A program made the translations under genes and the position numbers. The notes beneath the pieces are model-generated. The model searched no databases and was not told where the DNA came from. It saw only the letters and a program-made list of their open reading frames with translations. This document shows positions 1 to 64,000 of a stretch of DNA of 64,000 nucleotides, one piece after another; the first letter of the stretch is position 1, and every line of letters begins with the position of its first letter. This DNA is from an uncultured Anaerolineaceae bacterium (lineage in GTDB: Bacteria > Chloroflexota > Anaerolineae > Anaerolineales > E44-bin32), in assembly GCA_964575425.1 (NCBI GenBank), contig CAZNRD010000006.1, forward strand, positions 20,293 through 84,292. Direction: 5' to 3'.

Positions 1-1
1 C

Positions 2-214
2 CTGGTGCCACGTGATGAGGCGGGCCGCTATCTCGGCGTCTCCAATCTGGCGGGTGCCGGAGCCGGGATGATCGGCAAGGGCATCGGTGGCCCGGTTGCC
101 GATGCTCTCAACCATTACGCGCCAGGATTGGGATACTTCGGCATCTTCGCCAGTTATGCCCTGCTTTTTGCGATGAGCACAGTGAGTCTGATTGCAGTCC
201 GGGAGTCCAGGTAG
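2..214 (+). CDS. MFS-type transporter, C-terminal fragment (gene starts upstream of window)
   Basis: The frame is open from the window edge. The glycine-rich hydrophobic tail (LAGAGAGMIGKGIGGPVADAL...FGIFASYALLF) resembles the last MFS helices. Stop TAG at 212-214. Confidence 0.45.
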   Translation: MVPRDEAGRYLGVSNLAGAGAGMIGKGIGGPVADALNHYAPGLGYFGIFASYALLFAMSTVSLIAVRESR

Positions 215-1071
215 TGAGCCCGGTCCTCTTGCTGCTCGTTCCGATCGGCCTGGTGCTGGCCGTGGGGTTGAGCCTCTCCTTCCATTTGACCCGCCGCCAC
301 CATCTTGCCGCGGTCCACAACCCGGCGGAATACGGCCTCCATTCAGAGGATGTCTGGTTGACGACAGCGGACGGGCTGAATCTGCGCGGTTGGTGGATCC
401 CAGCCCGCGGCTCCGATCGGGCGGTGGTGATCCTGCACGGCCACGGCGGAAGCATGGACTTCGACGCCCACCGCGCCCCTGCGTTTCACCGGGCCGGGCT
501 AGGGGTGTTGTTGATGGACTTCCGCGCCCACGGCCGCAGCCCAGGAAGGCTGGCGACGTTCGGCTACCTGGAGCGGTGGGATGTGCTTGCGGGAGTGGAG
601 TATCTCAAAGGTCGCGGGATGCGTCGGATCGGGCTGTTGGGCTTTTCCTACGGCGGAATGGCCGCCATGCTGGCTGCGCCGCTGAGCCCCGACATCCATG
701 CCGTAGTCAGCGATGGGGGCCCAGCCCGGCTGCGGACAGCGATTACGGGCCGGGGCATGGAACTACATCTCCCCCGCTGGCTGGCCGCCTTCCTGGCCTG
801 GCTGACAATCGTCATCACTTCGGTCCGCCTGGGCGTGAATCTCTCACAGTACGAAACAGTCCGTTGGGTAGGCAGGATTGCCCCGCGCCCCATCCTGCTC
901 ATCCACGGTGAGCTGGATCCATACTGCTGCGACTTTGACGACTTGGTGAGCGCAGCAGGTGAACCGAAGGAGGTCTGGCGCCTCCCCGGCGTCGGACACA
1001 CCAAGCCCTGCGAGGCCTCTCCCGAAGAGTATGTCCGCAGGGTGACCGCGTTCTGTGAGCGGTGGCTGTGA
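214..1071 (+). CDS. membrane-anchored alpha/beta-fold hydrolase
   Basis: N-terminal TM helix, oxyanion HGHGGS, nucleophile elbow GFSYGG, and C-terminal GVGHT histidine. The GTG start overlaps the upstream stop by 1 nt. Confidence 0.75.
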   Translation: MSPVLLLLVPIGLVLAVGLSLSFHLTRRHHLAAVHNPAEYGLHSEDVWLTTADGLNLRGWWIPARGSDRAVVILHGHGGSMDFDAHRAPAFHRAGLGVLLMDFRAHGRSPGRLATFGYLERWDVLAGVEYLKGRGMRRIGLLGFSYGGMAAMLAAPLSPDIHAVVSDGGPARLRTAITGRGMELHLPRWLAAFLAWLTIVITSVRLGVNLSQYETVRWVGRIAPRPILLIHGELDPYCCDFDDLVSAAGEPKEVWRLPGVGHTKPCEASPEEYVRRVTAFCERWL

Positions 1072-1077
1072 ACGAAG

Positions 1078-2154
1078 ATGCTGCGACTGCGCTTCCCTGA
1101 GCAGGGCTGGCAACAGGTTGAGCGCGCCTGGTCGGCCTGGTGGGCGGGGGAGTTGGAACGTCCGCTGGTGGTGCTGGAGTGCGTGGAGCCGGAGCACCAG
1201 CGCGAGCCCCACTATTCCAGCACCTTCCTGGGGAACTACCCGTTGGCCATGCCTGCCGAGGAGCTGCTGAGCGTTTTTATCCCCCGCCTGCAAGCCACCC
1301 ACTATCTGGGCGACTCCTTCCCGCGCTTCTGGCCCAACTTCGGTCCGGGCATTGTCGCGGCCTTCGCCGGGGCGCAGGTCCGGCCCGCAGCAGACACCAC
1401 CTGGTTCTACCCGCTGCCGGTCGATTCCATCGCTGACCTGCGCGTGGTCATGGACTGGGAGAACGCGTGGTGGCAGCGTGTGGAGGAAGTCACCCGGGCT
1501 GCTGTTGCATGCTGGGGCGGTCAACTGGTGGTGGGGTTCACCGACCTTGGCGGAAACCTGGACGTGTTGACCCACCTGCGTGGTGCGCTGCAGTTGATGG
1601 AGGATGTGGTCAAAGCGCCGCAAGAGGTGGATCGCCTGGTGCGCGAGACGACAGAGGTCTGGCTGGCGTGCTACGACCGCCTTTTCGAGTTGGTGGCGCC
1701 GGCCGGGCGCGGCCTCACCTGCTGGAGCCCCTGCTGGTGGCCGACGCGGGGATACATGCTGCAGAGCGACATGTCATTCAACATCTCCCCCGAGATGTTC
1801 GAGCGCTTTGCTCTCCCCGACCTCGAGGCCTGCTGCGCAGTCATGGACTGGGCGTTCTACCACCTGGATGGGGTGGGGCAGCTCCGCCACGTAGACAGAC
1901 TCCTCTCACTGCCCCGACTGCGCGGCACCCAGTGGGTGCCCGGCTACGGCAAGCCTGGACCCGAGCACTGGCTCCCGCTCCTCAAGCGCATCCGCGACGC
2001 CGGAAAACTCTGCCAGGTGACCGTGTCGCCGCAGGGGGCATTGACCATCCTTCGCGAAATGGACTGCAGGGGATTCTGCTTCGTGATCGACGAACCGCCG
2101 CTCACCCCCGCTGAGGGCGCCGCATTCCTGCAGCAGCTGGAGCAGCCCCGGTAA
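1078..2154 (+). CDS. hypothetical protein, possibly URO-D/MtaA-like fold
   Basis: 358-aa ORF with GC-rich third positions. The segment SDMSFNISPEMFERFALP recalls uroporphyrinogen-decarboxylase-like methyltransferases. The family assignment is weak. Confidence 0.5.
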   Translation: MLRLRFPEQGWQQVERAWSAWWAGELERPLVVLECVEPEHQREPHYSSTFLGNYPLAMPAEELLSVFIPRLQATHYLGDSFPRFWPNFGPGIVAAFAGAQVRPAADTTWFYPLPVDSIADLRVVMDWENAWWQRVEEVTRAAVACWGGQLVVGFTDLGGNLDVLTHLRGALQLMEDVVKAPQEVDRLVRETTEVWLACYDRLFELVAPAGRGLTCWSPCWWPTRGYMLQSDMSFNISPEMFERFALPDLEACCAVMDWAFYHLDGVGQLRHVDRLLSLPRLRGTQWVPGYGKPGPEHWLPLLKRIRDAGKLCQVTVSPQGALTILREMDCRGFCFVIDEPPLTPAEGAAFLQQLEQPR

Positions 2155-2158
2155 GGAC

Positions 2159-4801
2159 ATGTTTCGCCTCGCCCTCTGGCTCTTGGCCTCCGACTTCGTC
2201 CCGCCGGTGTACTTCCGCCTGATTGTCCGCCTTGCCGTGGCATACCTGAGACGCCGCCAGGCACGAGAAGCCCGCCGGCAGGTTGTCGCGCCGCCGCCCC
2301 AGCCGGCACCGGCTGGGGCCCTGTACTTGGTGGATGGCTACCACGGCGGGGTGGTCTTCTGGGATTGGTTGGTTCTGCCTGAGGGAGGTCTCTGGTACGT
2401 CTTCAACTGGCCTCTGTGTGTGCAGCCGGCCGTCGAACGGGCCTTGCAGCATGACCGCTTGCGGGTGGTGCTCGACCTGGATGGCCACACCTATGAGGAC
2501 ATGGCCCGCAAGGCTCCGCAGGCGATCCGGCAGCTGAGAGAGGCAGTGAGGCTGGGCCGGCTGGAGATCGTGAACGGCACGTATGCCCAGCCTCTGGCCC
2601 AATCCACCAGCGGGGAATCGTTCGTACGTCAGCTCTTCTATGGCCTGGAGACCGTGCGTCGGGTGCTGGGAAGCCAGGTGACATGCTTCTACTCCCAGGA
2701 GCCGGCGTATTTTCCCCAGCTTCCCCAAGTCCTGCGCGAATTCGGCTTTCGGGGGGTCGTCTTCCGCAGCCAGTGGGCGGCCTTCGGCACCGACCCGGCT
2801 CACGACGCCCCGGTGGTGCGCTGGCAAGGGCCCGATGGGAGTGTGATCCCCGCCATCCCCCGCTATGCATTCCAGCAGTACGACCGTCTGCGGGCGGAGC
2901 ACCCGGGCTTGCCCTCCATGGCCATGGCCGCAGGAGATCGGGCGGATTGGGAACTGGCCAGTCTGGCAGCCTTTGAGTGCTCGGCCCGCGAAAGAGGGAT
3001 TCCTGATCCCCTGGTCACTGACCTGAAGGATCCAAATCTGCCCGACGCACCGCTGCCCCAGGCGTCGGCCATAGCCGCCATGGAGAACGTCCGGTTTGTG
3101 ACCCCAACGGAATACTTCCGCCGGGCAGGGGAGCAGGGCCCATTGGTGCAGTACAGCCTGGACGACATTCCCAGCACCCTGCCATGGGGTCTGCAGGGGG
3201 AAATGATGGTCCGCGCCCGAGTCGACGCTGAGGATGCCCTGCTGGTAGCCGAGCGGCTGGACGCGGTCGCTTTTCGCCTGGGCCGAAGAAGTGAAGAAAG
3301 CAGCCTGGAGGAGGGCTGGAAGAGCCTGTGCCTGTCGCAGCACCACGACTTGCACGTCTGCGGTCCCTGGCACTCTCGACGACACGGCTGCTCCATGGCC
3401 GACGTGGCGATCGAATACGCCGCGCGGTCCCGGCAGAAGGCGGAGGAGGTGCGTGAGGTTGTGGCTGCCTGGTTGACCGAGCGCGCGAGCGGTGATGTCC
3501 TGGTGTTCAACCCCTCGCCCTGGCCCCGACGGGACTATGTCGAGGTGCGGATTGAGAAGCCCGGACTGTCGCCGACGGCCGTGGTCCTCACAGACGGGGA
3601 GGAGGAGATCCCCTGCCAGGTGGTCGCGGCCGGGGATGGCACCTTGACGGTGGGCTTCGTCCTCGAGTTGCCCAGCCTTGGATACCGCTGCCTCCGTTGG
3701 AGCGCCCGACCGTCGGTCCCTGAGACAGGGCTTTCTCGCAACCAATGGCACAAGGCGGAGGTCCACCCCGACGGCAGCCTGAGTGTCGAGGTCAATGGGC
3801 GGCCTGGGGTAACAGCCGGAGGCGAGCTGACAGTCTGGCGGGATGGGGCGTGGCACAGCTCTCGTCAGGCCATTCGGCGGGTGGAGCTGGTGGAGGACGG
3901 CCCGGTCTACCGTCGATACCAGGTGGAAGGCAAGGTCGCCGGCGTGCCGTTCTCTCAGACATTTACCCTGTACCGGCGACTGGCTCGCATCGATGGATGC
4001 GTGACGCTGGATTTTGGGGATGGAACACACCTGGGCCCTCAGATGGAGGATGACCGGCCCGGACGGGCGATGGCCATCCAAGATGAGAAGAAACTGTGCC
4101 TGGCATTCCGTTCATCTCTCAGGCGGACGTGGTGCGACTCGCTGTTTCTGGTGACGGAGACCTCTGGGGATCGGATCGTCGGCCTGCGCTGGGTCGGACT
4201 GGAAGACGGTGAGGGGGCTGGGGTCGCTCTGCTGAACCGGGGAACGCCAGGGTACCACGTGGACCGCCAGGGTGGCCTGCTCCGCAACGTGCTCGCCTGG
4301 GGGCCACGGGAGTGGATCTACGCCAGTGACGATTCTATCCGCCGAGGCCGTTCCCGCTACACGGCGCTGCGAGGCCGCCATCGCTACCATCACGCCGTCT
4401 TCCCATACGCCTCACGGCAGGATGCCCAGAGGGCAGCTATGGATTTTCATCTGCCCTGTCAGAGTTGGTGTCTGCCTCGATCGACGAGTGGGCCACTGGA
4501 GACCCGGTCCTTCCTGAAAGTGGAGCCGGAGACGGTTCTGGTGACGGCCCATTATGTCCACCGCGGCCGCGCGGTCCTCCGGCTGTGGAATCCCTCGCCG
4601 CGGGAGACCCTTGCCACGGTCCGTGTTGGGGATGAGGAAAGAACCGAGGCGGTAGACATGGCGCTGCAAGCAAAGGGCCCTGCGCTGCCCGACGGCCGAA
4701 TACCTTTGCGCCCTTGGGGAGTCCAGACCGTGGTGGTGACCCAGGAAGGATCGGGGGCGAATTCCCCACGAGTTGAGCCCATCATCGGCCGGGCAGCTTG
4801 A
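2159..4801 (+). CDS. glycoside hydrolase family 38-like protein (alpha-mannosidase-like)
   Basis: 880 aa. The N-terminal block is DLDGHTYEDM...EIVNGTYAQP, and the central LSQHHDLHVCG resembles the GH38 QHHDAITGT motif. Confidence 0.6.
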   Translation: MFRLALWLLASDFVPPVYFRLIVRLAVAYLRRRQAREARRQVVAPPPQPAPAGALYLVDGYHGGVVFWDWLVLPEGGLWYVFNWPLCVQPAVERALQHDRLRVVLDLDGHTYEDMARKAPQAIRQLREAVRLGRLEIVNGTYAQPLAQSTSGESFVRQLFYGLETVRRVLGSQVTCFYSQEPAYFPQLPQVLREFGFRGVVFRSQWAAFGTDPAHDAPVVRWQGPDGSVIPAIPRYAFQQYDRLRAEHPGLPSMAMAAGDRADWELASLAAFECSARERGIPDPLVTDLKDPNLPDAPLPQASAIAAMENVRFVTPTEYFRRAGEQGPLVQYSLDDIPSTLPWGLQGEMMVRARVDAEDALLVAERLDAVAFRLGRRSEESSLEEGWKSLCLSQHHDLHVCGPWHSRRHGCSMADVAIEYAARSRQKAEEVREVVAAWLTERASGDVLVFNPSPWPRRDYVEVRIEKPGLSPTAVVLTDGEEEIPCQVVAAGDGTLTVGFVLELPSLGYRCLRWSARPSVPETGLSRNQWHKAEVHPDGSLSVEVNGRPGVTAGGELTVWRDGAWHSSRQAIRRVELVEDGPVYRRYQVEGKVAGVPFSQTFTLYRRLARIDGCVTLDFGDGTHLGPQMEDDRPGRAMAIQDEKKLCLAFRSSLRRTWCDSLFLVTETSGDRIVGLRWVGLEDGEGAGVALLNRGTPGYHVDRQGGLLRNVLAWGPREWIYASDDSIRRGRSRYTALRGRHRYHHAVFPYASRQDAQRAAMDFHLPCQSWCLPRSTSGPLETRSFLKVEPETVLVTAHYVHRGRAVLRLWNPSPRETLATVRVGDEERTEAVDMALQAKGPALPDGRIPLRPWGVQTVVVTQEGSGANSPRVEPIIGRAA

Positions 4802-4966
4802 TCCCAGGTTCGGGGGTGTCGACCTTCTCCGGGATGATTGCCCGTGCGTGGCAGCGCCGTAGCCAGGCAGATGCACCTCGACCGCTTTGTGCATCCGCCA
4901 GCGGCCGGGCCGTGCCGTGCCGCCTGGTTCGAAGTGGTGGCGTCTCTCGCTCCGCGCCGCTTTCGC

Positions 4967-4996
4967 TTGACCGATACTGGACCGGTCTGCTATACT
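4967..4996 (+). promoter_or_regulatory. sigma70-type promoter TTGACC-18 nt-TATACT upstream of the valS leader
   Basis: -35 TTGACC at 4967-4972 and -10 TATACT at 4991-4996, in a 640-nt non-coding gap. Confidence 0.55.
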
Positions 4997-5002
4997 GTCA
5001 CC

Positions 5003-5280
5003 AATCTTCTCTACAGATGCCGGGAGGAGTAGGCGGAAGGGGCTGGTCAGAGACGGAGGGCCGAGGGCTGAGAACCCCCTCCAGCTGCCGCCGCCGAACG
5101 TCGCCCGGAGCAGCGCCGAAGAAACCCGGCCAGGCCGGGGAGTAGACCGGTGCGGGTCTGCCCGTTAGCGCAGGGCCCCGATCGTTGTCGGGGCGGAGAG
5201 AGCGCCGGCCAGTCCGGCGAAGCGAGGTGGTACCGCGGAGCCGCCCTCCGTCCTCGTCGACGGAGGGCGCTTGCTTCTCA
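5003..5280 (+). promoter_or_regulatory. T-box leader RNA (tRNA-responsive riboswitch) with intrinsic terminator, controlling valS
   Basis: Conserved T-box core GAGGTGGTACCGCGG at 5224-5238. Directly after it is the hairpin GCCCTCCGTC/GACGGAGGGC (5243-5268), then a U-rich CGCTTGCTTCT. Upstream AGAGA and AGTA elements are present. The candidate Val specifier GTC lies at 5100-5102. Confidence 0.7.
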
Positions 5281-5445
5281 GGGGAAAACAGGGGAGTGGC
5301 AGGGCGCTGGCCGGCCCCGGGACACGACAGCGGCGGCGAGCGGCTCGCCGGAGGCATGGGCCGCAGGCGAGCCGCGAGACGGACAACGATTGACGATACG
5401 CTGAGAGGGAATCCGCCGAGCCGAGCACCGGAATCGAGGCATCCA

Positions 5446-8127
<2,682 letters not shown>

Positions 8128-8144
8128 GCGGCAGGGCGGAAGAG

Positions 8145-8777
8145 ATGCCTGGCAAAGACTCTCCGGAATGCCGAACGGAACCGCTGACGATGCGGGCCGT
8201 CTTTCCCGGCCTCGCATTCGTGGTTGTCTTGGACGTGGCGACGGTCGCGGGTTGGCTGCCAGAATGGCGGGTTCTTGCCGTCGCCTGGCCATGGGTCCTG
8301 GCGGCGCTGCCGTGGATCACACTGGTCGTCCTGAGGGCGTCCCCCAAAGCGCTGGGATACGCGCGCCGACGAGCGGTGCTCGACTACGGATGGGGCATGG
8401 TGGCCGGAGGTATCTGGCGCGGGCTGAGCCTGGCGCTGAACCTCTCCGCCGCCTCCAGCGCCGATGTGCTGGGATGGCCAGGCACACTCTTGGCGGGATT
8501 GGTCTGGATCCCGCTGGTCGAGGAGACGTTCTTTCGCGGCTATCTGGGTCGGGCGTTGGTCCGGCGCCTGGGTCCGTTCGCCGGCATAGTGGTGCAGGCT
8601 GTCCTGTTCACGCTGACGCCGGTGCATTGGGCCCAAGGGGGCCTGCATCTCATCAGTATCTTTGGATTTGGGCTGGTGGCGGGGTGGCTGACGGAGGCGC
8701 GCCGAACGCTGTGGTCGGCCTGGGGCGCCCATGGCTTCGCCAACGTGCTGCCCTGGCTGTTGCTGCGGATGATCTGA
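8145..8777 (+). CDS. CPBP family intramembrane metalloprotease (CAAX protease-like)
   Basis: Polytopic protein with motif 1 EETFFRGY, a later FTLTPVHW, and HGFAN. Confidence 0.75.
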   Translation: MPGKDSPECRTEPLTMRAVFPGLAFVVVLDVATVAGWLPEWRVLAVAWPWVLAALPWITLVVLRASPKALGYARRRAVLDYGWGMVAGGIWRGLSLALNLSAASSADVLGWPGTLLAGLVWIPLVEETFFRGYLGRALVRRLGPFAGIVVQAVLFTLTPVHWAQGGLHLISIFGFGLVAGWLTEARRTLWSAWGAHGFANVLPWLLLRMI

Positions 8778-8821
8778 AAGCCCAACGGCCCGTGTGATAT
8801 ACTCGCCCCTTCGGAGGACGG

Positions 8822-10297
8822 ATGCGAGCACGCGGCGGCATCGACTGGCTGCGCTGGATTTCGATCGGGCTGCTGCTCCTTGCCCTGATTCTGCTCTTCC
8901 TGGAGCTGCTTGCCTACAGTCGTTCGCGTGCCAAGCTCCCGCAGCGGCTGGCGATTGCCGGGGTTCCCGTGGGTGGGCTGACCAAAGAGGAGGCGTTGGA
9001 GCGGTTGCTTCAGGTGTACAGCCTGCCGGTCGAAACGCACTATGAGGACCAGATCATCCTTCTGAATCCGGCAGCGATTGGTTTCCGCCTCGACACCGAG
9101 GGCATGATGGCGGCCGCCGAACTCGCGCGCAGCGGGTCAGGCTTCTGGTCCGGATTCTGGGATTTCCTGTGGAATCGGCCCGCCGGGCCGGAGGAGAGCA
9201 TCCCGCTGCGCGCCGAGCTGTCGCGCAACCAGCTACAGGCGGTGTTGGCCGACGTCGCCGCCCGCTACGATCAACCGCCCGTCCCAGCTCAGCCCGTCCC
9301 GGGCAGCCCGAAGTTTACGGCCGGCTCACCGGGCAAAGTGCTCGATCTCGCCCGCGCCGTCGAACTGGTGGAGGCAGCCCTGAACGCTTCCAGCAACCGA
9401 CGCATCCGTCTTCCGGTCCTTGCCACGGGCACCCCTCGCCCCACGCTCGAAACGCTGGAAACGCTGCTCAAGCAGAACATCAACGTCGCCGGCTTCACCG
9501 GCCTGACCGCCGTCTACATGATGGACCTGCGCACCGGCGACGAACTGCGTATGGCCTACCTGAACGGTCACGACATCCCCCTCGACCCGGACATCTCTTT
9601 CAGCGCTGACTCACTCATCAAGATCCCGATCCTGGTCACGTTCTACCGTCAGTTCGACGAGCCTTTCGACGCCGAGGCCGAGCGCTGGGTGGCGGAGATG
9701 ATTCGAAAATCCGGCAACGACCCGGCCGACTGGTTGATGGATCGACTTGCTGCGCAGCGCGGTCCGCTGGTTGTCACCGAGACGATGCGGCAGCTAGGCT
9801 TCCAGAACACCTTCATGATCGGCTACTTCCGCCCTCCATTTCAGCCGCTGACCTCGTTTCAGTGGACGCCGGGCAATACGCGCTCCGATGTCAACACCGA
9901 TCCCGATCTGCTCAACCAGACATCACCCGCCGAAATCGGACGCCTGCTGGCAGACATCTACCAGTGCGCCGGCGGCGGCGGAACGTTGCTGGCCGTCTTC
10001 CCCGAGCAGATCACGCCTCAGGAATGCCGCCGTATGCTCGACCTGATGGCGCAGAACAAGATCGGGGTGCTCATCGAGGCCGGTGTGCCAGACGGTACGC
10101 GCGTGGCGCACAAGCACGGCTGGGCGACGCCGCTGGACTTCATCGGCGACGCCGCCATCGTCTTCTCGCCGGCCGGCGACTACGTCGTGTGCATCTTTCT
10201 GTGGAGCAAGCCCGACATGATCTGGGACCCGGCCTCGCGTCTGGTGGCAGACCTGTCGATGGCCGTCTACAACTACTTCAACCCGCCGCTGCAGTAG
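8822..10297 (+). CDS. membrane-anchored serine hydrolase, class A beta-lactamase-like domain
   Basis: N-terminal TM helix. The C-terminal half has an SxxK-like SADSLIK and an HKHGW (KTG-like) triad position. Confidence 0.6.
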   Translation: MRARGGIDWLRWISIGLLLLALILLFLELLAYSRSRAKLPQRLAIAGVPVGGLTKEEALERLLQVYSLPVETHYEDQIILLNPAAIGFRLDTEGMMAAAELARSGSGFWSGFWDFLWNRPAGPEESIPLRAELSRNQLQAVLADVAARYDQPPVPAQPVPGSPKFTAGSPGKVLDLARAVELVEAALNASSNRRIRLPVLATGTPRPTLETLETLLKQNINVAGFTGLTAVYMMDLRTGDELRMAYLNGHDIPLDPDISFSADSLIKIPILVTFYRQFDEPFDAEAERWVAEMIRKSGNDPADWLMDRLAAQRGPLVVTETMRQLGFQNTFMIGYFRPPFQPLTSFQWTPGNTRSDVNTDPDLLNQTSPAEIGRLLADIYQCAGGGGTLLAVFPEQITPQECRRMLDLMAQNKIGVLIEAGVPDGTRVAHKHGWATPLDFIGDAAIVFSPAGDYVVCIFLWSKPDMIWDPASRLVADLSMAVYNYFNPPLQ

Positions 10298-10309
10298 GCA
10301 TGCCCCGTC

Positions 10310-11653
10310 TCACCACACCCGCTCGAGCTCGGGATTGTCGCAGGGTTCGCGGCCGACCTTCGCCATATGCACCCACTCGCCGCCGACACGAACGCGCACC
10401 ACATCGGCGGTGAAGTCGGTCACCGTCGGGCCCCAGTTGGCGAAGAGAGACGAGCCTACGCCGTACAGGTCGGCCGGGACGCCGAGCTGCTCGAAGCGTC
10501 GGATCTTTTCCGGATTGAACCCGCCTGAGACGACGATCTTCACGCGGCGGCAGTACTCCTCGGCGCGGGGCTGCCATTCCGGCGGCAGGTTCCAGGCGCG
10601 CCAGCCGCTGTCGAGAGCCTGACGGACGGTGAAGACCAGGCGCGGGTTGACGCCCAGGTCCAGATTGGGATCGCCCAGGGGCGGCACGTTGATGTCGCGG
10701 ATGGAATTGGCGGTGTCGAGGCGCACGCCGTAAAGGATGTACTTGCGCGCCTCCTGCTGGTTGCCGGCATCGAGGCATTGGCGGTAGCGGCGGAACATCG
10801 CCTCCAGTGTGGTGAGCGAATCGCCCACCGAGTCGTTGTTGAAGTCAACGAGGGCGATGCGCGGGATTTCCGGCGGGAGCGTGCTGGCGAAGGTTACCAT
10901 GGCCTCGGCCGTGTCGCCGAAGAAGCAGGCCAGGGCGGCATGGGCGATGGTCCCGCCGCTGGCGCCTCCCCACCAGTCCCCCTGCGCGTCGGTGGAGACA
11001 AAAGGCCCGAGCCTTTCGGCGTAGTCGAGGTTGAAACGCTGCACCGCCATGTTGTAGGCATAGCCGTCAGCTGCCTGGACCTCGTGCAGGTCGAAGCGGG
11101 CGGGGAAGAAGAGGACGGGCTTGCCCCGCGCCGCGATCAGCGTTTCGTAGACATTGGTGGCCACGCGCGAAGCGCGCGTCAGGATGCCGAGGGTGGGGGT
11201 TTCGAGCAGGGCGAAGTCGCGGTAGCGGCCGCGCACGCGCATCACAGGCTGCACGCGCGTCGGGTCGCCGTTGTAGCGCACCAGGGAGCCATCCTGGACG
11301 GCCCACGCTTCGAGCCTGTCCCAGGTCTCGACGAAGCGGCCGTCCTGCCAGTAGCCGGTGCAGTGGCGCAGCATGGCCAGGGCCTTGTCGACGCCCACCA
11401 CGACGGTGGTGCCCGGGCGGCGGGTGAACCACTGCATCTCCACCTCGATGTCGCCTGTGCGCACGCCTTCCGGGCTTACACCGGGCGGGAGGTGGGGATG
11501 CTGCCCGGCATACTCGTAGCCGCGCTGCGAGAGGGCGCCGAGCATGCGGTGAATGTTCTCAAAATACTTGTCCGAGTACCAGCCGCGGCGCATCCTTTCG
11601 ATGTCGAGCTTGAAGACCTCGTTGGTCAGGCGCTTCCTGTCGAAGATGGACAT
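10310..11653 (-). CDS. pncB: nicotinate phosphoribosyltransferase
   Basis: 447 aa with an NAPRTase-family N-terminus (FKLDIERMRRGWYSDKYF). It is adjacent to a nicotinamidase gene. Confidence 0.8.
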   Translation of the reverse strand: MSIFDRKRLTNEVFKLDIERMRRGWYSDKYFENIHRMLGALSQRGYEYAGQHPHLPPGVSPEGVRTGDIEVEMQWFTRRPGTTVVVGVDKALAMLRHCTGYWQDGRFVETWDRLEAWAVQDGSLVRYNGDPTRVQPVMRVRGRYRDFALLETPTLGILTRASRVATNVYETLIAARGKPVLFFPARFDLHEVQAADGYAYNMAVQRFNLDYAERLGPFVSTDAQGDWWGGASGGTIAHAALACFFGDTAEAMVTFASTLPPEIPRIALVDFNNDSVGDSLTTLEAMFRRYRQCLDAGNQQEARKYILYGVRLDTANSIRDINVPPLGDPNLDLGVNPRLVFTVRQALDSGWRAWNLPPEWQPRAEEYCRRVKIVVSGGFNPEKIRRFEQLGVPADLYGVGSSLFANWGPTVTDFTADVVRVRVGGEWVHMAKVGREPCDNPELERVW

Positions 11654-11683
11654 GGGGCCTCGTGTCGCAGACTGTGGGTCGGT

Positions 11684-12378
11684 TCACTCTATAGCGGAGA
11701 CAATCTCGATGCCATTGAGCATCATGCTGTACAGGAAGATCTTGTCCAACAGCGCTGCGTCGTGCGGCACGGCGCCGATCTCGCGCGCCGTCGCGAGGGG
11801 GAGATCGTACGTGTCGACGCAGTTGGCGGGCACAATCACTTGACGCTCTAGCTGCCGGGCGTTGGCGTCGAGGCGCAGGTGCATTGCCATCTGGTAGATG
11901 CACAGGTCCGTGCAGTCGCCGACGACGATGTAACGGTCCACCTGTCGGTGGTCGTCGACCCAGGCCGGCAGCTCCGTGTTCTGGGAGGAGTCGATTGAGT
12001 TCTTCTCAACGATGACCATGTGCTGGAAGAAGGGCAGGGCTTTGAGTTCGGGGATGGTTTCGGCCTCGGGTGAGCCGCGCACGCAGTGTGGCGGGAACGC
12101 TGCGAATTCAACAGCGTTGGGGTCGTGGGTGTCCTGGGTGAGCAGGATGTGGCGGACGCCTGACTGCCAGGCGCGCTGCATCAGGGCCACAATGGGTGGG
12201 ATGAGGGCCTTTTCACCCGGGGACTAGCAAGCGGGCCCTGATGGCAGAAGCCATTGACCATGTCGACCGAGACCAGAGCCAGGCGCTCGGCCGGCGCGGC
12301 AAGGCCCGAAAGCGGAGCTGGCTTCAGCCCGGACATCCATTCGTCCAGGAAAGCCAGGAACTCCAGGTTGCTACTCAT
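11684..12378 (-). pseudogene. pncA: isochorismatase-family nicotinamidase with interrupted reading frame (1-nt shift near 12205-12215)
   Basis: The N-terminal 65 codons (MSSNLEF...VDMVNGFCHQGPLASPRV) and the C-terminal 168 codons (..IPPIVALMQRAW..TQDTHD..VVGDCTDLCI) are in different frames. They join at the run TCCCCGGGTGAAAAGG. RBS GAGGGAG precedes the ATG at 12378. Confidence 0.7.
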
Positions 12379-12628
12379 CTCGACTCCCTCTGATCGCGGT
12401 CCGGATCGAAGTCTAGCCCAACGCTGGGTTGGCCTCAAGGCGAGGCGACAGGTCTGAGGCCGGGGTATCGGCGGCGGTGTGGTCGGGTTATTCGGGTGGG
12501 GCCAGGCGGTTTGCATGGTCATTCCTGAGTATTCGGATGCAGGAAGTTCGTTGGTGGCCCGCCGTGACAGTTTGCACTGGAAGCCGCCAGGTCGTAGCAT
12601 TATGCTGAAGCCGCGAGGAGGCTGGCGC

Positions 12629-12880
12629 ATGGCGAAAGGGCGCATTACGGTTGACGTCGTCCTGTGCAAGGGCTGCGGGCTGTGTCTGACGGTGTGTCCG
12701 AAGCATGTGATCGAGCTTCGCCTGGACCGCCTCACGCCCAAAGGGTATCATCCGGCCTCGTTGGAGGATCCGAACGGGGAGTGCACGGGCTGCGGGATTT
12801 GCGCGGTGATGTGCCCGGACGCGGCGATCGCCGTCTACCGCTGGGTGCCGGCGGCCAAGGCTCCAGCGGAGGCAACGTAG
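12629..12880 (+). CDS. 2-oxoacid:ferredoxin oxidoreductase delta subunit (2x[4Fe-4S] ferredoxin)
   Basis: Motifs [12 protein letters not shown] and [22 protein letters not shown] lies upstream of the ATG at 12629. It is the first gene of a four-gene OFOR cluster. Confidence 0.8.
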
Positions 12881-12890
12881 GAGGGGAGCG

Positions 12891-13955
12891 GTGGCGCTTG
12901 AGCTGTTGGAAGGCAACCGGGCATTTGCCGAGGCGGCCATCCGCGCCGGATGCCAGGCCTATTTCGGCTACCCGATCACGCCGCAAACGGAGGCGCTGGA
13001 GCACATGTCGCTGCGGATGCCGGAACTGGGCCGGGTGTTCATCCAGGCCGAGAGCGAGGTGGCCGCGATCAACATGGTGTACGGGGCAGCATGTGCCGGC
13101 GTGCGGACAATGAGCTCTTCGTCCAGCCCCGGCATCAGCCTGATGCAGGAGGGTCTCTCGTATATTGCCGCATCCGAGGTTCCGGTGGTCCTGGTCGATA
13201 TCATGCGTGGCGGGCCGGGGCTGGGGAACATCGCCCCGTCGCAGGGAGACTACAACCAGATCGTCAAGGGCGGGGGCCATGGCGACTACCGGCCGATTGT
13301 CCTGGCGCCGGCCACCATCCAGGAACTGATCGACTACACCGTCGAGGCCTTCGACCTAGCGGAGAAGTACCGCTGCGTCGTGGTCGTGCTGATGGATGGC
13401 AGCCTGGGGCAGATGATGGAGCCAGCGGAGCTGCCGCCGATGAGGCCGGAGCGCCAACCGAGCGAACGCCCTGGCTGGGCGCTGACCGGCGCCAGGGGGC
13501 GTGCGCCGAACGTCATCTCCTCGATCTACATGGATCCCGCACAAGAGGAGGTGTTCAACCTCCATCTGATGGAGAAGCAGAGGCAGATCGAGGTCAGTGA
13601 GGTCCGCTTCAAGGAATACGCGCTCAACAGCGCCGAAATCCTGGTCGTGGCCTTTGGCACCGCGGGCCGGGTGGCACAGTCGGCGGTGAAGCAGGCGCGC
13701 GACGAGGGCATAGCCGTCGGGCTGCTGCGCCCGATCTCGCTGGTTCCTTATCCCTATGCGCGCGTGCGGGAGCTGGCCGAGCAGGTCCGAGCGATCCTCG
13801 TGGTGGAGATGAACGGGGGGCAGATGGTGGAGGATGTGCGCCTGGCGGTGGAAGGGAAGGTGCCGGTGCACTTCTACGGCCGTATGGGCGGTGTAATGCC
13901 GCTGCCGGATGAGGTGCTTGACCAGATTCGCGGCCTGCACAGGGCCCTGGCATAG
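12891..13955 (+). CDS. 2-oxoacid:ferredoxin oxidoreductase alpha subunit
   Basis: The N-terminus [30 protein letters not shown] is typical of POR/KOR alpha subunits. Confidence 0.9.
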
Positions 13956-13976
13956 CCCTTGCGGCGGGAGCGCAGC

Positions 13977-14756
13977 ATGACACAGGCAGACCTGGTCGAA
14001 ACGCTGGTGTACTCGCGTCCCGAGACGCTGCGGTACGTCCACACACACTACTGCCCCGGCTGCACCCATGGCGTGGCCCATCGGCTGATCGCTGAGGTTA
14101 TCGAGGAGATGGGGGTGCGGCAGGACACCGTCGGCATCGCTCCGGTGGGCTGCGCGGTCTTCGCCTATAGCTACCTCAACATCGACTTTGCCCAGGCACC
14201 CCACGGGCGGGCGCCCGCCATGGCCACCGGACTCAAACGCGTCAGCCCCGATAGGATCGTCTTCACCTATCAGGGAGATGGCGACCTGGCGGCGATCGGC
14301 ATGGCGGAAATCATCCACGCCGCTGGGCGGGGAGAGAACTTCACCACCATCTTCATCAACAACGCCATCTACGGCATGACCAGTGGCCAGATGGCTCCAA
14401 CAACTCTTCCGGGAATGAAGACCACTTCCACGCCCCTGGGTCGTGACGTGGAGATCCACGGCTTCCCTCTGCGCATGTGTGAGATCCTCTCTCAACTGGA
14501 TGGCGCGGTCTATGTCGTCCGCCGCAGCCTGCACGATCCGGCCAACATCCGCAAGGCGAAGAAGGCGCTGCGCCAGGCATTCGAGGTGCAGCGACAGGGG
14601 TTGGGGTTCTCGATGGTGGAGCTCCTTTCGAGCTGCCCGACGAACTGGGGCATCCCCCCGGAGAAAGCCCTGGAGTGGATTGAGCAGCACCTGATCCCGG
14701 CCTATCCGCTGGGTGACCACAAGGTGCATCCGGCCATTGCTGAGGCGAAGGGTTGA
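13977..14756 (+). CDS. 2-oxoacid:ferredoxin oxidoreductase beta subunit (TPP-binding)
   Basis: Contains CPGCTHG and the TPP motif GDGDLAAIG...NNAIYGMT. The ATG at 13977 is preceded by GGGAG. Confidence 0.9.
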
Positions 14757-14763
14757 GGGCGGC

Positions 14764-15318
14764 ATGCAGACCGAGGTCATCATTTCGGGCTTTGGCGGAC
14801 AAGGGGTCTTGTTTGCGGGGCAGCTCATGGCCTACGCGGCACTGGAGCAGGGAGGGCACGTCACCTGGATCCCTTCCTACGGGCCGGAGATGCGCGGGGG
14901 AACGGCGCACTGCGTGGTCATCGTCAGCGACGAGGAAATCGGTTCGCCGATTGTGCGCAACCCAACGGCAGCGGTCGTGATGAACCTGCCCTCGCTCGAG
15001 CGCTACGAAGCGCTGGTGAAGCCGGGCGGCGTGCTGATCGTGAACGCCTCCCTTGTCGACCGCAGCCCGCGCAGGGACGACATCGATGTCGTCATGATCC
15101 CGGCCATCGAGGTCGCGGAGGAACTTGGGGACAAGCGCTTGGCGAACCTGGTGTTGCTGGGGGCGCTGCTAGAACGGCTGCCGGTGTTGACCTTCGAGTC
15201 CATCGAGAAGGCCCTGCGGGGTCACATCGCCGAACACCGGCGCCACCTGATCGAGGCGAATCTGAGGGCGCTGGAGGAAGGGAGGGCGCGTGCACGCGAG
15301 CGGGCGCCGGCCGCTTGA
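14764..15318 (+). CDS. 2-oxoacid:ferredoxin oxidoreductase gamma subunit
   Basis: [15 protein letters not shown] glycine motif, 184 aa, immediately after the beta subunit. Confidence 0.9.
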
Positions 15319-15338
15319 GAGAGCGCTGTGACCGGCAC

Positions 15339-15362
15339 GGGCCATCCATATACGGATGGCCC
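15339..15362. terminator. hairpin between convergent genes (GGGCCATCC-ATATAC-GGATGGCCC)
   Basis: Perfect 9-bp stem with a 6-nt loop, between the OFOR gamma stop (15318) and the minus-strand gene stop (15422). There is no strong U-tract. Confidence 0.45.
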
Positions 15363-15421
15363 GATTCGCGTTCCGTACGCGGCCCATGCGCCTTGCGGAG
15401 CGTGAGCCGCTCGGGTTCGGT

Positions 15422-16012
15422 TCACGCCGCCAGCGCGGCTCCACACTGCGGGCACTTCGCTGTCCCGGCCGGCGCCACAAACCCGCACTTGTTGCATGCC
15501 AAGGGCTGCTGAGGGCCCAGAGGGGCGCCGCAGGCGACGCACCGGCTCTCGCCAACCGGGTTTGCCGTCCAGCAGTAGGCGCAGGTCACGCGCCGCAGGC
15601 GTTCCGACAGCTCCTGTGAGGCTCCCAGGCTGGCGGCCGTTCGATCAATGGTCGCCCAGATGCGCTGCGCCAGCTGCAGCGACTCGATGTCTTGCGCCAG
15701 GTCATCCAGGCGGCCCAGCAGGCTGAGTGGATTGCGCAGTGCCGCCAGTGCCGTCTGGCCCAGACTGGCGGCCACTCCCAGCCACTGCTGTTCACCAAGG
15801 CGAACCAACACGCCGTCCTCCACGGGCAGCAGTTGAATGCTGATCGCCGTCTGCCCTCCCGAGGCGCGTAACCGGCGGCTGGCGATCTGCACCAGGCGCT
15901 CTCGACCCTGGCCCAAGGCCTGCGCCTCCAGATTTCCCTGGTCGAACTCCGCGATCAGTGCGCTCGCCAGATCGTCCGGGGCAATCGGTCCGTGGTAGGT
16001 GCGCTGGTCCAT
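15422..16012 (-). CDS. hypothetical protein with C-terminal double zinc ribbon
   Basis: C-terminus is CAYC..CVACG..CNKCG..CPQCG. The start is taken at MDQRTY (ATG 16012), because the longer 492-aa ORF runs antisense through the SH3 gene. Confidence 0.6.
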   Translation of the reverse strand: MDQRTYHGPIAPDDLASALIAEFDQGNLEAQALGQGRERLVQIASRRLRASGGQTAISIQLLPVEDGVLVRLGEQQWLGVAASLGQTALAALRNPLSLLGRLDDLAQDIESLQLAQRIWATIDRTAASLGASQELSERLRRVTCAYCWTANPVGESRCVACGAPLGPQQPLACNKCGFVAPAGTAKCPQCGAALAA

Positions 16013-16078
16013 TGTCTCTCTTGGGCAGCCCGCGTAGTATAATGCCTGTTCACTCGTTGAGCAACGCGGAGCATCTCC

Positions 16079-16687
16079 ATGCGACGGTGGTCCTGGCTGA
16101 TGCCAATCGGGCTCCTGGGGACAATGCTGCTCAGCACGGCTGGCAGTCTGCCAGGACTTTCTGCTTCCCAGGTCAGCCAGTTCATTGCGACCGTCACCAG
16201 CACCCCCAGCGGGCCGATGGTGATTGCGCCCGACCAGGTCAACGTCCGGAGCGGACCCGGGGCGAACTACGATCGCATTGGTGTGTTGGCGGCCGGCCAG
16301 CGGGCGCCTGCGCTTGGCCGGTCTCCCGGCGGGGACTGGATCCAGATCGTCTACCCCGGGGTGCGGGGGAATGTCGGCTGGGTCTACGCCTACAATGTCA
16401 GTCTGGAGGGAGGCGGGATTCTCGCGGTGGTTGAGCCGCCGCCGCTGCCGACGGAGCGCGCCACGGCGACGATTGACCCCACGCTGGCAGCCCAGTTCCC
16501 CAATCTTGGCCGTCCGGCGGCCACCCGCCTGCCCACCTTCACCGCCGCTCCGCCCGTCGTGCAGCCGACGTTCTCGGTCTCGGATGGCCGGGGACAAGGG
16601 TTCGGCTTCCCCCCCATCTTGGCCATCCTTGGGCTGCTGGTGGTGGGAACGCTTGGCACGGTCATCTCGGTCCTGAGGGGGCGCTAG
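16079..16687 (+). CDS. SH3b domain protein with signal peptide and C-terminal TM anchor
   Basis: Bacterial SH3 signature VNVRSGPGANYDRIGVLAAGQ...GDWIQI...GWVYA, a hydrophobic N-terminus, and a C-terminal helix PPILAILGLLVVGTLG. Confidence 0.7.
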   Translation: MRRWSWLMPIGLLGTMLLSTAGSLPGLSASQVSQFIATVTSTPSGPMVIAPDQVNVRSGPGANYDRIGVLAAGQRAPALGRSPGGDWIQIVYPGVRGNVGWVYAYNVSLEGGGILAVVEPPPLPTERATATIDPTLAAQFPNLGRPAATRLPTFTAAPPVVQPTFSVSDGRGQGFGFPPILAILGLLVVGTLGTVISVLRGR

Positions 16688-16925
16688 GTTGGCGGGGAGA
16701 CCGACTGCTGCCTCGGAGTCCGGCGGCGTAGGCGGGCACGCGGCGCGCGTGGGACAGCCCGCGGGTTTGCGCGGGACGCTCCGGGTCGCGTCCGCATGGG
16801 GCATGGTGGCCAACCTCGGGCCGTTCGCATGTGCATCAGCGGTGCGGTCCTCAAGACCTCCCCGAATATCCACTGATCGAAGCTCAGTTGATTCTGTCAA
16901 AACGCATCCAGTAAATCGCTTTGTC

Positions 16926-16953
16926 TTGACACTCCCTTCTGAGAGGGTATAAT
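16926..16953 (+). promoter_or_regulatory. consensus sigma70-type promoter TTGACA-16 nt-TATAAT upstream of nuoB
   Basis: Exact TTGACA at 16926-16931 and exact TATAAT at 16948-16953, about 90 nt upstream of the nuoB ATG. Confidence 0.6.
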
Positions 16954-17040
16954 TCCCGTCCGGAAGGGTGGGGCCTGGGGGCCGGGGGATGCCAGGCCCC
17001 AGTCTTGCGAATAGCGCCCGTGTCAGGAGGTCTGAGGTCG

Positions 17041-17661
17041 ATGCCAGATGATCTGACCAGCCCTGGATACGACATTCCTGGCGAGCTGAAGGGCCAGCTG
17101 ACTGTCACCACTCTGGATCGAATCTACAACTGGGGCCGCCGCGCTTCCGTCTGGCCGATGCTGTTCGGGCTGGCGTGCTGCGCCATTGAGATGATCTGCA
17201 CGGCTGCCAGCCGCTTCGACCTGGCTCGCTTTGGCATGGAAATCATGCGCCCCAGTCCGCGACAGGTGGACCTGATGATCGTCTCGGGGACTGTCACCAA
17301 GAAGATGGTTCCGCTGATCGTCCGCCTCTACAACCAGATGCCCGAGCCCAAGTACGTGCTGGCCATGGGAGCCTGCGCCTCGGGCGGCGGCCCATTCAAG
17401 GAAGGCTACAACGTCGTCTCCGGCATCGATCAATTCCTGCCCGTGGATGTCTACGTGCCCGGCTGCCCGCCCACGCCGCAGGCTCTGCTTCACGGGCTGA
17501 TCGCCGTGCAGCGCAAGATTGAGCGGGAGTCACTGCGGCAAGCGCGTTGGTACCGTAGAGGCCAGGCGGAAGCCATCCCTATGCCGCTCCTCGGGCCCGA
17601 CCTGATCGACCCGCGCAATCCTCCCCGGCCTCGGCCCGACTCGAAGGCTGCCCAGGGCTGA
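17041..17661 (+). CDS. nuoB: NADH-quinone oxidoreductase subunit B
   Basis: N2 cluster ligands [19 protein letters not shown] and VPGCPP. RBS AGGAGG precedes the ATG at 17041. Confidence 0.9.
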
Positions 17662-17687
17662 TATCCCAGGATCGCGTTGGAGAGGAC

Positions 17688-19433
17688 ATGACTGACCACG
17701 TCGGCACGCAGCAGCTCGAGACTGTGCTTGCTCGTTTCGGCGATCAGGTTCAGCCCGACCCCCGACCCGGCTTCTCCGGGTACATCGTTCAGCCTGCTCG
17801 CCTGCTGGAATTCGCTTCTGCCTTGCGCCAGGAACTCGGCTACGACCTGCTCTCGTCCCTCACCGGCGTGGACTACCTGCCAGAGGGCAAGATGGAGGTG
17901 GTCTATCACGCCCAACGGACCGGCGGGGGCCCCCCTCTGGTGTACAAAGTCCAGGTGCCGCGCGACAACGCAGTCGTGCCCTCGCTGGTGCCCATCTACC
18001 CGGGCGCAGACTTTCAGGAGCGAGAGGCGTGGGACCTGCTGGGCATCCGCTTCGAGGGGCACCCGCATCTCCTGCGCATCCTGATGTGGGAAGGCTTCCA
18101 CGGGCATCCTCTGCGCAAGGATTGGCGAGAGGCCTACTTCGAAGAGGAGACCAAGCCCTTCAAGAGCCGCTCGCCCGCCGGCAAACCGCAGCGCATCGAG
18201 GACAAAGTTCCCTATCATCACAACGTTTCCTTCCCGCCGGACTTCACGGTGGAGGGTTGGGTCCCGGAGGGCGAGTCGGCGACCTACGCCGCTCTCGGCC
18301 ACGTCGGCGGTGACGGCCGCGACGAAATGCTGGAGACCGACCACCTGATTGTCAACCTGGGGCCCCAGCATCCATCGACGCATGGCGTGTTCCGCATGGT
18401 GGTTCGGCTGGAGGGCGAGACAATCGTCGCCCTGGAGCCGGTGATGGGCTACCTGCATCGGAATCACGAGAAGATTGGCGAGCGCAACACCTACCTGATG
18501 AACATGCCTTTCACTGACCGCCTGGACTACTTCTGCTCGATGAGCAACAACTTCGGCTATGCCCTGGCGGTGGAAAAACTGATGGACATCAAACCCCCGG
18601 AGCGCGCCGAGTACATCCGGGTGATGATGGCGGAGCTCACCCGCGTCTGCAATCACCTAGCGGCTATCGGCTTCCTGCTCAATGACCTGGGTGCCTATTT
18701 CACGCCGGTGCTTTATGCGCTGGAGGAGCGAGAGCTCATCCTCGATGTCTTCGAGGCCGTCTCCGGCTCGCGCATGATGTGTAACTACTTCCGCTTCGGC
18801 GGTGTGGCGCGCGATCTGCCCGAAGGGACGCTGGAGAGAGTCCGGGATCTCGTCTATGAGCGCCTGCCGCGCCGCATCGACGACCTCGATCGCTACCTGA
18901 CGGAGAACGAGATCGTCCAGATTCGCGGCTTCGGCGTCGGGGTCCTGCCCCCGGAGAAGGCCATTGCCTACTCGGTCACAGGTCCGGTGCTGCGCGCCTC
19001 CGGCGTCCCGTTCGACCTGCGCCGGGCGGATCCGTACTCGATCTACGATCGCCTCGAGTTCGACGTGGCGGTGCGCTATCACGGCGATGTGTATGACCGC
19101 TATGTAATCCGCATGGACGAGATGCGGCAGAGCCTCCGCATCCTGCAGCAGGTCGTGCGCGACATCCCCGGCGGCGAGATCATGGCCGGCAAGCCGCAGC
19201 ACCAGGTGCGCGTTCCCCCGGGCGAGGCCTACGGCCGGGTGGAGAGCCCGAAGGGAGAACTCGGCTACTACATCGTCTCGGACGGAAAACCGAATCCGTG
19301 GCGTTACCATGTGCGCGCCCCGTCGTTCATCAACCTGACGCCGCTGGGGGAACTGTGCAAGGGGCACAAGGTTGCCGACAGCGTCGTCATCCTGGGCTCA
19401 GTCGATATCGTCCTGGGTGAGGTTGACCGCTAG
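17688..19433 (+). CDS. nuoCD: fused NADH-quinone oxidoreductase subunit C/D
   Basis: The N-terminal ~170 aa are NuoC-like ([16 protein letters not shown]). After a ~60-aa linker comes NuoD ([14 protein letters not shown] ... [10 protein letters not shown]). No NiFe-hydrogenase CxxC ligands are present. Confidence 0.9.
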
Positions 19434-19472
19434 GCACGCTGCCGGCAAGTGGCGATCGACGTGGAGAGGCGA

Positions 19473-20090
19473 ATGTACGGCATCGGAATCCTCAAGGGGC
19501 TGGGCGTCACCCTCAAGCATTTCATCCTGTCGTACGTAGACGACGTGCGCTGGCTCGGCCGCCGCTACCGCAATCCGGAAGCCCTGACGGTTCGGCAGAG
19601 CCCGAGGGGCAAAGGGGTCTTCACCGTCCAGTACCCGGAGGAGAGACTCCCCTTGCCGGAGGAGTTCCGCTTCATCCCGTTCCTGGTCTACGACGAAGGC
19701 GTGGAGGGGGAAAAGCGGGTGCGCTGCACTTCTTGCGGCATCTGTGCCAGGGTTTGCCCACCGCAGTGCATCTGGATTGAGCGGACGGTCGATCCGGCCA
19801 CGGGCAAACCAGCGCCGGCTCCACGGGAGTTCGCCATCGATGTGGACCTGTGCATGAATTGCGGTCTGTGCGCCGAATACTGTCCCTTCGATGCCATCAA
19901 GATGGACCACGATTATGAGCTGGCGACATACGACCGACACGCGGATAACATCTTCACTCTCGAGAGGCTGCTCAAGCCCGCCAGCTACTACGCTTCGATC
20001 CGCCCGACCAGCTTTGCACGAGAAGAAGCGGCACGGGCAGAGAAGCAAGCCGCCAAAGCCGCCGGCAAGGCTGATGAGGTGCCTGCCTAG
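19473..20090 (+). CDS. nuoI: NADH-quinone oxidoreductase subunit I
   Basis: CTSCGICARVCP and CMNCGLCAEYCP ferredoxin motifs. The ATG at 19473 has RBS GGAGAGG (a GTG at 19449 is an alternative). The C-terminal tail is Lys/Ala-rich. Confidence 0.85.
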   Translation: MYGIGILKGLGVTLKHFILSYVDDVRWLGRRYRNPEALTVRQSPRGKGVFTVQYPEERLPLPEEFRFIPFLVYDEGVEGEKRVRCTSCGICARVCPPQCIWIERTVDPATGKPAPAPREFAIDVDLCMNCGLCAEYCPFDAIKMDHDYELATYDRHADNIFTLERLLKPASYYASIRPTSFAREEAARAEKQAAKAAGKADEVPA

Positions 20091-20119
20091 CTTCAGCCGG
20101 GCCCTGGAGGGCATCCCTG

Positions 20120-20494
20120 GTGTACCAGCGTGACACGGAAATGCTCTTCCCGGTTCGGGTGGCGCCTGCGCTGCGCAGCCTGCGAGGCGCGATGTGGTCG
20201 CGACTGGTGGATCGAGCCACCAGGGCCGCCGACGGCTCGCTCGATCAACTGGCCTTCTGCCTGATGATGATCCGTCTGGCGAGCTGCCTGACGTGTCACA
20301 CCGATTCGTACCGGGCGATGCGGGGCTGCACGCAGTGCGCGGCCCAGGTTGTGCGCCGCTTCCGCGGTGATGACGCGGAGCTGGCAACTTTGTTCGAGCG
20401 CGCCCGCGCCGAGATCGCGCTCCATCTGGAAGTCGATGCGCGGGGAGGGCGGGAGGTCTGCAGCCCGGCATTCGAGGTGATCCATGAGTCATGA
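20120..20494 (+). CDS. small hypothetical cysteine-motif protein (CxxC-x11-CxxC)
   Basis: 124-aa ORF with GC-rich third positions. Motif SCLTCHTDSYRAMRGCTQC. Its end overlaps the following Fe-S carrier gene by 11 nt. Confidence 0.5.
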   Translation: MYQRDTEMLFPVRVAPALRSLRGAMWSRLVDRATRAADGSLDQLAFCLMMIRLASCLTCHTDSYRAMRGCTQCAAQVVRRFRGDDAELATLFERARAEIALHLEVDARGGREVCSPAFEVIHES

Positions 20495-21572
20495 CGAAAA
20501 ACCCGCCGTCAGCGCCGAAGCCGTCCTGGAGGCGCTGCGCGGCGTCCAGGATCCGGAGCTGGGGAAGGACTTGGTAAGCCTGGGTATGATCAAGGACCTG
20601 AAGGTCGAGGGCGGCCAAGTCTCCTTTCGCCTGGAGCTCACCACGCCAGCCTGTCCCTTGCGCGACCGGATCCAGCAGGAAGCGCGGCAGGCGGTGGAGG
20701 CGCTGCCGGGAGTGCGCGGCGTCGATGTCCTGATGAGCGCACGCGTGCCTTCCGACGGCCGCAGCCGGGGGATGTTGCGGCTGCCCATCCGCAACGCAGT
20801 GGCAGTGGCGTCGGGTAAGGGCGGTGTGGGCAAGACGACCGTGGCCGTCAATCTGGCTGTCTCGCTGGCCAGGGCGGGTTCCAGAGTCGGCCTGCTCGAC
20901 GCTGACATGTACGGACCGAACGTCCCGACCATGATGGGCGTGGAGACAATGCCCCCGCCTCAGGACGGCCGGATGATCCCGGCGCTGGCTCACGACGTGC
21001 GCGTGGTGTCGATCGGATTCCTCGTACCGCCAGGGCAGCCCCTGATCTGGCGGGGCCCGATGCTTCATTCTGCCATTCGCCAGCTCCTCTTTGACGTCGA
21101 GTGGGGCGAATTGGACTACCTTGTCATCGACCTGCCTCCCGGGACCGGCGATGCGCAGCTCAGCCTGGCGCAGTCGATCCCGCTCAGCGGGGGCGTCATC
21201 GTCACCACGCCGCAGCAGGTGTCGCTGCAGGACGCGCGGCGCGGCCTGGAGATGTTCCGCGCTCTCGACGTGCCAGTCCTGGGGGTGGTGGAGAACATGA
21301 GCTTCCTCGAGCTGCCCGGCGGTGGGCGAATGGACATCTTCGGCCAGGGAGGCGGCGAGGTGCTGGCCCGTGAAGCGGGCGTGCCCTTCCTGGGCTCGGT
21401 ACCCATCGACGCGGCGGTCAGGGAAAGCGGCGACTGCGGCGTGCCGGTCGTCATCTCCAGGCCCGATACGCCCGTGGCCAAGGCCCTGGTGGCGGTGTCG
21501 CAGGCCATCGCCGCGCGGCTGAGCGTCGCCGCAGTGTCCTCGGCCGACACCTCGATTCGGATAACGGACTGA
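20484..21572 (+). CDS. apbC: Mrp/NBP35/ApbC-family Fe-S cluster carrier ATPase with N-terminal DUF59-like domain
   Basis: N-terminal VQDPELGKDLVSLGMI...TTPACPL, deviant Walker A ASGKGGVGKTT, and a ParA-like core. Confidence 0.9.
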   Translation: MSHDEKPAVSAEAVLEALRGVQDPELGKDLVSLGMIKDLKVEGGQVSFRLELTTPACPLRDRIQQEARQAVEALPGVRGVDVLMSARVPSDGRSRGMLRLPIRNAVAVASGKGGVGKTTVAVNLAVSLARAGSRVGLLDADMYGPNVPTMMGVETMPPPQDGRMIPALAHDVRVVSIGFLVPPGQPLIWRGPMLHSAIRQLLFDVEWGELDYLVIDLPPGTGDAQLSLAQSIPLSGGVIVTTPQQVSLQDARRGLEMFRALDVPVLGVVENMSFLELPGGGRMDIFGQGGGEVLAREAGVPFLGSVPIDAAVRESGDCGVPVVISRPDTPVAKALVAVSQAIAARLSVAAVSSADTSIRITD

Positions 21573-21591
21573 GGGCAGTGGAATAGGTCGC

Positions 21592-22506
21592 ATGGACAGC
21601 GCACAGGTCACAGCGCGAGTGGTTGGCATCCGCTTCCACAGGTTGGGGAAGCTCTACCATTTCGACGCTTCCTCCGTGCCCGACCTGAAGGCTGGGGACT
21701 ATGCCGTCGTGACCACTAGCCGGGGGCAGGAGCTTGGACAGGTGGTGGGGTTTGTGGAGAACCCCGAACCGCCGCCGGAGGGCTCCTGGAAAGCGATCGA
21801 GCGGCGGGCCACGCCGCACGACCTGGTCTTGCGGCGGATCTGGGCAGGTCGTGAGGCCGAGGCCACGATCGAATGCCGCGCCAAAGCCCACGAGCTCGGG
21901 CTGAAAGAGATCAAGATCGTACGAGTGGAGTTCTCTTTCGACGGCTCGCGCCTGGCACTCATCTACACCTGTGAGGATGAAGGCAAGGCTGAGTTGAAGG
22001 GTCTGCGGGAAGCGATGCAGCAAGCCTTCCGCAAGGCTCGCGTCGAGATGAAACACATCGGCCCACGCGATGTGGCCAAGTACCTCGGCGGGATGGGCGC
22101 CTGCGGCATCGATGTCCGCTGCTGTTCAAGGTTCCTGACGGAGTTCAGCCCGGTTTCCATCAAGATGGCCAAGGCCCAGGGGATCTCGCTCAATCCGCAG
22201 GAGATCACGGGCATGTGTGGCCGGCTGCGCTGCTGCCTTGTCTATGAGTACGAGCAGTACGTGGAGGCGCGCAAACACCTTCCCAAGAAGAACAAGCGGG
22301 TGGTCACCCCGCGGGGCGAGGGCAAGGTGGTGGATGTCGTCCCGCTCAAGGAAGCGGTCATCGTTGCCCTCGACGATGGCGAGAGGGCCGAGTTCGACAT
22401 GGACGAACTCCATCCTTACGATGAACTGAAGGCGCTGGAGCACAAGTCGAAGGAGTCGTGCGGTCGAGAAGAGGGCGGCTGCAGCCGCAGGCAGGGCGAG
22501 CTGTGA
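21592..22506 (+). CDS. PSP1 domain protein (YaaT/RicT-like)
   Basis: N-terminal VVGIRFHRLGKLYHFD...GDYAVVTTSRGQELG and a Cys cluster GMGACG..RCCSRFL..GMCGRLRCCL. Confidence 0.8.
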   Translation: MDSAQVTARVVGIRFHRLGKLYHFDASSVPDLKAGDYAVVTTSRGQELGQVVGFVENPEPPPEGSWKAIERRATPHDLVLRRIWAGREAEATIECRAKAHELGLKEIKIVRVEFSFDGSRLALIYTCEDEGKAELKGLREAMQQAFRKARVEMKHIGPRDVAKYLGGMGACGIDVRCCSRFLTEFSPVSIKMAKAQGISLNPQEITGMCGRLRCCLVYEYEQYVEARKHLPKKNKRVVTPRGEGKVVDVVPLKEAVIVALDDGERAEFDMDELHPYDELKALEHKSKESCGREEGGCSRRQGEL

Positions 22507-23225
22507 GCCTCAGTCAGGTGACCACGCCCCAGCGAGTGCTGGTGGTCCTGGCTCACCCCGACGACCCGGAGTTCTACTGTGGCGGGACAGTGGCCCGCTG
22601 GACCGCCGAGGGCCGTCAGGTCATCTACTGCCTGCTCACTAGGGGCGAAAGAGGGGCCAGCGACTCCAGCGCGGACCCCCGGTTGCTGGCTCAGCGCCGC
22701 GTGGCGGAACAGCAGGCAGCAGCCCGCGTCCTCGGCGTGCAGGAGGTGCTGTTCCTGGACTACCCGGACGGCTACCTCGTGGCCGACCTTTCCCTGCGTA
22801 AGGACGTCGTGCGCGGCATCCGGCGCGTCCAGCCTGATATCCTCATCACCTGCGACCCGACCAACTTCTTCCCCAGCTCCACGTACATCAACCACCCCGA
22901 CCACCGCGCGGCGGGCCAGGCGGCACTCGATGCCGTCTTTCCGGCGTCGGGTTCCGGGATGTTCTTTCCCGAGCTGGAACGGAGCGAAGGACTGTCGCCC
23001 CATAAGGTCCGCCAGGTCTATGTGGCCGGAGCACAGGCACCAAATACCGCCATCGATGTCACTGCATACCTAGATCGGAAGGTGGCTGCCCTGCGCGAGC
23101 ACCGGAGTCAGATACGGGACATGGACGGACTCGAAGGACGGATCCGGTCCTGGCTTCTGGACACGGACAGCCCGCCGGACGCGCCGCGCTATGTCGAGCA
23201 CTTTCAGCGAATCGACCTGGCCTGA
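22503..23225 (+). CDS. PIG-L/LmbE family deacetylase
   Basis: VLVVLAHPDDPEFYCGG motif and a later HPDH. The GTG at 22503 overlaps the upstream stop (GTGA). Confidence 0.8.
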   Translation: MSLSQVTTPQRVLVVLAHPDDPEFYCGGTVARWTAEGRQVIYCLLTRGERGASDSSADPRLLAQRRVAEQQAAARVLGVQEVLFLDYPDGYLVADLSLRKDVVRGIRRVQPDILITCDPTNFFPSSTYINHPDHRAAGQAALDAVFPASGSGMFFPELERSEGLSPHKVRQVYVAGAQAPNTAIDVTAYLDRKVAALREHRSQIRDMDGLEGRIRSWLLDTDSPPDAPRYVEHFQRIDLA

Positions 23226-23268
23226 GATGGGCTCCATCAGCCGGGGCAGCCGCCGCATGCGATGAGCA

Positions 23269-23940
23269 ATGGGCGGCATGATCTCCTCCGACTCATACCA
23301 CGTCTTTCGCCGTGCCGGTGGCAGAGGTTGGCTGGTACTGGCAGGTGAGATGGAAGGCTTTGCCCGGTCCCTCGGCCTGCTCAGTGGGAATCTTCTTGTT
23401 CATGCCGACCTCTCGCAGCCACCCAGATTGGTGCTCGGCCCGAAAACCGATCACGCCTCTGCCACGACCCTCTCCCGCTCCATCGAGCAGTGGCTCGGCA
23501 GTCGAGTTCAGCGCAAGGACCTCGCTTCTCAGACGATCGGGAGCTGGGTTGGCAAGGGGCTAATCGTGCTCGCCGGCGGCCCTTGGCGCGATTGGCTCGA
23601 GACACTCGCTTCCTTCTCGCCAAGAGAAGTCCTCGATGAGGGCAGCCTGGTCTGCGCTGTCGGGCCGGCCGCTGAAACCTTCGGGAGATGGATCTTCCCG
23701 GCTGGAGAGCGAGAACCTAGCGCTGGCCTGTCCTGGCTGCCAGGAGCCGTCGTTCAGACCGATGTCGTGGATCCCGTGGCGTTGGCCGCCGTGCGCGGAT
23801 TCCTCTCGCGCGAGCTATATTCGTACGCCATCTCGCTGCCGGCAGAGGCCGTCTTGGCCCTCGGGCCTGCCGGCGAGGTCGAGGTCTGGAGCCGAGAGGC
23901 GCCCACGGTCATCCTGGGAGTGGGCTGGAGGCAAGCATGA
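23269..23940 (+). CDS. hypothetical protein, distant peptidase S51/cyanophycinase-like flavour
   Basis: 223-aa ORF translationally coupled (ATGA) to the next gene. LIVLAGG and VCAVGPAAETFG resemble the S51 nucleophile region, but with Pro in place of Ser. Confidence 0.45.
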   Translation: MGGMISSDSYHVFRRAGGRGWLVLAGEMEGFARSLGLLSGNLLVHADLSQPPRLVLGPKTDHASATTLSRSIEQWLGSRVQRKDLASQTIGSWVGKGLIVLAGGPWRDWLETLASFSPREVLDEGSLVCAVGPAAETFGRWIFPAGEREPSAGLSWLPGAVVQTDVVDPVALAAVRGFLSRELYSYAISLPAEAVLALGPAGEVEVWSREAPTVILGVGWRQA

Positions 23941-24836
23941 GCGGAGGCAACGGCTATACTGCCATCCTGACGTTCTCTGGCCCGCCGCAGCGCGTCGTCA
24001 GCCTGGTGCCTTCTGTGACCGAAAGCCTCTTCGACCTGGGAGCCGGGCACTACGTCGTGGGTGTGACCGACTTCTGTCGGCCGCCAGAGGAGGCCGAAGG
24101 CCACCTGACGCGCGTCGGTGGCACCCGCAGTCCGGATCTCGAAGCCATCCTGTCCCTCAAACCCGAACTGGTGATTGCCAACAAGGAAGAGAACAGCCGG
24201 AGCGCGGTCGAGCGGCTGGAGGCGGCGGGCCTGAAGGTGTGGGTGACCTTCCCGCGCTCAATCGATGAGTTGCTGTCGCTGCTTTGGGCGCTTGTGCGCC
24301 TGTTCAACGTGCCCGCTTCCGGCAGCCGCATCCGCACCCTCGAGGTTACCCTCGAATGGGAGCGGCGGGCTTCCGCTCAACGCAGGCCCGTCCGCGTCTT
24401 TGCTCCGATCTGGCAGGGAAGAACGGACGGCGGTCAGACGTGGTGGATGACCTTCAACCGCGAGACCTATGCACACGATGTCTTGGCCCACTGCGGCGGC
24501 GAGAACGTGTTCGCCGATCGTCCGCGGCGCTACCCGCTGGAGGCCGACCTCGGCCTTGCCCCGCCTCAGGATCCGGGAGAGCGGGATACCCGCTACCCGC
24601 GACTGACCTCTGCGGAAGTGATCCGGGCCTCGCCCGAACTCGTCCTGCTGCCCGACGAGCCCTACGCATTCGGCGAGGCCGGGCAAGCAGCCGTCCGCGA
24701 CCAGTTGGCCGAGACGCCCGCCGTGCGTGACGGCCGCGTGCTATGTATTGACGGCACCCTGCTCACCTGGCATGGAACGCGATTGGCCCGGGCCCTGGCC
24801 GAGTTGCCCTCCATCCTGCAAACGGCAATTTCCTGA
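23937..24836 (+). CDS. BtuF/class 8 periplasmic-binding-protein-like cobalamin/iron-complex binding protein, no signal peptide seen
   Basis: RVVSLVPSVTESLFDLGAG..VVGVTDFC...PDLEAILSLKPELVIANKEEN is typical of BtuF-like helical-backbone binding proteins. Confidence 0.65.
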   Translation: MSGGNGYTAILTFSGPPQRVVSLVPSVTESLFDLGAGHYVVGVTDFCRPPEEAEGHLTRVGGTRSPDLEAILSLKPELVIANKEENSRSAVERLEAAGLKVWVTFPRSIDELLSLLWALVRLFNVPASGSRIRTLEVTLEWERRASAQRRPVRVFAPIWQGRTDGGQTWWMTFNRETYAHDVLAHCGGENVFADRPRRYPLEADLGLAPPQDPGERDTRYPRLTSAEVIRASPELVLLPDEPYAFGEAGQAAVRDQLAETPAVRDGRVLCIDGTLLTWHGTRLARALAELPSILQTAIS

Positions 24837-25095
24837 GGCGCGCCGCAGCCAAGCCCCGCCTGAGCGATAGTACAATAGCCGTCATCCTGCGGATGAGGTG
24901 AGGCATGCTGCCCGAGCTCAGGCTGCCCGCGAGACCGGTGGGTGCGCTGGCGGGAGTCCTCGTGGGTGGCTCGACCAGCGACTGCTTGCCGTGGCCAGCA
25001 GTGCCTGACGGGGAATGCATGTCTGTGGGGGTGGCAGCGGCATGCGGCTTCTTGCCTGTGAGCTGGGGTCTTGCCTCGAGCGCTCGAGGAGCCAA

Positions 25096-26241
25096 GTGAC
25101 AGTCTCTGAGGAGGCACGGGCGACCAGCGGTCGCCAGATCCGTCTCACCAGCCTGTCGTCCTGCGCGGGTTGAGCGTCTAAGCTGAGCGCGGAAGCGCTG
25201 GCGCAGGTGCTGCGCCCTCTGCAAGAGGCGTTCAAGGCTCAGGACTACCCGGACCTGCTGGTGGGGTTGGACCATCCAGACGACGCTGCCGTGTGGCGTC
25301 TGGACGCGGAGCGCGCCCTCGTGGCGACGACGGACTTCTTCACCCCCATCGTCGACGATCCGTACGCCTACGGCGCCATCGCCGCGGCCAATGCCCTGTC
25401 GGATCTCTACGCCATGGGCGCCACGCCCTTCCTGGCCCTCAACGTCGCCAACATGCCGCCGGACCTGCCGGCGGAGATTCTGCAGGAGATCTTCCGTGGA
25501 GGGGCGGAGAAGGTGCGGGAAGCAGGGGCCGTGATTGGTGGCGGCCACACGGTGCAGGACAAAGAACCCAAGTACGGCTTGGTGGCGCTGGGCATGGTGC
25601 GGCAGGACCAGTTGATGACCAAGGGCGGCGCCCGACCCGGGGACGTGCTGTGGCTCACCAAGCCGCTCGGCACCGGCGTCACCACCACCGCTCTCAAGCG
25701 CGGCGAGGCCTCGGACGAGGATGTGGCCGATGCAGTGCGGTGGATGACCCGGCTCAACCGGGACGCGGCCAGAGCGGCGGTCGAGGCCGGCGTCGGCGGC
25801 GCCACCGATGTGACAGGCTACAGCCTCCTGGGCCATGCGGTGGAGATGGCGGAGGCTTCATCGGCCCGCCTGACGTTCCACCTGCCGTCCATCCCCTTCC
25901 TGGCCGGCGCGCGCCGCTACGGAGAACGGGGCTGCTTCTCCGGCGGGAGCGCCGAGAATCAGTTGTTCTTCCGCGATCGCGTGGAAATCGCCGCCGCAGT
26001 CGATGAAACGACGCGCTGGCTCCTGTTCGATGCGCAGACTTCGGGGGGCCTGCTGCTTGCCGTTCCCCGCGAGCGTGTCCTTGACCTACTGAATCGATGC
26101 GATCAGCTCCGCGTGGCGGCGTGGCCGGTCGGCGTGGTCGATGCCGGAGTGGGAGTCCAAGTCGTCGATGGAGACTTCTCCGAGGCCTCGCCCACAACCG
26201 CGGCGAAGGCGGCCGACATCGCCTACTGGTCCCGAGGTTGA
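25096..26241 (+). CDS. selD: selenide, water dikinase (selenophosphate synthetase) with in-frame UGA (probable selenocysteine) at 25171-25173
   Basis: The ORF-track fragment 25207-26241 carries the AIR-synthase-like SelD core (DDAAVW...TTDFFTPIVDDPYAYGAIAAANALSDLYAMGA). Reading the same frame upstream gives V-TVSEEARATSGRQIRLTSLSSCAG-[TGA]-ASKLSAEALAQVL, which aligns with E. coli [20 protein letters not shown]. GTG at 25096 follows RBS GAGGAG. Confidence 0.85.
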
Positions 26242-26280
26242 GCATGCCCGGGCCGTATTCTCTCGTGAAGGAGGCATCCC

Positions 26281-27204
26281 ATGGCGAAAGTGACGATCAT
26301 CGGAGCGGGGCAGACGGGCGCCACGACAGCGCACTGGCTGGCGGAACGGGATATCGCCGACCTGGTCCTGGTGGACATCGTCGAAGGGCTGGCGCAGGGC
26401 AAGGGGCTCGATCTCAGTCAGGCGCTGCCCATCGTCGGGTCTGACGCGCGGGTGGTGGGCGGGACGGACTATGCCGAGACAGCCGGCTCAGACATCGTCG
26501 TAATCAGTGCCGGAATGCCGCGCAAACCCGGCATGAGCCGCGAGGAGCTCCTCTCGATCAACTGCGCCATCGTCCGCAGTGCGGTGGAGCAGTCGTTGAC
26601 TTTCTCCCCCGACGCCATTTTCCTCGTGCTCACCAATCCCCTCGACGCGATGTCCTACCTGGCAATGAAGGTCGGTGGGCTGCCGCGGGAGCGGGTGCTC
26701 GGGCAGGCCGGCATTCTCGACTCGTCGCGCATGCGGTCCTTTGTGGCGGCCGAGCTCGGGGTCAGCGTGCAAAGCGTGCATTGCTACGTCCTCGGTGGTC
26801 ATGGGGACGAGATGGTGCCGCTGACACGACACTCCAACGTGGCCGGAATCCCCCTCGTAGACCTGCTGCCTGCGGATCGCCTTGCCGCCATCGTCCAGCG
26901 CACGCGCCTTGCCGGTGGGGAGATCGTCGGGCTGCTGAAGACAGGCAGCGCCTACTATGCGCCGGGCGCGGCTCTGGTGCAGATGGTGGAGGCCATTCTG
27001 CGGGATCGGCATCTGATCGTCGCCGCCTCCGCCTATATGCAGGGTGAATATGGCCTATCGGACCTGTTCTTCGGCGTGCCGGTCCAGCTTGGCCGGTCCG
27101 GGCTGGAGAAGGTCATCGAATACGAGCTGAACGCCGAGGAGCGCGAGGCGCTGGCCCGTTCAGCGGAGAAGGTGCGGGAAACCATTCGCAGCCTTCCGCT
27201 CTGA
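26281..27204 (+). CDS. mdh: malate dehydrogenase (LDH-like family)
   Basis: KVTIIGAGQTGATTA Rossmann motif, GMPRKPGMSREELL and VLGGHGDEMVP. Confidence 0.9.
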   Translation: MAKVTIIGAGQTGATTAHWLAERDIADLVLVDIVEGLAQGKGLDLSQALPIVGSDARVVGGTDYAETAGSDIVVISAGMPRKPGMSREELLSINCAIVRSAVEQSLTFSPDAIFLVLTNPLDAMSYLAMKVGGLPRERVLGQAGILDSSRMRSFVAAELGVSVQSVHCYVLGGHGDEMVPLTRHSNVAGIPLVDLLPADRLAAIVQRTRLAGGEIVGLLKTGSAYYAPGAALVQMVEAILRDRHLIVAASAYMQGEYGLSDLFFGVPVQLGRSGLEKVIEYELNAEEREALARSAEKVRETIRSLPL

Positions 27205-27222
27205 CGGGAGACACAAACGCGT

Positions 27223-27252
27223 GTGCCTCCCGGCGGGCGTGCCGGGAGGCAC
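27223..27252. terminator. 12-bp hairpin between convergent mdh and hydrolase genes
   Basis: GTGCCTCCCGGC-GGGCGT-GCCGGGAGGCAC. On the minus strand it is followed by GCGTTTGTGT. Confidence 0.55.
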
Positions 27253-27287
27253 AGCGATGCGGACATCGGCAAGCTGCAGCGCGCGGC

Positions 27288-28118
27288 TCACAGGTGGCGC
27301 CTCAGCCATTCCTCGACGTCGGCCATCACCCGTTCGTGCTCAACGTCGTTGTGCGGCTCGTGGTAGCCCTCGGCGTATTCGATGTGCCGGACATCAGGAA
27401 AGGAGATGCGGCTGACGAAGCGCCGGGTGTCCGCCGGCCGACAGAGCCGGTCCTTTTCCCCCTGGATGATGAGGAGCGGCAGGCGCAGGTCGCCGGCGTG
27501 GGCCTGAACCCATTCGGCGGTGTCGGTCAACTCCGTTCCAAGTCGGGCATTCGCTTTGCTGTGGACCAGGGGGTCCGTGCGGTAGTCCTCGACGACGGCG
27601 GGGTCGCGCGAGAGAGCCGTCGCGTCGAGGCCTGTGTCCAGGGTCATGCCCGGAAGCACTTTCGAAAGCACTCGGCTGAGCGTGAGGAGGAATGGAGGAA
27701 TGCCCGGCGCTCCCAGGACCGGGCCTGAGATGACAGCGCCTCTGAGCCCGGCCGGGTTGCGGAGCACGAAATCGAGCACGATTAGTCCGCCGAGGCTGTG
27801 GCCGAAGACGAACAGGGGCTGCCCGGGCTCGCGCTGCGAGACGAATCCCAGGAACGATGCTTGATCCTGGCGGAAATCCCCCCAGGAACGGATGTTGCCC
27901 CGCCGTCCGGGCGACTTGCCGTGGCCTCGCAGGTCATAGCCGTAGATGGTGAAGCCGCGAGGGACAAGATGGCCGATCACGTTGCGGTAGCGCCCGCTGT
28001 GCTCTCCGTGGCCGTGGGTGATTGCCAGGACGGCCCTGGAGGCTGCATCGGGGTGCCACGATTGGCAGTACAACTCCAGGCCATCGCGTGTGCTGAAATG
28101 CCCTTCACGACTGCGCAT
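27288..28118 (-). CDS. alpha/beta hydrolase, lysophospholipase/monoacylglycerol-lipase-like
   Basis: HGHGEHSGRY, nucleophile elbow GHSLGG, and C-terminal YHEPHND. Confidence 0.8.
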   Translation of the reverse strand: MRSREGHFSTRDGLELYCQSWHPDAASRAVLAITHGHGEHSGRYRNVIGHLVPRGFTIYGYDLRGHGKSPGRRGNIRSWGDFRQDQASFLGFVSQREPGQPLFVFGHSLGGLIVLDFVLRNPAGLRGAVISGPVLGAPGIPPFLLTLSRVLSKVLPGMTLDTGLDATALSRDPAVVEDYRTDPLVHSKANARLGTELTDTAEWVQAHAGDLRLPLLIIQGEKDRLCRPADTRRFVSRISFPDVRHIEYAEGYHEPHNDVEHERVMADVEEWLRRHL

Positions 28119-28368
28119 GACTGAGCTCCTGTGGAGTGGAGTGGGCTGGTCGGAGCGGTCTCTCCAGCCCGTCGCAGGACGATGATAGCACTGGTGGGTG
28201 AAAGGGGGAAAGCGAAAGAGCGCAGCGACTTCGCTCGGCGGCCAGGGCGCTAGACAGATGCGTCAAGCGATGATAGCATCCGTCCGGCCGCGAGTCTGGC
28301 GGCAGAGAGGCGGCCCGAGTGCTGAGGGCCGGGGCCTGGTCCGGGCGGTCGTGGAAGGAGGCGCAGGC

Positions 28369-28578
28369 ATGCACGAACGATGGATCGGCAAGGTCAAATG
28401 GTTCAACAGTGGAAAGGGATACGGCTTCATCGAGCGCGAGGGTGGGCCGGATGTGTTCGTGCACTATTCGGCCATTCGAGGGGAGGGCTTCCGCAACCTC
28501 GAGGAAGGTCAGCAGGTGGAATTCTCCATCGAACAGGGCAAGGAAGGGCCGCGCGCCGCGGACGTCGTCGTCCTGTAG
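28369..28578 (+). CDS. cold-shock protein (CspA family)
   Basis: [15 protein letters not shown] (RNP1) and VFVHYS (RNP2). RBS GGAGG precedes the ATG at 28369. 69 aa. Confidence 0.9.
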
Positions 28579-28598
28579 CTTGCTGCGCCGGAAGCACA

Positions 28599-28630
28599 GG
28601 CGCCCCCGGTTCCAACGGGGGCGCCTTTTG
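28599..28630. terminator. intrinsic terminator after csp (also faces the convergent LysM gene)
   Basis: GGCGCCCCCG-GTTCCAA-CGGGGGCGCC followed by TTTTGTTT. Confidence 0.75.
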
Positions 28631-28647
28631 TTTCCACCAGCGGCCGT

Positions 28648-29790
28648 CTAGGGGGTGCGGGTGGGGCCAATGGCTGCGCCGGACCAAGTGAAGTCGCGGC
28701 GAATGCTGGTGGTGCCTGCTGAAGTGTAGATGGGATTGCCGGCGGGATTCGTGCCCGTTTGTCGCACGGTCGTCACCCACCAGCGCAGCACGTGCGGGAG
28801 GGCCTCGACGGGGCGCATTGAAACCGGCACGATGTACTTCGTGTCGCGGACATAGGTCACGATGCGTCGGGTGCCGGTGCCGTCTGTGATGTCCTCCACC
28901 ACAACCTGATAGTACTCATTCTCCCGCAACTGGCCGACGGATGCCCACTGCAATGTGACGCTGTCGTTGGCGAGCGTGAAGGCGGCGCCGTCCTGCGGGA
29001 GCAGCAGATTGGGAGCGGGGTACGGCGGCGGAGGGGTGGGAGTGGGCGAAGGGCCGGGCGTCGGGTTGCGCGCACAGAGCGGGATGATCAACACCTGTCC
29101 GGTCCACACGGTCGGGCCGCTCATGTTGTTCCAGGCCATAATGGCCTGCATGTTGACGTTGTAGTTCGCGGCGATGCCGCTCAAAGTGTCAGTCTCCTGC
29201 ACGGTGTAGGTGATCGTTTCGCAGGCTGCGCGTGTCGCCTCTTCGGGGGAGAGCGTGTTTGTTGGCAGTGGGGTTCCGGTTGGTGTGGGCTGAGGGATGA
29301 GGATGCGCTGCCCCCGCACCAGCAGTTCGCACCGCATGCCGGGGTTGAGAGCCAGGATGGATTGGAGGGAGACGTCGAAGATCGCTGCCAGATCGACGCA
29401 GTACAGGTTGGGGGCGAGGGTGATCTCGATCGGGGGGAGCGGCGTCCATGTCGGCTCGGGAGTCGGTGTGGAGGAGGGCGCCGGGGTGTTGGAGATGGTG
29501 GGCGTGAGCGAGGCGGTCGCGGATGGTGAGCCGCTGCCGGGGCTGGCGGCTCGGCTGACGACCAAGACAAGCCCGGCAGCGAGAGCGACGACGCCCACCA
29601 GGATGCCGACGGCCAGTGGCAAGGGCAGGGTAATCTCCCCCCGTGCTCGTGCTGGGCCGCGATCTCGCGTGACGCCTGGGCGCACCTCGCTGCCACAGAC
29701 GACGCACCGGGTCGCCTCTTCGCGGATCCGAGAGCCGCACGTCGGGCACAGCCGCCGGGAAGTGGGTGGAGTCTGTGCGGGAGAGGTCAT
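28648..29790 (-). CDS. zinc-ribbon / TM / LysM-repeat peptidoglycan-binding protein
   Basis: N-terminal CPTCG..CVVCG, one TM helix, a Pro/Thr/Ser linker, and two LysM-like repeats (YTVQETDTLSGIAANYNVNMQAIMAWNN). Confidence 0.8.
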   Translation of the reverse strand: MTSPAQTPPTSRRLCPTCGSRIREEATRCVVCGSEVRPGVTRDRGPARARGEITLPLPLAVGILVGVVALAAGLVLVVSRAASPGSGSPSATASLTPTISNTPAPSSTPTPEPTWTPLPPIEITLAPNLYCVDLAAIFDVSLQSILALNPGMRCELLVRGQRILIPQPTPTGTPLPTNTLSPEEATRAACETITYTVQETDTLSGIAANYNVNMQAIMAWNNMSGPTVWTGQVLIIPLCARNPTPGPSPTPTPPPPYPAPNLLLPQDGAAFTLANDSVTLQWASVGQLRENEYYQVVVEDITDGTGTRRIVTYVRDTKYIVPVSMRPVEALPHVLRWWVTTVRQTGTNPAGNPIYTSAGTTSIRRDFTWSGAAIGPTRTP

Positions 29791-29865
29791 TCGTTTGGTC
29801 CGCAGACCGTTGGATTATACCAAAGGCTCAACCGATGCCATGAGTGCTCGTTGGCGTGGTCCCGT

Positions 29866-30438
29866 TTAGGCATCGGGCGGGCCTCCGGCTAGGCCTAGTT
29901 CGACTGCGATCGTACGCATCGCCAGGATGACTTGGCCGACATGCTCCCACAGCTCGACTCCGAATTCGGCGGCGGCGCGTTCGATCTGCTGGCGATCGAC
30001 GGCGGCGGCGAACCGGCTGTCCTTCCACTTGTTGCGGACCGACGCCACCTCGAGGTCGTGGAGAGAGCGCGAGGGGCGGACCAGGGCCACGGCCGTGATC
30101 AGGCCGGTGACTTCATCGCAGGCGTAGAGGGCGCGCTCCATCGGCGCTTGGCGCGGGATCCCGGTGTGATCCGCGTGACTGAGGATGCAGCGCACGATAT
30201 CCTCGGGCACGCACCGAGCGCGCAGGATGGCCGCGCCTGCCTGGGGGTGCTGGTCCAGGGAGGGGTGGATTTCCCAGTCGAAGTCGTGCAGCAGCCCGGC
30301 CAGCCCCCAGGTCTGGGGATCTCCGCCGAAGCGTCGGGCGTAGTGGTGCATGGCGGCCTCAACCGCGAGCATGTGCCGTATCAGGTTCGGATTCTGGACG
30401 AACTCATGCAGGAGACCCAGGGCCGTGTCACGATCCAT
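29866..30438 (-). CDS. HD/HDIG domain phosphohydrolase
   Basis: IRHMLAVEAAM...GLLHDFD...SHADHTG metal-ligand pattern. The start is taken at MDRDTALG. Confidence 0.75.
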   Translation of the reverse strand: MDRDTALGLLHEFVQNPNLIRHMLAVEAAMHHYARRFGGDPQTWGLAGLLHDFDWEIHPSLDQHPQAGAAILRARCVPEDIVRCILSHADHTGIPRQAPMERALYACDEVTGLITAVALVRPSRSLHDLEVASVRNKWKDSRFAAAVDRQQIERAAAEFGVELWEHVGQVILAMRTIAVELGLAGGPPDA

Positions 30439-31090
30439 GAGGCGTCTCCGTTTCGAAGGTTGCCGGCGGCTCGCTGGGGGTGGGACAGATGAGGCGGGTC
30501 TCCAGCAGTGCGACCCACGTGGCGGGGAGTTCGCGCAGATGCCAGAAAGCGCGGGAGCGGGCGTCATACGGATGCAGGTCGGCCTGGACGCCGATTGCGT
30601 TCACGCCGAGAGCGGCGCACGTGGCGATGGCGCGCGGCAGGTGGAAGCGCTGGGTGACAAGGATTGCGTCGGAGATGCCGAAGCGCTGCCGGGCCCGCAG
30701 GCAGGTGTCAAGAGTGCGGCGTCCGGCGGCGTCGATGAGGATGGCGTCGGCAGGGACGCCGAGGCGAATGGCCAGGCTGCGCATAGCCATTGGCTCATCA
30801 ATGCGCAAGGTCCCTGAGGCGCCGCTCATCAGGAGGCGCTCAACCTTGCCGGCGTGGAAGAGATGCGCGGCGGCGGCAACGCGATCGGCCAGGACGGTCG
30901 TGGGAGTGCCATCGCGACGCAGACCGGCGCCAAAGACGATCGCCACGGGCCGGGAGGGTGCTTCGGCGGGGGAGTAGATTGACCGGGCATAGCGGCGGAC
31001 AAGAAGCCAGCGGGGAAACCCGAAGATCAACAGAGCCAGAATCAGAAGACCGGCCACACGGGCCACCACCGGAACAAGGCGCCAGACCAT
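30428..31090 (-). CDS. DUF218 (SanA/YdcF/ElyC-like) membrane-anchored protein
   Basis: N-terminal TM helix, then AIVFGAGL..DGTP...RV..A..L...GKV..LLMSG, typical of SanA/YdcF. Confidence 0.75.
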   Translation of the reverse strand: MVWRLVPVVARVAGLLILALLIFGFPRWLLVRRYARSIYSPAEAPSRPVAIVFGAGLRRDGTPTTVLADRVAAAAHLFHAGKVERLLMSGASGTLRIDEPMAMRSLAIRLGVPADAILIDAAGRRTLDTCLRARQRFGISDAILVTQRFHLPRAIATCAALGVNAIGVQADLHPYDARSRAFWHLRELPATWVALLETRLICPTPSEPPATFETETPHGS

Positions 31091-31327
31091 GGGGCCATTC
31101 TATCAGAGGCGCGGTGGCCGATCGGCGCGAAGAGCTCCTTGCCCGAGGGGGCCAGGCGAGCAAGCGTCGAAGTCATCGATGGCGGGGAGCGGAATTCCTG
31201 CGCAAGCGCTGGACGCAGCCGAGGGGACCGGGCTGTGGCTGCTGACCCCGAGTGTGGTTCTGTGCTATACTGCGATAGATAGCATTCATCAGATTGATAG
31301 GATGACTCGGCACAAGAGGCGGGCCGA

Positions 31328-32068
31328 ATGGCAGAGGATAGAGGTTCCGAGCTGATGCACTACCTGGCCGAGCGGCAGCTCACTGCGGGTGAGCGGCTGC
31401 CGGCCATCCAGGAGTTGGCGCGCGAACTGGGTGTCAGCACTGGCAAACTGCGCGAGCAGCTCGAGGTCTCCCGGCAGCTCGGCTTGGTGGAAATCCGACC
31501 CAAGACCGGCATCCGCCTCCGGCCCCTCGACTTCTTCCCGGGAATCTGGCTCAGTCTGCGATATGCCCTCGGCCTGGACCCGAGGGTCTTCGAGCAGTAC
31601 GAGATGCTGCGCAACCACCTCGAAGCCTCGTTCTTTCTCGAGGCCGCTCGCCTGCTGAAGCCGGAAGACAAGGGCTATCTCCTCGACCTGATCACGCGCG
31701 CCTGGCAACGGCTGCAGGGTGACCCGATCCAGATTCCCCATGCCGAGCACCGCGAGCTACACCTGACGATCTACCGGCGGCTCGACAATCCCTTTCTCCA
31801 GGGGCTGCTGGAAGCCTACTGGGAAGCATACGAGACCGTGGGCCTGAATGTGTACGCGGACTACGGCTTCCTGCATGAGGTCTGGACCTACCACGATCGG
31901 ATGGTGCAGCAGATTCTGCAAGGGGATTACGAGGCGGCGCAGCGCACGCTCATCGAGCACACGGCGCTGCTGGACAAGCGGCCCAAGTTGGCTCGCAACC
32001 GTGCGCCGAACGCTTCCAGCAGGGGCTTCGACGCCCAGCGTCGGGCCAGGCAAGGAGTCGCAGGATGA
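31328..32068 (+). CDS. GntR/FadR-family transcriptional regulator (wHTH + FCD domain)
   Basis: LPAIQELARELGVSTGKLREQLEVSRQLGLVEIRPKTG HTH region and a helical C-terminal domain. An alternative start is ATG 31355. Confidence 0.8.
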   Translation: MAEDRGSELMHYLAERQLTAGERLPAIQELARELGVSTGKLREQLEVSRQLGLVEIRPKTGIRLRPLDFFPGIWLSLRYALGLDPRVFEQYEMLRNHLEASFFLEAARLLKPEDKGYLLDLITRAWQRLQGDPIQIPHAEHRELHLTIYRRLDNPFLQGLLEAYWEAYETVGLNVYADYGFLHEVWTYHDRMVQQILQGDYEAAQRTLIEHTALLDKRPKLARNRAPNASSRGFDAQRRARQGVAG

Positions 32069-33903
32069 CCACAATGGATATGACAGCACCCCGGGTCGAC
32101 GGCCGGCGGCTCGAGGGACTGCCCGTGGTCAACGACTTCAGCATCAACATTGCCACGGTCAATGGCTCGGGCAGCCAGACGGCGAACGTTGCGCTGCTGC
32201 GCGCCATCTTCCGGATGGGCGTCCCCGTGAGCGGAAAGAATCTCTTTCCCTCCAACATCCAGGGCTTGCCCACGTGGTTCCTCATTCGTGCCAGCGAAGA
32301 TGGCCATCTGTCGCGCGCCGAGGTGAGCCAGGTGCTCATCACCGTCAATCCCGCCAGCTACGCTCAGGACCTCGCAGGGCTTCCCTCCGGGGGAGTGTGT
32401 TTCTATGCCGACACAATGCCGGCCCCGGCCCGCCCGGACATCGTCGCCTACCCGATGCCCATCCAGCAGCTGGTACGTCAGTTCGAGCCGCCGAAGGACC
32501 TGCGGGACTACATTGCCAACATGGCCTATGTCGGCGTGGCGGCGCACATGCTGGGGGTCGATCTGACAGAGGTCCGCGCCGCACTGGAGACGCACTTCCA
32601 GGGCCGGACCAGCGCCGTCGACTTGAACATGCGGATGGCCCAGGCTGCGGCTGATTGGGCGGCCGCCAACCTGCTCAAGCGCGACCCTTTCCGTATTGAG
32701 CGCCGCGACCTCACCCGGGGCCTAATCCTCGTCGACGGGAACACGGCGGCCGCGCTGGGGTCCATCTACGGCGGTGTTGGCCTCGTGGCCTGGTATCCGA
32801 TCACACCTGCCTCAAGCCTTCCGGAAGCGCTGGCCGAGTTTCTCCCGCGACTGCGGCGCGATCCAGCAAGCGGGAAGCTGACCTGCGCCGTGATTCAGGC
32901 CGAGGATGAACTGGCCGCCATCGGGATGGCGGTGGGCGCGGGCTGGGCAGGTGTGCGCGCCATGGCCTCCACCTCTGGCCCGGGCCTGTCCTTGATGGCT
33001 GAGTTTGCTGGCCTGGCCTTCTTCGCCGAGGTTCCCGTCGTTGTGTGGGATGTGCAGCGCATCGGCCCTGCCACGGGCCTGCCGACGCGCACATCGCAGG
33101 GTGATATCCTGTTCGCACGCTTCCTGGGCCACGGCGACACCAAGCACATCTTGCTGCTGCCCGGCTCCCCGGCGGAGTGCTTTGAGTTCGGCTGGCGCGC
33201 CTTCGACCTGGCCGAGCGCTTCCAGAGCCCGGTGCTCGTCATGAGCGACCTCGACCTGGGGATGAACCTGTGGATGAGCGAACCGTTCGAATATCCTTCC
33301 CAGCCGATGGACCGGGGCAAAGTGCTGTCGGCCGAGGACCTGGAGCGGCTGGGTTCCTTCGGCCGCTATCGCGACGTCGATGGCGATGGGGTCACGTACC
33401 GCACGCTGCCGGGCACCGAGCATCCGTTGGCAGCCTACTTCAATCGCGGCACCGGCCACGACGAGTTGGGCAACTACAGCGAACGCCCGGAACACTGGGA
33501 AGGGAACCTGCGGCGCCTATGGCGCAAGCACGAGGCCGCCCGAGGTTTCGTGCCGCCTCCCGTCGAGGACAGCCAGGTGCCGGCGGCCATCGGCCTGATC
33601 GGCTTCGGCTCGACGGACCCTGCGATTCGCGAGGCGCGCAGTCTGCTGGCCAGGCGAGGCATCCCCACCAACTACCTGCGGCTGCGCGCCGTCCCGTTCA
33701 GCGATCAAGTCGGTGATTTCATCCGCCGGCACGAGCGCACGTACGTGGTCGAGATGAACATCGAGGGCCAGATGCGCCAACTGCTGCAGCTCGAGTACTC
33801 GGCGCTGGCCACTCGACTGCGCTCAATCACCAAGATCGACGGTCTGCCGCTGGCGGCTTCGTGGGCGGCGGCGTGCATCGAGGCGGAAGAGGGGAGGTTA
33901 TGA
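32065..33903 (+). CDS. korA: 2-oxoacid:acceptor oxidoreductase, large fused gamma/alpha subunit (KorA-type)
   Basis: 612 aa. The N-terminal gamma-like GSGSQTAN is followed by an alpha domain (DGNTAAALGSIYGGVGLVAWYPITPASS). Its ATG overlaps the regulator stop (ATGA). Confidence 0.9.
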   Translation: MTTMDMTAPRVDGRRLEGLPVVNDFSINIATVNGSGSQTANVALLRAIFRMGVPVSGKNLFPSNIQGLPTWFLIRASEDGHLSRAEVSQVLITVNPASYAQDLAGLPSGGVCFYADTMPAPARPDIVAYPMPIQQLVRQFEPPKDLRDYIANMAYVGVAAHMLGVDLTEVRAALETHFQGRTSAVDLNMRMAQAAADWAAANLLKRDPFRIERRDLTRGLILVDGNTAAALGSIYGGVGLVAWYPITPASSLPEALAEFLPRLRRDPASGKLTCAVIQAEDELAAIGMAVGAGWAGVRAMASTSGPGLSLMAEFAGLAFFAEVPVVVWDVQRIGPATGLPTRTSQGDILFARFLGHGDTKHILLLPGSPAECFEFGWRAFDLAERFQSPVLVMSDLDLGMNLWMSEPFEYPSQPMDRGKVLSAEDLERLGSFGRYRDVDGDGVTYRTLPGTEHPLAAYFNRGTGHDELGNYSERPEHWEGNLRRLWRKHEAARGFVPPPVEDSQVPAAIGLIGFGSTDPAIREARSLLARRGIPTNYLRLRAVPFSDQVGDFIRRHERTYVVEMNIEGQMRQLLQLEYSALATRLRSITKIDGLPLAASWAAACIEAEEGRL

Positions 33904-34952
33904 TGGCCGCACACGCGGAAAGCATCCCCGCACGCGCCGGCGCCAATCTGCTGGGCCTGGAGAGGGCCGACTACAAAGGGCTGGCCACAACCCTCTGCCA
34001 GGGCTGCGGCCACAACTCCATTGCCAACCAGGTCGTCACCGCCTGCTTCGAGATGTCGATCCCGCCGGAGCGCGTGATCAAGCTCTCTGGAATCGGCTGT
34101 TCGAGCAAGAGTCCGGCTTATTTCATGAGCCGCTCCCATGCGTTCAACGGCCTGCATGGGCGGATGCCGCCGGTCGCTGCCGGCGCTCTAGTGGCCAACC
34201 GCGACCTCAAGGGCCTGGGCGTCAGCGGCGACGGCGACACGGCCAGCATCGGCCTGGGGCACTTCAAGCACCTCGTCCGAAGGAATGTGCCGGTGGTCTA
34301 CATCGTCGAGAACAACGGAGTCTACGGTCTCACCAAAGGGCAGTTTTCGCCCACGGCAGACAAGGGGCAAGTGATCAAGAGCCAGGGAGAGAATCCGTTC
34401 CTACCGATCGATGTCTGCATGGAGGCTCTGGCGGCAAACTGCGGCTTTGTTGCCCGCTCCTTTGCCGGCGACCCCAAGCAGGTGAAGGAGCTTATCAAGG
34501 CCGCCCTTGCCTACCGTGGCGCAGCCGTCCTGGATATCATCAGCCCGTGCGTCACGTTCAACAATCGCGACGAATCGACCAAGAGCTACACCTGGGGAAA
34601 GGAGCACGCAGACCCGCTTCAGGACGTCACCCTGGTGCCGCGGCGAGAGGAAATCGTGATCGAGTATGAGCCCGGGCAGGTGAGGACTGTCGAGCTGCAC
34701 GACGGCTCGCTGGTGCTCCTGAAGAAGCTCGCCCGCGACTACGATCCCTCAGACCGCGCGGCGGCCTTGGCGCTGCTGGAGGAAGCGCGCGCCAAGCAGC
34801 TGCTGATCACCGGCCTGATCCACCTCGACCCAACCGCACCGACGCTCATCGATGTGCTGAGCATCGTGGACAAGCCGCTGGCGCGGCTGACGGAAGACGA
34901 ACTCCGACCGCCGAGACACTCTCTCGACCAGGTGCTGGTCGAGCTGCGCTGA
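33900..34952 (+). CDS. korB: 2-oxoacid:ferredoxin oxidoreductase beta subunit (KorB-type, TPP-binding)
   Basis: CQGCGHNSI and GDGDTASIGLGHF...ENNGVYGLTKGQ. ATGA overlap with the alpha subunit. Confidence 0.9.
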   Translation: MMAAHAESIPARAGANLLGLERADYKGLATTLCQGCGHNSIANQVVTACFEMSIPPERVIKLSGIGCSSKSPAYFMSRSHAFNGLHGRMPPVAAGALVANRDLKGLGVSGDGDTASIGLGHFKHLVRRNVPVVYIVENNGVYGLTKGQFSPTADKGQVIKSQGENPFLPIDVCMEALAANCGFVARSFAGDPKQVKELIKAALAYRGAAVLDIISPCVTFNNRDESTKSYTWGKEHADPLQDVTLVPRREEIVIEYEPGQVRTVELHDGSLVLLKKLARDYDPSDRAAALALLEEARAKQLLITGLIHLDPTAPTLIDVLSIVDKPLARLTEDELRPPRHSLDQVLVELR

Positions 34953-35065
34953 GCCCGGTGCGGCAGAGGCGCGCCTGCGAATCCCGGGGATCTTTGCCTC
35001 CCGAGCGCGCAGGCCGAAGGAACGGGCTGCGACCTCGCCCGCTGCGGCGGTGGGGGATCACTGCG

Positions 35066-36169
35066 ATGGGACGGGCCTCGAACTGTCTCGCCGGCGTTGC
35101 CAGGAGCATGGCGCTTGTGCTGGCGATCCTGCTGGCCATCTCGCTGCCCTTCAGCTTGGCTGCGCATGACCTTGGCCGAGTTCTGTTCTCCCCAGAAAGC
35201 ATGAGCGAACTGATCGTGTCGCGCGTCGTTGAGAATGGGCAGCTGCGTCGACTGCTTGTCGCCCGGTTGCTGGGCGGAGGGGCATCGGCAGAGGATGACG
35301 CCGAGGGCTTCGACATGGCGCGCGCTTCAAGCTATCTCACCCCTGCTGAACTCGATGAAATCGGCGACGCGCTCTTCCCGCCCGGCTGGGTGGAGGAGCA
35401 GATCGCCTCCATCATGCGCCAGCTCTACGCCTGGCTGGACAATGACGAACCCTCCCCCGGGCTGGCCCTTGACCTTCGTCCCGTGGCGGCTTGGCTGCGC
35501 AGCGGCGGGGCACATGAGTTCGTCGAGACCCTTGTCGATTCATGGCCGGCGTGTGGCCTGCAGCAGGTGGAGCAGATGCTCGTCGAGGCCGCGCGCAGGG
35601 GAAGGGTGTCGGTGCAGTACTGTGAGCCACCGGAGCCGTATCGGACCGCGCTCATGGACTTCGCAGCGACGGCGCTCCTGGCGCAGGTGGAGGCTATGCC
35701 CCGGCAACTTCGCCTGAGCGGTGTGTCTGCCGGCACCGATGCCGAACAAGTCATGGCCCTAAAGGAGCAAATGCGCCTGGTGCGTCTGCTCCTGACCCAT
35801 GGCTGGCTCCTGCCGCTCTCCCTCCTCGGCCTGATCATGACCCTGGCTGTCCGCTCCTACCCCGATCTCGCGCGCTGGTGGGGGATTCCGCTCTTGGGTG
35901 GGGGTCTGCTGGGCTTGGCGCTGCTGTTGGTTGGTGGCGCAGTGGCGGAGCAAGCCATCGAGCGCATGGCGGAGCGACAGGCCTCGGAGTTGCTGGCGCT
36001 GCTTGTCAAGGGGATGGGCGGCGGGCTGGTCGAGGAAGCCCAGCGTCGGCTTTTCTGGCAGCTCTTGGTCTTGACGATGGCCTCCAGCGGCTTGATCCTC
36101 TCCGGCGCCGTCGTGGGTCGACGGAAGCGAGACCTCGGCGTTGTCCCTCCGAGTGCCGTTGGCTCGTGA
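35066..36169 (+). CDS. hypothetical integral membrane protein
   Basis: N-terminal TM (LVLAILLAISLPF), a ~230-aa soluble region, and three or more C-terminal TM helices. No recognised motif. The start is taken at MGRASNCL. Confidence 0.5.
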   Translation: MGRASNCLAGVARSMALVLAILLAISLPFSLAAHDLGRVLFSPESMSELIVSRVVENGQLRRLLVARLLGGGASAEDDAEGFDMARASSYLTPAELDEIGDALFPPGWVEEQIASIMRQLYAWLDNDEPSPGLALDLRPVAAWLRSGGAHEFVETLVDSWPACGLQQVEQMLVEAARRGRVSVQYCEPPEPYRTALMDFAATALLAQVEAMPRQLRLSGVSAGTDAEQVMALKEQMRLVRLLLTHGWLLPLSLLGLIMTLAVRSYPDLARWWGIPLLGGGLLGLALLLVGGAVAEQAIERMAERQASELLALLVKGMGGGLVEEAQRRLFWQLLVLTMASSGLILSGAVVGRRKRDLGVVPPSAVGS

Positions 36170-36199
36170 TTCGCGACAGGTCTATGCGCGTGCCTTGGC

Positions 36200-37507
36200 C
36201 TAGAGATAGTTCAGCGCCGCGGCCTGACGCTCCAGCTCTTCTCTGAAGTCTGGGTGTGCGATCTCGATCAAGGCGCGCGCACGCTGGCGAATCGTCTTCC
36301 CGAAGAGATCGACCACGCCGAACTCGGTGGCGATGTAGTGGACGTGGTTGCGCGAGGTCACCACCCCGGCCCCCGGCTTGAGCATCGGCACGATGCGGCT
36401 GACGCGGCTGCTGTCCTTGAGGACCGCGGTTGAGGGCAGCGCAATGATGGGCTTTCCGCCCTTGCTCCGCGCAGCGCCGTAGACGAAATCCACCTGCCCG
36501 CCGACCCCCGAGTACAGTCTGGGCCCGATGCTGTCGGCGCAGACCTGCCCTGTCAGATCGATTTCAATGGCCGAGTTGATGGAGACCATTTTGTCGTTCT
36601 GAGCAATCACGAAGGGATCGTTAACATACTCCGTTGGATGGAGTTCGATGATCGGGTTGTCGTCGACAAAATCGTAGAGGAGCTGCGTCCCCAGCATGAA
36701 GCCGGCGATGACCTTCCCCGGGTGCAGCGTCTTGCGTTCGTTCGTGATCACCCCCCGCTGAATCAGCATCATCACCCCGTCTGAGAACAGCTCTGTGTGG
36801 ACGCCCAGGTCGCGCTTGTCGCCCAGGAAATGCAGCACGCCGTCCGGGATAGCCCCAATGCCGAGCTGCAGGGTGGAGCCGTCCTCGATCAGGTCCGCCA
36901 CGTGCTTGCCGATGGCCTTGCTCAGCTCGTTGGGTTCCCCCATCGGCATCTCCGCCAATGGGTACTCCACAGGGACGGCGTAGTCGATCTTGGAGATGTG
37001 GATGAAGGAGTCGCCCAGGGTGCGAGGCATACGCTCGTTGATCTCGGCGACGACGGTCTTGGCCACCTGCGCCGGCGTCTTGGAGAGGCCGGCTTCGATG
37101 CCGAGGCTGCAGAAGCCATGCTCGTCGGGGGGAGCGACGTGGATGAGAGCGACATCTGGCTTGAGCGGCCCGTAGCGCATCAGCAGGGGCACCTGCGAGA
37201 GGAAGACCGGGGTGAAATCGACTCGTCCCTCGTGCACGGCCTGGCGCACATTGTCGCTGATGAACAGGGTGTTGATGTTCAGGTGCCCTGCCATTTCGGG
37301 AGCAGCGTGAGGCGCAGGGCCGATGGTGAGGACCTGGATGATTTCGACATCATGCAGTTCGTGTGCTCTGGCGACGAGCGCGCCCAGCAGCTGCTGGGGA
37401 ACCGAGCAGTTGCCGGTCAGGAACACCCGCTGGCCCGATTGGATCACCTTCACCGCTTCGTCGGCGGTCGTCACCTTGGCTTTACTGCCGGCTTGCCAGC
37501 TCATCAT
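36200..37507 (-). CDS. acetyl-CoA hydrolase/transferase family protein (4-hydroxybutyrate/succinyl-CoA:acetate CoA-transferase-like)
   Basis: 435 aa with VTTADEAVKVIQSGQRVFLTGNCSVPQ at the N-terminus and a later GGQVDF-type motif (SGVGGQVDFVYGA). Confidence 0.85.
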   Translation of the reverse strand: MMSWQAGSKAKVTTADEAVKVIQSGQRVFLTGNCSVPQQLLGALVARAHELHDVEIIQVLTIGPAPHAAPEMAGHLNINTLFISDNVRQAVHEGRVDFTPVFLSQVPLLMRYGPLKPDVALIHVAPPDEHGFCSLGIEAGLSKTPAQVAKTVVAEINERMPRTLGDSFIHISKIDYAVPVEYPLAEMPMGEPNELSKAIGKHVADLIEDGSTLQLGIGAIPDGVLHFLGDKRDLGVHTELFSDGVMMLIQRGVITNERKTLHPGKVIAGFMLGTQLLYDFVDDNPIIELHPTEYVNDPFVIAQNDKMVSINSAIEIDLTGQVCADSIGPRLYSGVGGQVDFVYGAARSKGGKPIIALPSTAVLKDSSRVSRIVPMLKPGAGVVTSRNHVHYIATEFGVVDLFGKTIRQRARALIEIAHPDFREELERQAAALNYL

Positions 37508-38598
37508 TCTTCACTCCCTACGGCGACCAAGCGCTTGAGATGCCGCATCTTCCCGCGGTAGGTGTTGACGCCCCTCTCCAGCGCAGGCAGGTTCTCGATG
37601 GCCTTGTCGATGCCCATGCGCGAGATGGCGGTCAGGTAGGGGAAGGCGGCGTTGAAGAGCGTGTACGACCCGGTCTGTCCAAGCACGCCCGGCATGTTGG
37701 GCACGCAGAAGTGGATCACACCTTCCTCGGTGTAGGTCGGGGACCCGTGGGAGGTGGGGCGCGACGTCTCGATGCAGCCGCCGGTGTCAATGGCCATGTC
37801 GATGATGACCGAGCGGCGCTTCATGCGCGACACCATGTCGCGCGTCACCACGATTGGCGACCGTTCGCCCGGCACGTAGACAGCGCCAATGAGGACGTCG
37901 GCATAGGAGCAGGCGCGCCGGATGTTGTAGGGCGTGGCGAGCATCGTCACCAGGTGGCAGGGCGTGCGAGACTGCAGGTCCTGGAGCCTGCGCAGGTCGA
38001 TGTCGAGGACGGTGACATGCGCGCCGAGCGCGGCGAAGGTCGTGGCGGCCGTGCCGCCGGCCATGCCGGCGCCGATGATCACCACCTCCGGTGCCGGAAC
38101 GCCAACCAGCCCGGCGAGCAGGATGCCCCGCCCGCCAAAGTCGTTCTGCATCAGGCGGGCAGCCACCTGGACGACCATGTGGCCGCCGAGCTGGCTGTGG
38201 GGGGCCAGCACCGGACGATAGCCATCGTCTTTTTCGATCTGCTCGTAGGCGATGGCTGTGAGCTTCTTCTCCTGAAAGACCGTCAGCTTGTCGTGGCGTG
38301 CGGCGGCCAGGTAGAGAAAGCCCATCACGGTCTGACCTGGGCGCATCATCTCCAGTTCCTCCTGCAGGGGCCGCGCGAACTTGAGCACCAGGTCCGCCCG
38401 CCGGTAGACTTCCTCCTCGTTGTAGGCAATTGTTGCCCCGGCCTGAGCGTAGTCGTCGTCGCCGAAGCCGGCGCCCACACCGGCGCCCCGCTCGACAAAG
38501 ACCGCGTGGTCATTCTCCTGGAAGAGGCCCACGCCGCTCGGGGGGAGGCCCACACGGTGTTCATGCGGTCTGCGTTCGCGGGGGATGCCGATGATCAT
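37504..38598 (-). CDS. ald: alanine dehydrogenase family protein
   Basis: MIIGIPRERRPHEHRVGL N-terminus and NAD fold VVIIGAGMAGGTAA. Overlaps the downstream gene by 4 nt. Confidence 0.8.
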   Translation of the reverse strand: MIIGIPRERRPHEHRVGLPPSGVGLFQENDHAVFVERGAGVGAGFGDDDYAQAGATIAYNEEEVYRRADLVLKFARPLQEELEMMRPGQTVMGFLYLAAARHDKLTVFQEKKLTAIAYEQIEKDDGYRPVLAPHSQLGGHMVVQVAARLMQNDFGGRGILLAGLVGVPAPEVVIIGAGMAGGTAATTFAALGAHVTVLDIDLRRLQDLQSRTPCHLVTMLATPYNIRRACSYADVLIGAVYVPGERSPIVVTRDMVSRMKRRSVIIDMAIDTGGCIETSRPTSHGSPTYTEEGVIHFCVPNMPGVLGQTGSYTLFNAAFPYLTAISRMGIDKAIENLPALERGVNTYRGKMRHLKRLVAVGSEE

Positions 38599-38637
38599 GG
38601 TATGTCTCCATTGATCTGGCGGATCTGGCGCGCCGGC

Positions 38638-39558
38638 TCAGCTGAGCAGGCTCACCAGGATCGCCTTCTGTGCGTGCAGACGGTTTTCGGCCTGATCGAA
38701 GATCGCGGAGTGCGGCCCGTCCATCACCTCATCGGTGATCTCCTGCCCACGGTGCGCGGGTAGGCAGTGCATCACGATGGCGGAGGGATCCGCTTCGCCC
38801 ACGAGGCCCGCGTTTACCTGATATGGCGGGAAGGCCTTCCTGCGCTGCTCCGCCTCCGCCTCCTGGCCCATGCTGGTCCAGGTGTCCGTGTAGATGATGT
38901 GGGCTCCGCGGACGGCCTCGCGGGGATCACGCAGCAGGCGGATGCTGATGCCGGTCTCTTCCGCAAGCCTGCGGCCCAGATCGAGAGCCTGGGCCGGCAG
39001 CTCGTAGCCTTCCGGCGAGGCGATGGTGAAATCCAGACCCAGCCTGGCGCAGGCAACCAGGAGCGACACGGCCACATTGTTCCCATCGCCAACAAACGTC
39101 AGCCGCAGGCCCTCCAGCCTGCCGAAGTGCTCGCGGATGGTGAGCATATCGGCCAGAGCCTGGCAGGGATGATTGAAGTCGCTCAGCCCGTTGATGACCG
39201 GCACCGAAGCATGGCGGGCCAGCTCGAGCACGTGCTCGTGGGCGAAGACGCGCGCCATGATCGCATCGACGTAGCGAGAAAGAACCCGGCTCACGTCGGC
39301 GATGGACTCTCGCTTGCCCAACCCGACCTCGTCTGGCGAGAGATAGAGGGCGTCGCCGCCCAGGTGGCGCATCGCCATGTCGAAGGAGACGCGGGTGCGC
39401 AGGCTTGGCTTCTGGAAGACCATGGCCAGCACCTTGCCGGCGAGCAGCGGAACGTTGCCCCCGGCGCGCCGCTCCTCCTTGAGGCGAACGGCCAGGTCGA
39501 GCATGGCCTCGAGTTCATGGCGACGAAAGTCGGCCAGACAAAGGAAATGTCGTGTCAC
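38638..39558 (-). CDS. argF: ornithine carbamoyltransferase
   Basis: [16 protein letters not shown] and HCLPAHRG motifs. GTG at 39558 is preceded by GGGGAG. Confidence 0.9.
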
Positions 39559-39775
39559 AGCAGGCTCCCCGTGGCAGGATTCACAGTTGATGGTGAGTGA
39601 GTATAGCACGGCGAGGCGGTCTTCTGGGTTTCGTCACCCGGCGCTTCGCTCTATAATCATGCGCGAGCCGGAGGGCGTGGTTCGGCTCTGACCGGGAGAA
39701 GTGCTCGCGGTGGGCGGACGTTCTGGGGCGATGTCGGGAACCGAGGCGTCGTTCTGAAGGCGTGGGGGCTGGGCG

Positions 39776-41362
39776 GTGAGCGGAGGGCGCATTCTTCTCC
39801 TGGACGACGACGGGGGGACGGTCGCGCTGTGCCGCCGGCTGCTGCCTCGGGCCGGTTACCAGGTGACGTCGGCAACAAGCGCCGAGGAGGCGCTGCGCCA
39901 CCTGCAGCGCGACGCCTTCGATCTCCTGCTTGTCGATGTCCGGATGAGCGGGGCCGATGGGTCCGCGTTGATGCGGCAGGTGCCCGCGCTACAGCCGGAC
40001 ATGGCAGTCGTAGTGATGGCGGGCGGGGATAGCCTGGGGATGGCCATCCGGGCGCTGGAAGAGGGCGCCAGCGGATTGGTCGTGAAGCCGTTCGAGTCGA
40101 ACCAGACGCTTCTGCGTCAGGTCTCCAGGGCGATCGAAGCCAACCGCGCACGCCGCGAGGCCGCCCGTAGCCGTGCGCTGCAACCGATCTTCGACCTGAC
40201 GGAGAGCCTGTTCGGGGAAACCGAGGAGACCAGTCTCGCGACGCGGGTGGCCCACGCGGTGCGAGCCCAGCTTCGCTGCGCTGCCGTGGGGGTCTATTGG
40301 CGGGACGATGCTGGCACCTCTCCCCGCTCGTTGGCACGCCTTGGCGAGGCACCGAAACCGGAAGAGGCCGCAGCGTCGGTCCTCATGCCCACGGGGGAGC
40401 CCTTGGTCGTCACCCGGCTTGGGCCCGGGGGCAATCCTGCTCCGGGCGTGGATCGATGGCTGGCGGCGCGTGGCCTGGGGTCGGGGCTAGTGGTGCCGGT
40501 GAGGCGCACGCAGGGAATCTGCATTCTCCTGGCCGTTCGTGAGGAGCGCCAGGCGGCGTTCAGCGAAAGCGAGGAAGAACTGCTGATCCTGCTGGCGCGT
40601 CAGGCGGCAGTGGCTCTGGAAAACGCGCGACTTTACGGCGCGCTGCGTGACCATGTGCGGGAGATCGAGCGATCGCAGCAGCGCCTGATCCAATCGGAGA
40701 AGCTGGCAGCCATCGGACGCCTGACCGCGTCGATCGCCCACGAGGTGAACAATCCGCTGCAGTCGCTCCGGAACTGTCTCGACCTGGCTGGCCGGGATGG
40801 GCTGGAAGAGGGTCAGCAGAGAGAGTATCTCAGGCTGGCGCAGAAGGAACTCGATCGCCTCAGCTGGATCATGCGGCAGATGCTGGATTTCTACCGCCCC
40901 GAGGCTGCTGCTCGCCAGTGGGTGGACCTCAATGAGCTGCTGCGGGAGGTGGTGATGCTTACGGCGGCTCAATGTGAGTCGAGGGGGGTCAAGCTTACCC
41001 TGGACCTGGCCAAGGACCTGCCTCGCATCCGTGCGGTTGGCTTCCAGCTCCAGCAGGTGGCGCTGAATCTGGTTCTGAACGCAATCGAGGCCATGCCGAA
41101 AGGCGGCAAGCTTTCGATTCGCACCCAGGCGCGTCGCGAGAGTGTGGTGGTGACCTTCCGCGACACCGGCGTTGGAGTCCCTCGACAGGACCTGCCCAGG
41201 ATCTTCGAGCCATTCTTCACCTCCAAGGCTCGCGGCACCGGGCTGGGGCTGGCGGTGAGCTACGGCATCGTGTCAGCCCACGGAGGCGTCATCGAGGTGG
41301 AGAGCGATGTGGGCGCGGGCAGCACCTTTCGCGTCAAACTTCCTATCGGGGAAGGGGAATAG
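39776..41362 (+). CDS. hybrid sensor histidine kinase (N-terminal REC - GAF - HisKA - HATPase)
   Basis: REC (ILLLDDD..LLLVDVRMSGADG), a central GAF-like region, H-box SIAHEVNNPL, and G-boxes DTGVG..GTGLGLAVS. Confidence 0.85.
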   Translation: MSGGRILLLDDDGGTVALCRRLLPRAGYQVTSATSAEEALRHLQRDAFDLLLVDVRMSGADGSALMRQVPALQPDMAVVVMAGGDSLGMAIRALEEGASGLVVKPFESNQTLLRQVSRAIEANRARREAARSRALQPIFDLTESLFGETEETSLATRVAHAVRAQLRCAAVGVYWRDDAGTSPRSLARLGEAPKPEEAAASVLMPTGEPLVVTRLGPGGNPAPGVDRWLAARGLGSGLVVPVRRTQGICILLAVREERQAAFSESEEELLILLARQAAVALENARLYGALRDHVREIERSQQRLIQSEKLAAIGRLTASIAHEVNNPLQSLRNCLDLAGRDGLEEGQQREYLRLAQKELDRLSWIMRQMLDFYRPEAAARQWVDLNELLREVVMLTAAQCESRGVKLTLDLAKDLPRIRAVGFQLQQVALNLVLNAIEAMPKGGKLSIRTQARRESVVVTFRDTGVGVPRQDLPRIFEPFFTSKARGTGLGLAVSYGIVSAHGGVIEVESDVGAGSTFRVKLPIGEGE

Positions 41363-42145
41363 GTGGCCGATCGGGTGCTGGTAGTCGATGATGACAACAT
41401 CGGCCGCCGCACGCTGGCCGAGATCCTGACGCTGGAGGGCTTTGAGGTCGTCGAGGCTGAAGGTGGGCGGGCGGCGATCGAGGCGCTGGGAGCAGCGGAC
41501 TTCGACGTCGTGCTGCTGGACCTGAAGATGCCCGATGTGGACGGGCTGGCCGTGCTCGAGGCCGCCTCCCATCTGGCGCCGGATGCGCAGGTCGTCGTGT
41601 TCACCGCGCACGGATCACTGGGGTCGGCGATCGAGGCAGTCCGCCACGGCGCTTTTGACTACCTGCTCAAGCCGCTGAGCAGCAGGGACATTCTGGCCTG
41701 CGTGCGCCGAGCCGTCGAGAAGCGCCGAGCGCAGGTTCGTCAGCAAAGGTTGCTGGCCCACCTGGAGCAGGCTGTGCGCGAGCTTCAGGCGGTGGAAGAC
41801 ACGAGCGATGCGCCCGTGGTGACGGTGGGGGCGGTGCGGCTCGACGTGTCGCGCCGCAGGCTGGAGAGGGGCGAGCAAAGCGTGGAACTCACGCCGGCGG
41901 AGCTGAGGCTGTTTCTGGCGCTCTATCGGCAGCGTGGGCGGGTGGTGGGGTTCCGCGACTTGGTGGACCAGGTGCAGGGTTATCAAGTCGAGACGTGGGA
42001 GGCTCCCGCGATGGTGCGGCCTGTGGTGAGCCGGCTGCGTGAGAAGCTGCGGCAGGTCGGCGGATCGGCAGAATGGATCGAGACCGTGCGCGGGAGCGGT
42101 TACCTGATGAGTGAAGGTGGCGGGGCTAGGCGGGCGGAGGGGTGA
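41363..42145 (+). CDS. OmpR-type response regulator (REC + winged-helix DNA-binding)
   Basis: VLVVDDD..VVLLDLKMPDVDG and a C-terminal LTPAELRLFLAL...VVSRLREKL...TVRGSGY. Confidence 0.85.
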   Translation: MADRVLVVDDDNIGRRTLAEILTLEGFEVVEAEGGRAAIEALGAADFDVVLLDLKMPDVDGLAVLEAASHLAPDAQVVVFTAHGSLGSAIEAVRHGAFDYLLKPLSSRDILACVRRAVEKRRAQVRQQRLLAHLEQAVRELQAVEDTSDAPVVTVGAVRLDVSRRRLERGEQSVELTPAELRLFLALYRQRGRVVGFRDLVDQVQGYQVETWEAPAMVRPVVSRLREKLRQVGGSAEWIETVRGSGYLMSEGGGARRAEG

Positions 42146-43052
42146 GCCAACGGAGCCAACCCCGGCCTCGGCGAGGCAGGCGGAGGCCGGCGTGGCGTTC
42201 GGTCAAGAGCAGGGCCAGGACGAGAAGACCAGCGCCGAGCCACTGTCCGGGGGCCAGAGCTTCGCGTAGCCATAGTCGGGAAAGGCCGACGGCCACCAGC
42301 AGCTCTGCAAGACCCAGGAGCGTGCTCTGCATACTGCCAGCGTGCTTGACGCCGGCGAACAGAAACAGCCTTGAGAGGAAGGTGACGACGGTCAGACATG
42401 CCAGCGGCAAGGCTTCAGAGGCGGTGAGGGTGGCCAGTGGCGGCGAGAACAAGGCGTATGCCGGGATGACGATGGCTGCCATGGCGGCCAGAGTGTAGAA
42501 GGCGACGGTCGGCGGCGGGGCTTCGTACAGGATGCGCTCGTTGATGGGGATGTGGAGCGCGTACAACAGGCTGGCCAGGAGCAGAAAGAGTGCCGCGCGC
42601 AGGTCCACATCACTGGGGGAAGCACGGGTGAGCAGAATCACGGCGGGCACGCTCAAGAGCAGGCGCAGCACCGTGAGTGGGGTCTGCCGCTGGCCGTCCA
42701 GGTACAGTATCAGGGCAACAAACACCGGGTACAGCGAGAACAAGAGCTGAGCCAGGCCGGCGTCCAGGCGGGCCAGCCCTGAGTAGAAGAAAAGAGACCC
42801 CAGGCCGTTGAGCCCGCCTGCCAGCAGGCAGCCGACGAGGCCGAGGGGGTAGATGTAGAGATCCCGCCTGCGGAACAGGGCCAGCACGAGCAAGAGCAGC
42901 ACTGCTGACCCCGCCGTGCGGATGGCGACGACGGCCAGCGGCGGCACACCGGCCTCCAGGGCTTGCTTGCCGAAGACCGGTGTGGTTCCCATCAGCAGGG
43001 CGGAGGCCAGGGCGAAGCGAAGTCCGCGCGTGTGAGCCGGAGAGGAACTCAT
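42126..43052 (-). CDS. EamA/DMT-superfamily transporter
   Basis: About 10 predicted TM helices in two repeats. It lies 14 nt downstream of the ThrC-REC gene, and its 3' end overlaps the convergent regulator by 20 nt. Confidence 0.8.
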   Translation of the reverse strand: MSSSPAHTRGLRFALASALLMGTTPVFGKQALEAGVPPLAVVAIRTAGSAVLLLLVLALFRRRDLYIYPLGLVGCLLAGGLNGLGSLFFYSGLARLDAGLAQLLFSLYPVFVALILYLDGQRQTPLTVLRLLLSVPAVILLTRASPSDVDLRAALFLLLASLLYALHIPINERILYEAPPPTVAFYTLAAMAAIVIPAYALFSPPLATLTASEALPLACLTVVTFLSRLFLFAGVKHAGSMQSTLLGLAELLVAVGLSRLWLREALAPGQWLGAGLLVLALLLTERHAGLRLPRRGRGWLRWLTPPPA

Positions 43053-43066
43053 CCAGCGCGTCCTCT

Positions 43067-44749
43067 CTAGCCCAGGACGCGGCCGATTTCCTGCAGCAGA
43101 TCTTCGTCGAGGTACTCGCCCTTGGTGATGAGGCGGGCGATCTGCCCTTCCAGAAGCTTCTTCTCCGCCGGCGTCAGGTCCATGGCGGTGACGACGATCA
43201 CGGGAATGTTGGCAGTTTCTGGCTGCTGGCGCAGGTGGTCGAGCACCGCGAAGCCATCCATCTCGGGCATCATCAGGTCCAGCAAGATCAGGTGGGGCGG
43301 GGTGCGGCGCGCCTCGGCCAGGGCCTCGTCGCCCGAGGCGGCTTCCTGGATGGCGAAATGGCCGTGGGCCTGCAGGATGCGTTGGAGCAGGCGTCGCGTT
43401 CCGGCGTCGTCGTCGATGATCAGGATGCGCTGAACGTGTTCCTGATCGAGCTCCGCCAGGGCTGCCAGCAGCCCCTCGCGGGGCGTCTCGCGCGTCAGGG
43501 CCGTCGGCACGGCGACGTCCTGCGCCCAGCCTTCGCCGAGCAGGCTCTCCTCCACCGGCAAGGTGTGTCCTGAGCAGTTCACGACCACGATCTGGTCAGG
43601 CCGTATCTGGCCGCCGCGGGCAAGCTTGATCAGCCCGGCGAAGGCGACAGCTGCGGCCGGTTCGAGCGAAAGGCCTTCGGTCTTGGCCACGATGTGCATG
43701 GCGCGGAACGCGTCCTCGTCGCTGACGCTCTCGAAGGTGCCGCCTGGCCCTTCCAGCATCCGCTCACGGAGGAGGGTGTAGGTTCGTCCCGGATCGCCGG
43801 TGCTCAGGGTGGCGATGTGGGTGCGGGGCGACTCCACTGGGGTGACGCTGGCGGCACCGCGATGCCAGGCGTCGGCCATGGGGGCGCAGCCAGAGGTTTG
43901 AATGCCGGCAACGGCGGGGACGTTCGGGACGAGCTCGAGGGCAACGAGTTCCTCGAAGCCTTTCAGCACGCCCATCGGGCCGATCCCGCCGCTTACGGAC
44001 TGGATGTACCAGTGGGGGGCGCGCCAGGGGGTGACCGGGCGGGTGCCGCGCGCTTCGGGGGCGGCCAACCCCCCGAGCTGCTCCGCAATCTCATAGGCGA
44101 TGGTCTTCATGGACTCGACGGCGGCGATGCTGCGTGTGCCTCGGTCGAGGTACAGGCCGCGCTGCTGGGCGAACTCTGCCGCCAGCCGCTTCGCTTGGTC
44201 GTACGTCCCGGTGACCTTGATCACCTGTGTGCCGTACAGCGCGACTTCGCGCATCTTCTCTGCCGGAACCAGGCTTGTGAGGAAAGCCCACAGGCGGATG
44301 CCGGCGCGCGCACAGTAGGCCGCATACGACATGGCGACGTTTCCCGTCGAGGCGACGACGGCTTCCCTCAGGCCAGCCTCCTTCAAGACGGCCACGGTGA
44401 GGGCGGCCTGTCGGTCCTTGAAAGAGGCCGTCGGGCTCTGACGTTCGTCCTTCACGAAGAGGTGTGGCAGGCCGAGGATCGCTCCCAGGTTGCGGGCAGG
44501 GAAGAGCGGCGTGCCACCCTCGCCCATGGGAAGCATTGGCGGGACGGAGCGAACCGGGAGTAGCTCCAAGTAGCGCCACAGGTCGAACGCACGGCGGGCC
44601 ACAAGGGTCGGAAGGGTGCGCATGAGCGGGGCCAGGTCGTAGCGGGCCTCGCGCCAGTGGCTGCCGCAGCGCGGGCATTCAAGGGAGGTCGGATGATACG
44701 GCTCCCGGTGTCCGCAGTCGAGACATTCCACGTCACAGTGCAGGGCCAT
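43067..44749 (-). CDS. threonine-synthase-like PLP enzyme fused to a C-terminal response-regulator receiver domain
   Basis: aa 1-~415: zinc ribbon CLDCG..CPRCG, PLP lysine motif SFKDR (K111), and glycine loop SVSGGIG. aa 441-560: a complete REC (DD446/447, D491 in LILLDLMMPEMDG, T521, K543). Confidence 0.85.
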   Translation of the reverse strand: MALHCDVECLDCGHREPYHPTSLECPRCGSHWREARYDLAPLMRTLPTLVARRAFDLWRYLELLPVRSVPPMLPMGEGGTPLFPARNLGAILGLPHLFVKDERQSPTASFKDRQAALTVAVLKEAGLREAVVASTGNVAMSYAAYCARAGIRLWAFLTSLVPAEKMREVALYGTQVIKVTGTYDQAKRLAAEFAQQRGLYLDRGTRSIAAVESMKTIAYEIAEQLGGLAAPEARGTRPVTPWRAPHWYIQSVSGGIGPMGVLKGFEELVALELVPNVPAVAGIQTSGCAPMADAWHRGAASVTPVESPRTHIATLSTGDPGRTYTLLRERMLEGPGGTFESVSDEDAFRAMHIVAKTEGLSLEPAAAVAFAGLIKLARGGQIRPDQIVVVNCSGHTLPVEESLLGEGWAQDVAVPTALTRETPREGLLAALAELDQEHVQRILIIDDDAGTRRLLQRILQAHGHFAIQEAASGDEALAEARRTPPHLILLDLMMPEMDGFAVLDHLRQQPETANIPVIVVTAMDLTPAEKKLLEGQIARLITKGEYLDEDLLQEIGRVLG

Positions 44750-44782
44750 GATTCATCTCGCTTTGGTGCCGCCTGGGGCCAC

Positions 44783-47110
44783 TCATGGAGACACGGTGGG
44801 GTGCCGAAGGAGGCGTGAGAGCCAGCCCTGCACCTCGGCCATCATATCGGCCGGGGCCAGGCCGGATTGCTCCAGCAGGACAGTCCAGCGGTGAAACAGG
44901 TCGGCCTGCTGTTCTGGGGTGAAGGCCAGGGGTGCCAGCAGCACCAGCGGCGCTTTCGCAGTGCGCTCGTCGTGCTTGATTGCCTCAAGAGCGTCCAGGC
45001 CGTTCGTAGTGGGAGTGGTCAGGTCGATCAGAACGACGTCCGGGGGCTGCGCCTGGGCAACCTGCAGCGCCTCCTGGCCATCGGCGGCGAACACGACGCG
45101 GATCTCGGCACGATGCTCGAGCATCGCCCGCAGCTCCTGGTGCGCCTGTGGTTGATCGGAGATGGCCAGCACGAGGGGTCGTGGATGCTCGCGCGAGCAC
45201 AGGCGGAGCATGGCCGCCACCAGGTCATCCTGACGCACAGGCGGAGTGAGCCACTCCACCGCGCCGAAGCAGGCGCCTTGCTCGCGGTCGCGCCGCAGGC
45301 TGGCCAGGACCACCGGGGTCGAGCGCGTGTCGGGGGCGGCCTTCAGGCTCGCCATCAGTTGCCACGCGACGCTGTTCGGCAGAAGCGGATTCAGCACAAC
45401 CGCTCCCGGCGGACTGCCGCGCACAGTGGGGATGGCCTCCTGGGGCCTAACCGCGGAGTGCAGCTGGTAATGCGGATCAGACCAATGCTGGCGGTACCAA
45501 TCGAGAACCCCGCGATCGTCGTCGATGATGACGACCAGGGAGGAGGGGGGCGCCTCGGTTGCGGCCCCTTGCGGAGGCTCGACCGGCAGCGAGAAGGAGA
45601 ACGTGCTGCCCTCGCCGAGCTTGCTGTCCACCCAGATGCGGCCCCCGTGCAGTTCGACAAGGTGGCGGCAGATGGAGAGGCCGAGCCCGGTGCCTCCGGT
45701 CTTGCGTGTGGGAGAGGCATCGACCTGGGAGAAAGGCTCGAAGAGCTTCGCCTGGTGCTCGGCAGCGATGCCCGGACCGGTGTCGAACACGGAGACCACG
45801 ATTTCCCGGCGACCGTTGGCCTGATCCAGGCGCGCCGTCGCCCCCACCTGTCCCCGTTCGGTGAACTTCGTGGCATTGGAGATCAGGTTCAGGAGCACCT
45901 GCCGGACCCGGATGCTGTCGGCCTGGATGGGCGGCAGGTGTTCGGGGAGATCGAGGACAAGCTCAATGGGCTTGTCCTTCACCAGCCCCGCGGCCGTCGA
46001 CATGACGCTGCGAATGATCTCGAGCAGATCCACTTCGCTGAAGGCCAGCTCCATCTTGCCGGCCTCGATGCGCGACAGGTCGAGGATATCGTTGATCAGC
46101 CCCAAGAGATGCTGGCCCGAGTTGTAGATGGCGGTGAGGTCCTGTGCCTGGGTCTCATTGATGGGGCCGTCGATTCCCTTGAGGATGACGCGCGAGAACC
46201 CGATGATGGAGTTGAGCGGTGTGCGAAGCTCGTGGCTCATGTTGGCCAGGAACTGGGACTTGAGGCGATCCGCCTCGCGCATCTCCTCCAGGGCCTGGCG
46301 GGTGAGCTGGTAGCTACGGGCGTCGGTCAGAGCCTGGGCCAGCTGCTGGGCGGCCGCCTCCGCGAGGAGGCGATCGTCCTCGCTCCAGCCCCGGCCATCT
46401 TCGCGCGGCCCCAGCTCCAGCACGCCAAGCAGGCGCTCCCGGTCGAGGACGGGGATGACCAGGCGGGAGTCGCTGGGTGTGGACACTATGTCGCTGTCGA
46501 GCGGCTGGACCGACCGGGCGTCGGCGCGATAGCCGGCGAGGTGCCGTGCCGGCAGGGTCGGTGCGGCCTCGGCGGTGATCTGCGGAGCGGGTTCCGGTTG
46601 GGCCGCTCTGGGGGCCGAAGCCAGCGGGGCGAATGCTGGCGGCTCAGCAACTGCAGGCAATTTGGCAGGGGTCGGAGGTGCGGCCGCGTGCTTGCGGCGC
46701 TCGAGAACTCGGATGACGCCACGGTATCCTGCTCTCAAGCCAGATCCGTCGAGGCGCGGGACCGCGCCCAGCCAGAGTGAGACCTGGTCGCCGTCCTCGG
46801 TGGACGCATCGAGGATTAGGCCGCGAATCTCGTCGCCGCTTTCGAGGGCGCGGGCAAGGGCTGCTGACGAGCCGGCCGATAATCCGAGGAAGTCGAGCCG
46901 CTTGCCGATGAGGTCGGCCGAAGGCATTCCGAAAGCGGCTTCGATGTCGCGGCTGCACCAGGTGACGTTGCCCTGGAGGTCAGTCTCCCACATCCAGGCG
47001 CGTGGGGATTCCCGAGGGCGCGCCGCCCTGGGTGGGCTGGAGGTGGGGGACTGGGATGGGGCGCCCTGGGAGTTGCCATGCGGTCTGTTTGAGGCAGGGT
47101 TCTGGTTCAT
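44783..47110 (-). CDS. hybrid histidine kinase: PAS - short GAF - HisKA - HATPase - pseudo-receiver - receiver
   Basis: H-box MSHELRTPLN (H293) and G-boxes DTGPGI, GGTGLGLSI. REC1 has Asn at the acceptor position (VVLNPLLP). REC2 has VVLIDLTTP (D696). Confidence 0.9.
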   Translation of the reverse strand: MNQNPASNRPHGNSQGAPSQSPTSSPPRAARPRESPRAWMWETDLQGNVTWCSRDIEAAFGMPSADLIGKRLDFLGLSAGSSAALARALESGDEIRGLILDASTEDGDQVSLWLGAVPRLDGSGLRAGYRGVIRVLERRKHAAAPPTPAKLPAVAEPPAFAPLASAPRAAQPEPAPQITAEAAPTLPARHLAGYRADARSVQPLDSDIVSTPSDSRLVIPVLDRERLLGVLELGPREDGRGWSEDDRLLAEAAAQQLAQALTDARSYQLTRQALEEMREADRLKSQFLANMSHELRTPLNSIIGFSRVILKGIDGPINETQAQDLTAIYNSGQHLLGLINDILDLSRIEAGKMELAFSEVDLLEIIRSVMSTAAGLVKDKPIELVLDLPEHLPPIQADSIRVRQVLLNLISNATKFTERGQVGATARLDQANGRREIVVSVFDTGPGIAAEHQAKLFEPFSQVDASPTRKTGGTGLGLSICRHLVELHGGRIWVDSKLGEGSTFSFSLPVEPPQGAATEAPPSSLVVIIDDDRGVLDWYRQHWSDPHYQLHSAVRPQEAIPTVRGSPPGAVVLNPLLPNSVAWQLMASLKAAPDTRSTPVVLASLRRDREQGACFGAVEWLTPPVRQDDLVAAMLRLCSREHPRPLVLAISDQPQAHQELRAMLEHRAEIRVVFAADGQEALQVAQAQPPDVVLIDLTTPTTNGLDALEAIKHDERTAKAPLVLLAPLAFTPEQQADLFHRWTVLLEQSGLAPADMMAEVQGWLSRLLRHPTVSP

Positions 47111-47168
47111 GGTGATGCTTTCCGTTCCCGAGAGTCCTTCCTAGAGTGTCCCGCCGATGCGCGCATAG

Positions 47169-50100
47169 CTATTGCGGGCCTCCAGACGGGATGTTCGTCC
47201 CGGATTTTGAGCCATCGCCGGACGTCTCGAGCGGACCTCGGTGGAAGTCAGCGGCGAGGCGGATGACGGCTTCCTGCGCGCCGAGGGCGCGGCGCATCTC
47301 TGTCACCGCGGTGCGCAGGATGGCATCCACGTCGCGGGTGGAGCGGATCTTGCCCGTGATTTCCATCAGCGCTTCTTCACGCTGGGCCCGGCGCAGGGCG
47401 TCGTGGTACAGGCGAGCGTTCTGGATGGCCACACCGAGCTGGTCGCTTAGAACCTCCAGGACGGCGATCTCGTCCTCGGTGAAGGTGTGGGGACGCGTGT
47501 GCTGGACGTCGAGCGCCCCGATGACGCGGTCACCCGAGCGGAGGGGGAGCCCCAGCTCGGTTTGAGTGTCGGGGAGGTGTGGATTGGGCTTGAAGTATGG
47601 ATCCTGGCTGGCATCGTGGGCCACATAGGCCTGGCCGGTCTGAGTGACCTGGCCGACGATTGACTGCGAGCCGACAGCGAGCCGATGTCCGCTGGCCTTC
47701 ATCTCACGCCCGGCATCGCCAGTGGCCTCGCGCAGGACGGCGTACTCGCCCTTGTCGTCCACAAGGAAGATAGAGACATGGTGGAAGCCAAAGCGGTCGC
47801 GCACGAGGCTGATGGCGCGCGCCAGCAGCGTGTCGACGTCCAGCAGCGCTGTGGCGTCGCGTGCGATCTCGGCGGCGATGCGCAGCTGCGCGGCGCGGCG
47901 GTGGATCTCCTCCAGCAGCCGCGCCTGCTCGAGGGCGTTTGCCACCTCATCCGCCACCGCATCCAGCACAAGCCTGTCGTCTTCGCTCCAATCGCGAATG
48001 GGCTGCGGAGCGTCAATCCCCAGCCTGCCGATCACTTCGCCGCGCAGCGAGATCGCGGTCTCGAGGGGCATGGAGGGCGGCAGGTCCTCTCGCCTGCGCC
48101 CCTTCTGCAGGTACTCGAAGTACGTCCTGGCCGCGCCGGCGCGTCGGGCGGCGAAGAGCTGAGTCCAGGATTCCTCAGCTCGCTGCCGGTACAGGGCGTC
48201 GAGGTGTTGCAGGCTCTGTTGCATCTCGTCGAAGAGTCTGGCATTCTCGAGCGCGACGGCCACCAGGCCGGCGAGCATTTCCATCATTTCGATGTCGTCG
48301 TCGCTGAGGCCGCCTGCCAGCAGGCGTTCGACTGACAGGGTGCCGATGGCCTGGCCCCGGCTCAGGAGGGGAACAGCAAGGACTGCGAGAGGATCTCCCG
48401 GGGCAAGGCGCGCCCCCAGGATAGAGTCAGCGGAGAGATCGGGGATCTGGACGCGGCTCTTGAGGGCGGCGGCCCGGCCGAGCACACCCTGTCCAAGTGG
48501 CAGGGCCTGGCCCACGGGAATGGGCCGGATGCCGGGAGCCCGAGCGGCGCCGCGGATGATCAGTTCCTTGCCTTCGACGAGGGCGATGCTCACCCGGTCG
48601 TACCCGAAGTCCTGCTGGATGGCGGAGGCAGCCTGGATGATCACCTGACCCAGCCCAAGCTCCTCGCTGAGCTGGCGGGACAGTTCGATGATGCGGCGGC
48701 GCTGGCCGGCGCGGCGCGTCTCGACCCCGATCAGGCTGACGTTCTCGATGGCCACTGCCAGCTGATCGGCCATCGTCTGTAGGACGACGACATCGGCCTC
48801 TTCGAAGGCGTTGGCCTCGCGGCTCTGGACGTCGAGGGCGCCGATGATGCGGTTTCCGATGCGCAGCGGCAGGGCCATTTCCGAGCGCGTCTCCGGCAGG
48901 TCGGGGTTGGCAAAGTGGACGGCGTCAGCCCCCACGTCCAGCGCGATGCGCGGCTTGCCTGTGCCGGTGACGTAGCCCACGATGCCCATCTTGCCGACGC
49001 CGAGGCGGTGCCCGCGCTGGAGCATCCGCTGCCCGCCTTCGGAAGAAGCGGCGCGCAGGACAGCCCATTCGCCCGTTTCGTCAATCAGAAAGATGCCGGC
49101 GTGGTAGAAGTCGAAGCGCTCGGAGATCAGATGGACAGTCTCGTTCAGGAGGCGGTTGATGTCGCGTGTGGCGGCGGCGTCGCGGGCGACCTCGGCCGCG
49201 GTCCGGATCTGCTTCGTTCTCTCGTCCACGCGCGCTTCCAGTGAGCGGTAGAGGCTGGCCAGGTCCTCGGCCATGCGGTTGAAGGTGGCCGACAATCGCC
49301 CGACCTCGTCCGGTCGGTCGACCGGCACGCGGCGATCCCAGTCTCCCTGGGCGAAGCGCTCGGCGAACGCCGCCAGCGTTCCAAGCGGCCGGATGGAGCG
49401 GGAGGTGGCCCAGGGCACGATGAGGAACACCAGCACCACCGTGCCGAGCATCAGCGCGATGGTGAAGGTGGTGAGGGTGTTCAGGCCGCCGAAGGCCGCG
49501 CTCTGCGGCACTTCGGCCACGATCGCGGCGCCGATCTCCGGGACCCACTGGTACACCGAGAGCATGGCGTTGCCAACAGGGTCGACGAACTCGGCCTCGC
49601 CTGCCGTGCTGGTGGCCAGGGCGGCGAAGACCGGGTGATACTCGGCCTGCATCGTTCGCACATCGAGGAAGATCGCCTGGAAGCTCAGCAGCGTCTGCGG
49701 CGGCAGCGCCAGGTAGAGGGCGCTGCCGGGCATCTGCGAGCGCCGGTTTCCGCTGACCAGGTTGTACACCTCCTCACTGTTGGAGACGCCCACCAGCACG
49801 GCTCCGGGCATGGGCGTCACGGAGACGAGCGAGACAGGTGAGATCCCGCTGAACAGCCGGGTGTGGGTCAAGGCGGTGCCGTTGAAGGGGAGCTGGCTGA
49901 TGCCGCTCACGTGCCGGCCCTGCCACTGCGCGGGGTGCGAGGCCAGGATCAAGCCGTCGGAGAGCCGCACCACCATGATCCCGGTGAACCAGTCTCGCGG
50001 GGTATTGGCGTTGCTGGAGCGGAGGAGCTCCTGGACACGGGCGAGAGCCTCCTCCGACTCCGGCCCTCCCGGCTCCAGCAAGCGCGCGATGTCTTCCGCG

Positions 50101-50372
50101 AGCGAAGGATCGCGGGCGAGGTTGCGCAGAAGCGGCTCGCGGGCGCGCCGCCACTCCAGGAAGGCGGTAGTCTGGGCCTCGGCGCCGCGCTCCATCTGAC
50201 TGATGACCTGCTGCCGGATCAGCTCACGGGCACGGAAGTAGGCAGCCGTTCCCAGAGCGACGATGGGCAGGATGATGAGCGGCAGCAGTGTCAGCGTCAG
50301 CCGCGCCCCCAGGCTGGCACGCGGACCGCGCGGGATTCTGATCCGACCCTGAGAGGCGGAATCGGTGCTCAT
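47169..50372 (-). CDS. membrane sensor: TM - extracytoplasmic domain - TM - HAMP - multiple GAF domains, no recognisable output domain
   Basis: 1067 aa. HAMP region is IRPLGTLAAFAERFAQGDWDRRVPVDRPDEVGRLSATFNRMAEDL. There are at least four GAF repeats with the recurring block HRL.VG..SIVG.V...G......D.......NP.LP.T.SE...PL..G.R.IGALDVQ. ATGA overlap with the upstream gene. Confidence 0.85.
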   Translation of the reverse strand: MSTDSASQGRIRIPRGPRASLGARLTLTLLPLIILPIVALGTAAYFRARELIRQQVISQMERGAEAQTTAFLEWRRAREPLLRNLARDPSLAEDIARLLEPGGPESEEALARVQELLRSSNANTPRDWFTGIMVVRLSDGLILASHPAQWQGRHVSGISQLPFNGTALTHTRLFSGISPVSLVSVTPMPGAVLVGVSNSEEVYNLVSGNRRSQMPGSALYLALPPQTLLSFQAIFLDVRTMQAEYHPVFAALATSTAGEAEFVDPVGNAMLSVYQWVPEIGAAIVAEVPQSAAFGGLNTLTTFTIALMLGTVVLVFLIVPWATSRSIRPLGTLAAFAERFAQGDWDRRVPVDRPDEVGRLSATFNRMAEDLASLYRSLEARVDERTKQIRTAAEVARDAAATRDINRLLNETVHLISERFDFYHAGIFLIDETGEWAVLRAASSEGGQRMLQRGHRLGVGKMGIVGYVTGTGKPRIALDVGADAVHFANPDLPETRSEMALPLRIGNRIIGALDVQSREANAFEEADVVVLQTMADQLAVAIENVSLIGVETRRAGQRRRIIELSRQLSEELGLGQVIIQAASAIQQDFGYDRVSIALVEGKELIIRGAARAPGIRPIPVGQALPLGQGVLGRAAALKSRVQIPDLSADSILGARLAPGDPLAVLAVPLLSRGQAIGTLSVERLLAGGLSDDDIEMMEMLAGLVAVALENARLFDEMQQSLQHLDALYRQRAEESWTQLFAARRAGAARTYFEYLQKGRRREDLPPSMPLETAISLRGEVIGRLGIDAPQPIRDWSEDDRLVLDAVADEVANALEQARLLEEIHRRAAQLRIAAEIARDATALLDVDTLLARAISLVRDRFGFHHVSIFLVDDKGEYAVLREATGDAGREMKASGHRLAVGSQSIVGQVTQTGQAYVAHDASQDPYFKPNPHLPDTQTELGLPLRSGDRVIGALDVQHTRPHTFTEDEIAVLEVLSDQLGVAIQNARLYHDALRRAQREEALMEITGKIRSTRDVDAILRTAVTEMRRALGAQEAVIRLAADFHRGPLETSGDGSKSGTNIPSGGPQ

Positions 50373-52537
50373 CGCAGGTCCTCCAGCTCGCTGGTTGCGG
50401 CAGGCGCCTCCAGGCTCTCCGCCAGGCGAGCGTAGGCGCGAGCCGCGCCCAGCCCCTCGCTCAGCTCGCGCGCCGCGGTCATCAGGATCGTGTCGATGTC
50501 GGCCGCGCGTCTCACGCGCGTCGTGATCTCATGGATGAGCCGCTGGCGGCGCGCCGTCCGGCGAACCTCGTCCAGCAGCCGGGCGTTCTCAAGCGCCGTC
50601 CCCACCTGGCTTGCAATCGTGGCAAGCAGGGCAGCGTCGTCATCGGTGAAGCGGCGCTCCTGCTCCCGGTCCTGCACGGCAAGCACGCCAAGGTTGGTCT
50701 CACCCACAAGCATGGGGACGCCCAGCCAGGAGGCGATGCCTTTCTCCGGAAGGGTCAACTCGAGTGCCGCGGCCTGGGCCTCGACGTCCTCCGTCAGGAG
50801 CAGAGGCTGGCGTGTGCGGATCACGTGCGCGATGGGGTCGTTCGCCAGGTCGATTTCCCCTCCTTCGCGTATCTCGCCCCCCTTGGCGGTGTAGGGGAAC
50901 TGCACGCGTTGATGCTCCTCATCGAACAGAGCGATGATGAGGTCGGCCTCGCCCAGGACCTGGCGGACCTGGTTGTGGAGCACGCGGTAGAGGGCGCCGA
51001 CGTTGAGCAGCTGGGAGGCGGCCTGGCTCACCCGGTTGACGACTTCCAACTCAGCCAGGCGGCGCTGCTCTTCCGCATACTGGCGCGCCGCCTCCAGAGC
51101 CTGGCCTGCCTGGCTGGCGACGGCCTGCAGGACGGCGACGTCTTCCTCATCGAATGGGGGTTCGGCATCGGCCTTGCGCGCGGCGATGGTAGCCACGACC
51201 TCGTCTCGAACGAAGACCGGGACAGCCACCTCATGGCCGCCCTCGGCCAGCACCGGCTGCCCCAGTTCGGTCGCTTCTCTGGACACGTCCGGGCGCGGTG
51301 GAAGGCCATCCGGGGCCGCGCCACGCAGGTGCAATTCAGCCGCCTCAGCGGAACGAGCCAGGCGCTGCCACGATGCCGCCAGGCGGACATCCCCTGCGGC
51401 TTCGAGGCCGGCGCTGGCCTCGCGAAGCAGCCGGATATACTCCAGCGCGACGGCCAGCTCGGAGGCGATGGCCTCCAGGGCGCTGACATCCTCGTCGGCG
51501 AAAACCTCGGGCTGAGTGCTTTGGACATCCAACGCCCCGAGCAGGCGACCGCCCGCAAGGATCGGAACAGCGGCCTCGGACCGGGTTCCAGGCAGCAGCG
51601 GATTCTTGAAGTAGAACGGGTCCTTCTCGACGTCCTGGGCGACTCGGGGCTGCTGATTGGCGGTCACCCAGCCGACGATCGAGGCGCTGCCCACTGCCAG
51701 CCGATGCTTGCGGGCCAAGAGCTGTCGTCCCGCCTCGCCCGTGCTTGCGCTGAGTTCCGCCCACAGCCCCGTGGCGTCGAGCAGGAAGATCGAGGCATGA
51801 TGGAAATCGAAACGCTGGCGCATCGACTCGACGGTGCGAGTCATCAGATCGTTCGCATCGGGGGTTTGAGTCGCCAGTCTGGCGACCTCTGCCGCCGCCT
51901 CAATCCGGGCCCGCTGCCTGGCTTGCGTCTCGCCGCCGCCGCCGGGGCGCGCCTCGAGGGCCCGCTTCTCATCCTGCAGGTCGACCAGTCGCTTCTGCTG
52001 CTCTTCCAGTGCCCTGTTGTTCGCGCGCACGATCCCCGCGACGGTGAGCGTCAGGGCAGTCGAGATCAACACCAGGGCGACCACCGGGGTGATCCAGCGG
52101 GCGAGTTCGGCTGCCGGAGTCCACGCGGCGACTGCTGCGAGACCCACCATGACAGCCGCGAGGGAAGCCAGGCCGCCCGGAAGTCCAAACAGCATGGCGC
52201 CCATGATCGGCCCAATCACAACCCACCCGACGCTTGGCCCGCCCAAGCCCTGGGTGACCAGCCCCGCCAGCCCCAAGGCCAACGTGAGCCCGAGCAGGCT
52301 TCCCGCGCGCAGGCCGTAGGGCAATCGCGGCACGAAAGTGGCGACCATCAACCACACGACAGCCGCGCCCACCATGCCAATGACGAGCCACTGGCGACTC
52401 TGCACCGCGATTTGGAGTGGGCCCGCGTGGGTCCAAAGACCGACAAGCGTGACGGCGAGGATCAGGCCGCTGAGCAGGCGCGGACGGAGCAGGGGCGATT
52501 GAGGAAGCAAAGGTTCGAAGGGGACTCGCATCGTCAT
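50369..52537 (-). CDS. polytopic membrane protein (about 6 TM) - coiled coil - three GAF domains, no recognisable output domain
   Basis: 722 aa with a hydrophobic N-terminal 170 aa, the coiled coil NRALEEQQKRLVDLQDEKRALE, and then GAF repeats of the same type as the neighbouring genes. Confidence 0.8.
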   Translation of the reverse strand: MTMRVPFEPLLPQSPLLRPRLLSGLILAVTLVGLWTHAGPLQIAVQSRQWLVIGMVGAAVVWLMVATFVPRLPYGLRAGSLLGLTLALGLAGLVTQGLGGPSVGWVVIGPIMGAMLFGLPGGLASLAAVMVGLAAVAAWTPAAELARWITPVVALVLISTALTLTVAGIVRANNRALEEQQKRLVDLQDEKRALEARPGGGGETQARQRARIEAAAEVARLATQTPDANDLMTRTVESMRQRFDFHHASIFLLDATGLWAELSASTGEAGRQLLARKHRLAVGSASIVGWVTANQQPRVAQDVEKDPFYFKNPLLPGTRSEAAVPILAGGRLLGALDVQSTQPEVFADEDVSALEAIASELAVALEYIRLLREASAGLEAAGDVRLAASWQRLARSAEAAELHLRGAAPDGLPPRPDVSREATELGQPVLAEGGHEVAVPVFVRDEVVATIAARKADAEPPFDEEDVAVLQAVASQAGQALEAARQYAEEQRRLAELEVVNRVSQAASQLLNVGALYRVLHNQVRQVLGEADLIIALFDEEHQRVQFPYTAKGGEIREGGEIDLANDPIAHVIRTRQPLLLTEDVEAQAAALELTLPEKGIASWLGVPMLVGETNLGVLAVQDREQERRFTDDDAALLATIASQVGTALENARLLDEVRRTARRQRLIHEITTRVRRAADIDTILMTAARELSEGLGAARAYARLAESLEAPAATSELEDLR

Positions 52538-52565
52538 GCCAATCCTTCTGACAGGTGCCGGTGCA

Positions 52566-54437
52566 TCATGCCGGCTCCTCGTCGGCTGGCACCGGTTCTG
52601 GCGCCTGCCTGCCGTCTTCGAGCGTTACCAGACGCACGACAACGTCCGGCCGCCCAAGCGCCTGGTGAACGAACTGGCCTGCAGTCTCCAGCACCCGATC
52701 GACATCGGTCAGGCCGGACATGGCTGTCGTCACCTCACTGATCAGGCGAGCGCGTTCAGCGGCGAGCGCCGATCTCTCGGCCAGCCTGGCGTTCTGAATG
52801 GCGGCGCTCAACTGGTCGGCCAGCATCTGCAGGATGGAAAGGTCTTCCGGGCTGAAGGCGTGCGGTTCGAGGCTCTGCACGTCGAGGGCGCCGAGGATGC
52901 GCCCGCCCACCTGAAGGGGAACGGCAGCCTCGGAGCGCGTGCCCGGCAGGAGTTCGTTCTTGAGGTGGATCGGGTCGTGGCTGACATCGGAGGCGACTCG
53001 CGGCTGGCCGTTGGCGGTCACCCACCCGATGATGGACTGTGATCCCACGGGCAGGTTGTGGCCGCGAGCGACAAGAGCGGCTCCGGCCTCGCCGGTGGCC
53101 TCTCGCAGCACTGCGTTCTTGCCGGTCTCATCCAGCAGGAAGATGCCCGCGTGGTAGTAGCCGAAGCGTTCGCAAATCAGCTGCACCGCGCGGCGCAGAA
53201 GCTCCTGCAGGTTTGGGACGGAGGTGGCCGCCCGGGCGACCTCTGCTGCCGTGCGCACCTGCCGCGTCCGCTCCTCGACGCGCGCTTCGAGCGTGCGGTA
53301 GAGGCCGCTCAAGTCCTCGGCCATGCGATTGAACGTGGCGGCCAACTGCCCGACCTCGTCCGGGCGCTCGACCGGGACGCGGCGGTCCCACTCCCCGCGG
53401 GCGAACCGCTCGGCGACCGTCGCCAGGGTTGCGAGCGGCCGGATGGCGCGCGAGATGGCCCAGGGAACGATGACAAACACCATCACCACCCCCCCTAGCA
53501 TCAAGGCCACGGTGAAGCCGGTGAGCGTGTTCAGGCCGGCGAACACAGTGCTTTGGGGAATTTCCAAGATGACGGCGGTCCCGAGCGAGGGGAGCCAGCG
53601 GTAGACCGAGATCACGGGTACGCCCTTCAGGCCAGTGTGCTCGATCTGGCCCGTCTCGGCGGTGTTGAGCGCGTCGAAGACTGGATGGTGGGCCGAGTGC
53701 ATCTCCACCCAGGGCCAGGCGGCAGCAGCCCTCACGAACCCCACGATCTTGTCTGGGGGCAGGCCCAGGTAGAGATCACTGTCGGACGTGATCGGGGGGG
53801 CTTCCTCATGGGTGAGGCGGTGTATCTCCAAATCGTTGGCGATGCCGATCAGGGCGGCCTTGGGCTCTCCCTCGCCGGTGGGTATTGGCATCAGCGTCAG
53901 GAGAGAAACCTCCGGGGCCCCGGGGAAGGCTGCGGACGTGGTGATGTGGGTGGCAGAGGGTGGCATCGCGGCGATGTTGTTCACGCGGAGACCTTGCCAC
54001 TGGTCCGGAACCGACGCCAGGATCAGTCCATCGGAGAGTCGGACGACCATCATCCCGGCATACCAGTCGCGGGGGGATCCGCTGTTCAGGGTCTGCAGCT
54101 CCTGCTGAAGGGCCGGCAGGACCGAGGCGGCCGTTCCTCGCTGGTCATCTTGGAGGAGGCGGGGCACCAATGTGAGGATGGTTTGGTTCTGGCTGGCGCT
54201 CATCATTCGCAGCTCGTGGGTTCGGCGCCATTCCTCGAGGGTGTTGACCTGAGCGTCGACGCTGTGCTCCATCTGGGTGACCACCTGCTGGCGGAGCAGC
54301 GCGCGGGCACGGAAGAAGGCGGCCATCCCCAGAACCAAAATGGGCAGGATAATGAGCGGCAGCAGCGCCAGCGCCATCCTGCGGCCCAGGCGCTCCTGAG
54401 GCTGGAGCCGGGCGGGGTCGACACGTTGTCGCTGCAT
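52566..54437 (-). CDS. membrane sensor: TM - extracytoplasmic domain - TM - HAMP - two GAF domains, no recognisable output domain
   Basis: Its N-terminal 330 aa are a clear paralogue of 47169-50372 (LLPLIILPI..FFRAR.L.RQQV..QME; MVVRLSDGLILAS.P.QWQG). The ATG at 54437 has RBS GGGAGATGGAG. The GTG at 54455 is the ORF-track alternative. Confidence 0.85.
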   Translation of the reverse strand: MQRQRVDPARLQPQERLGRRMALALLPLIILPILVLGMAAFFRARALLRQQVVTQMEHSVDAQVNTLEEWRRTHELRMMSASQNQTILTLVPRLLQDDQRGTAASVLPALQQELQTLNSGSPRDWYAGMMVVRLSDGLILASVPDQWQGLRVNNIAAMPPSATHITTSAAFPGAPEVSLLTLMPIPTGEGEPKAALIGIANDLEIHRLTHEEAPPITSDSDLYLGLPPDKIVGFVRAAAAWPWVEMHSAHHPVFDALNTAETGQIEHTGLKGVPVISVYRWLPSLGTAVILEIPQSTVFAGLNTLTGFTVALMLGGVVMVFVIVPWAISRAIRPLATLATVAERFARGEWDRRVPVERPDEVGQLAATFNRMAEDLSGLYRTLEARVEERTRQVRTAAEVARAATSVPNLQELLRRAVQLICERFGYYHAGIFLLDETGKNAVLREATGEAGAALVARGHNLPVGSQSIIGWVTANGQPRVASDVSHDPIHLKNELLPGTRSEAAVPLQVGGRILGALDVQSLEPHAFSPEDLSILQMLADQLSAAIQNARLAERSALAAERARLISEVTTAMSGLTDVDRVLETAGQFVHQALGRPDVVVRLVTLEDGRQAPEPVPADEEPA

Positions 54438-54439
54438 GG

Positions 54440-54847
54440 TCACTCCATCTCCCACACGGGCTCGCCCGTCAACGCGCGGCGAATCTGGTCGGGGAATCGA
54501 TCGGGGTCCAGAGGCTTGCCCAGAAAGCCGTTGAAGCCGGAGGCGCGGGCTCGCGCCATCTGGTCATCGCTGACGTAGGCCGTCACGGCCACCACAGGGA
54601 TGTCCTTGAGGCTGGGCGACTCGCGGATGCGGCGCAGCGCATCGTAGCCATCCTCGTAGGGCAGGCGGATGTCCATCAGGATCAGGTCGAGGCGAGGCAG
54701 CGCGCCGGCGTACTCCACGACCTGGTAGCCAGAGGTCTTCCACTCGCAGCGGATCCCCATATGGGCGAGCATGCGCGCCATAAGGACAAAGTTGGCGACA
54801 TTGTCTTCGACGATCAGGATCGTGGCGTCTTTCACCGAGGCCCTCAC
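54440..54847 (-). CDS. single-domain CheY-like response regulator
   Basis: ILIVEDN..LILMDIRLPYEDG..AVTAY..KP. Confidence 0.9.
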   Translation of the reverse strand: MRASVKDATILIVEDNVANFVLMARMLAHMGIRCEWKTSGYQVVEYAGALPRLDLILMDIRLPYEDGYDALRRIRESPSLKDIPVVAVTAYVSDDQMARARASGFNGFLGKPLDPDRFPDQIRRALTGEPVWEME

Positions 54848-54859
54848 TGGCTCTCCCCT

Positions 54860-55243
54860 TCAGGTTGGACGGTGCAGGAAGCGGGCGATCTGCCTGGGGA
54901 GGTAGTCCACATCGATGGGTTTCTGGATGTAGCCGTCGCAGCCGGCTGCCAGCGTGCGCTCGCGATCGCCCCGCATGACGTTGGCGGTGATGGCGATGAC
55001 GGGTACTGCCGCCAGCGTCGGATCAGCCTTGAGCCGGGAGGTGAGGGTGTATCCGTCGACCCCGGGCATGTTGATGTCGACCAGGATGAGATCCGGGCGG
55101 TGACCATCGATGACCCGAAAGGTCTCCGCTGCGTTGCCGGCCTCCAGGACGATGTACCCCTCGGCCTGCAAGATGCGGCGGACGAGGACGCGGTTGTCGA
55201 CGTTATCCTCAACGTACAGGACGGTGTACGGACGTTCGTGCAC
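54860..55243 (-). CDS. single-domain CheY-like response regulator
   Basis: VLYVEDN..LILVDINMPGVDG..AITAN..KP. GTG start. It is the first gene of the minus-strand operon. Confidence 0.9.
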   Translation of the reverse strand: MHERPYTVLYVEDNVDNRVLVRRILQAEGYIVLEAGNAAETFRVIDGHRPDLILVDINMPGVDGYTLTSRLKADPTLAAVPVIAITANVMRGDRERTLAAGCDGYIQKPIDVDYLPRQIARFLHRPT

Positions 55244-55423
55244 CCGTGTCCATCCCTGGGCATTGCCCGCCTGAAGGCCTCATCATTGTATGCAGGGCTC
55301 GAGGGGCGGCGCGTTAAGGAAGCATTGCAGGCGCGGCGAATGCGCGTGCCTGCGTCCCCATGATGGGTTGGTACTGTGGTACTCCCAACAAGGACCAGGG
55401 GTGCGAATTGCCCGGAACGCGAA

Positions 55424-55445
55424 GGCAGGCCTACCTCGGCCTGCC
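55424..55445 (-). terminator. hairpin downstream of tRNA-Gly
   Basis: On the minus strand: GGCAGGCC-GAGGTA-GGCCTGCC followed by TTCGCGTT. Confidence 0.45.
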
Positions 55446-55464
55446 CGTATCCCGGTTGCCCGAG

Positions 55465-55536
55465 AGCGGGTGATGGGATTCGAACCCACGAATGGTAGCT
55501 TGGGAAGCTACTGCCTTACCGCTTGGCGACACCCGC
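55465..55536 (-). tRNA. tRNA-Gly (anticodon CCC)
   Basis: The hand-folded 72-nt cloverleaf has acceptor GCGGGTG/CACCCGC, anticodon arm GTAGC-TTCCCAA-GCTAC, and T arm GTGGG-TTCGAAT-CCCAT. CCA is not encoded. Confidence 0.95.
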
Positions 55537-55548
55537 AGAGGCGGTCGG

Positions 55549-55577
55549 ATTATAAGGAGCGGGCAGGGCAATGTCAA
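55549..55577 (-). promoter_or_regulatory. consensus sigma70-type promoter TTGACA-17 nt-TATAAT driving tRNA-Gly
   Basis: On the minus strand, exact TTGACA (55572-55577) and exact TATAAT (55549-55554). The tRNA 5' end is 12 nt downstream of the -10 element. Confidence 0.65.
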
Positions 55578-55623
55578 GCAGACCGCAGAGGCGAAGCCGG
55601 CATTCACGCAGGGCAGCAATGAC

Positions 55624-56787
55624 TCAGGCCGAGCGCGAGGCTTCCCCCACCTGGCGCCGAAGCAAGTCGAGGGAAAGGCTCATCGCCCAGCGAGGCACAT
55701 TGCGCGCGGCGCCGCCGTACGACCACTCCCGTCGGATCACGCCCCCTGGCAGCCGCAGGCAAACGGTCAACGTGTGGCGGGGGCCTTCGCTCGCCAGCCG
55801 TGCAGTCAATCCTGCCTGCGCTTCGAACTCCGCCATCCTGAGGTCCAGACGCGCCTCAAGCCACGGGGCTTCGGCGCCCGCCGGAAGAACTTCGCCTGCG
55901 ACGTACGGATGCCCGAGGCCAGCAAGAGCAGCGCTGATGGCGCCGTTCGTGCCAGATTCCGCGACGACCAGGCGCCAACCGCGTTCTGCCAGCAGGCGAA
56001 GCGTGACCAGCTGGAGGCTCTCCTCGTCGGCACCATAGACCGCCGCCCCGAGCCGCTCGCGCAGCATTGCCTCGACGGGCCGGACCATGGCCTCGGCCTC
56101 TTCCTGGCTCTGCGCTTTCGCAGTGATGCGGATATCCACCTGCCCGGGGTGGGCGGAGAGGCCCACCGTCGGATTGGTGAGCGCCTCGAGATCGGCGATG
56201 TGCTCATCCAGAGCCGACTCGCCAAGACCTGCGGTACGAAGAACACGGCTGTGAATGACTTCGTGTAGCGAGAAACGACTCCGCAGGTAGGGGACGACGG
56301 ACCGCTCGAGCAGTGTCAACATCTCTTCCGGGACGCCAGGAAGGGAAATGATGCATCTTTGTCCACGCTCAACCAGGAAGGCAGGCGCCGTTCCCACCGG
56401 GTTCTCGATCACGTCTGCCCCGCTCGGGATGTACGCCTGCCGACGGTTGTTGTCTGTGGGCGTGCGGCCGAAGCGAGCGAAGCGCTCCTGGATCTCTACC
56501 CACAGCTCGGGCCGAAACTCCGTGGGCACGCCCAGCGCCAGCGCCACAGCCTCACGGGTGGGATCGTCGACGGTTGGTCCGAGCCCTCCCGTGGTGATCA
56601 CGATCTGCGAGCGAGTCAGGCTTTCCAGAATGGCATCGGCGATGCGTCGGGGGTTGTCCCCCACGACAGTCGTCCGGAACAGGTCGATCCCTAGCTGCCG
56701 CAGGACGCGGGCGATGGCCTGGGTGTTGGTGTCGGCAATCTCGCCCAGAAGGAGTTCGGTCCCGATGGCGATGACCTCAGCGTTCAC
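55624..56787 (-). CDS. cinA: CinA-family protein (MoCF-binding domain + NMN amidohydrolase PncC-like domain)
   Basis: AEVIAIGTELLLGEIADTNTQAIAR N-terminus and ITTGGLGPTVDD. Confidence 0.85.
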   Translation of the reverse strand: MNAEVIAIGTELLLGEIADTNTQAIARVLRQLGIDLFRTTVVGDNPRRIADAILESLTRSQIVITTGGLGPTVDDPTREAVALALGVPTEFRPELWVEIQERFARFGRTPTDNNRRQAYIPSGADVIENPVGTAPAFLVERGQRCIISLPGVPEEMLTLLERSVVPYLRSRFSLHEVIHSRVLRTAGLGESALDEHIADLEALTNPTVGLSAHPGQVDIRITAKAQSQEEAEAMVRPVEAMLRERLGAAVYGADEESLQLVTLRLLAERGWRLVVAESGTNGAISAALAGLGHPYVAGEVLPAGAEAPWLEARLDLRMAEFEAQAGLTARLASEGPRHTLTVCLRLPGGVIRREWSYGGAARNVPRWAMSLSLDLLRRQVGEASRSA

Positions 56788-56790
56788 CGG

Positions 56791-57969
56791 CTACACCACG
56801 TTGTACTCGCGCACCAGCCGACCTTCGGAGAAGCGCGTCAGGTCGAGGCTGGAGACATCGATGGTGTTGGCCTTCCCCTGCAAGAGAAACTCGGCCATGA
56901 GCAGCCCTGAGACCGGTCCATGCATGAAGCCGTGCCCCGAGAAACCCCCCACCAGCCAGAAACCCTCAACAGGGGTGGGGCCGAAAATCGGATGAGCGTC
57001 GGGCGTGACCTCGTAAAGGCCTGCCCAGCGGGCGAGTCGCCCAGCCTGCTCCAGGATCGGCATGCGTTGCGCCGCGGCTTCCAGGGCTACCAGCTCCCAG
57101 GCTTCATCGATCGACTGGTCGAAGCCGGGCTTTTCCGTGGGGTTCGACATCCCTGTGAGGATTCCCTGGCCCTCGCGGTGGAAGTAGAGCGATTGGGCAA
57201 AGTCGATGACGAAGGGAAAGTCCTCTGGCAGAGAGGGGATGGCCGTGGTCGTGACCATCTGGCGGCGCAGAGGTGTCAGCGGGATTTCGACCCCGGCCAT
57301 CTTGCCGACGACCACCATCCAGGGGCCGGCAGCGTTGACGACGGCGCCACAGGCGACACGGCCAGCGGTCGTCTGGACAGCGCGCACCCTGGCGTGGGTC
57401 ACTTCGAGGCCGACGACTTCGATTTCGGTTGCTATCTGCGCTCCAAGCTCCCTCGCCCGCTTCGCATAGCCATGAACTACGCTGTGCGGGTCCGCCAGAC
57501 CATCCCTCTCGTGGTAGGTGCCTGCGAGCGCGTCGGAGAAACGCATCAAGGGCAGACGCTGGCGGACCTCATCGCCTGTCCACCATTCCGTCTTGATGCC
57601 CAGGCTGCGCTGTAGGCCGACGTTGCGCTCGAAAGTGGGGAGGTCTTCGGGTTTCGTCAGCACGAAGAGGTAGCCGCACTGCCGGTACTGAGGGTCGACG
57701 CCCGTCTCGTCTCGGAAGCGCTCGAGCATCGCGAGGCTGGCGATCGAAAGGCGGATGTTCACTTCGGTGGCGAACTGGTAGCGCACTCCACCGGCGCAGC
57801 GGCCCGTGGCTCCCTGGCCGAGGTAGGGTTCTCGCTCAAGGAGCAGAATGCTCCCAGCACCCGCTCGCGCCAGGTGGTAGGCCGTGCTGGCACCCATCAC
57901 GCCGCCGCCGATGATGAGGATGTCGGCTGTTTTCGGTAACTTGATGCTAACCGAGGATGCTGTAGGCAT
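56791..57969 (-). CDS. FAD-dependent oxidoreductase (DAO family; sarcosine/glycine/D-amino-acid oxidase-like)
   Basis: ADILIIGGGVMGASTAYHLA dinucleotide fold. The start is taken at ATG 57969 and overlaps the upstream paralogue by 23 nt. Confidence 0.8.
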   Translation of the reverse strand: MPTASSVSIKLPKTADILIIGGGVMGASTAYHLARAGAGSILLLEREPYLGQGATGRCAGGVRYQFATEVNIRLSIASLAMLERFRDETGVDPQYRQCGYLFVLTKPEDLPTFERNVGLQRSLGIKTEWWTGDEVRQRLPLMRFSDALAGTYHERDGLADPHSVVHGYAKRARELGAQIATEIEVVGLEVTHARVRAVQTTAGRVACGAVVNAAGPWMVVVGKMAGVEIPLTPLRRQMVTTTAIPSLPEDFPFVIDFAQSLYFHREGQGILTGMSNPTEKPGFDQSIDEAWELVALEAAAQRMPILEQAGRLARWAGLYEVTPDAHPIFGPTPVEGFWLVGGFSGHGFMHGPVSGLLMAEFLLQGKANTIDVSSLDLTRFSEGRLVREYNVV

Positions 57970-59158
57970 ACTGCCCCCGGACCAGATCGCCACGGGCGTA
58001 GCGCTCCCAGGCGAACAGGTTGATGTCATCCTCGGGGTTCTTGCCCTCCAGCACCAGCTGCGCCATCATCCTGCCCACCGCAGGGGCCAACTTGAAACCG
58101 TGGCCACTGCTCCCGGAGCATACGTACAGGCCTTCACAGGCCGGAACGGCGTCGAGCACAGGGTGCCAGTCCGGGGTGATGTCATACAGCGAGGCATAGC
58201 TGCTCGCCAGATGGCAGTTGCGCATCAAGGGGAAGCGGCGGGCGGCGCGCTCAGCGAAGTCGGCGAGTATCTCCCATGCCACCCTCTCGTTGTACCTGTC
58301 GGGATCCTGCACCTGGTCCTTGCTCTCGTCGGGGGAGATTGAACCCACAAGCATCAGGCCGCCCGTCTCGGGCCGCAGGTATATCTGCGTGGTGAAGTCG
58401 CCCCAGACGCAGTGTCGCTCAAAGCCAGGGGGACGACGGTACACACCGACCTTGACTCGCGCGACAATCATTGGCAGCTGCACCCCTACGCTCCGGAGCA
58501 GGGCGTTCGTCCAGGGCCCGGCAGTGATCACGACCTTCTCGCCAGCCACGAAGCCTTGGTCGGTCTCAACGCCGGACACGCGGCTTCCCTGCAGACGCAG
58601 CCCTGTCGCGGTGACCCCGGTGCGCACCGTGGCACCCAGGCGGAGAGCGGCCCGGACGAAGCCATTGGCAGCGGAGGATGGATCGCAGTAACCACCTTCG
58701 GGTTCGTAGGCGGCCCCGCCCAGACCGCCGACGTCAATGTGCGGCTCAATCTCGCGGGTCTCCTCAGGAGCGACAAAGCTGGTTCGGATGCCGACGGATT
58801 GCTGGAGAGCTATGTTGGCCTGCAGGGCGTCAACGTCTTCCGGCCCAACGCCAACGAAGAACCCTGTGTTCGTGAAGCCGCAATCGCCGCCGACCAGGTC
58901 CTCGAAGTTCTGCCAGAAGCGCAGTGATTCAAGGGCCATGCGTGCCGTGACGGGATTCGAGTAATGCTGGCGCACGATGGCGCTGGAGGCCCCGCTGGGT
59001 CCGCCGGCGATGAAGCGCTTCTCCAACAGGGTTACCCGGACGCCGTGCCTGGCAAGGTGAAAGGCGGTGCTCACGCCGTTGATGCCGCCGCCGATGATGA
59101 CCACGTCAGCAGAAGGAGGGGGTGAAGGATGGAGGCTGTCCATCGGTGGGAGGTTCAT
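57947..59158 (-). CDS. FAD-dependent oxidoreductase (DAO family), paralogue of the downstream gene
   Basis: ADVVIIGGGINGVSTAFHLA dinucleotide fold. 403 aa. Confidence 0.85.
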   Translation of the reverse strand: MNLPPMDSLHPSPPPSADVVIIGGGINGVSTAFHLARHGVRVTLLEKRFIAGGPSGASSAIVRQHYSNPVTARMALESLRFWQNFEDLVGGDCGFTNTGFFVGVGPEDVDALQANIALQQSVGIRTSFVAPEETREIEPHIDVGGLGGAAYEPEGGYCDPSSAANGFVRAALRLGATVRTGVTATGLRLQGSRVSGVETDQGFVAGEKVVITAGPWTNALLRSVGVQLPMIVARVKVGVYRRPPGFERHCVWGDFTTQIYLRPETGGLMLVGSISPDESKDQVQDPDRYNERVAWEILADFAERAARRFPLMRNCHLASSYASLYDITPDWHPVLDAVPACEGLYVCSGSSGHGFKLAPAVGRMMAQLVLEGKNPEDDINLFAWERYARGDLVRGQYAYSILG

Positions 59159-59618
59159 GCTTCCATCGGTTGGCCCCGGGCGAATCGGATGGGTTGGGGA
59201 AGGGCTTCCATAGCAGCAGAGTATCTGTCGACGAAGAGTATACCTCGGCGCGTGTGGCTTGCCGTCCCCTGTCTGCTGGAAGCCCGCGACCCGAGTGGTG
59301 GGGTCGTCTGGCCGCGATGTGTCCTCTCCAGGAATGGCATCGACCTGACGTTGTTGGCGGAGAGGTTGCGAGCCGCCAGGTTTGGTGGGTGCGCGGAGCA
59401 GGGGTACGGTTCACAGAGCCACTCAAGCTTGTCGTTTGACGGAAGGCCTCACTGCTGCCAGGAGCGAGCCGAGGCGCGCGACGAGTGAGTGCGCGGGTCG
59501 GGCTAGTGTTGGGTCAAAGCAAGGAGGGGAACGACGAACCGGTGGCGCTCTCACTGGCCCCCTGGAAACTCTGGCAGTTGCCGGCCAGTCCAGCTGCCTC
59601 CGTAGGACCAGGCTGGGG

Positions 59619-60329
<711 letters not shown>

Positions 60330-60351
60330 GCCCATCACCTTCAATGATGCC

Positions 60352-61176
60352 TCAAGCCGGCGCCGGCCTGGCGGCAAGTTGGGGCTGGGAGCTCACGTCA
60401 GCACTTCCTCGACCCAGGTAGGCCTCGATGACGCGCGGGTCGTTCCGAATCTGAGCCGGCGGCCCTTCCGCGATCTTCTCACCATAGTCCAGAACGGTGA
60501 TTCTCTCCGAGATGCTCATGACCACGCGCATCTGATGCTCGATAATCAGAATGGTGATGCCGAGCTCGTCCCGCAGGCGTCGGATGAACCGGATCATCTC
60601 GTCGGTCTCAGCCGGGTTCATTCCTGCCGTGGGCTCGTCGAGCAGGAGCAGCCGAGGCTTGTTCGCCAGGGCGCGCGCGATCTCGAGGCGGCGTTGGTCG
60701 CCGTAGGGCAGGTTTCGGGCCAGCAGATCGCCTTTTCTCTGGAGGCCAACGAGGTGCAGCAGGCGCTCGGCCTCCTCGTTGGCGCGCTGTTCGTCCCGGC
60801 GGGTGCTCGCGGTGCCCAACACCGCGCCGACCCAGGACGAGCGCAGGTGGTAATGCTGCCCCACCAGGATGTTCTCCAGCGCGGTCATGGCGCTGAACAG
60901 GCGTATGTTCTGGTAGGTGCGCGAAATGCCCCGATGGGCGATCTGATCGGGCCGCAGACGGTGGACGGGCGTGCCTTCGAAGTGGACCTCGCCTTCATCC
61001 GGTTGGTTGAAGCCGGTGATGCAGTTGAAGAAGGTGGTCTTGCCAGCGCCGTTGGGGCCAATGATGCTGACAATCGCCTGGCTCTCGAGTTCAAAATCCA
61101 GGGCGCGAACGGCTGTCAGGCCGCCGAAGCGTTTCGTCACCTTGCGAGCAATGAGCAGTTGAGATGCCACAGCCAC
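60352..61176 (-). CDS. livG: branched-chain amino acid ABC transporter ATP-binding protein (LivG-type)
   Basis: Walker A GPNGAGKTT, LPYGDQRRLEIARAL, and LLLDEPTAGM. Confidence 0.9.
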   Translation of the reverse strand: MAVASQLLIARKVTKRFGGLTAVRALDFELESQAIVSIIGPNGAGKTTFFNCITGFNQPDEGEVHFEGTPVHRLRPDQIAHRGISRTYQNIRLFSAMTALENILVGQHYHLRSSWVGAVLGTASTRRDEQRANEEAERLLHLVGLQRKGDLLARNLPYGDQRRLEIARALANKPRLLLLDEPTAGMNPAETDEMIRFIRRLRDELGITILIIEHQMRVVMSISERITVLDYGEKIAEGPPAQIRNDPRVIEAYLGRGSADVSSQPQLAARPAPA

Positions 61177-61186
61177 TCCTTGACTG

Positions 61187-62947
61187 CTACTTCGACCCCG
61201 GGCTGCCAGGGACGGTGCGGGCCGCGTTCTCCCGGGCCGCGCGCAGCTCGCGCCGGATGACAGGTGAGGGCCACAGTCCTTCCGGTCGGGCCAGCATAGT
61301 TCCGATCAACGCTGCGCCATAGAAGAGCAGGCGGTATTCGGCGAACTCGCGGAAAAGCTCCGGCAGGCCGATGAGCACCGCTGCCCCCACGATCACGCCG
61401 GGGATGCTGCCCATCCCGCCCACCACGATCACCGCCACCACGTTGATGGAGACCATGAGCTGCATGCTGTGAGGGAAAATCGATCCGACCAGGACGGCGA
61501 AGATCGACCCGCTCAAGCCGGCAAAGGCGGCACCCAGCCCGTAGGCGAGCAGCTTCGTCTGAACCAGGGTCACCCCAAGCGCCTCGGCCACGTCTTCGTC
61601 TTCGCGGATGGCCATCCAGGCGCGGCCCAGGCGCGAGTCGCGCAGCCGCCAGGCGACAAATGCCACGAGTGCCGCCGAAATGACAATCAGATAGTAAATC
61701 TCCTGGGGGCCGGCCAGCTCGAAACCCTTGCACTCCATCGGGATTCCCACGGTTGTGAACGGGCCTAGTGTGCCGAGACAGGGTTTCTGAATTGCCAGGA
61801 CGCCCTGGGAGCCCCCAAGCCACGGACGGAGGAAATCGGAAAGGACCAGCAGGCGGGTGATCTCGCCAAAGCCCAGCGTGGCTATGGCCAGATAGTCGCC
61901 GCGAATCCCAAGCACCGGAATCCCCAACAGCACCCCAGCAAACAGCGAGACGAGGACCGCGACCGGCACCGCCGCCCAATAGGACCAGTGCGCAATCCCG
62001 TGATCGCCCACCGAGGTCAGCAGCCCCACCGTGTAGGCGCCGATGGCGAAGAAGGCGACGAAGCCCAGGTCGAGCAGGCCGGCAAAGCCCAGTTCCAGGT
62101 TCAGCCCCAGCGCCATCAAGGCGTACAGGCCGACGAAGACAATGACCTGAGCGATGAAGGGGCCGGAGATATGGGGCAGGACCAGGATGCCGATCAGGGC
62201 TGGTATGAGGATTGCCACGCGCAAAGCCCGGCGCTCACGCGGTCGTCGGGATTCGGCGCGGCTGCGTCGCGCCGCTCCTCCGAGGGCCATGGCCAGGACG
62301 ATGGCGGTGACGATGCCAACCGTGAGCAGCGCGCCTGTTATGGTCAGGCCTTCCGATTGCAGTAGAAGACGAGCCGTGCTCGCCACGCTACCTCCACGGC
62401 CCACCAGCAGGCCGCGCAGCAGCCCGGCGAACAGGCCGAGGCCCAGCAGCCAGGCTAGGTTCCAGGCCAGCAATCGCCGGGCGAGCGGAGGAAGCATCAA
62501 GGCGCCGGCCGTGATCCCTGCTGCGGACGCGCCGACGAGCGGCAATAGCCAGGCCCCCGCCAGACCACGTTGAAAGGTCAGCACCGAGTACAGAACGGGG
62601 GAGGCGTTGAGCAGAACGGCGCGCAGATTGACCGTCTGGCCAATGACGACCAGCCCTGCCAGCATTCCCCCCGCCACCAGGCCGGCGATCGCGGCGTTCG
62701 CGATGACGATGGCTGGCGGCGCAGCCTGCCGCAAGTACTGGCGCGCTGCCACGTAACCTGTGCCCACAATGGCCAGCAGCAGCCACGTGTGGCCGAGGGA
62801 GATCAAGCCGGCGATCACAGCGCGCTCGGCGAAAGCTCCCACTAGGCCCACAAGACTGAGATAGATGCCAACCAGGCCCCCCACGAGGCCAATTTGCAGG
62901 GTTCTTCCTAGGCGAGGTCGTCCATACATCCTGCGAAGCCCTCTCAA
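61187..62947 (-). CDS. livM: branched-chain amino acid ABC transporter permease (LivM-type) with ~240-aa N-terminal polytopic extension
   Basis: The C-terminal 340 aa carry the LivM core (ALGLNLELGFAGLLDLGFVAFFAIGAYT). The N-terminal 240 aa are additional hydrophobic helices. Confidence 0.85.
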   Translation of the reverse strand: MRGLRRMYGRPRLGRTLQIGLVGGLVGIYLSLVGLVGAFAERAVIAGLISLGHTWLLLAIVGTGYVAARQYLRQAAPPAIVIANAAIAGLVAGGMLAGLVVIGQTVNLRAVLLNASPVLYSVLTFQRGLAGAWLLPLVGASAAGITAGALMLPPLARRLLAWNLAWLLGLGLFAGLLRGLLVGRGGSVASTARLLLQSEGLTITGALLTVGIVTAIVLAMALGGAARRSRAESRRPRERRALRVAILIPALIGILVLPHISGPFIAQVIVFVGLYALMALGLNLELGFAGLLDLGFVAFFAIGAYTVGLLTSVGDHGIAHWSYWAAVPVAVLVSLFAGVLLGIPVLGIRGDYLAIATLGFGEITRLLVLSDFLRPWLGGSQGVLAIQKPCLGTLGPFTTVGIPMECKGFELAGPQEIYYLIVISAALVAFVAWRLRDSRLGRAWMAIREDEDVAEALGVTLVQTKLLAYGLGAAFAGLSGSIFAVLVGSIFPHSMQLMVSINVVAVIVVGGMGSIPGVIVGAAVLIGLPELFREFAEYRLLFYGAALIGTMLARPEGLWPSPVIRRELRAARENAARTVPGSPGSK

Positions 62948-63931
62948 TCAGGCCTTCTTGGCGGCAAGGCGCTCGCCCATCAGTCCTTGCGGGCGGAAGA
63001 CCAGCACCAACACCAACATGGTGTAGGCGATGGCGTCTTTCAGCTGGTAGGGAGCGACAATGCCGAGTCCTTCCAGGAACAGCGCCGGCCCAAGCGATTC
63101 GAACAGGCCAAGGAACATACCACCCAACATCGCGCCAGGGATGTTGCCGATGCCGCCCAACACGGCCGACGTGAAGGCCTTGATGCCCGGGACGAAACCC
63201 ATGAAGAAATTCACCTGCCGGTAGGCCAGCGCATAGAGCACGCCCGCCGCGCCGGCCATGGCTGCGCCGATGGCAAAGGTCGTCGCGATCACGCGGTCCA
63301 CGTTGATGCCCATCAGCATCGCCACCTCCTTGTCTTCCGAGACGGCGCGCATCGCCTTGCCGATCTTGGTGCGCATCACGATCGCGTACAGGCTGAGCAT
63401 CATGAGCACGGCCGCGACAATCACCACCACTTGCACCTTGAGAATCCGGAGACCCAGGATGAACCAGTCGCCTCTCAGTGCCTGGACATCCGGGTAGGCG
63501 TACAGCCCCGGCCCGAAAAGACCGCGGAAGGTGTATTGCAGGAAGAATGAGGCCCCAATGGCGCTGATCAGCGGCACCAGCCGGGGTGCGTAGCGCAGGC
63601 GGCGATAGGCAATTCGTTCGACCAGCAGAGCCAGAGTCGTTGAGACGGTCGCCGCGAAGAGGATCACCAGCAGCAGGGCGACGACTGGGTTCCTGTCGAG
63701 GTAGCCAGATCTCGCCAGGGCATCCGCCACAAAATAGGCACTGAAGGCTCCGCTCATGAAGATCTCACCGTGAGCGAAATTAATCATCCGAAGAATGCCG
63801 TAGACCATGGTGTAGCCCAGGGCGATCAACGCGTAGATGCTGCCCTGGGCTAGCCCAAACATGATGAATTCCAGCCAGTGCGTGAGTGCATACTTGCCCT
63901 TCATCAGGACAAGCACTGAACCCACGACCAC
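62948..63931 (-). CDS. livH: branched-chain amino acid ABC transporter permease (LivH-type); frame stays open to the window edge, so the true start may lie beyond 64000
   Basis: GLAQGSIYALIALGYTMVYGILRMINFAHGE core motif. There is no in-frame stop between 63931 and 64000, and that stretch encodes a hydrophobic helix. Confidence 0.85.
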   Translation of the reverse strand: MVVGSVLVLMKGKYALTHWLEFIMFGLAQGSIYALIALGYTMVYGILRMINFAHGEIFMSGAFSAYFVADALARSGYLDRNPVVALLLVILFAATVSTTLALLVERIAYRRLRYAPRLVPLISAIGASFFLQYTFRGLFGPGLYAYPDVQALRGDWFILGLRILKVQVVVIVAAVLMMLSLYAIVMRTKIGKAMRAVSEDKEVAMLMGINVDRVIATTFAIGAAMAGAAGVLYALAYRQVNFFMGFVPGIKAFTSAVLGGIGNIPGAMLGGMFLGLFESLGPALFLEGLGIVAPYQLKDAIAYTMLVLVLVFRPQGLMGERLAAKKA

Positions 63932-64000
63932 GACAAGAATGACGAAGGCGCGGAAGCCGAAGAGGAAGGCGGTGATGGACCAGTCGGTGAGTCTTTCAAT

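Follow-up and report, generated by a model that had tools for sequence, protein, structure and literature searches.

What does a histidine kinase control when the gene directly behind it codes for a metabolic enzyme fused to a receiver domain? The great majority of response regulators act through DNA binding, second-messenger turnover or chemotaxis, and a gene run that ends in such an enzyme lies in the 64,000-nt stretch of DNA studied here, the whole of which we call the window and from the first letter of which all coordinates are counted. The run extends unbroken on the minus strand from 55243 to 42126, in the order RR1, RR2, HAMP-GAF, MASE11-GAF, HAMP-multiGAF, PAS/GAF kinase, ThrC-like-REC and EamA, with intergenic gaps of -4 to 58 nt. 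This bears out the tight single-strand packing given in a preliminary description of this DNA, and the domain list of that description is matched by our Pfam calls. The same description spoke of nine genes, but the run has eight protein genes and the earlier list itself names eight; a tRNA-Gly(CCC) gene on the same strand may be what could count as the ninth. Note that a possible -16 nt overlap at the junction of RR2 with the HAMP-GAF gene depends on the listed GTG start and vanishes with an ATG six codons further on. The protein genes of the run are:

54860..55243, minus strand: RR1, a single-domain receiver of 127 aa (Pfam Response_reg, 94.8 bits)
54440..54847, minus strand: RR2, a single-domain receiver of 135 aa (Pfam, 77.9 bits)
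52566..54455, minus strand: HAMP-GAF sensor with TM, extracellular domain, TM, HAMP and GAF, and without an output domain
50369..52537, minus strand: MASE11-GAF protein with a MASE11 membrane domain and GAF domains, and without an output domain
47169..50372, minus strand: HAMP-multiGAF sensor with TM, extracellular domain, TM, HAMP, three full GAFs and one partial GAF, and without an output domain
44783..47110, minus strand: histidine kinase with PAS, an Ala/Pro-rich linker, a partial GAF, HisKA (His293), HATPase, REC-A and REC-B
43067..44749, minus strand: ThrC-REC, a threonine-synthase-like PLP enzyme (PALP) with an N-terminal Cys4 ribbon and a C-terminal REC
42126..43052, minus strand: EamA/DMT transporter with two tandem EamA repeats (PF00892, 102 bits)

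As the preliminary description had it, the PLP enzyme is the only catalytic non-kinase product of the run and is followed by a DMT/EamA transporter, and we find that this enzyme carries an intact receiver. Within the run it is also right in stating that DNA-binding output is missing and that there is a single kinase core; however, the run is abutted by a convergent gene pair that codes for a DNA-binding regulator and a second kinase, and in which the 3' end of the regulator gene overlaps the 3' end of the EamA gene by 20 nt:

41363..42145, plus strand: OmpR-type response regulator with REC and Trans_reg_C, convergent with EamA
39776..41362, plus strand: REC-GAF-HisKA-HATPase kinase, adjoining and co-directional with the OmpR-type regulator

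The state of the receivers bears on how phosphate could travel through this system. By inspection, RR1 has the acidic pocket, the acceptor Asp, the Thr and the Lys, and the receiver residues of RR2 are likewise intact. The receiver of ThrC-REC is also intact, with D446, D447, D491, T521 and K543 all invariant among its homologues. Both receivers of the kinase are degenerate. Specifically, REC-A is a pseudo-receiver with Asn574 at the acceptor position and a Pro at the conserved Lys position (these are Asp and Lys, respectively, in 57/57 relatives), and REC-B keeps Asp696 and has Ala726 at a position that is Thr or Ser in 52/57 relatives and Gln748 at a position that is Lys in 53/57. Where four intact receivers and one degenerate receiver had been claimed, the count is three intact (RR1, RR2 and ThrC-REC) and two degenerate. 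Among relatives the kinase receivers are absent in 8, single in 14 and double in 53. A Pfam search confined to the eight run proteins and the two convergent genes gave no Hpt match at E<=0.01. The multi-input phosphorelay that had been proposed is probably not what this run encodes, given that Hpt is missing and that the kinase receivers are degenerate here and absent in 8 relatives. Missing an Hpt domain, the system as judged from its domains is more likely to use direct, branched phosphotransfer than a relay.

Upstream of the kinase, the three membrane proteins that lack an output domain share a common ending. The C-terminal tail of the HAMP-GAF sensor (52602-52802) is a truncated GAF start, the MASE11-GAF protein has the same tail (50396-50596), and so does the HAMP-multiGAF sensor (47247-47429), the extracellular domain of which is paralogous to that of the HAMP-GAF sensor. 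We considered a 'split GAF' in which these GAF-only tails complement the half-GAF of the kinase, and rejected it on three counts: tail and half-GAF together make up only ~90 of ~150 residues, half-GAFs are also present inside the GAF-only proteins, and the identical tail is found in relatives whose kinases have complete GAFs. The tail also matches the N-termini of cyanobacteriochrome GAFs. Bilin binding was likewise rejected, as the full GAFs by inspection have no chromophore cysteine, and the missing cysteine leads us to read the match as a generic GAF resemblance. How output-less membrane GAF proteins with a common truncated-GAF connector helix signal to a kinase is a question that this locus raises.

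The arrangement is not peculiar to this window. In a genome collection that holds one genome per species, at least 580 related stretches are found, and over the 80 genome loci kept of these the best aligned segment of ThrC-REC has 57-64% identity; the module is also represented in thousands of protein clusters, in Anaerolineae. The REC fusion is present in every one of the 81 ThrC-like genes that we recovered. In 73/73 loci the gene immediately upstream of ThrC-REC, on its strand, is the kinase (median gap 19 nt), and in 72/73 the gene immediately downstream is EamA (median gap 22 nt). RR2 is very highly conserved, at least 496 metagenome contigs matching it at 70-88% identity, and is directly preceded by RR1 in all relatives. 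This receiver pair always heads a same-strand GAF array of variable length, with up to ~10 GAF genes, which on every contig of sufficient length continues into the kinase, ThrC-REC and EamA. The unit is thus kept across Anaerolineae, and the free variation of neighbours that the preliminary description had named as a refutation is not seen. Recurrence in hundreds of genomes puts the arrangement far beyond chance.

There are informative departures from this layout. A sister clade (L162, L164 and L165) has a GNAT acetyltransferase in place of EamA and retains the GAF kinase, ThrC-REC(-REC) and two single receivers. In a related lineage, L163, the enzyme has a weak receiver and no kinase nearby, and it sits alone, without signalling genes, beside genes for OTCase, an aminotransferase and pyruvate kinase, which belong to arginine and central metabolism. 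Signalling control is therefore not universal for this enzyme. An OTCase gene is likewise found after the cluster, both in the window and in 12 relatives.

Taken as a whole, we give a probability of roughly 55% to the reading that this is a lineage-wide Anaerolineae two-component module, the dedicated effector of which is a metabolic enzyme and not a transcription factor. In this module the single histidine kinase would integrate signals from its own PAS/GAF region, and would probably also take input from the neighbouring output-less HAMP/MASE11-GAF proteins that share the connector-helix tail. It would then phosphorylate the stand-alone receivers directly and without an Hpt relay, with RR1 and RR2 serving as auxiliary acceptors, either phosphate sinks or adaptors, and with the C-terminal receiver of ThrC-REC forming the effector branch. 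The phosphorylation state of that receiver would allosterically switch the threonine-synthase-type PLP enzyme on or off. What the data show directly is gene content, domain integrity, fold and synteny; the phosphotransfer partners, the effect of phosphorylation on catalysis, the substrate and the cargo are inferred from these. The convergent REC-GAF kinase, a possible downstream receiver-kinase, may together with the OmpR-type regulator form a second, transcriptional branch.

The convergent pair could also be given the leading role. In that case the PLP domain would be a ligand-sensing or pseudo-enzyme module, ThrC-REC would mainly take up phosphate as a sink or serve as an adaptor, and the system would really act on transcription, by way of the convergent kinase and the OmpR-type regulator. 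The N-terminal receiver of the convergent kinase could indeed accept phosphate from the main kinase, and the pair is kept in 40/65 relatives. However, it is missing in the other 25/65 loci and in the sister clade, while ThrC-REC is always present, and the enzyme persists in L163 without any kinase. Features of the protein itself also argue for catalysis. Its PLP lysine (Lys111, in the motif SFKDR), its glycine-rich phosphate loop and the four cysteines of its ribbon (C9, C12, C25 and C28) are invariant in 119 homologues; stated by residue, K111, S134-T135-G136-N137 and the S253-G254-G255-x-G257 loop show no or hardly any variation. We regard a non-catalytic role of this kind as very improbable, and return to the reading in which the enzyme is the effector.

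With regard to what the enzyme makes, its fold is that of a fold-type II threonine synthase. An AlphaFold model built from 119 sequences (pLDDT 81.7; a 12-sequence version with pLDDT 56 was discarded) gave Foldseek TM-scores, target-normalised, of 0.83-0.86 to bacterial threonine synthases, and a phmmer search of the PDB matched the solved threonine synthases 2ZSJ and 1UIM at E=1e-39. A flexible linker at residues 401-423 separates this enzyme portion from the receiver. The nearest unfused relatives, with 48-51% identity, reach curated threonine-synthase cut-offs; two of these, P0126 and P0281 (51% identity to ThrC-REC), come from a cyanobacterium-like contig. ThrC-REC itself reaches none of the curated threonine-synthase cut-offs, with scores of 218.6 against 303 for NF006050 and 135.6 against 167.1 for TIGR00260, and with the other ThrC models also below threshold. 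The NCBI pipeline names the fused protein only as a 'pyridoxal-phosphate dependent enzyme'.

A second difference from the synthases is seen around the substrate phosphate. We take T88, N154, S155, R160 and N188 of the Thermus enzyme to be the residues that bind the phosphate of O-phosphohomoserine. The ThrC-REC residues at these alignment positions are V138, R203, G204, A210 and G254, and the expected phosphate-binding arginine was not found in ThrC-REC in this alignment to the Thermus synthase. Note that the R160 equivalent is also missing from P0126, an unfused relative that scores above the synthase cut-offs, and that R203 and R206, in an invariant DRGxRS motif, could substitute for the phosphate-binding residues. 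Because the presumed phosphate-binding positions are changed, the substrate of ThrC-REC may not be O-phosphohomoserine.

An alternative, close to the small-molecule synthesis and export proposed in the preliminary description, is a more specialised chemistry, in which the enzyme is not a threonine synthase and instead makes an amino-acid-derived molecule, for example a signal or an antimetabolite of the vinylglycine type, with production gated by the sensor array and with the product exported by EamA or, in the sister clade, N-acetylated for self-protection. The sub-threshold scores of the window enzyme and the remodelling of the presumed phosphate-binding positions throughout the fused family are both consistent with this, as is the accessory gene, where an exporter (72/73) or a GNAT is typical of bioactive amino-acid handling. 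The same fold has moreover been recruited for other chemistry, as in the cysteate synthase CapA2, which is the Foldseek match of rank 3. Yet no other biosynthetic genes lie alongside, the scores of the nearest unfused relatives are those of true threonine synthases, and both the gene context in L163 and the OTCase gene after the cluster point to primary metabolism. We consider this alternative to be improbable, and the product may simply be threonine, as suggested by the scores of the unfused relatives and by the position of the L163 enzyme amid arginine and central-metabolism genes.

A special case of the main reading takes this further and makes ThrC-REC the sole housekeeping threonine synthase of Anaerolineales, with the receiver making bulk synthesis of threonine answer to a global signal of growth or nutrients and with EamA acting as an overflow valve for threonine or homoserine. 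The very wide conservation of the protein, its intact catalytic residues, the adjacent OTCase gene and the L163 context all fit such a role. A tblastn search with the Aquifex synthase also gave no second ThrC-like gene in the window and ~2.4 Mb of related loci, although this is a small sample and so is weak evidence. A dedicated array of up to ~10 GAF genes would, on the other hand, be odd for a housekeeping step, and the noncommittal NCBI name also does not favour it. Furthermore, in cyanobacteria the lineage that may be the closest unfused one occurs together with a canonical ThrC2, so that this clade is often a second copy (PMC12172450). We see the housekeeping role as doubtful, though it is a less distant prospect than the specialised chemistry above.

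Returning to the effector reading, the chemistry would most likely be conversion of O-phosphohomoserine to threonine, or a related threonine or phosphohomoserine elimination, and the EamA/DMT transporter would move the product or the substrate across the membrane. DMT/EamA exporters include E. coli RhtA (threonine/homoserine) and EamA/YdeD (O-acetylserine/cysteine); the window EamA belongs to the same superfamily and likewise has two EamA repeats, and such cargo would fit a ThrC partner. Unlike these assigned exporters it has only weak NCBIfam matches, none at the equivalog level (58.5 bits for TIGR00950 with a cut-off of 230.2, and 19 bits for YedA with a cut-off of 270). The fuller proposal is that phosphotransfer from the GAF-array-fed kinase gates the ThrC-like PLP enzyme, and thereby switches on threonine or a bioactive amino acid derived from the threonine pathway that is then exported by EamA or acetylated by GNAT; we offer this tentatively, at a little under even odds.

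Literature searches gave no published description of such a module or of a PLP enzyme as a response-regulator output, in agreement with the preliminary description, which knew of no characterised system with this layout. Response regulators with an enzymatic output include the CheB methylesterase, the PleD and WspR diguanylate cyclases, the HD-GYP protein RpfG and PP2C-type proteins. As in these, the receiver of ThrC-REC is covalently joined to an enzyme that is presumably set by Asp phosphorylation, and the gene adjoins that of its kinase. Unlike in these, the receiver is C-terminal, and the enzyme is a fold-type II PLP enzyme of amino-acid metabolism, not a signalling or protein-modifying one. 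Allosteric control of fold-type II PLP enzymes also has precedent, in the plant threonine synthase that is activated by S-adenosylmethionine and in IlvA with its C-terminal regulatory domain. Other threonine synthases of the PRK08197 type (P0170 and P0182) have a LeuA_dimer allosteric domain at the same C-terminal position as the receiver. ThrC-REC resembles all of these in having a regulatory domain appended to a catalytic core, but they are regulated by small-molecule ligands, whereas ThrC-REC would use phosphotransfer from a sensor kinase.

Among the threonine synthases themselves, ThrC-REC shares the fold and the SFKDR and ASTGN motifs of the class II enzymes of Thermus (1UIM), Aquifex (2ZSJ) and B. 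subtilis (6CGQ), and the N-terminal Zn ribbon of PRK08197-type ThrC. It differs from the three solved enzymes in its identity of 27-31% by structure-based alignments, in its receiver, and in its changed phosphate-binding-aligned positions. The cyanobacterial 'unique ThrC' of Microcystis, which has measured synthase and threonine-deaminase activity, comes, like ThrC-REC, from a ThrC clade that is divergent and is extended at the N-terminus (PMC12172450). In contrast to ThrC-REC, the Microcystis protein lacks a receiver and is not part of an operon with a kinase or transporter. A conceptual parallel is provided by Lqs/Cqs alpha-hydroxyketone quorum sensing, in which the PLP synthase LqsA/CqsA occurs with a sensor kinase and a response regulator (PMC3376566). 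There too, the gene for a PLP enzyme with a substrate of amino-acid type lies with those for a sensor kinase and for a receiver protein that lacks a DNA-binding domain. However, LqsA/CqsA is of fold-type I and not fused to a receiver, its kinase senses the product, and the two systems are non-homologous.

If the fuller proposal is true, ThrC-REC would be the first PLP enzyme under the control of a receiver and would represent a new class of response-regulator output, one dominant in a major environmental phylum. Post-translational two-component control would then extend to the synthesis of amino acids or of molecules derived from them. With at least 580 stretches in a collection of one genome per species, the module is not confined to a single genome. 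Sludge, sediments and digesters are rich in Anaerolineae, whose physiology is poorly understood. The size and solubility of the module's parts would allow direct biochemistry.

Finally, in regards to the upstream flank, the run is preceded by two features on its own strand, the tRNA gene being 220 nt upstream of RR1:

55549..55577, minus strand: sigma-70 promoter, upstream of the tRNA, with a perfect consensus (TTGACA, 17 nt spacer, TATAAT; 12/12 matches)
55464..55536, minus strand: tRNA-Gly(CCC)

No further promoter-like sites were found between the tRNA promoter and RR1, and an Rfam search over the window gave only tRNA, with no riboswitch or leader. A terminator scan returned fewer matches than shuffled sequence and is hence uninformative. 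Of 49 related loci, 31 have a same-strand tRNA-Gly(CCC) gene upstream of RR1, and in 25 of the 49 it is at most 500 nt away. The flanking genes for CinA, two FAD oxidoreductases and a Liv ABC transporter are co-conserved only in the closest subclade.

The operon consists of eight protein genes tightly packed on the minus strand (55243-42126) with intergenic gaps of -4 to 58 nt, in a window where G+C is 63-69%. Features of the operon and of the genes that adjoin it are as follows, with the domains of the protein genes assigned from Pfam and NCBIfam.

55464-55536, minus (same strand as the operon): tRNA-Gly(CCC), 220 nt upstream of RR1
54860-55243, minus: RR1, a receiver alone
54440-54847, minus: RR2, a receiver alone
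52566-54455, minus: TM-HAMP-GAF protein
50369-52537, minus: MASE11 membrane domain with GAFs
47169-50372, minus: TM-HAMP-multi-GAF protein
47247-47429, 50396-50596 and 52602-52802, minus: shared tail module at the ends of these three GAF-only proteins
44783-47110, minus: kinase with PAS, partial GAF, HisKA, HATPase and two receiver-like regions (REC-A, REC-B)
43067-44749, minus: PALP enzyme with C-terminal receiver (ThrC-REC)
42126-43052, minus: EamA transporter
41363-42145, convergent to the operon: OmpR-type regulator, its 3' end overlapping that of EamA
39776-41362, convergent to the operon: REC-GAF-HisKA-HATPase gene

The domain calls and the tight single-strand packing reported in the preliminary description are borne out, while its count of nine genes becomes eight protein genes; the tRNA may have been the ninth 'gene'. 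A 139-aa ORF that overlaps RR1 in a different frame has no domain match in Pfam or NCBIfam. That description also overlooked the convergent kinase and OmpR-type regulator adjoining EamA. The overlap of EamA with the regulator is 20 nt (42126-42145). A terminator scan, whose hits were outnumbered by those in shuffled sequence, showed no hairpin of terminator type between these convergent genes. The farther flanks code for unrelated metabolism (OTCase, alanine dehydrogenase, CoA transferase, CinA, two FAD oxidoreductases and a Liv-type ABC transporter). Upstream of CinA, the listed coordinates of the two neighbouring FAD-dependent oxidoreductase (DAO) ORFs share 83 nt (57947-58029); automated ORF calling has probably placed the start of the downstream ORF wrongly. 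On the other side of the operon, the promoter ahead of tRNA-Gly(CCC) is a perfect sigma-70 consensus, TTGACA-17-TATAAT (tRNA and promoter, 55464-55577, minus), and may read through into the operon. A same-strand tRNA-Gly(CCC) is found upstream of RR1 in 31 of 49 related loci, at a distance of 500 nt or less in 25 of the 49, and no other tRNA species occurs upstream of RR1 in these loci.

Homologues of ThrC-REC form >7,000 clusters, the best 120 of which consist essentially of full-length Chloroflexota/Anaerolineales fusions with 60-89% identity. A locus scan with ThrC-REC, using one genome per species, returned at least 580 relatives, and the window proteins were mapped onto the 80 loci that were kept. 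All 81 ThrC-like genes in these loci carry the REC fusion. Where there is room for it, the gene immediately upstream is a same-strand histidine kinase (73/73 loci), EamA lies directly downstream in 72/73, and a convergent OmpR-type regulator follows EamA in 40/65. The same-strand run of GAF genes that always stands upstream of the kinase varies in length from none to >10 kb, and the kinases of relatives, which include a GAF array of their own, are for that reason usually far larger than that of the window (median 1,473 aa). In a second scan, centred on RR2 (at least 496 relatives, 70-88% identity), RR1 directly precedes RR2 and the GAF array follows the pair in every locus of sufficient length. 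In the compact loci L097, L107 and L122 this array leads into the kinase, ThrC-REC and EamA, and the exact window order of the three GAF proteins is retained within its own subclade (L081-L083, L086, L097, L109, L134 and L138). Free variation of the neighbours of ThrC-REC, which the preliminary description had named as counting against it, is therefore not what is observed. This establishes the operon as a conserved functional unit with ThrC-REC as its constant non-kinase member. The GAF array of L013, a complete Anaerolineales chromosome, also contains a ParA/MinD-like ATPase (AAA_31, 2633-3433) and a 127-aa DUF7793 protein (7701-8084) directly before the kinase, neither of which is present in the window. 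A 7.6-kb contig (L076, JAIWHF010000122.1) with an Anaerolineae-type multi-GAF gene, kinase and ThrC-REC is assigned to a 'Methanosarcinales archaeon' MAG (coverage 0.45), very likely through contamination during binning.

Clustered at 50%, the fused family falls into about six clusters, two of which are ThrC-REC-REC. The sister-clade loci L162, L164 and L165 have the order GAF/PAS kinase (2,753 aa in L162), ThrC-REC(-REC), RR1-like receiver, second receiver and GNAT acetyltransferase, with two single receivers in L164 and L165 and one in L162; EamA is absent from these three contexts. The deepest conserved core is a GAF-rich kinase, ThrC-REC and single-domain receivers, as these are common to the EamA and GNAT clades. 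The last gene is an exporter or an acetyltransferase, either of which is a way to handle an amino acid, and this alternation is one indication that the product is a specialised molecule. A product of plain threonine, implying a housekeeping or overflow role, is suggested by locus L163, where an enzyme with a weak receiver (45% identity by BLASTP) occurs without a kinase beside OTCase, class III aminotransferase and pyruvate kinase genes, and by the OTCase context in general. Specifically, an OTCase follows the cluster in the window (38638-39609) and in 12/80 loci, together with alanine dehydrogenase and CoA transferase, an adjacency that may reflect an ancient association with genes of amino-acid metabolism. 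In L163 (10001-12724) the argF-like OTCase comes directly after the stand-alone ThrC-REC.

Features of the enzyme itself point to either product. Its sequence matches the solved Aquifex and Thermus threonine synthases (E=1e-39), and its predicted structure (pLDDT 81.7, linker 401-423 disordered) gives Foldseek target-normalised TM-scores of 0.83-0.86 against bacterial threonine synthases, with cysteate synthase CapA2 as third-ranked match. Sequence and model together firmly support a threonine-synthase fold. The PLP lysine K111 (SFKDR), the ASTGN motif and a glycine-rich loop, together with a Cys4 ribbon at the N-terminus, are invariant or nearly so in 119 homologues. A specialised product is favoured by scores below every curated NCBIfam threonine-synthase cut-off and by a remodelled pocket: at positions aligned to Thermus T88, N154, S155, R160 and N188, which we take to be the phosphate-binding residues of threonine synthase, the fused family has V, R, G, A and G throughout. 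Substitute arginines might come from an invariant 'DRGxRS' motif. Plain threonine is in turn favoured by the nearest unfused relatives, proteins P0126 and P0133 (48-51% identity), which attain threonine-synthase cut-offs. The P0126 cluster is located on a cyanobacterium-like contig, and P0126 is a possible member of a cyanobacterial 'unique ThrC' lineage. Both synthase and threonine deaminase activity have been demonstrated for that lineage (PMC12172450). Other PRK08197-type clade members carry a LeuA allosteric domain at the same C-terminal position as the receiver in ThrC-REC, providing a precedent for a regulatory domain there. This clade seems prone to gaining extra domains; its ThrC-like proteins P0170, P0182, P0195 and P0270 are fused to a C-terminal LeuA, an N-terminal inositol monophosphatase or an N-terminal RNase H/RVT_3.

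Regarding the receivers, four had been described as intact and one as degenerate. In RR1, RR2 and the ThrC receiver the set of acidic pocket, Asp, Thr and Lys is indeed complete, but both receivers of the kinase are degenerate. Residues D446, D447, D491, T521 and K543 of the ThrC receiver are invariant in 119 homologues, and judged from sequence and model both halves of ThrC-REC look competent. The kinase has intact H-box and N/G boxes. Its REC-A has Asn at position 574 and Pro at the conserved-Lys position, whereas 57/57 relatives have Asp and Lys, and its REC-B retains Asp696 but no longer has the Thr/Ser and Lys. The 53%-identical kinase of L097 has the same Asp-to-Asn pseudo-receiver, indicating that it is stable and not a recent lesion. 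Among relatives, 53 kinases have two receivers, 14 have one and eight have none, and no Hpt domain is detectable with Pfam in the eight operon proteins or the two convergent genes. In place of the phosphorelay proposed earlier, these features favour direct phosphotransfer that branches to the stand-alone receivers over a His-Asp-His-Asp relay. In such a scheme the kinase would phosphorylate ThrC-REC and so tune its catalysis, RR1 and RR2 would act as sinks or adaptors, EamA would carry the enzyme product, and the convergent kinase and OmpR-type pair would form a transcriptional side branch. Receiver-controlled enzymes are a known kind; we know of no PLP amino-acid enzyme serving as a response-regulator output. 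Full-text literature searches turned up no account of a threonine synthase fused to a receiver, nor of an operon of this layout, and the preliminary description likewise knew of no characterised system so arranged. The system is of interest because it is widespread in Anaerolineae and can be tested directly.

Finally, the same ~50-residue C-terminal module (consensus ALENARLLEetqrRAeRERlv.EIT.KIR...D.d.iL.TAv.EL...LG...v.I.L) closes each of the three GAF proteins of the window and 249 of the 252 GAF-only ORFs of related loci. Single-sequence tail queries matched no kinase-containing ORF in related loci; a broader tail profile also matches GAF-GAF junctions within 51 GAF-containing kinase ORFs. 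A profile of the module, searched against PDB, aligns with the start of phytochrome/cyanobacteriochrome-class GAFs, over their N-terminal helix and first strand (E=1e-13 to 1e-6). The GAF-only proteins therefore terminate with an inter-GAF connector helix and the beginning of an absent further GAF. One could speculate that the tail is a helical dimerisation or docking element coupling these proteins to the kinase. The same tail is also present in the sister clade (L164).

Follow-up and report, generated by a model that had tools for sequence, protein, structure and literature searches.

A threonine synthase-like PLP-dependent enzyme with a C-terminal receiver domain: a candidate enzyme-output response regulator conserved in the class Anaerolineae

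Organisation of the locus

The window analysed here is a stretch of 64,000 nucleotides from an uncultured Anaerolineaceae bacterium (contig CAZNRD010000006.1, 108.5 kb). Positions 43067..44749 of its minus strand encode a 560-residue protein in which a threonine synthase (ThrC)-like PLP-dependent enzyme is followed by a C-terminal receiver domain, as judged from the translation, Pfam matches to PALP and Response_reg and hundreds of homologues with the same architecture. The open reading frame has an ATG start and no internal stop, while the plus-strand reading of the same interval contains stops; the single uninterrupted frame of 560 codons described in the initial annotation, which had left the strand unstated, was thus borne out.

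The gene belongs to an apparent operon of eight minus-strand genes separated by intergenic gaps of -16 to +58 nt. The first two encode single-domain CheY-like receivers of 127 aa (54860..55243; ORF and tblastn) and 135 aa (54440..54847; ORF and a tblastn match to the Pfam-verified single-receiver protein of locus L018). These are followed by three membrane sensors in which Pfam recognises no output domain, carrying HAMP and GAF (52566..54455), MASE11 and three GAF (50369..52537, with a 4-nt overlap with the next gene) and HAMP and three GAF domains (47169..50372), respectively. A hybrid histidine kinase with the Pfam domain order PAS-GAF-HisKA-HATPase-REC-REC (44783..47110) lies 33 nt upstream of the fusion, and an EamA/DMT-family transporter (42126..43052; Pfam EamA, 102 bits) lies 14 nt downstream. 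The nearest NCBIfam model to the latter is TIGR00950 (carboxylate/amino acid/amine transporter), with a score below its cut-off. A perfect match to a sigma-70 promoter at 55577-55549 of the minus strand was considered as the operon promoter and rejected, as it drives a tRNA-Gly(CCC) gene at 55464-55536 (Rfam, ARAGORN). A hairpin follows this tRNA gene. A search for riboswitches and other known RNA elements found none within or upstream of the operon.

Several of these neighbours recur in related loci. Of 37 related loci, 36 encode a kinase core in the adjoining gene on the same strand, as does the window, and the adjacency persists where the gene order differs, the kinase lying downstream in L083 and L084; the hybrid kinase is therefore the likely phosphodonor of the fused receiver. 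Homologues of the sensor encoded by 47169..50372 (cluster 1) occur ahead of the kinase in 27 loci. The EamA gene is directly downstream in all 13 group-A loci with sequence at that position (the window belongs to group A) and also in L033, L082 and L084; it occurs in group C too and is absent from the group-B loci. The genes downstream in group B form an unrelated set (LacI, sugar ABC transport, glycosidases, CoaBC) and were discarded as a clue to the substrate. Neither hom nor thrB was found within 10 kb on either side in any of about 40 loci, and the 64 kb window holds no second thrC.

Domain organisation and conservation of the fused protein

The N-terminus forms a C4 zinc ribbon, C9-x2-C12...C25-x2-C28 (44666..44725), recognised by cysteine conservation and by a weak zinc-ribbon match to DUF7129 in Pfam (residues 8-33); none of the four cysteines varies among 148 fused homologues (100% conservation), and unfused zinc-ribbon ThrC relatives have them too. 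The fold-type II PLP domain (residues 75-392; 43574..44527) and the receiver (residues 441-560; 43070..43429) both scored above cut-off in the Pfam search that the initial annotation had proposed, PALP matching residues 75-392 with 218 bits (cut-off 35) and Response_reg (PF00072) matching residues 442-545 with 77.7 bits (cut-off 30.2). The residues that it had named were also confirmed by script, namely the four cysteines, SFKDR at 109-113 with K111, SVSGGIG at 251 and D446, D447, D491, T521 and K543 of the receiver.

Across the 148 homologues the Schiff-base lysine K111 (codon 44417-44419), S134-T-G-N137, E363-P-A365, G394 and the glycine-rich loop of the PLP domain are invariant. In the receiver, D447, K543 and the predicted phospho-acceptor D491 (codon 43277-43279) are conserved in 100% of the sequences, D446 in 97% and T521 in 90%. 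Such conservation of the PLP motifs and the receiver residues indicates that both halves are under selection as working parts. A single chain thus joins the zinc ribbon to a ThrC-type PLP domain in which no cofactor-binding motif is missing and to a receiver whose phospho-acceptor pocket is complete.

The inter-domain segment (residues 399-440; 43430..43555), delimited by pLDDT and the conservation table, includes W408 and the helix G426-L-L-A-A-L431, both nearly invariant across the 148 homologues. It is longer than the linker of about 25 residues first described, with about 30 residues (395-425) that are predicted poorly, or about 42-49 when counted from one domain boundary to the other. In the AF2 model (pTM 0.70) the PLP domain is confident, while the linker, including residues 395-425, and the C-terminus of the receiver have pLDDT below 50, and the model gave no confident geometry for the packing of the receiver on the enzyme. 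The best Foldseek matches to the PLP domain are the threonine synthases 6cgq, 1uin, 2zsj and 2d1f, with TM(target) of about 0.83; threonine synthase is the best sequence match too (E = 1e-39), and the best PDB matches of the receiver include PleD.

Distribution, phylogeny and annotation

The two-domain architecture, of about 550-590 aa, is found in 119 of the 120 best homologues (60-100% identity) and in about 108 of 120 members of a second, more distant set. Full-length copies are present in at least 34 species-representative genomes, all from the Chloroflexota class Anaerolineae. Carriers of the fusion include Caldilinea aerophila DSM 14535 and Anaerolinea thermophila UNI-1, from cultivable genera, and the long contigs ERZ25072999:ctg321994 (3.68 Mb) and CAWIOV010000001.1 (2.17 Mb). 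In the phylogeny, of a kind the initial annotation had called for, the fused proteins are monophyletic in 40 of 40 bootstrap replicates and separate from both the PRK08197-type ThrC of Anaerolineales and the crystallised ThrCs. The fusion is common and ancient within the class, and the sequence phylogeny shows it to have arisen once and to have been conserved across the Anaerolineae.

The rarity implied at first was therefore not confirmed, the architecture being found in hundreds of proteins in the databases. The proposal of an enzyme-output response regulator gained from the intact receiver pocket and the adjacent kinase. The initial annotation would have yielded to an architecture both common and already characterised; it is common, and a search for receiver and PLP-enzyme fusions found neither a description nor a characterised member in the searchable literature.

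The window protein stays below the cut-offs of the curated ThrC models. It scores 135.6 on TIGR00260 (threonine synthase; cut-off 167.1) and 218.6 on NF006050 (threonine synthase; cut-off 303), whereas a third, distant fused subgroup barely passes TIGR00260 (170-181 against 167.1). As this subgroup passes the model and is named threonine synthase by NCBI, the family may have ordinary threonine synthase activity. The scores on the threonine/serine dehydratase models of NCBIfam (IlvA/TdcB) are 49-59 bits against cut-offs of 320-421. An analogy drawn earlier with cysteate synthase found no support, the score on TIGR03844 being 101.4 bits against a cut-off of 324.9. Public pipelines label the fused proteins either 'threonine synthase' or 'PLP-dependent enzyme', the former being the label used by JGI and, in one subgroup, by NCBI; one monophyletic family is split between two labels because its scores straddle the cut-off. 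Given this divided automatic annotation, metabolic reconstructions of Anaerolineae may mis-assign thrC.

A bona fide ThrC in related genomes

In some related genomes an unfused zinc-ribbon ThrC adjoins the module. It scores 588 on NF006050 (cut-off 303) and shows 82-91% identity across its top 120 matches. Seven gene strings contain both the fusion and this bona fide ThrC, so that at least seven genomes carry both types, all of one closely related lineage (a single one of the three subgroups, the one lacking the downstream EamA gene) and not independent of each other; co-residence is documented where the two genes are neighbours, and matching the large contigs of the two sets of hits by length revealed no further case. 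For this subgroup at least, the presence of the bona fide enzyme in its gene string makes the fused protein a paralogue.

The substrate pocket and clade-specific residues

Residues T88, N154, S155, R160 and N188 of Thermus ThrC, which reportedly line the substrate-phosphate pocket of the crystallised enzyme, are identical in the Thermus, Aquifex and M. tuberculosis ThrCs in the alignment. The corresponding residues of the window protein are V138, G204, T205, A210 and G254, of which T205 and A210 are at positions variable in the family. R103 is invariant in, and specific to, the fused clade, and further clade-specific invariants are found near the active-site motifs (Q114, E129, W247-Y248-x-Q250 and T-L-S-T-G-D-P-G321). 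Either R103 or an arginine equivalent to R160 is present in 26 of 27 clade representatives, although these sequences are not independent, and members of the wider ThrC-like superfamily often lack both. The pattern weakly hints at an 'arginine swap', in which R103 might take the place of the R160-equivalent residue. Of the phosphate pocket the co-resident canonical-type ThrC keeps only the arginine, and the pocket divergence is for this reason weak evidence on the substrate. The caution of the initial annotation against taking threonine for granted as the product is reasonable, as the curated ThrC cut-offs are missed and the distal pocket differs from that of the crystallised ThrCs.

Proposed function

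With moderate confidence, we consider the gene to encode a response regulator whose output would be a metabolic PLP enzyme of the ThrC family, a specialised paralogue rather than a housekeeping threonine synthase, probably phosphorylated by the adjacent kinase and coupled to export. The upstream HAMP, MASE11 and GAF membrane proteins and the PAS-GAF hybrid kinase (44783-47110) would sense signals and set the phosphorylation state of D491, by which the attached enzyme would be switched on or off. An inhibitory contact between receiver and enzyme might be relieved, as in CheB, or the receiver might drive dimerisation, as it does in PleD; enzymes of the ThrC type are active as dimers. As the inter-domain geometry of the AF2 model is not confident, both routes are conjectures drawn from these analogues. 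The enzyme would probably still use PLP to eliminate or replace an anionic leaving group of an amino acid, the first candidate substrate being O-phosphohomoserine, and the clade-specific Arg103 would stand in for the lost phosphate-binding arginine. In the lineage of the window the co-transcribed EamA transporter may carry the product or an amino acid related to it.

A more specific picture, of a signal-gated amino-acid valve in which D491 phosphorylation would divert O-phosphohomoserine or a similar phospho-amino acid into a metabolite exported by EamA for cross-feeding or intercellular signalling, is speculative and, taken as a whole, doubtful. If true, it would mean direct two-component control of a PLP enzyme of the primary-metabolism type with no transcription step. 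To our knowledge, almost all response regulators act on DNA, second messengers or the chemotaxis machinery; a receiver wired directly to a PLP amino-acid enzyme would place a metabolic reaction under two-component control at the post-translational level. Anaerolineae are filamentous, abundant and poorly understood bacteria common in sludge, sediments and mats, and the fusion could explain how environmental sensing is coupled to amino-acid flux or exchange in them.

Alternative explanations

The PLP domain may instead have acquired a new chemistry, such as gamma- or beta-replacement on O-phosphohomoserine or O-phosphoserine to a product other than threonine, a phospho-lyase reaction or threonine deamination, the operon then being a signal-gated synthesis-and-export module. 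The clade-specific invariants around the active-site motifs, from R103 to T-L-S-T-G-D-P-G321, and the conserved downstream EamA gene are consistent with this, and a second identical activity would be redundant if co-transcribed with a true ThrC. Functional plasticity is known in the family, cysteate synthase being structurally related (9k3c), and a cyanobacterial ThrC is reported both to make and to deaminate threonine (PMC12172450). However, no co-conserved gene for an alternative nucleophile or precursor accompanies the fusion, the cysteate synthase model is far from reached (101 against 325), and EamA proteins are generic transporters, this one matching no named exporter. We regard this explanation as unlikely.

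Similarly unlikely is an ordinary threonine synthase with an added allosteric receiver, through which two-component signalling would tune bulk threonine synthesis, for which the SAM-responsive N-terminal extension of plant threonine synthase offers a parallel. The nearest solved structures and sequences are threonine synthases, the cofactor motifs are all intact, the JGI label (shared by NCBI for the subgroup that passes TIGR00260) is threonine synthase and no other thrC lies in the window. Against this, at least seven related genomes have the far more conserved bona fide ThrC in the gene string of the fusion, the window protein reaches none of the curated ThrC cut-offs, its distal pocket is altered, and hom and thrB are missing from the 10 kb flanks of about 40 loci.

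It is very improbable that the ThrC-like domain serves mainly as a ligand sensor or regulatory partner rather than as a catalyst, for instance in heterodimers with the true ThrC that depend on phosphorylation or through amino-acid feedback to the kinase, with the receiver as a phosphate sink or partner switch. The C-terminal position of the receiver, atypical for classical response regulators, would fit such a role, as would the further receivers in the operon (two from CheY-like genes, two within the kinase) and the true thrC immediately after the module in one lineage, but a Schiff-base lysine and PLP-binding motifs 100% conserved in 148 sequences are unexpected for a pseudoenzyme, and groups A and C have no gene for a ThrC partner nearby.

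That two neighbouring genes were joined artificially by assembly, a frameshift or gene calling, as suggested by a gene split across reading frames in two related loci (L032 and L034), has a negligible probability and is already refuted by the comparative data, as hundreds of independent NCBI, JGI, ENA and Logan assemblies show the uninterrupted architecture of about 550-590 aa and both broken copies come from long-read MAGs, in which indel errors arise easily.

Comparison with known systems

The solved threonine synthases (EC 4.2.3.1) of Thermus (1UIM/1V7C), Aquifex (2ZSJ), M. tuberculosis (2D1F) and B. subtilis (6CGQ) are among the closest known systems. The fusion shares with them the fold-type II PLP domain, SFKDR, S-T-G-N, E-P-A and the T/S-G towards the C-terminal side. 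It differs in the zinc ribbon at its N-terminus, about 17 additional aa inserted at residues 227-241, the C-terminal receiver, the replacement of the five pocket positions and the new invariant R103, Q114 and W247-Y-x-Q; unlike bacterial ThrC, its gene is not linked to hom or thrB. The NF006050 (PRK08197) ThrC of Anaerolineales has the zinc ribbon and PALP layout in common with the fusion. The identity between the two is only about 30%, and on NF006050 this ThrC reaches 588 bits against 218-255 for the fused proteins; it carries the motifs SFKAR, TAGNA, GGGTG and APE, lacks a receiver and is far more conserved.

Cysteate synthase (CapA2, 9K3C) resembles the fusion as a PLP enzyme derived from ThrC whose N-terminus is of the zinc-ribbon type, and the two can be aligned structurally. 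The identity in the structural alignment is 21%, and the fusion has no coenzyme-M or sulfonolipid context. The 'moonlighting' ThrC of Microcystis aeruginosa, a non-canonical, N-terminally extended paralogue beside a second ThrC, is reported to form threonine from O-phosphohomoserine and to deaminate threonine (PMC12172450); unlike the fusion, it has no receiver. An unfused cyanobacterial relative of the fusion (P0125, 51% identity) was considered as a bridge by which the Microcystis enzyme might belong to the fused clade. No such link was found: the group of P0125 is a small branch nested within the fused Chloroflexota clade that has apparently lost the receiver, its nearest relatives are fused Chloroflexota proteins, and no Microcystis sequences are among its top matches.

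Among response regulators, CheB (methylesterase), PleD and WspR (diguanylate cyclase) and RpfG (HD-GYP) resemble the fusion in joining a canonical receiver to a catalytic domain and in being encoded with a kinase. The fusion differs from them in that its output domain is a PLP enzyme of amino-acid metabolism rather than a signalling or second-messenger enzyme, and in that its receiver is C-terminal rather than N-terminal.

Domain organisation and sequence conservation

The ThrC-REC protein, in which a zinc ribbon and a threonine synthase (ThrC)-type PLP domain are followed by a C-terminal receiver, is encoded on the minus strand at 43067-44749 by an ORF of 560 codons with an ATG start and without a stop, which bears out the single uninterrupted frame proposed in the initial annotation; the strand was absent from that annotation, and the plus-strand frame over the interval is interrupted by stops. 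Both of the proposed domains were recovered with Pfam, PALP at residues 75-392 (218 bits; cut-off 35) and Response_reg at residues 442-545 (77.7 bits; cut-off 30.2), together with a weak zinc-ribbon match, and all the residues named earlier were found by script (C9, C12, C25 and C28; SFKDR with K111; SVSGGIG at 251; D446, D447, D491, T521 and K543). The linker, put at ~25 residues in that annotation, is longer, with 42-49 residues between the domain boundaries; ~30 of the inter-domain residues (395-425) are poorly predicted, and W408 and G426-LLAAL431 are near-invariant.

The cofactor machinery (K111, S134-T-G-N137, E363-P-A365, G394, D344) and the four zinc-ribbon cysteines are invariant in 148 fused sequences; in their receiver pocket, conservation is 97% at D446, 100% at D447, D491 and K543, and 90% at T521. 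Both halves of the protein are, on this evidence, maintained by purifying selection as functional units. In the AlphaFold model (mean pLDDT 80, pTM 0.70), the PLP domain and most of the receiver core are predicted confidently; confidence is low at residues 395-425 and in the last 40 residues of the receiver, and therefore the relative placement of the domains cannot be read reliably from the model. In a Foldseek comparison, the PLP domain comes nearest to the B. subtilis, Thermus, Aquifex and M. tuberculosis threonine synthases (TM ~0.83 on target), with CapA2/cysteate synthase and the plant threonine synthase next, and a PDB sequence search agrees with this ranking.

Gene organisation in the window and in related loci

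ThrC-REC is the seventh gene of an eight-gene minus-strand string that is packed like an operon, its intergenic distances running from -16 to +58 nt. It is preceded by two CheY-like receivers (54860-55243 and 54440-54847), a HAMP-GAF sensor (52566-54455), a MASE11 sensor with three GAF domains (50369-52537), a HAMP sensor with three GAF domains (47169-50372) and a hybrid kinase of PAS-GAF-HisKA-HATPase-REC-REC organisation (44783-47110), and is followed by an EamA transporter (42126-43052). No named exporter matches the EamA protein; the closest curated model, that of a generic carboxylate/amino acid/amine transporter, scores under cut-off. The three sensors (47169-54455, minus strand) are large membrane proteins with HAMP or MASE11 and one to three GAF domains, in which no output domain (kinase, cyclase or similar) was recognisable; similar output-less GAF sensors lie upstream of the kinase in 27 related loci, and such proteins may partner with the PAS-GAF hybrid kinase.

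A tRNA-Gly(CCC) gene (55464-55536, minus strand), with a GC-rich hairpin after it and a perfect sigma-70 consensus promoter ahead of it (TTGACA-17-TATAAT, 12/12; 55577-55549, minus strand), lies just upstream of the operon, so that read-through into the operon is possible. On the plus strand, a second two-component pair (39776-42145) converges on the EamA gene; it is made up of a REC-GAF-HisKA-HATPase kinase (39776-41362) and, starting directly at the kinase stop, an OmpR-type regulator (41363-42145). This pair (ORF clusters 13 and 11) is kept at the same position in 9-10 group-A loci, on which basis it may exert transcriptional control over the ThrC-REC operon. Just past it, ornithine carbamoyltransferase (38638-39609, minus strand) and an alanine-dehydrogenase/PNT-family protein (37504-38598, minus strand) look like ordinary amino-acid metabolism with no evident operon link.

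ORFs were clustered over 35 related loci, to which three were later added. In group-A loci (56-60% identity), to which the window belongs, the sensors are followed by a ParA-like ATPase, the hybrid kinase, ThrC-REC and EamA, beyond which an OmpR-type regulator and a REC-GAF kinase are transcribed divergently. Group-B loci (46-49%) have a non-hybrid kinase between the sensors and ThrC-REC, and one or two CheY-like genes after ThrC-REC. In group C, ThrC-REC lies between a giant kinase and EamA in L082, and ahead of a REC-kinase and EamA in L084. EamA lies directly downstream in all 13 group-A loci with sequence there, occurs also in L033, L082 and L084, and is missing from every group-B locus examined. 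In 14 group-A loci (for example L003:6196-7002), the ParA/MinD-like P-loop ATPase (Pfam AAA_31/CbiA) lies downstream of the sensors and upstream of the hybrid kinase; tblastn of the window gave no match to it. Several group-B loci (L018:12650-13531; L017, L022, L029) have, after the CheY genes, a conserved 293-aa protein (cluster 29) with no Pfam match.

Probable function

An intact PLP enzyme and an intact receiver share a single chain, and the adjacent gene encodes a kinase core on the same strand in the window and in 36 of 37 related loci, the exception being a frame-broken second copy. The hybrid kinase would phosphorylate D491, its input coming from its own PAS-GAF region and possibly also from the output-less HAMP/MASE11/GAF membrane proteins, and phosphorylation would alter enzyme activity through release of an inhibitory contact (as in CheB) or through dimerisation (as in PleD). 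The reaction catalysed would be a ThrC-type elimination or replacement, its substrate an amino acid that bears an anionic leaving group (O-phosphohomoserine being the first candidate), and the EamA protein would move the product or a related metabolite. This package as a whole is what we infer, and we lean towards it with some reserve. A new chemistry with an exported product is unlikely.

The window protein scores 218.6 bits on NF006050, the model of the canonical, unfused (PRK08197-type) ThrC of Anaerolineales (cut-off 303), 135.6 on TIGR00260 (cut-off 167.1), 101 on the cysteate synthase model against a cut-off of 325, and far under the cut-offs of dehydratase models; by these curated criteria it would be classed neither as a threonine synthase nor as a cysteate synthase or dehydratase. 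Other fused proteins reach 248-255 on NF006050 and a distant fused subgroup 170-181 on TIGR00260, just over the cut-off; the family thus straddles this cut-off, which is why its NCBI naming is not uniform although the family is monophyletic.

Five residues that reportedly bind the substrate phosphate (T88, N154, S155, R160, N188) are identical in the ThrC enzymes of Thermus, Aquifex and M. tuberculosis; their counterparts in the fused family are V138 (91%), G204 (99%), a variable position, a variable position (S/A/G) and G254 (100%). The fused family has new invariant residues (R103, Q114, E129, W247-Y248-x-Q250 and the T-L-S-T-G-D-P-G321 motif), of which R103 is essentially confined to the fused clade. 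Arginine occurs at 103 or at the R160 equivalent in 26 of 27 clade representatives, a phylogenetically non-independent sample, which hints that an anion-binding arginine has been relocated. Since the canonical zinc-ribbon ThrC type retains only the arginine of this pocket, pocket divergence alone says little about the substrate. ThrC-like proteins with a zinc ribbon form a very large and heterogeneous superfamily (at 50% identity, 631 representatives with E < 1e-30 and 3966 with E < 1e-10), which varies widely in its substrate-pocket residues and includes several further long architectures of ~610-720 aa (for example P0169, P0182, P0190, P0195); many of its members are probably something other than threonine synthases. 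In Microcystis, a non-canonical ThrC paralogue has been reported to make and deaminate threonine (2025, PMC12172450), which indicates functional plasticity in such paralogues; no place for that protein in the fused clade was found.

That ThrC-REC is a regulated housekeeping threonine synthase is rather improbable. Neither hom nor thrB was found within 10 kb of any locus examined; in favour of this reading, the 64-kb window encodes no second ThrC. In group B, an unfused zinc-ribbon ThrC (588 bits on NF006050, 200 on TIGR00260) closes the string downstream of the CheY gene(s); it is only ~30% identical to the fused PLP domain and 82-91% identical to its 120 best matches, every named one a threonine synthase. 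The fused gene and canonical thrC share one string in L016, L021, L023 and L026, and likewise in all three longer contigs reached from the canonical side (L085, L086, L088), where thrC follows the CheY gene at a distance of ~8-80 nt. In these genomes, at least seven, the fused protein therefore stands as a paralogue beside the housekeeping enzyme, with a physical tie to threonine synthesis; the genomes being closely related, this is one lineage-level observation. A sensor or regulatory pseudo-partner of ThrC, a role to be set beside both this tie and the invariant cofactor machinery, is very doubtful.

Distribution and origin of the fusion

An artefactual fusion is scarcely credible, as 119 of the 120 best homologues (60-100% identity, ~550-590 aa), drawn from NCBI, JGI, ENA and Logan assemblies under the names 'threonine synthase' or 'pyridoxal-phosphate dependent enzyme', share PALP and Response_reg. 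The fusion, treated in the initial annotation as unusual, is common within one class. At least 34 full-length copies occur in species-representative genomes, those listed all being Chloroflexota (Anaerolineales, Bellilinea, Anaerolinea, Caldilinea aerophila, Thermoflexales, Villigracilis), and a search with an unfused relative as query brought out a further subgroup, more distant and ~548 aa long, from Aggregatilineales and other Anaerolineae.

In neighbour-joining trees of the PLP domains, the fused proteins and the tiny unfused P0125 group form one clade in 40/40 bootstraps, and again in 40/40 replicates with a few further unfused relatives added, well apart from the PRK08197-type ThrC of Anaerolineales and the crystallised ThrCs. 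The fusion therefore arose once and is ancient, and the P0125 branch looks like secondary receiver loss. P0281, an unfused 422-aa member of that group (L081:5239-6507, GCA_943367755.1; 51% identity to the window PLP domain), has a cyanobacterial context with an adjoining phycobilisome linker gene; its nesting inside the fused Chloroflexota clade suggests horizontal transfer and receiver loss. Some members have a second receiver (ThrC-REC-REC, ~710-720 aa; P0124, P0127 and L020:3443-5608 of a Caldilinea aerophila MAG), which appears to be the group-B downstream CheY-like gene fused on. Two copies are broken over several reading frames (L032:6246-8127, a second copy in the MAG that holds L014, and L034:10790-12408) and may be indel errors or pseudogenes, both assemblies being long-read.

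Comparison with known systems

No paper on a ThrC-receiver or PLP-enzyme-receiver fusion was found in a full-text search covering few subscription journals, where a mention in a domain census is possible; the earlier interpretation is borne out in part, the fusion being genuine and apparently uncharacterised, if not rare. For specialists of two-component systems, a PLP-enzyme regulator that occurs class-wide, is linked to a kinase and is coupled to a transporter is noteworthy and directly testable. ThrC-REC lies within the broad ThrC-like superfamily, yet fails the curated tests for threonine synthase. By analogy, it would work in the same way as the enzyme-output response regulators CheB, PleD and RpfG, extending a known principle and breaking none; unlike them, it has a PLP enzyme of amino-acid metabolism as its output and carries its receiver at the C-terminus.

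Follow-up and report, generated by a model that had tools for sequence, protein, structure and literature searches.

Three output-less GAF-rich membrane receptors and the soluble histidine kinase they may share in an Anaerolineae gene cluster

The window, by which we mean the whole stretch of 64,000 nucleotides analysed from an uncultured Anaerolineaceae bacterium, carries a minus-strand operon in which three consecutive genes encode membrane proteins (P1, P2 and P3; Table 1), as a preliminary description of this DNA had proposed. Their open reading frames specify 629, 722 and 1067 aa, P1 being 623 aa long if translation begins at the ATG at 54437 rather than the GTG at 54455; it is at this ATG that the database entry for the window's own protein (P0005, 623 aa) begins. 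The P3 and P2 genes overlap by 4 nt, and neighbouring genes of the operon overlap by up to 16 nt or are separated by up to 58 nt. The three receptors had been placed between two CheY-like proteins and the only kinase. Two single-domain receivers do lie upstream (RRb, with 63–74% identity to the receiver encoded first in related operons, and RRa, 72–74% identical to its orthologues), and a hybrid kinase with a short GAF, also expected, was found downstream of P3 using Pfam. This is the sole kinase of the operon, but not of the window, where a second, convergent REC-GAF kinase lies outside the operon (39776–41362). Another candidate for the first upstream receiver, 54844–55263, was rejected as a shadow ORF, the true gene being RRb. 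Beyond the kinase lie a threonine synthase-like PLP enzyme fused to a receiver (ThrC-receiver), which is likely the output of the operon and whose match to the NCBIfam threonine synthase model falls under that model's cut-off, and an EamA-family transporter, the last gene of the conserved cluster. Genes upstream of the cluster include those for an ABC-transporter and a DAO-family oxidase.

Table 1. Genes and protein modules of the receptor–kinase operon, in window coordinates.
Feature	Position	Strand	Length or residues	Evidence and remarks
RRb, single-domain receiver	54860–55243	−	127 aa	Pfam Response_reg E = 4.6e-27; Asp, Thr, Lys signature residues present (alignment with CheY)
RRa, single-domain receiver	54440–54847	−	135 aa	Pfam Response_reg E = 8.5e-22; signature residues present (alignment with CheY)
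P1, kinase-less receptor	52566–54455	−	629 aa (GTG 54455) or 623 aa (ATG 54437)	
P1 extracytoplasmic sensor	53535–54311	−	aa 49–307	long helix and two beta-rich lobes, dCache-like (AlphaFold, Foldseek)
P1 HAMP	53307–53459	−	aa 333–383	Pfam HAMP E = 9e-16
P1 type-A GAF with leading helix	52776–53270	−	aa 396–560	Pfam GAF_2 5.8e-21; own GAF HMM 6e-81
P1 C-terminal stub	52623–52760	−	aa 566–611	linker helix, second helix, short strand = N-terminal third of GAF
P2, kinase-less receptor	50369–52537	−	722 aa	
P2 MASE11 membrane domain	52031–52486	−	aa 18–169	Pfam MASE11 1.5e-10; hydrophobic segments (multi-TM)
P2 type-A GAF	51422–51916	−	aa 208–372	own GAF HMM 1.7e-77
P2 mini-GAF	51077–51421	−	aa 373–487	helix with conserved Trp, loop, beta-hairpin, last GAF helix
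P2 second full GAF, non-type-A	50567–51055	−	aa 495–657	own GAF HMM
P2 stub	50423–50554	−	aa 662–705	
P3, kinase-less receptor	47169–50372	−	1067 aa	
P3 HAMP	49260–49406	−	aa 323–371	Pfam HAMP 2e-13
P3 type-A GAF no. 1	48726–49220	−	aa 385–549	own GAF HMM
P3 second GAF, non-type-A	48225–48713	−	aa 554–716	own GAF HMM
P3 mini-GAF	47907–48224	−	aa 717–822	AlphaFold: hairpin and helix, low confidence
P3 type-A GAF no. 2	47403–47897	−	aa 826–990	own GAF HMM
P3 stub	47241–47390	−	aa 995–1044	
Soluble hybrid histidine kinase	44783–47110	−	775 aa	H, N, G1, G2 boxes present
Kinase mini-GAF	46313–46633	−	aa 160–266	directly before DHp (phospho-accepting) helix
ThrC-receiver	43067–44749	−		Pfam PALP 2.2e-64 and Response_reg
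EamA-family transporter	42126–43052	−		Pfam EamA

The claim that the receptors lack an output domain was borne out. No kinase, cyclase, phosphodiesterase, phosphatase or HTH domain was found in P1–P3 with Pfam (E ≤ 0.1), NCBIfam, a PDB profile search or AlphaFold models of P1 and P3; the only Pfam and NCBIfam matches in their cytoplasmic and membrane parts were HAMP, GAF and MASE11, and the only PDB profile matches were HAMP and GAF relatives. Specifically, HisKA (DHp) and MCPsignal (PF00015) gave no match at Pfam E ≤ 0.1, and HATPase_c gave none in Pfam or NCBIfam. No unassigned stretch is long enough for HATPase_c, and no cytoplasmic residue is left over once our own GAF HMM, Pfam HAMP and AlphaFold secondary structure are combined. 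At E ≤ 0.001, P1/P3 have 279 homologues and P2 has 417; among the best 120 of each, whose domains we listed, no output Pfam domain occurred, and the best 120 P2 homologues contain MASE11 and GAF only or dCache-HAMP and GAF. With nothing but GAF-type cytoplasmic modules, no catalytic domain and a neighbouring kinase that has no external sensor, P1–P3 have the make-up of GAF-only modulators.

Instead of the roughly nine GAF domains of one sequence type first supposed, our GAF HMM and hhalign revealed six full GAFs, two truncated ‘mini-GAFs’ and three terminal ‘stubs’ over P1–P3, and only four of the full GAFs (P1-G1, P2-G1, P3-G1 and P3-G4) are of the HRLxVG...ALDVQ type, hereafter type-A. These four are 46–57% identical to one another and 22–28% identical to the other two, and the motifs of their pocket region are nearly invariant across 90 orthologues. 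The mini-GAF comprises the last hairpin and helix of the domain, confidently columns about 112–166 (that of P2 aligned with columns 79–166 at an hhalign probability of 98.4%), while the stub at each receptor's C-terminus is a fragment of ~45 aa that matches the N-terminal part only, i.e. the first helix and strand (columns 6–46; P1 stub, hhalign probability 94%, E 1.4e-7). The structures of both remain uncertain because they were modelled with low confidence (pLDDT about 35–65, AlphaFold, P1 and P3). P2 and P3 are entirely without Cys, the sole Cys of P1 (residue 428) lies outside the pocket motifs, and the three stubs have no conserved His in common. Two assignments were rejected on these grounds: free methionine-R-sulfoxide reductase (fRMsr), the JGI annotation of some homologues, because the GAF pocket has no catalytic Cys, and a bilin-binding GAF as in phytochromes and cyanobacteriochromes, because the pockets have no chromophore-binding Cys. 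The phytochrome matches returned by Foldseek (rmsd ~45 Å) reflect the GAF fold only.

The receptors combine these modules with two kinds of input domain. P1 runs from a TM segment through a double-lobed sensor, a second TM and HAMP to one type-A GAF and a stub, after which comes an unconserved acidic tail. P3 consists of TM, sensor, TM, HAMP, type-A GAF, GAF, mini-GAF, type-A GAF and stub, and its sensor is a paralogue of that of P1. In both, two TM segments flank an extracytoplasmic domain of ~250 aa that precedes HAMP. The P1 sensor matched no Pfam family and is rare, with 83 clusters only among 1.84 billion representatives. The top Foldseek matches of the AlphaFold model of P1 (pLDDT 83) are models of the dCache-TM-HAMP chemoreceptors McpB, McpC and YvaQ, with which its N-terminal half superposes, and the likeness to MCPs is limited to that half. 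For the TM2-HAMP-helix region, the best NCBIfam matches are NarQ and NarX and the best PDB sequence match is NarQ; the type-A GAF of P1 is closest in fold to the PtsP GAF and fRMsr (Foldseek TM 0.79–0.84). P2, on the other hand, is ordered MASE11, helix, type-A GAF, mini-GAF, GAF and stub. The sensors and HAMP domains anticipated in P1 and P3 and the multi-TM region of P2 (given as about six helices, here MASE11) thus stand, but the GAF counts fall: one full GAF in P1 rather than two (Pfam and our own HMM), two plus one C-terminal-half module in P2 rather than three, and three plus one truncated module in P3 rather than at least four.

The operon kinase consists of a PAS-like domain, a Pro/Ala linker, a mini-GAF, HisKA, HATPase, a pseudo-receiver with Asn in place of Asp, and a receiver; it contains neither a TM segment nor an extracytoplasmic sensor. 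The mini-GAF of the kinase and those of P2 and P3 are homologous, and the orthologue of the kinase on contig L013 has a full type-A GAF fused directly to DHp. Having its own PAS-like domain, the kinase could also sense by itself.

Across metagenome contigs of Anaerolineae/Chloroflexota (L001, L003, L005, L009/L010, L011 and L012/L013) the same order recurs, namely receiver, receiver, P1, P2, P3, (ParA-like ATPase), kinase, ThrC-receiver and EamA, and in all the related contigs examined the genes are closely packed or overlap. This shows a functional link but does not give its mechanism. EamA is kept in L001, L010, L011 and L013, while L001 retains the kinase with no ThrC-receiver gene between it and EamA. 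A ParA/MinD-like ATPase gene overlaps the kinase gene in L001, L003, L005 and L013, but is missing between P3 and the kinase in the window (where the 58-nt gap lies) and in L010 and L011, so that the window and its two closest relatives go without it. The ATPase is therefore an optional feature of the cluster, and assembly may differ between clades. At 45–55% identity, orthologues of P1–P3 have full GAF, mini-GAF and stub in the same order, residue for residue, and stop at the same codon position, and the stub stands at the C-terminus of 118 of 119 homologues, in the P1/P3 set and the P2 set alike, among the matches listed. Mean top-residue frequency is 0.82–0.84 for the type-A GAF, 0.62–0.76 for the stub, 0.69–0.73 for HAMP and 0.47–0.51 for the sensor. 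The type-A GAF is thus the most conserved part of P1–P3, and nearly alike in all three, whereas sensors are swapped among relatives (novel double-lobed domain, MASE11, dCache_1) and the stalk is kept. We found no published description of this operon.

We interpret P1–P3 as kinase-less, chemoreceptor-like transmembrane receptors that control one shared soluble kinase through contact, a reading to which we give a probability of about 0.55. That they are output-less co-sensors working via the neighbouring kinase had been suggested before, and is the best-supported reading, on grounds that are all indirect: the conserved operon order, the kinase without TM segments, the common mini-GAF and the GAF-DHp fusion of L013. 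The further suggestion that the GAFs bind ligands is doubtful, because the type-A GAF is the most conserved region and near-identical in the paralogues while the outer sensor varies; such a distribution fits a shared module for transmission or docking more readily than nine independent ligand sensors. Sensing would take place in the membrane or outside the cell, through the rare dCache-like domain in P1 and P3 and through MASE11 in P2. From there the signal would travel, in P1 and P3 by way of HAMP, along a rigid helical stalk that carries the GAF modules and has the conserved stub at its end, with the type-A GAF and stub presumably forming the coupling surface to the operon's one soluble kinase, whose own sensor is limited to a PAS-like fold and whose mini-GAF directly precedes the phospho-accepting helix. 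Phosphate might then go from the kinase to both CheY-like receivers and to the receiver part of the ThrC-like enzyme, with the EamA transporter downstream. We infer here the contact itself, which way control runs and which proteins receive the phosphate, and we lean only slightly towards regarding the whole as a multi-receptor, one-kinase phosphorelay specific to Anaerolineae.

It is unlikely, but deserves weighing, that the GAFs are themselves cytoplasmic small-molecule sensors, so that P1–P3 would combine the external signal with information on internal metabolites (perhaps on amino-acid or nitrogen status) and only then act on the kinase. Sensing rather than coupling is suggested by the closest folds of the type-A GAF, which are ligand-binding GAFs (PtsP GAF, fRMsr with substrate and Lcd1 with cAMP; TM 0.75–0.84), by its nearly invariant pocket motifs, and by the amino-acid theme of the ThrC-like enzyme, EamA and the ABC-transporter and oxidase genes upstream. 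However, the type-A GAFs are so alike in the three proteins that all would sense the same ligand, making several copies redundant as sensors; they have no Cys for fRMsr chemistry or bilin attachment, and the two mini-GAFs have lost the pocket half.

As a quite unlikely elaboration of the shared-kinase reading, stub and mini-GAF might be the two halves of a split GAF, a receptor's stub completing the mini-GAF of the kinase or of a neighbouring receptor to build a lattice. The two are complementary in that each is without the other's part, both are conserved and both are poorly modelled as monomers, and the operon encodes three stubs and three mini-GAFs (in P2, P3 and the kinase). If true, chemoreceptor arrays and stressosomes would be joined by a third type of multi-receptor array in bacteria; in any case, what the two conserved fragments do, one a third of a GAF and the other a half, becomes a defined question.

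Very unlikely, in our view, is a bypass of the kinase, with the receptors acting directly on the ThrC-like enzyme or EamA or serving as mere membrane scaffolds. ThrC-receiver and EamA are conserved in the cluster as much as the kinase, and P2, like EamA, spans the membrane several times, but the receptors have modules in common with the kinase (the mini-GAF, and in L013 the type-A GAF) and not with the ThrC-like enzyme or EamA, and L001 retains the kinase without the enzyme gene next to it. Finally, that P1–P3 are decayed NarX/NarQ-like kinases minus DHp-CA, or a frameshift-split gene, of little present function is barely credible and already contradicted by the conservation data: despite the NarQ and NarX matches and a stub that might resemble the remnant of a lost domain, each receptor has its own N-terminal membrane sensor and a constant stop position, and the stub is near-universal in both families, conserved to about the degree of HAMP and better than the sensor, and, at an hhalign probability of 0.4% against the operon kinase's DHp, rejected as a DHp relic.

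The usual picture of two-component signalling pairs one sensor kinase with one regulator, and chemotaxis is, to our knowledge, the one well-studied exception in which many receptors share a kinase. The cluster suggests a second, independently built many-receptors-one-kinase design, in which GAF modules replace the MCP hairpin and which is widespread in Anaerolineae (hundreds of database clusters). Its pathway would lead to an exporter and to a PLP enzyme controlled by phosphorylation, and not to a transcription factor or a motor. Of the versions compared, that of the window is the smallest, with three receptors and no ParA, and is therefore convenient for reconstitution in E. coli.

Chemoreceptor arrays are built of MCPs, CheW, CheA and CheY, and some are positioned by ParA-like ATPases (PpfA/TlpT, ParC/ParP). 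Like them, the operon encodes several paralogous non-enzymatic receptors, one soluble histidine kinase that they would contact, and single-domain CheY-like receivers; the input half of P1 resembles that of McpB and McpC (dCache-like, TM, HAMP; Foldseek), the cytoplasmic part of P1–P3 is more conserved than the sensor, as in chemoreceptors, and in relatives, though not in the window, a ParA-like ATPase adjoins the kinase. In contrast, the operon has no MCPsignal hairpin, CheW, CheA, CheR or CheB (CheA and CheW are absent from its relatives as well), its kinase is of the class-I HisKA type, the receptor stalk is built from GAF modules with a GAF stub, and a PLP enzyme with a fused receiver takes the place of a motor as output. 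With NarX and NarQ, P1 and P3 have in common the module order from the membrane to the first GAF, but P1–P3 lack the DHp and catalytic domains, and the P1 sensor is a beta-rich double lobe (AlphaFold) rather than the four-helix bundle of NarX. In Staphylococcus carnosus, the GAF accessory protein NreA acts on the sensor-less kinase NreB by direct binding. Similarly, CvnF8 of Streptomyces coelicolor, a stand-alone GAF protein, complexes with the sensor-less kinase CvnA8 and stimulates its autophosphorylation (PMC13343842). P1–P3 are like CvnF8 and NreA in that they are GAF proteins lacking a catalytic domain and share an operon with a kinase that has no external sensor, and we claim no sequence-family kinship. 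Whereas CvnF8 and NreA are small, soluble and single-GAF, P1–P3 are large membrane receptors, three to a kinase, with HAMP (P1, P3), one to three full GAFs, mini-GAFs and a conserved stub.

Downstream of two single-domain receivers (RRa and RRb), the window encodes three consecutive membrane proteins whose cytoplasmic parts derive from HAMP and GAF modules (P1, P2 and P3, here termed kinase-less receptors), followed by a soluble hybrid histidine kinase (HK). This part of the window (42-55 kb) has a G+C content of 65-69% and many shadow ORFs, and homology places the real operon genes on the minus strand.

Genes of the receptor operon in the window, with GAF-derived modules (residue numbers) assigned by an HMM built from the window's six clear GAFs
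Gene	Position	Strand	Product	Modules by GAF HMM
RRb	54860-55243	-	127 aa, receiver	
RRa	54440-54847	-	135 aa, receiver	
P1	52566-54455	-	629 aa, kinase-less receptor	GAF 396-560; N-terminal GAF fragment 566-611
P2	50369-52537	-	722 aa, kinase-less receptor	GAF 208-372; C-terminal-half GAF 416-487; GAF 495-657; fragment 662-705
P3	47169-50372	-	1067 aa, kinase-less receptor	GAF 385-549; GAF 554-716; C-half 774-822; GAF 826-990; fragment 995-1044
HK	44783-47110	-	775 aa, hybrid histidine kinase	C-half 214-266 only, directly before HisKA
ThrC-REC	43067-44749	-	560 aa, receiver fused to ThrC-like PLP enzyme	
EamA	42126-43052	-	308 aa, transporter	

Intergenic spacing from RRb to EamA is, in order, 12, -16, 28, -4, 58, 33 and 14 nt. 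RRb has a GTG start; a longer 139-aa ATG ORF (54844-55263, -) lies in a different frame, has no family match and is a shadow of RRb. P1 may instead begin at ATG 54437, the start of the window's own recorded protein P0005, which would give 623 aa. Opposite P2, a 736-aa open frame (50531-52741, +) without supporting homology is the kind of shadow ORF that high-GC DNA typically yields. The sole find when a riboswitch was sought upstream of the operon was a tRNA-Gly(CCC) gene (55464-55536, -); the promoter in front of it matches the sigma-70 consensus perfectly (12/12; TTGACA-17-TATAAT, 55577-55549). Because gene and promoter share the operon's strand and lie between cinA and RRb, the operon may be transcribed by read-through from the tRNA promoter. 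Directly behind EamA lie a convergent REC-GAF-HisKA-HATPase kinase and OmpR-type regulator (39776-42145, +), a pair kept in the two closest relatives (contigs L010 and L011) and partly in another related contig (L013).

The preliminary description had held that none of the three receptors carries an output domain, and every search bore this out. Pfam (cut-off E<=0.1 for full proteins, E<=1 for cut-out pieces) returned HAMP and GAF alone for P1 and P3 and MASE11 with GAF for P2; NCBIfam likened the TM2-HAMP-helix region to NarQ/NarX below threshold and the GAFs to NifA and PtsP; and no cryptic output domain emerged from these, from a PDB profile search or from AlphaFold models of P1 and P3. The GAF HMM accounts for the cytoplasmic parts completely, and there is no space in P1-P3 for a catalytic domain. 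Together they hold six full GAFs, two mini-GAFs (truncated C-terminal-half GAFs) and three stubs (C-terminal fragments matching the N-terminal part of a GAF), with a third mini-GAF in HK. The same description's figure of about nine GAFs of one HRLxVG...ALDVQ type was an over-count, but the type itself is real: four of the six full GAFs (type-A below) belong to it and are mutually 46-57% identical, while the other two are 22-28% identical to these four. Its substance therefore stands, its counts do not.

Two transmembrane segments occur in each of P1 and P3, about six hydrophobic segments in P2 and none in HK; P2 and P3 have no cysteines and P1 has one. In the P1 model (mean pLDDT 83, 90 homologs), a long helix lies outside the membrane together with two beta-rich lobes, followed by the HAMP, a single GAF whose last helix extends to residue 580, a second helix (585-599) and a disordered end. 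The P3 model (pLDDT 74, 17 homologs) has the same plan; in it, at low confidence, the mini-GAF, flanked by long helices, forms a hairpin and a helix, and the stub a helix, helix and strand. Foldseek grouped the input half of P1 with models of three dCache chemoreceptors from B. subtilis (McpB, McpC and YvaQ), and its GAF with the PtsP GAF, fRMsr and a cAMP-binding GAF. Immediately ahead of the outer sensor lobe's first strand, P1 has RDWY (aa 129-132, 54060-54071) and P3 RDWF (aa 126-129, 49986-49997), reminiscent of the RxWY signature found in dCache domains that bind amino acids; the motif is not kept in the consensus of the wider family.

Homologs number 279 for P1/P3 and 417 for P2, all named ones coming from Chloroflexota or Anaerolineales metagenome bins. 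No output Pfam domain was found in the best 120 listed of either set, and 118 of 119 homologs in each end in the stub; a kinase ATPase motif stands at the end of a few among the weakest matches. Full GAFs, mini-GAFs and stub follow one another in exactly the same order in orthologs that share 45-55% identity and come from six further contigs, and a mini-GAF precedes the DHp in all kinase orthologs compared. Among 90 P1 orthologs, the mean frequency of the top residue is 0.51 in the sensor, 0.73 in the HAMP, 0.82 in the GAF, 0.62-0.76 in the stub and 0.31 in the acidic end, and P3 gives the same picture. The outer sensor is replaceable: in L011 the P1 ortholog has dCache_1 in its position, as do the L003 ortholog of P3 and the ~1000-aa relatives of P2. 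The P1/P3 sensor domain is itself rare, with 83 clusters in a set of 1.84 billion representatives, and all 10 carriers tested had HAMP and/or GAF only, or were fragments. A genome-collection scan with P2 returned just two loci, both from Acidobacteriota and irrelevant.

The operon recurs in related metagenome contigs. Three of them (L001, L003 and L005) share the order receiver, receiver, P1, P2, P3, ParA/MinD-like ATPase, kinase, ThrC-receiver and EamA, and also part of the upstream neighbourhood (cinA, a DAO-family oxidase and ABC-transporter genes). In these and in L013, the ATPase gene (259-262 aa) overlaps both P3 and the kinase gene. It is missing from the two closest relatives, L009/L010 (one genome bin) and L011, as it is from the gap between P3 and HK in the window (47111-47168); displacement within the window was rejected, the sole weak match (25% identity, 20799-21260) being another protein. 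The ParA-like gene is an optional feature of the cluster, as the window confirms. It is linked in seven of seven contexts to a peptide, [KR]xLxxRLExLF, that opens the kinase orthologs of the four ParA-containing contexts and is absent from those of the three ParA-less loci, window included. Further kinase orthologs in the databases, sorted by the peptide alone, include both forms; a search with the kinase N-terminal region gave only 11 matches because the region is of low complexity.

The relative L012/L013 has additional receptors with dCache sensors. In L012, the stretch between the P3-like gene and these receptors (13290-17268) is called as pieces of 85, 133, 417, 56, 410 and 246 aa, some of which match GAF; they look like one or two frameshifted receptor genes, the frameshifts being possibly assembly errors.

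The stub aligns in register with the beginning of a GAF, from linker helix through first helix to first strand, and in the PDB search its match in the tandem-GAF proteins 8w26 and 6oap covers the junction and the opening part of the following GAF. The mini-GAF matches GAF columns 79-166 (hhalign probability 98.4%). The boldest reading, in which stub and mini-GAF would dock as a split GAF, is improbable. That the mini-GAF is a GAF shortened solely by an internal deletion is not supported, as its leading helix, with a conserved Trp, fails to align to the GAF start. A degenerate DHp was suggested for the stub by the resemblance of RLISEVTTAMSG in P1 to RLKSQFLANMSHE, but was rejected because hhalign favours the GAF N-terminus (94%, E 1.4e-7) over the DHp of the operon kinases (0.4%) and the stub has no conserved His.

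The H, N, G1 and G2 boxes of HK are intact, and RRa, RRb and the ThrC-fused receiver all retain their Asp, Thr and Lys residues. The first receiver of HK (45191-45544, -) has Asn in place of the phospho-accepting Asp (VVLNPLLP), and its second (44786-45172, -) retains the Asp and lacks the conserved Thr and Lys. Since the L001 and L003 kinases have no receiver domain, direct phosphotransfer from kinase to the separate receivers is likely. In the L013 kinase ortholog (10755-13181), which has no PAS-like region, a mini-GAF is followed by a complete type-A GAF that is joined straight to the DHp, a fusion that ties this GAF of the receptors to the kinase. Across three receptors that otherwise differ, only the type-A GAF and the stub are invariant, and from this, together with synteny and shared modules, we infer, with a probability of roughly 0.55, that P1-P3 control one shared soluble kinase through the conserved GAF-stub stalk. 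As co-sensors of the kinase, they would have the best interpretation available, if an unproven one.

The cluster is a real, conserved signalling module, and apparently an undescribed one: no account of it was found in the literature on MASE11, on GAF/HAMP/Anaerolineae or on threonine synthase-receiver fusions. MASE11, a membrane sensor domain, otherwise accompanies outputs of the HD-GYP, GGDEF-EAL or kinase type (bioRxiv 10.1101/2021.11.05.467447). P1-P3 belong to neither the MCP nor the histidine-kinase family, as the defining domains of both were tested and are absent. Functionally nearest are chemoreceptor arrays and the GAF accessory proteins of sensor-less kinases, of which NreA is one. 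Another GAF accessory protein, CvnF8, binds and activates CvnA8 (PMC13343842). The cluster adds to a known kind of system, in which accessory or kinase-less receptors all feed one kinase.
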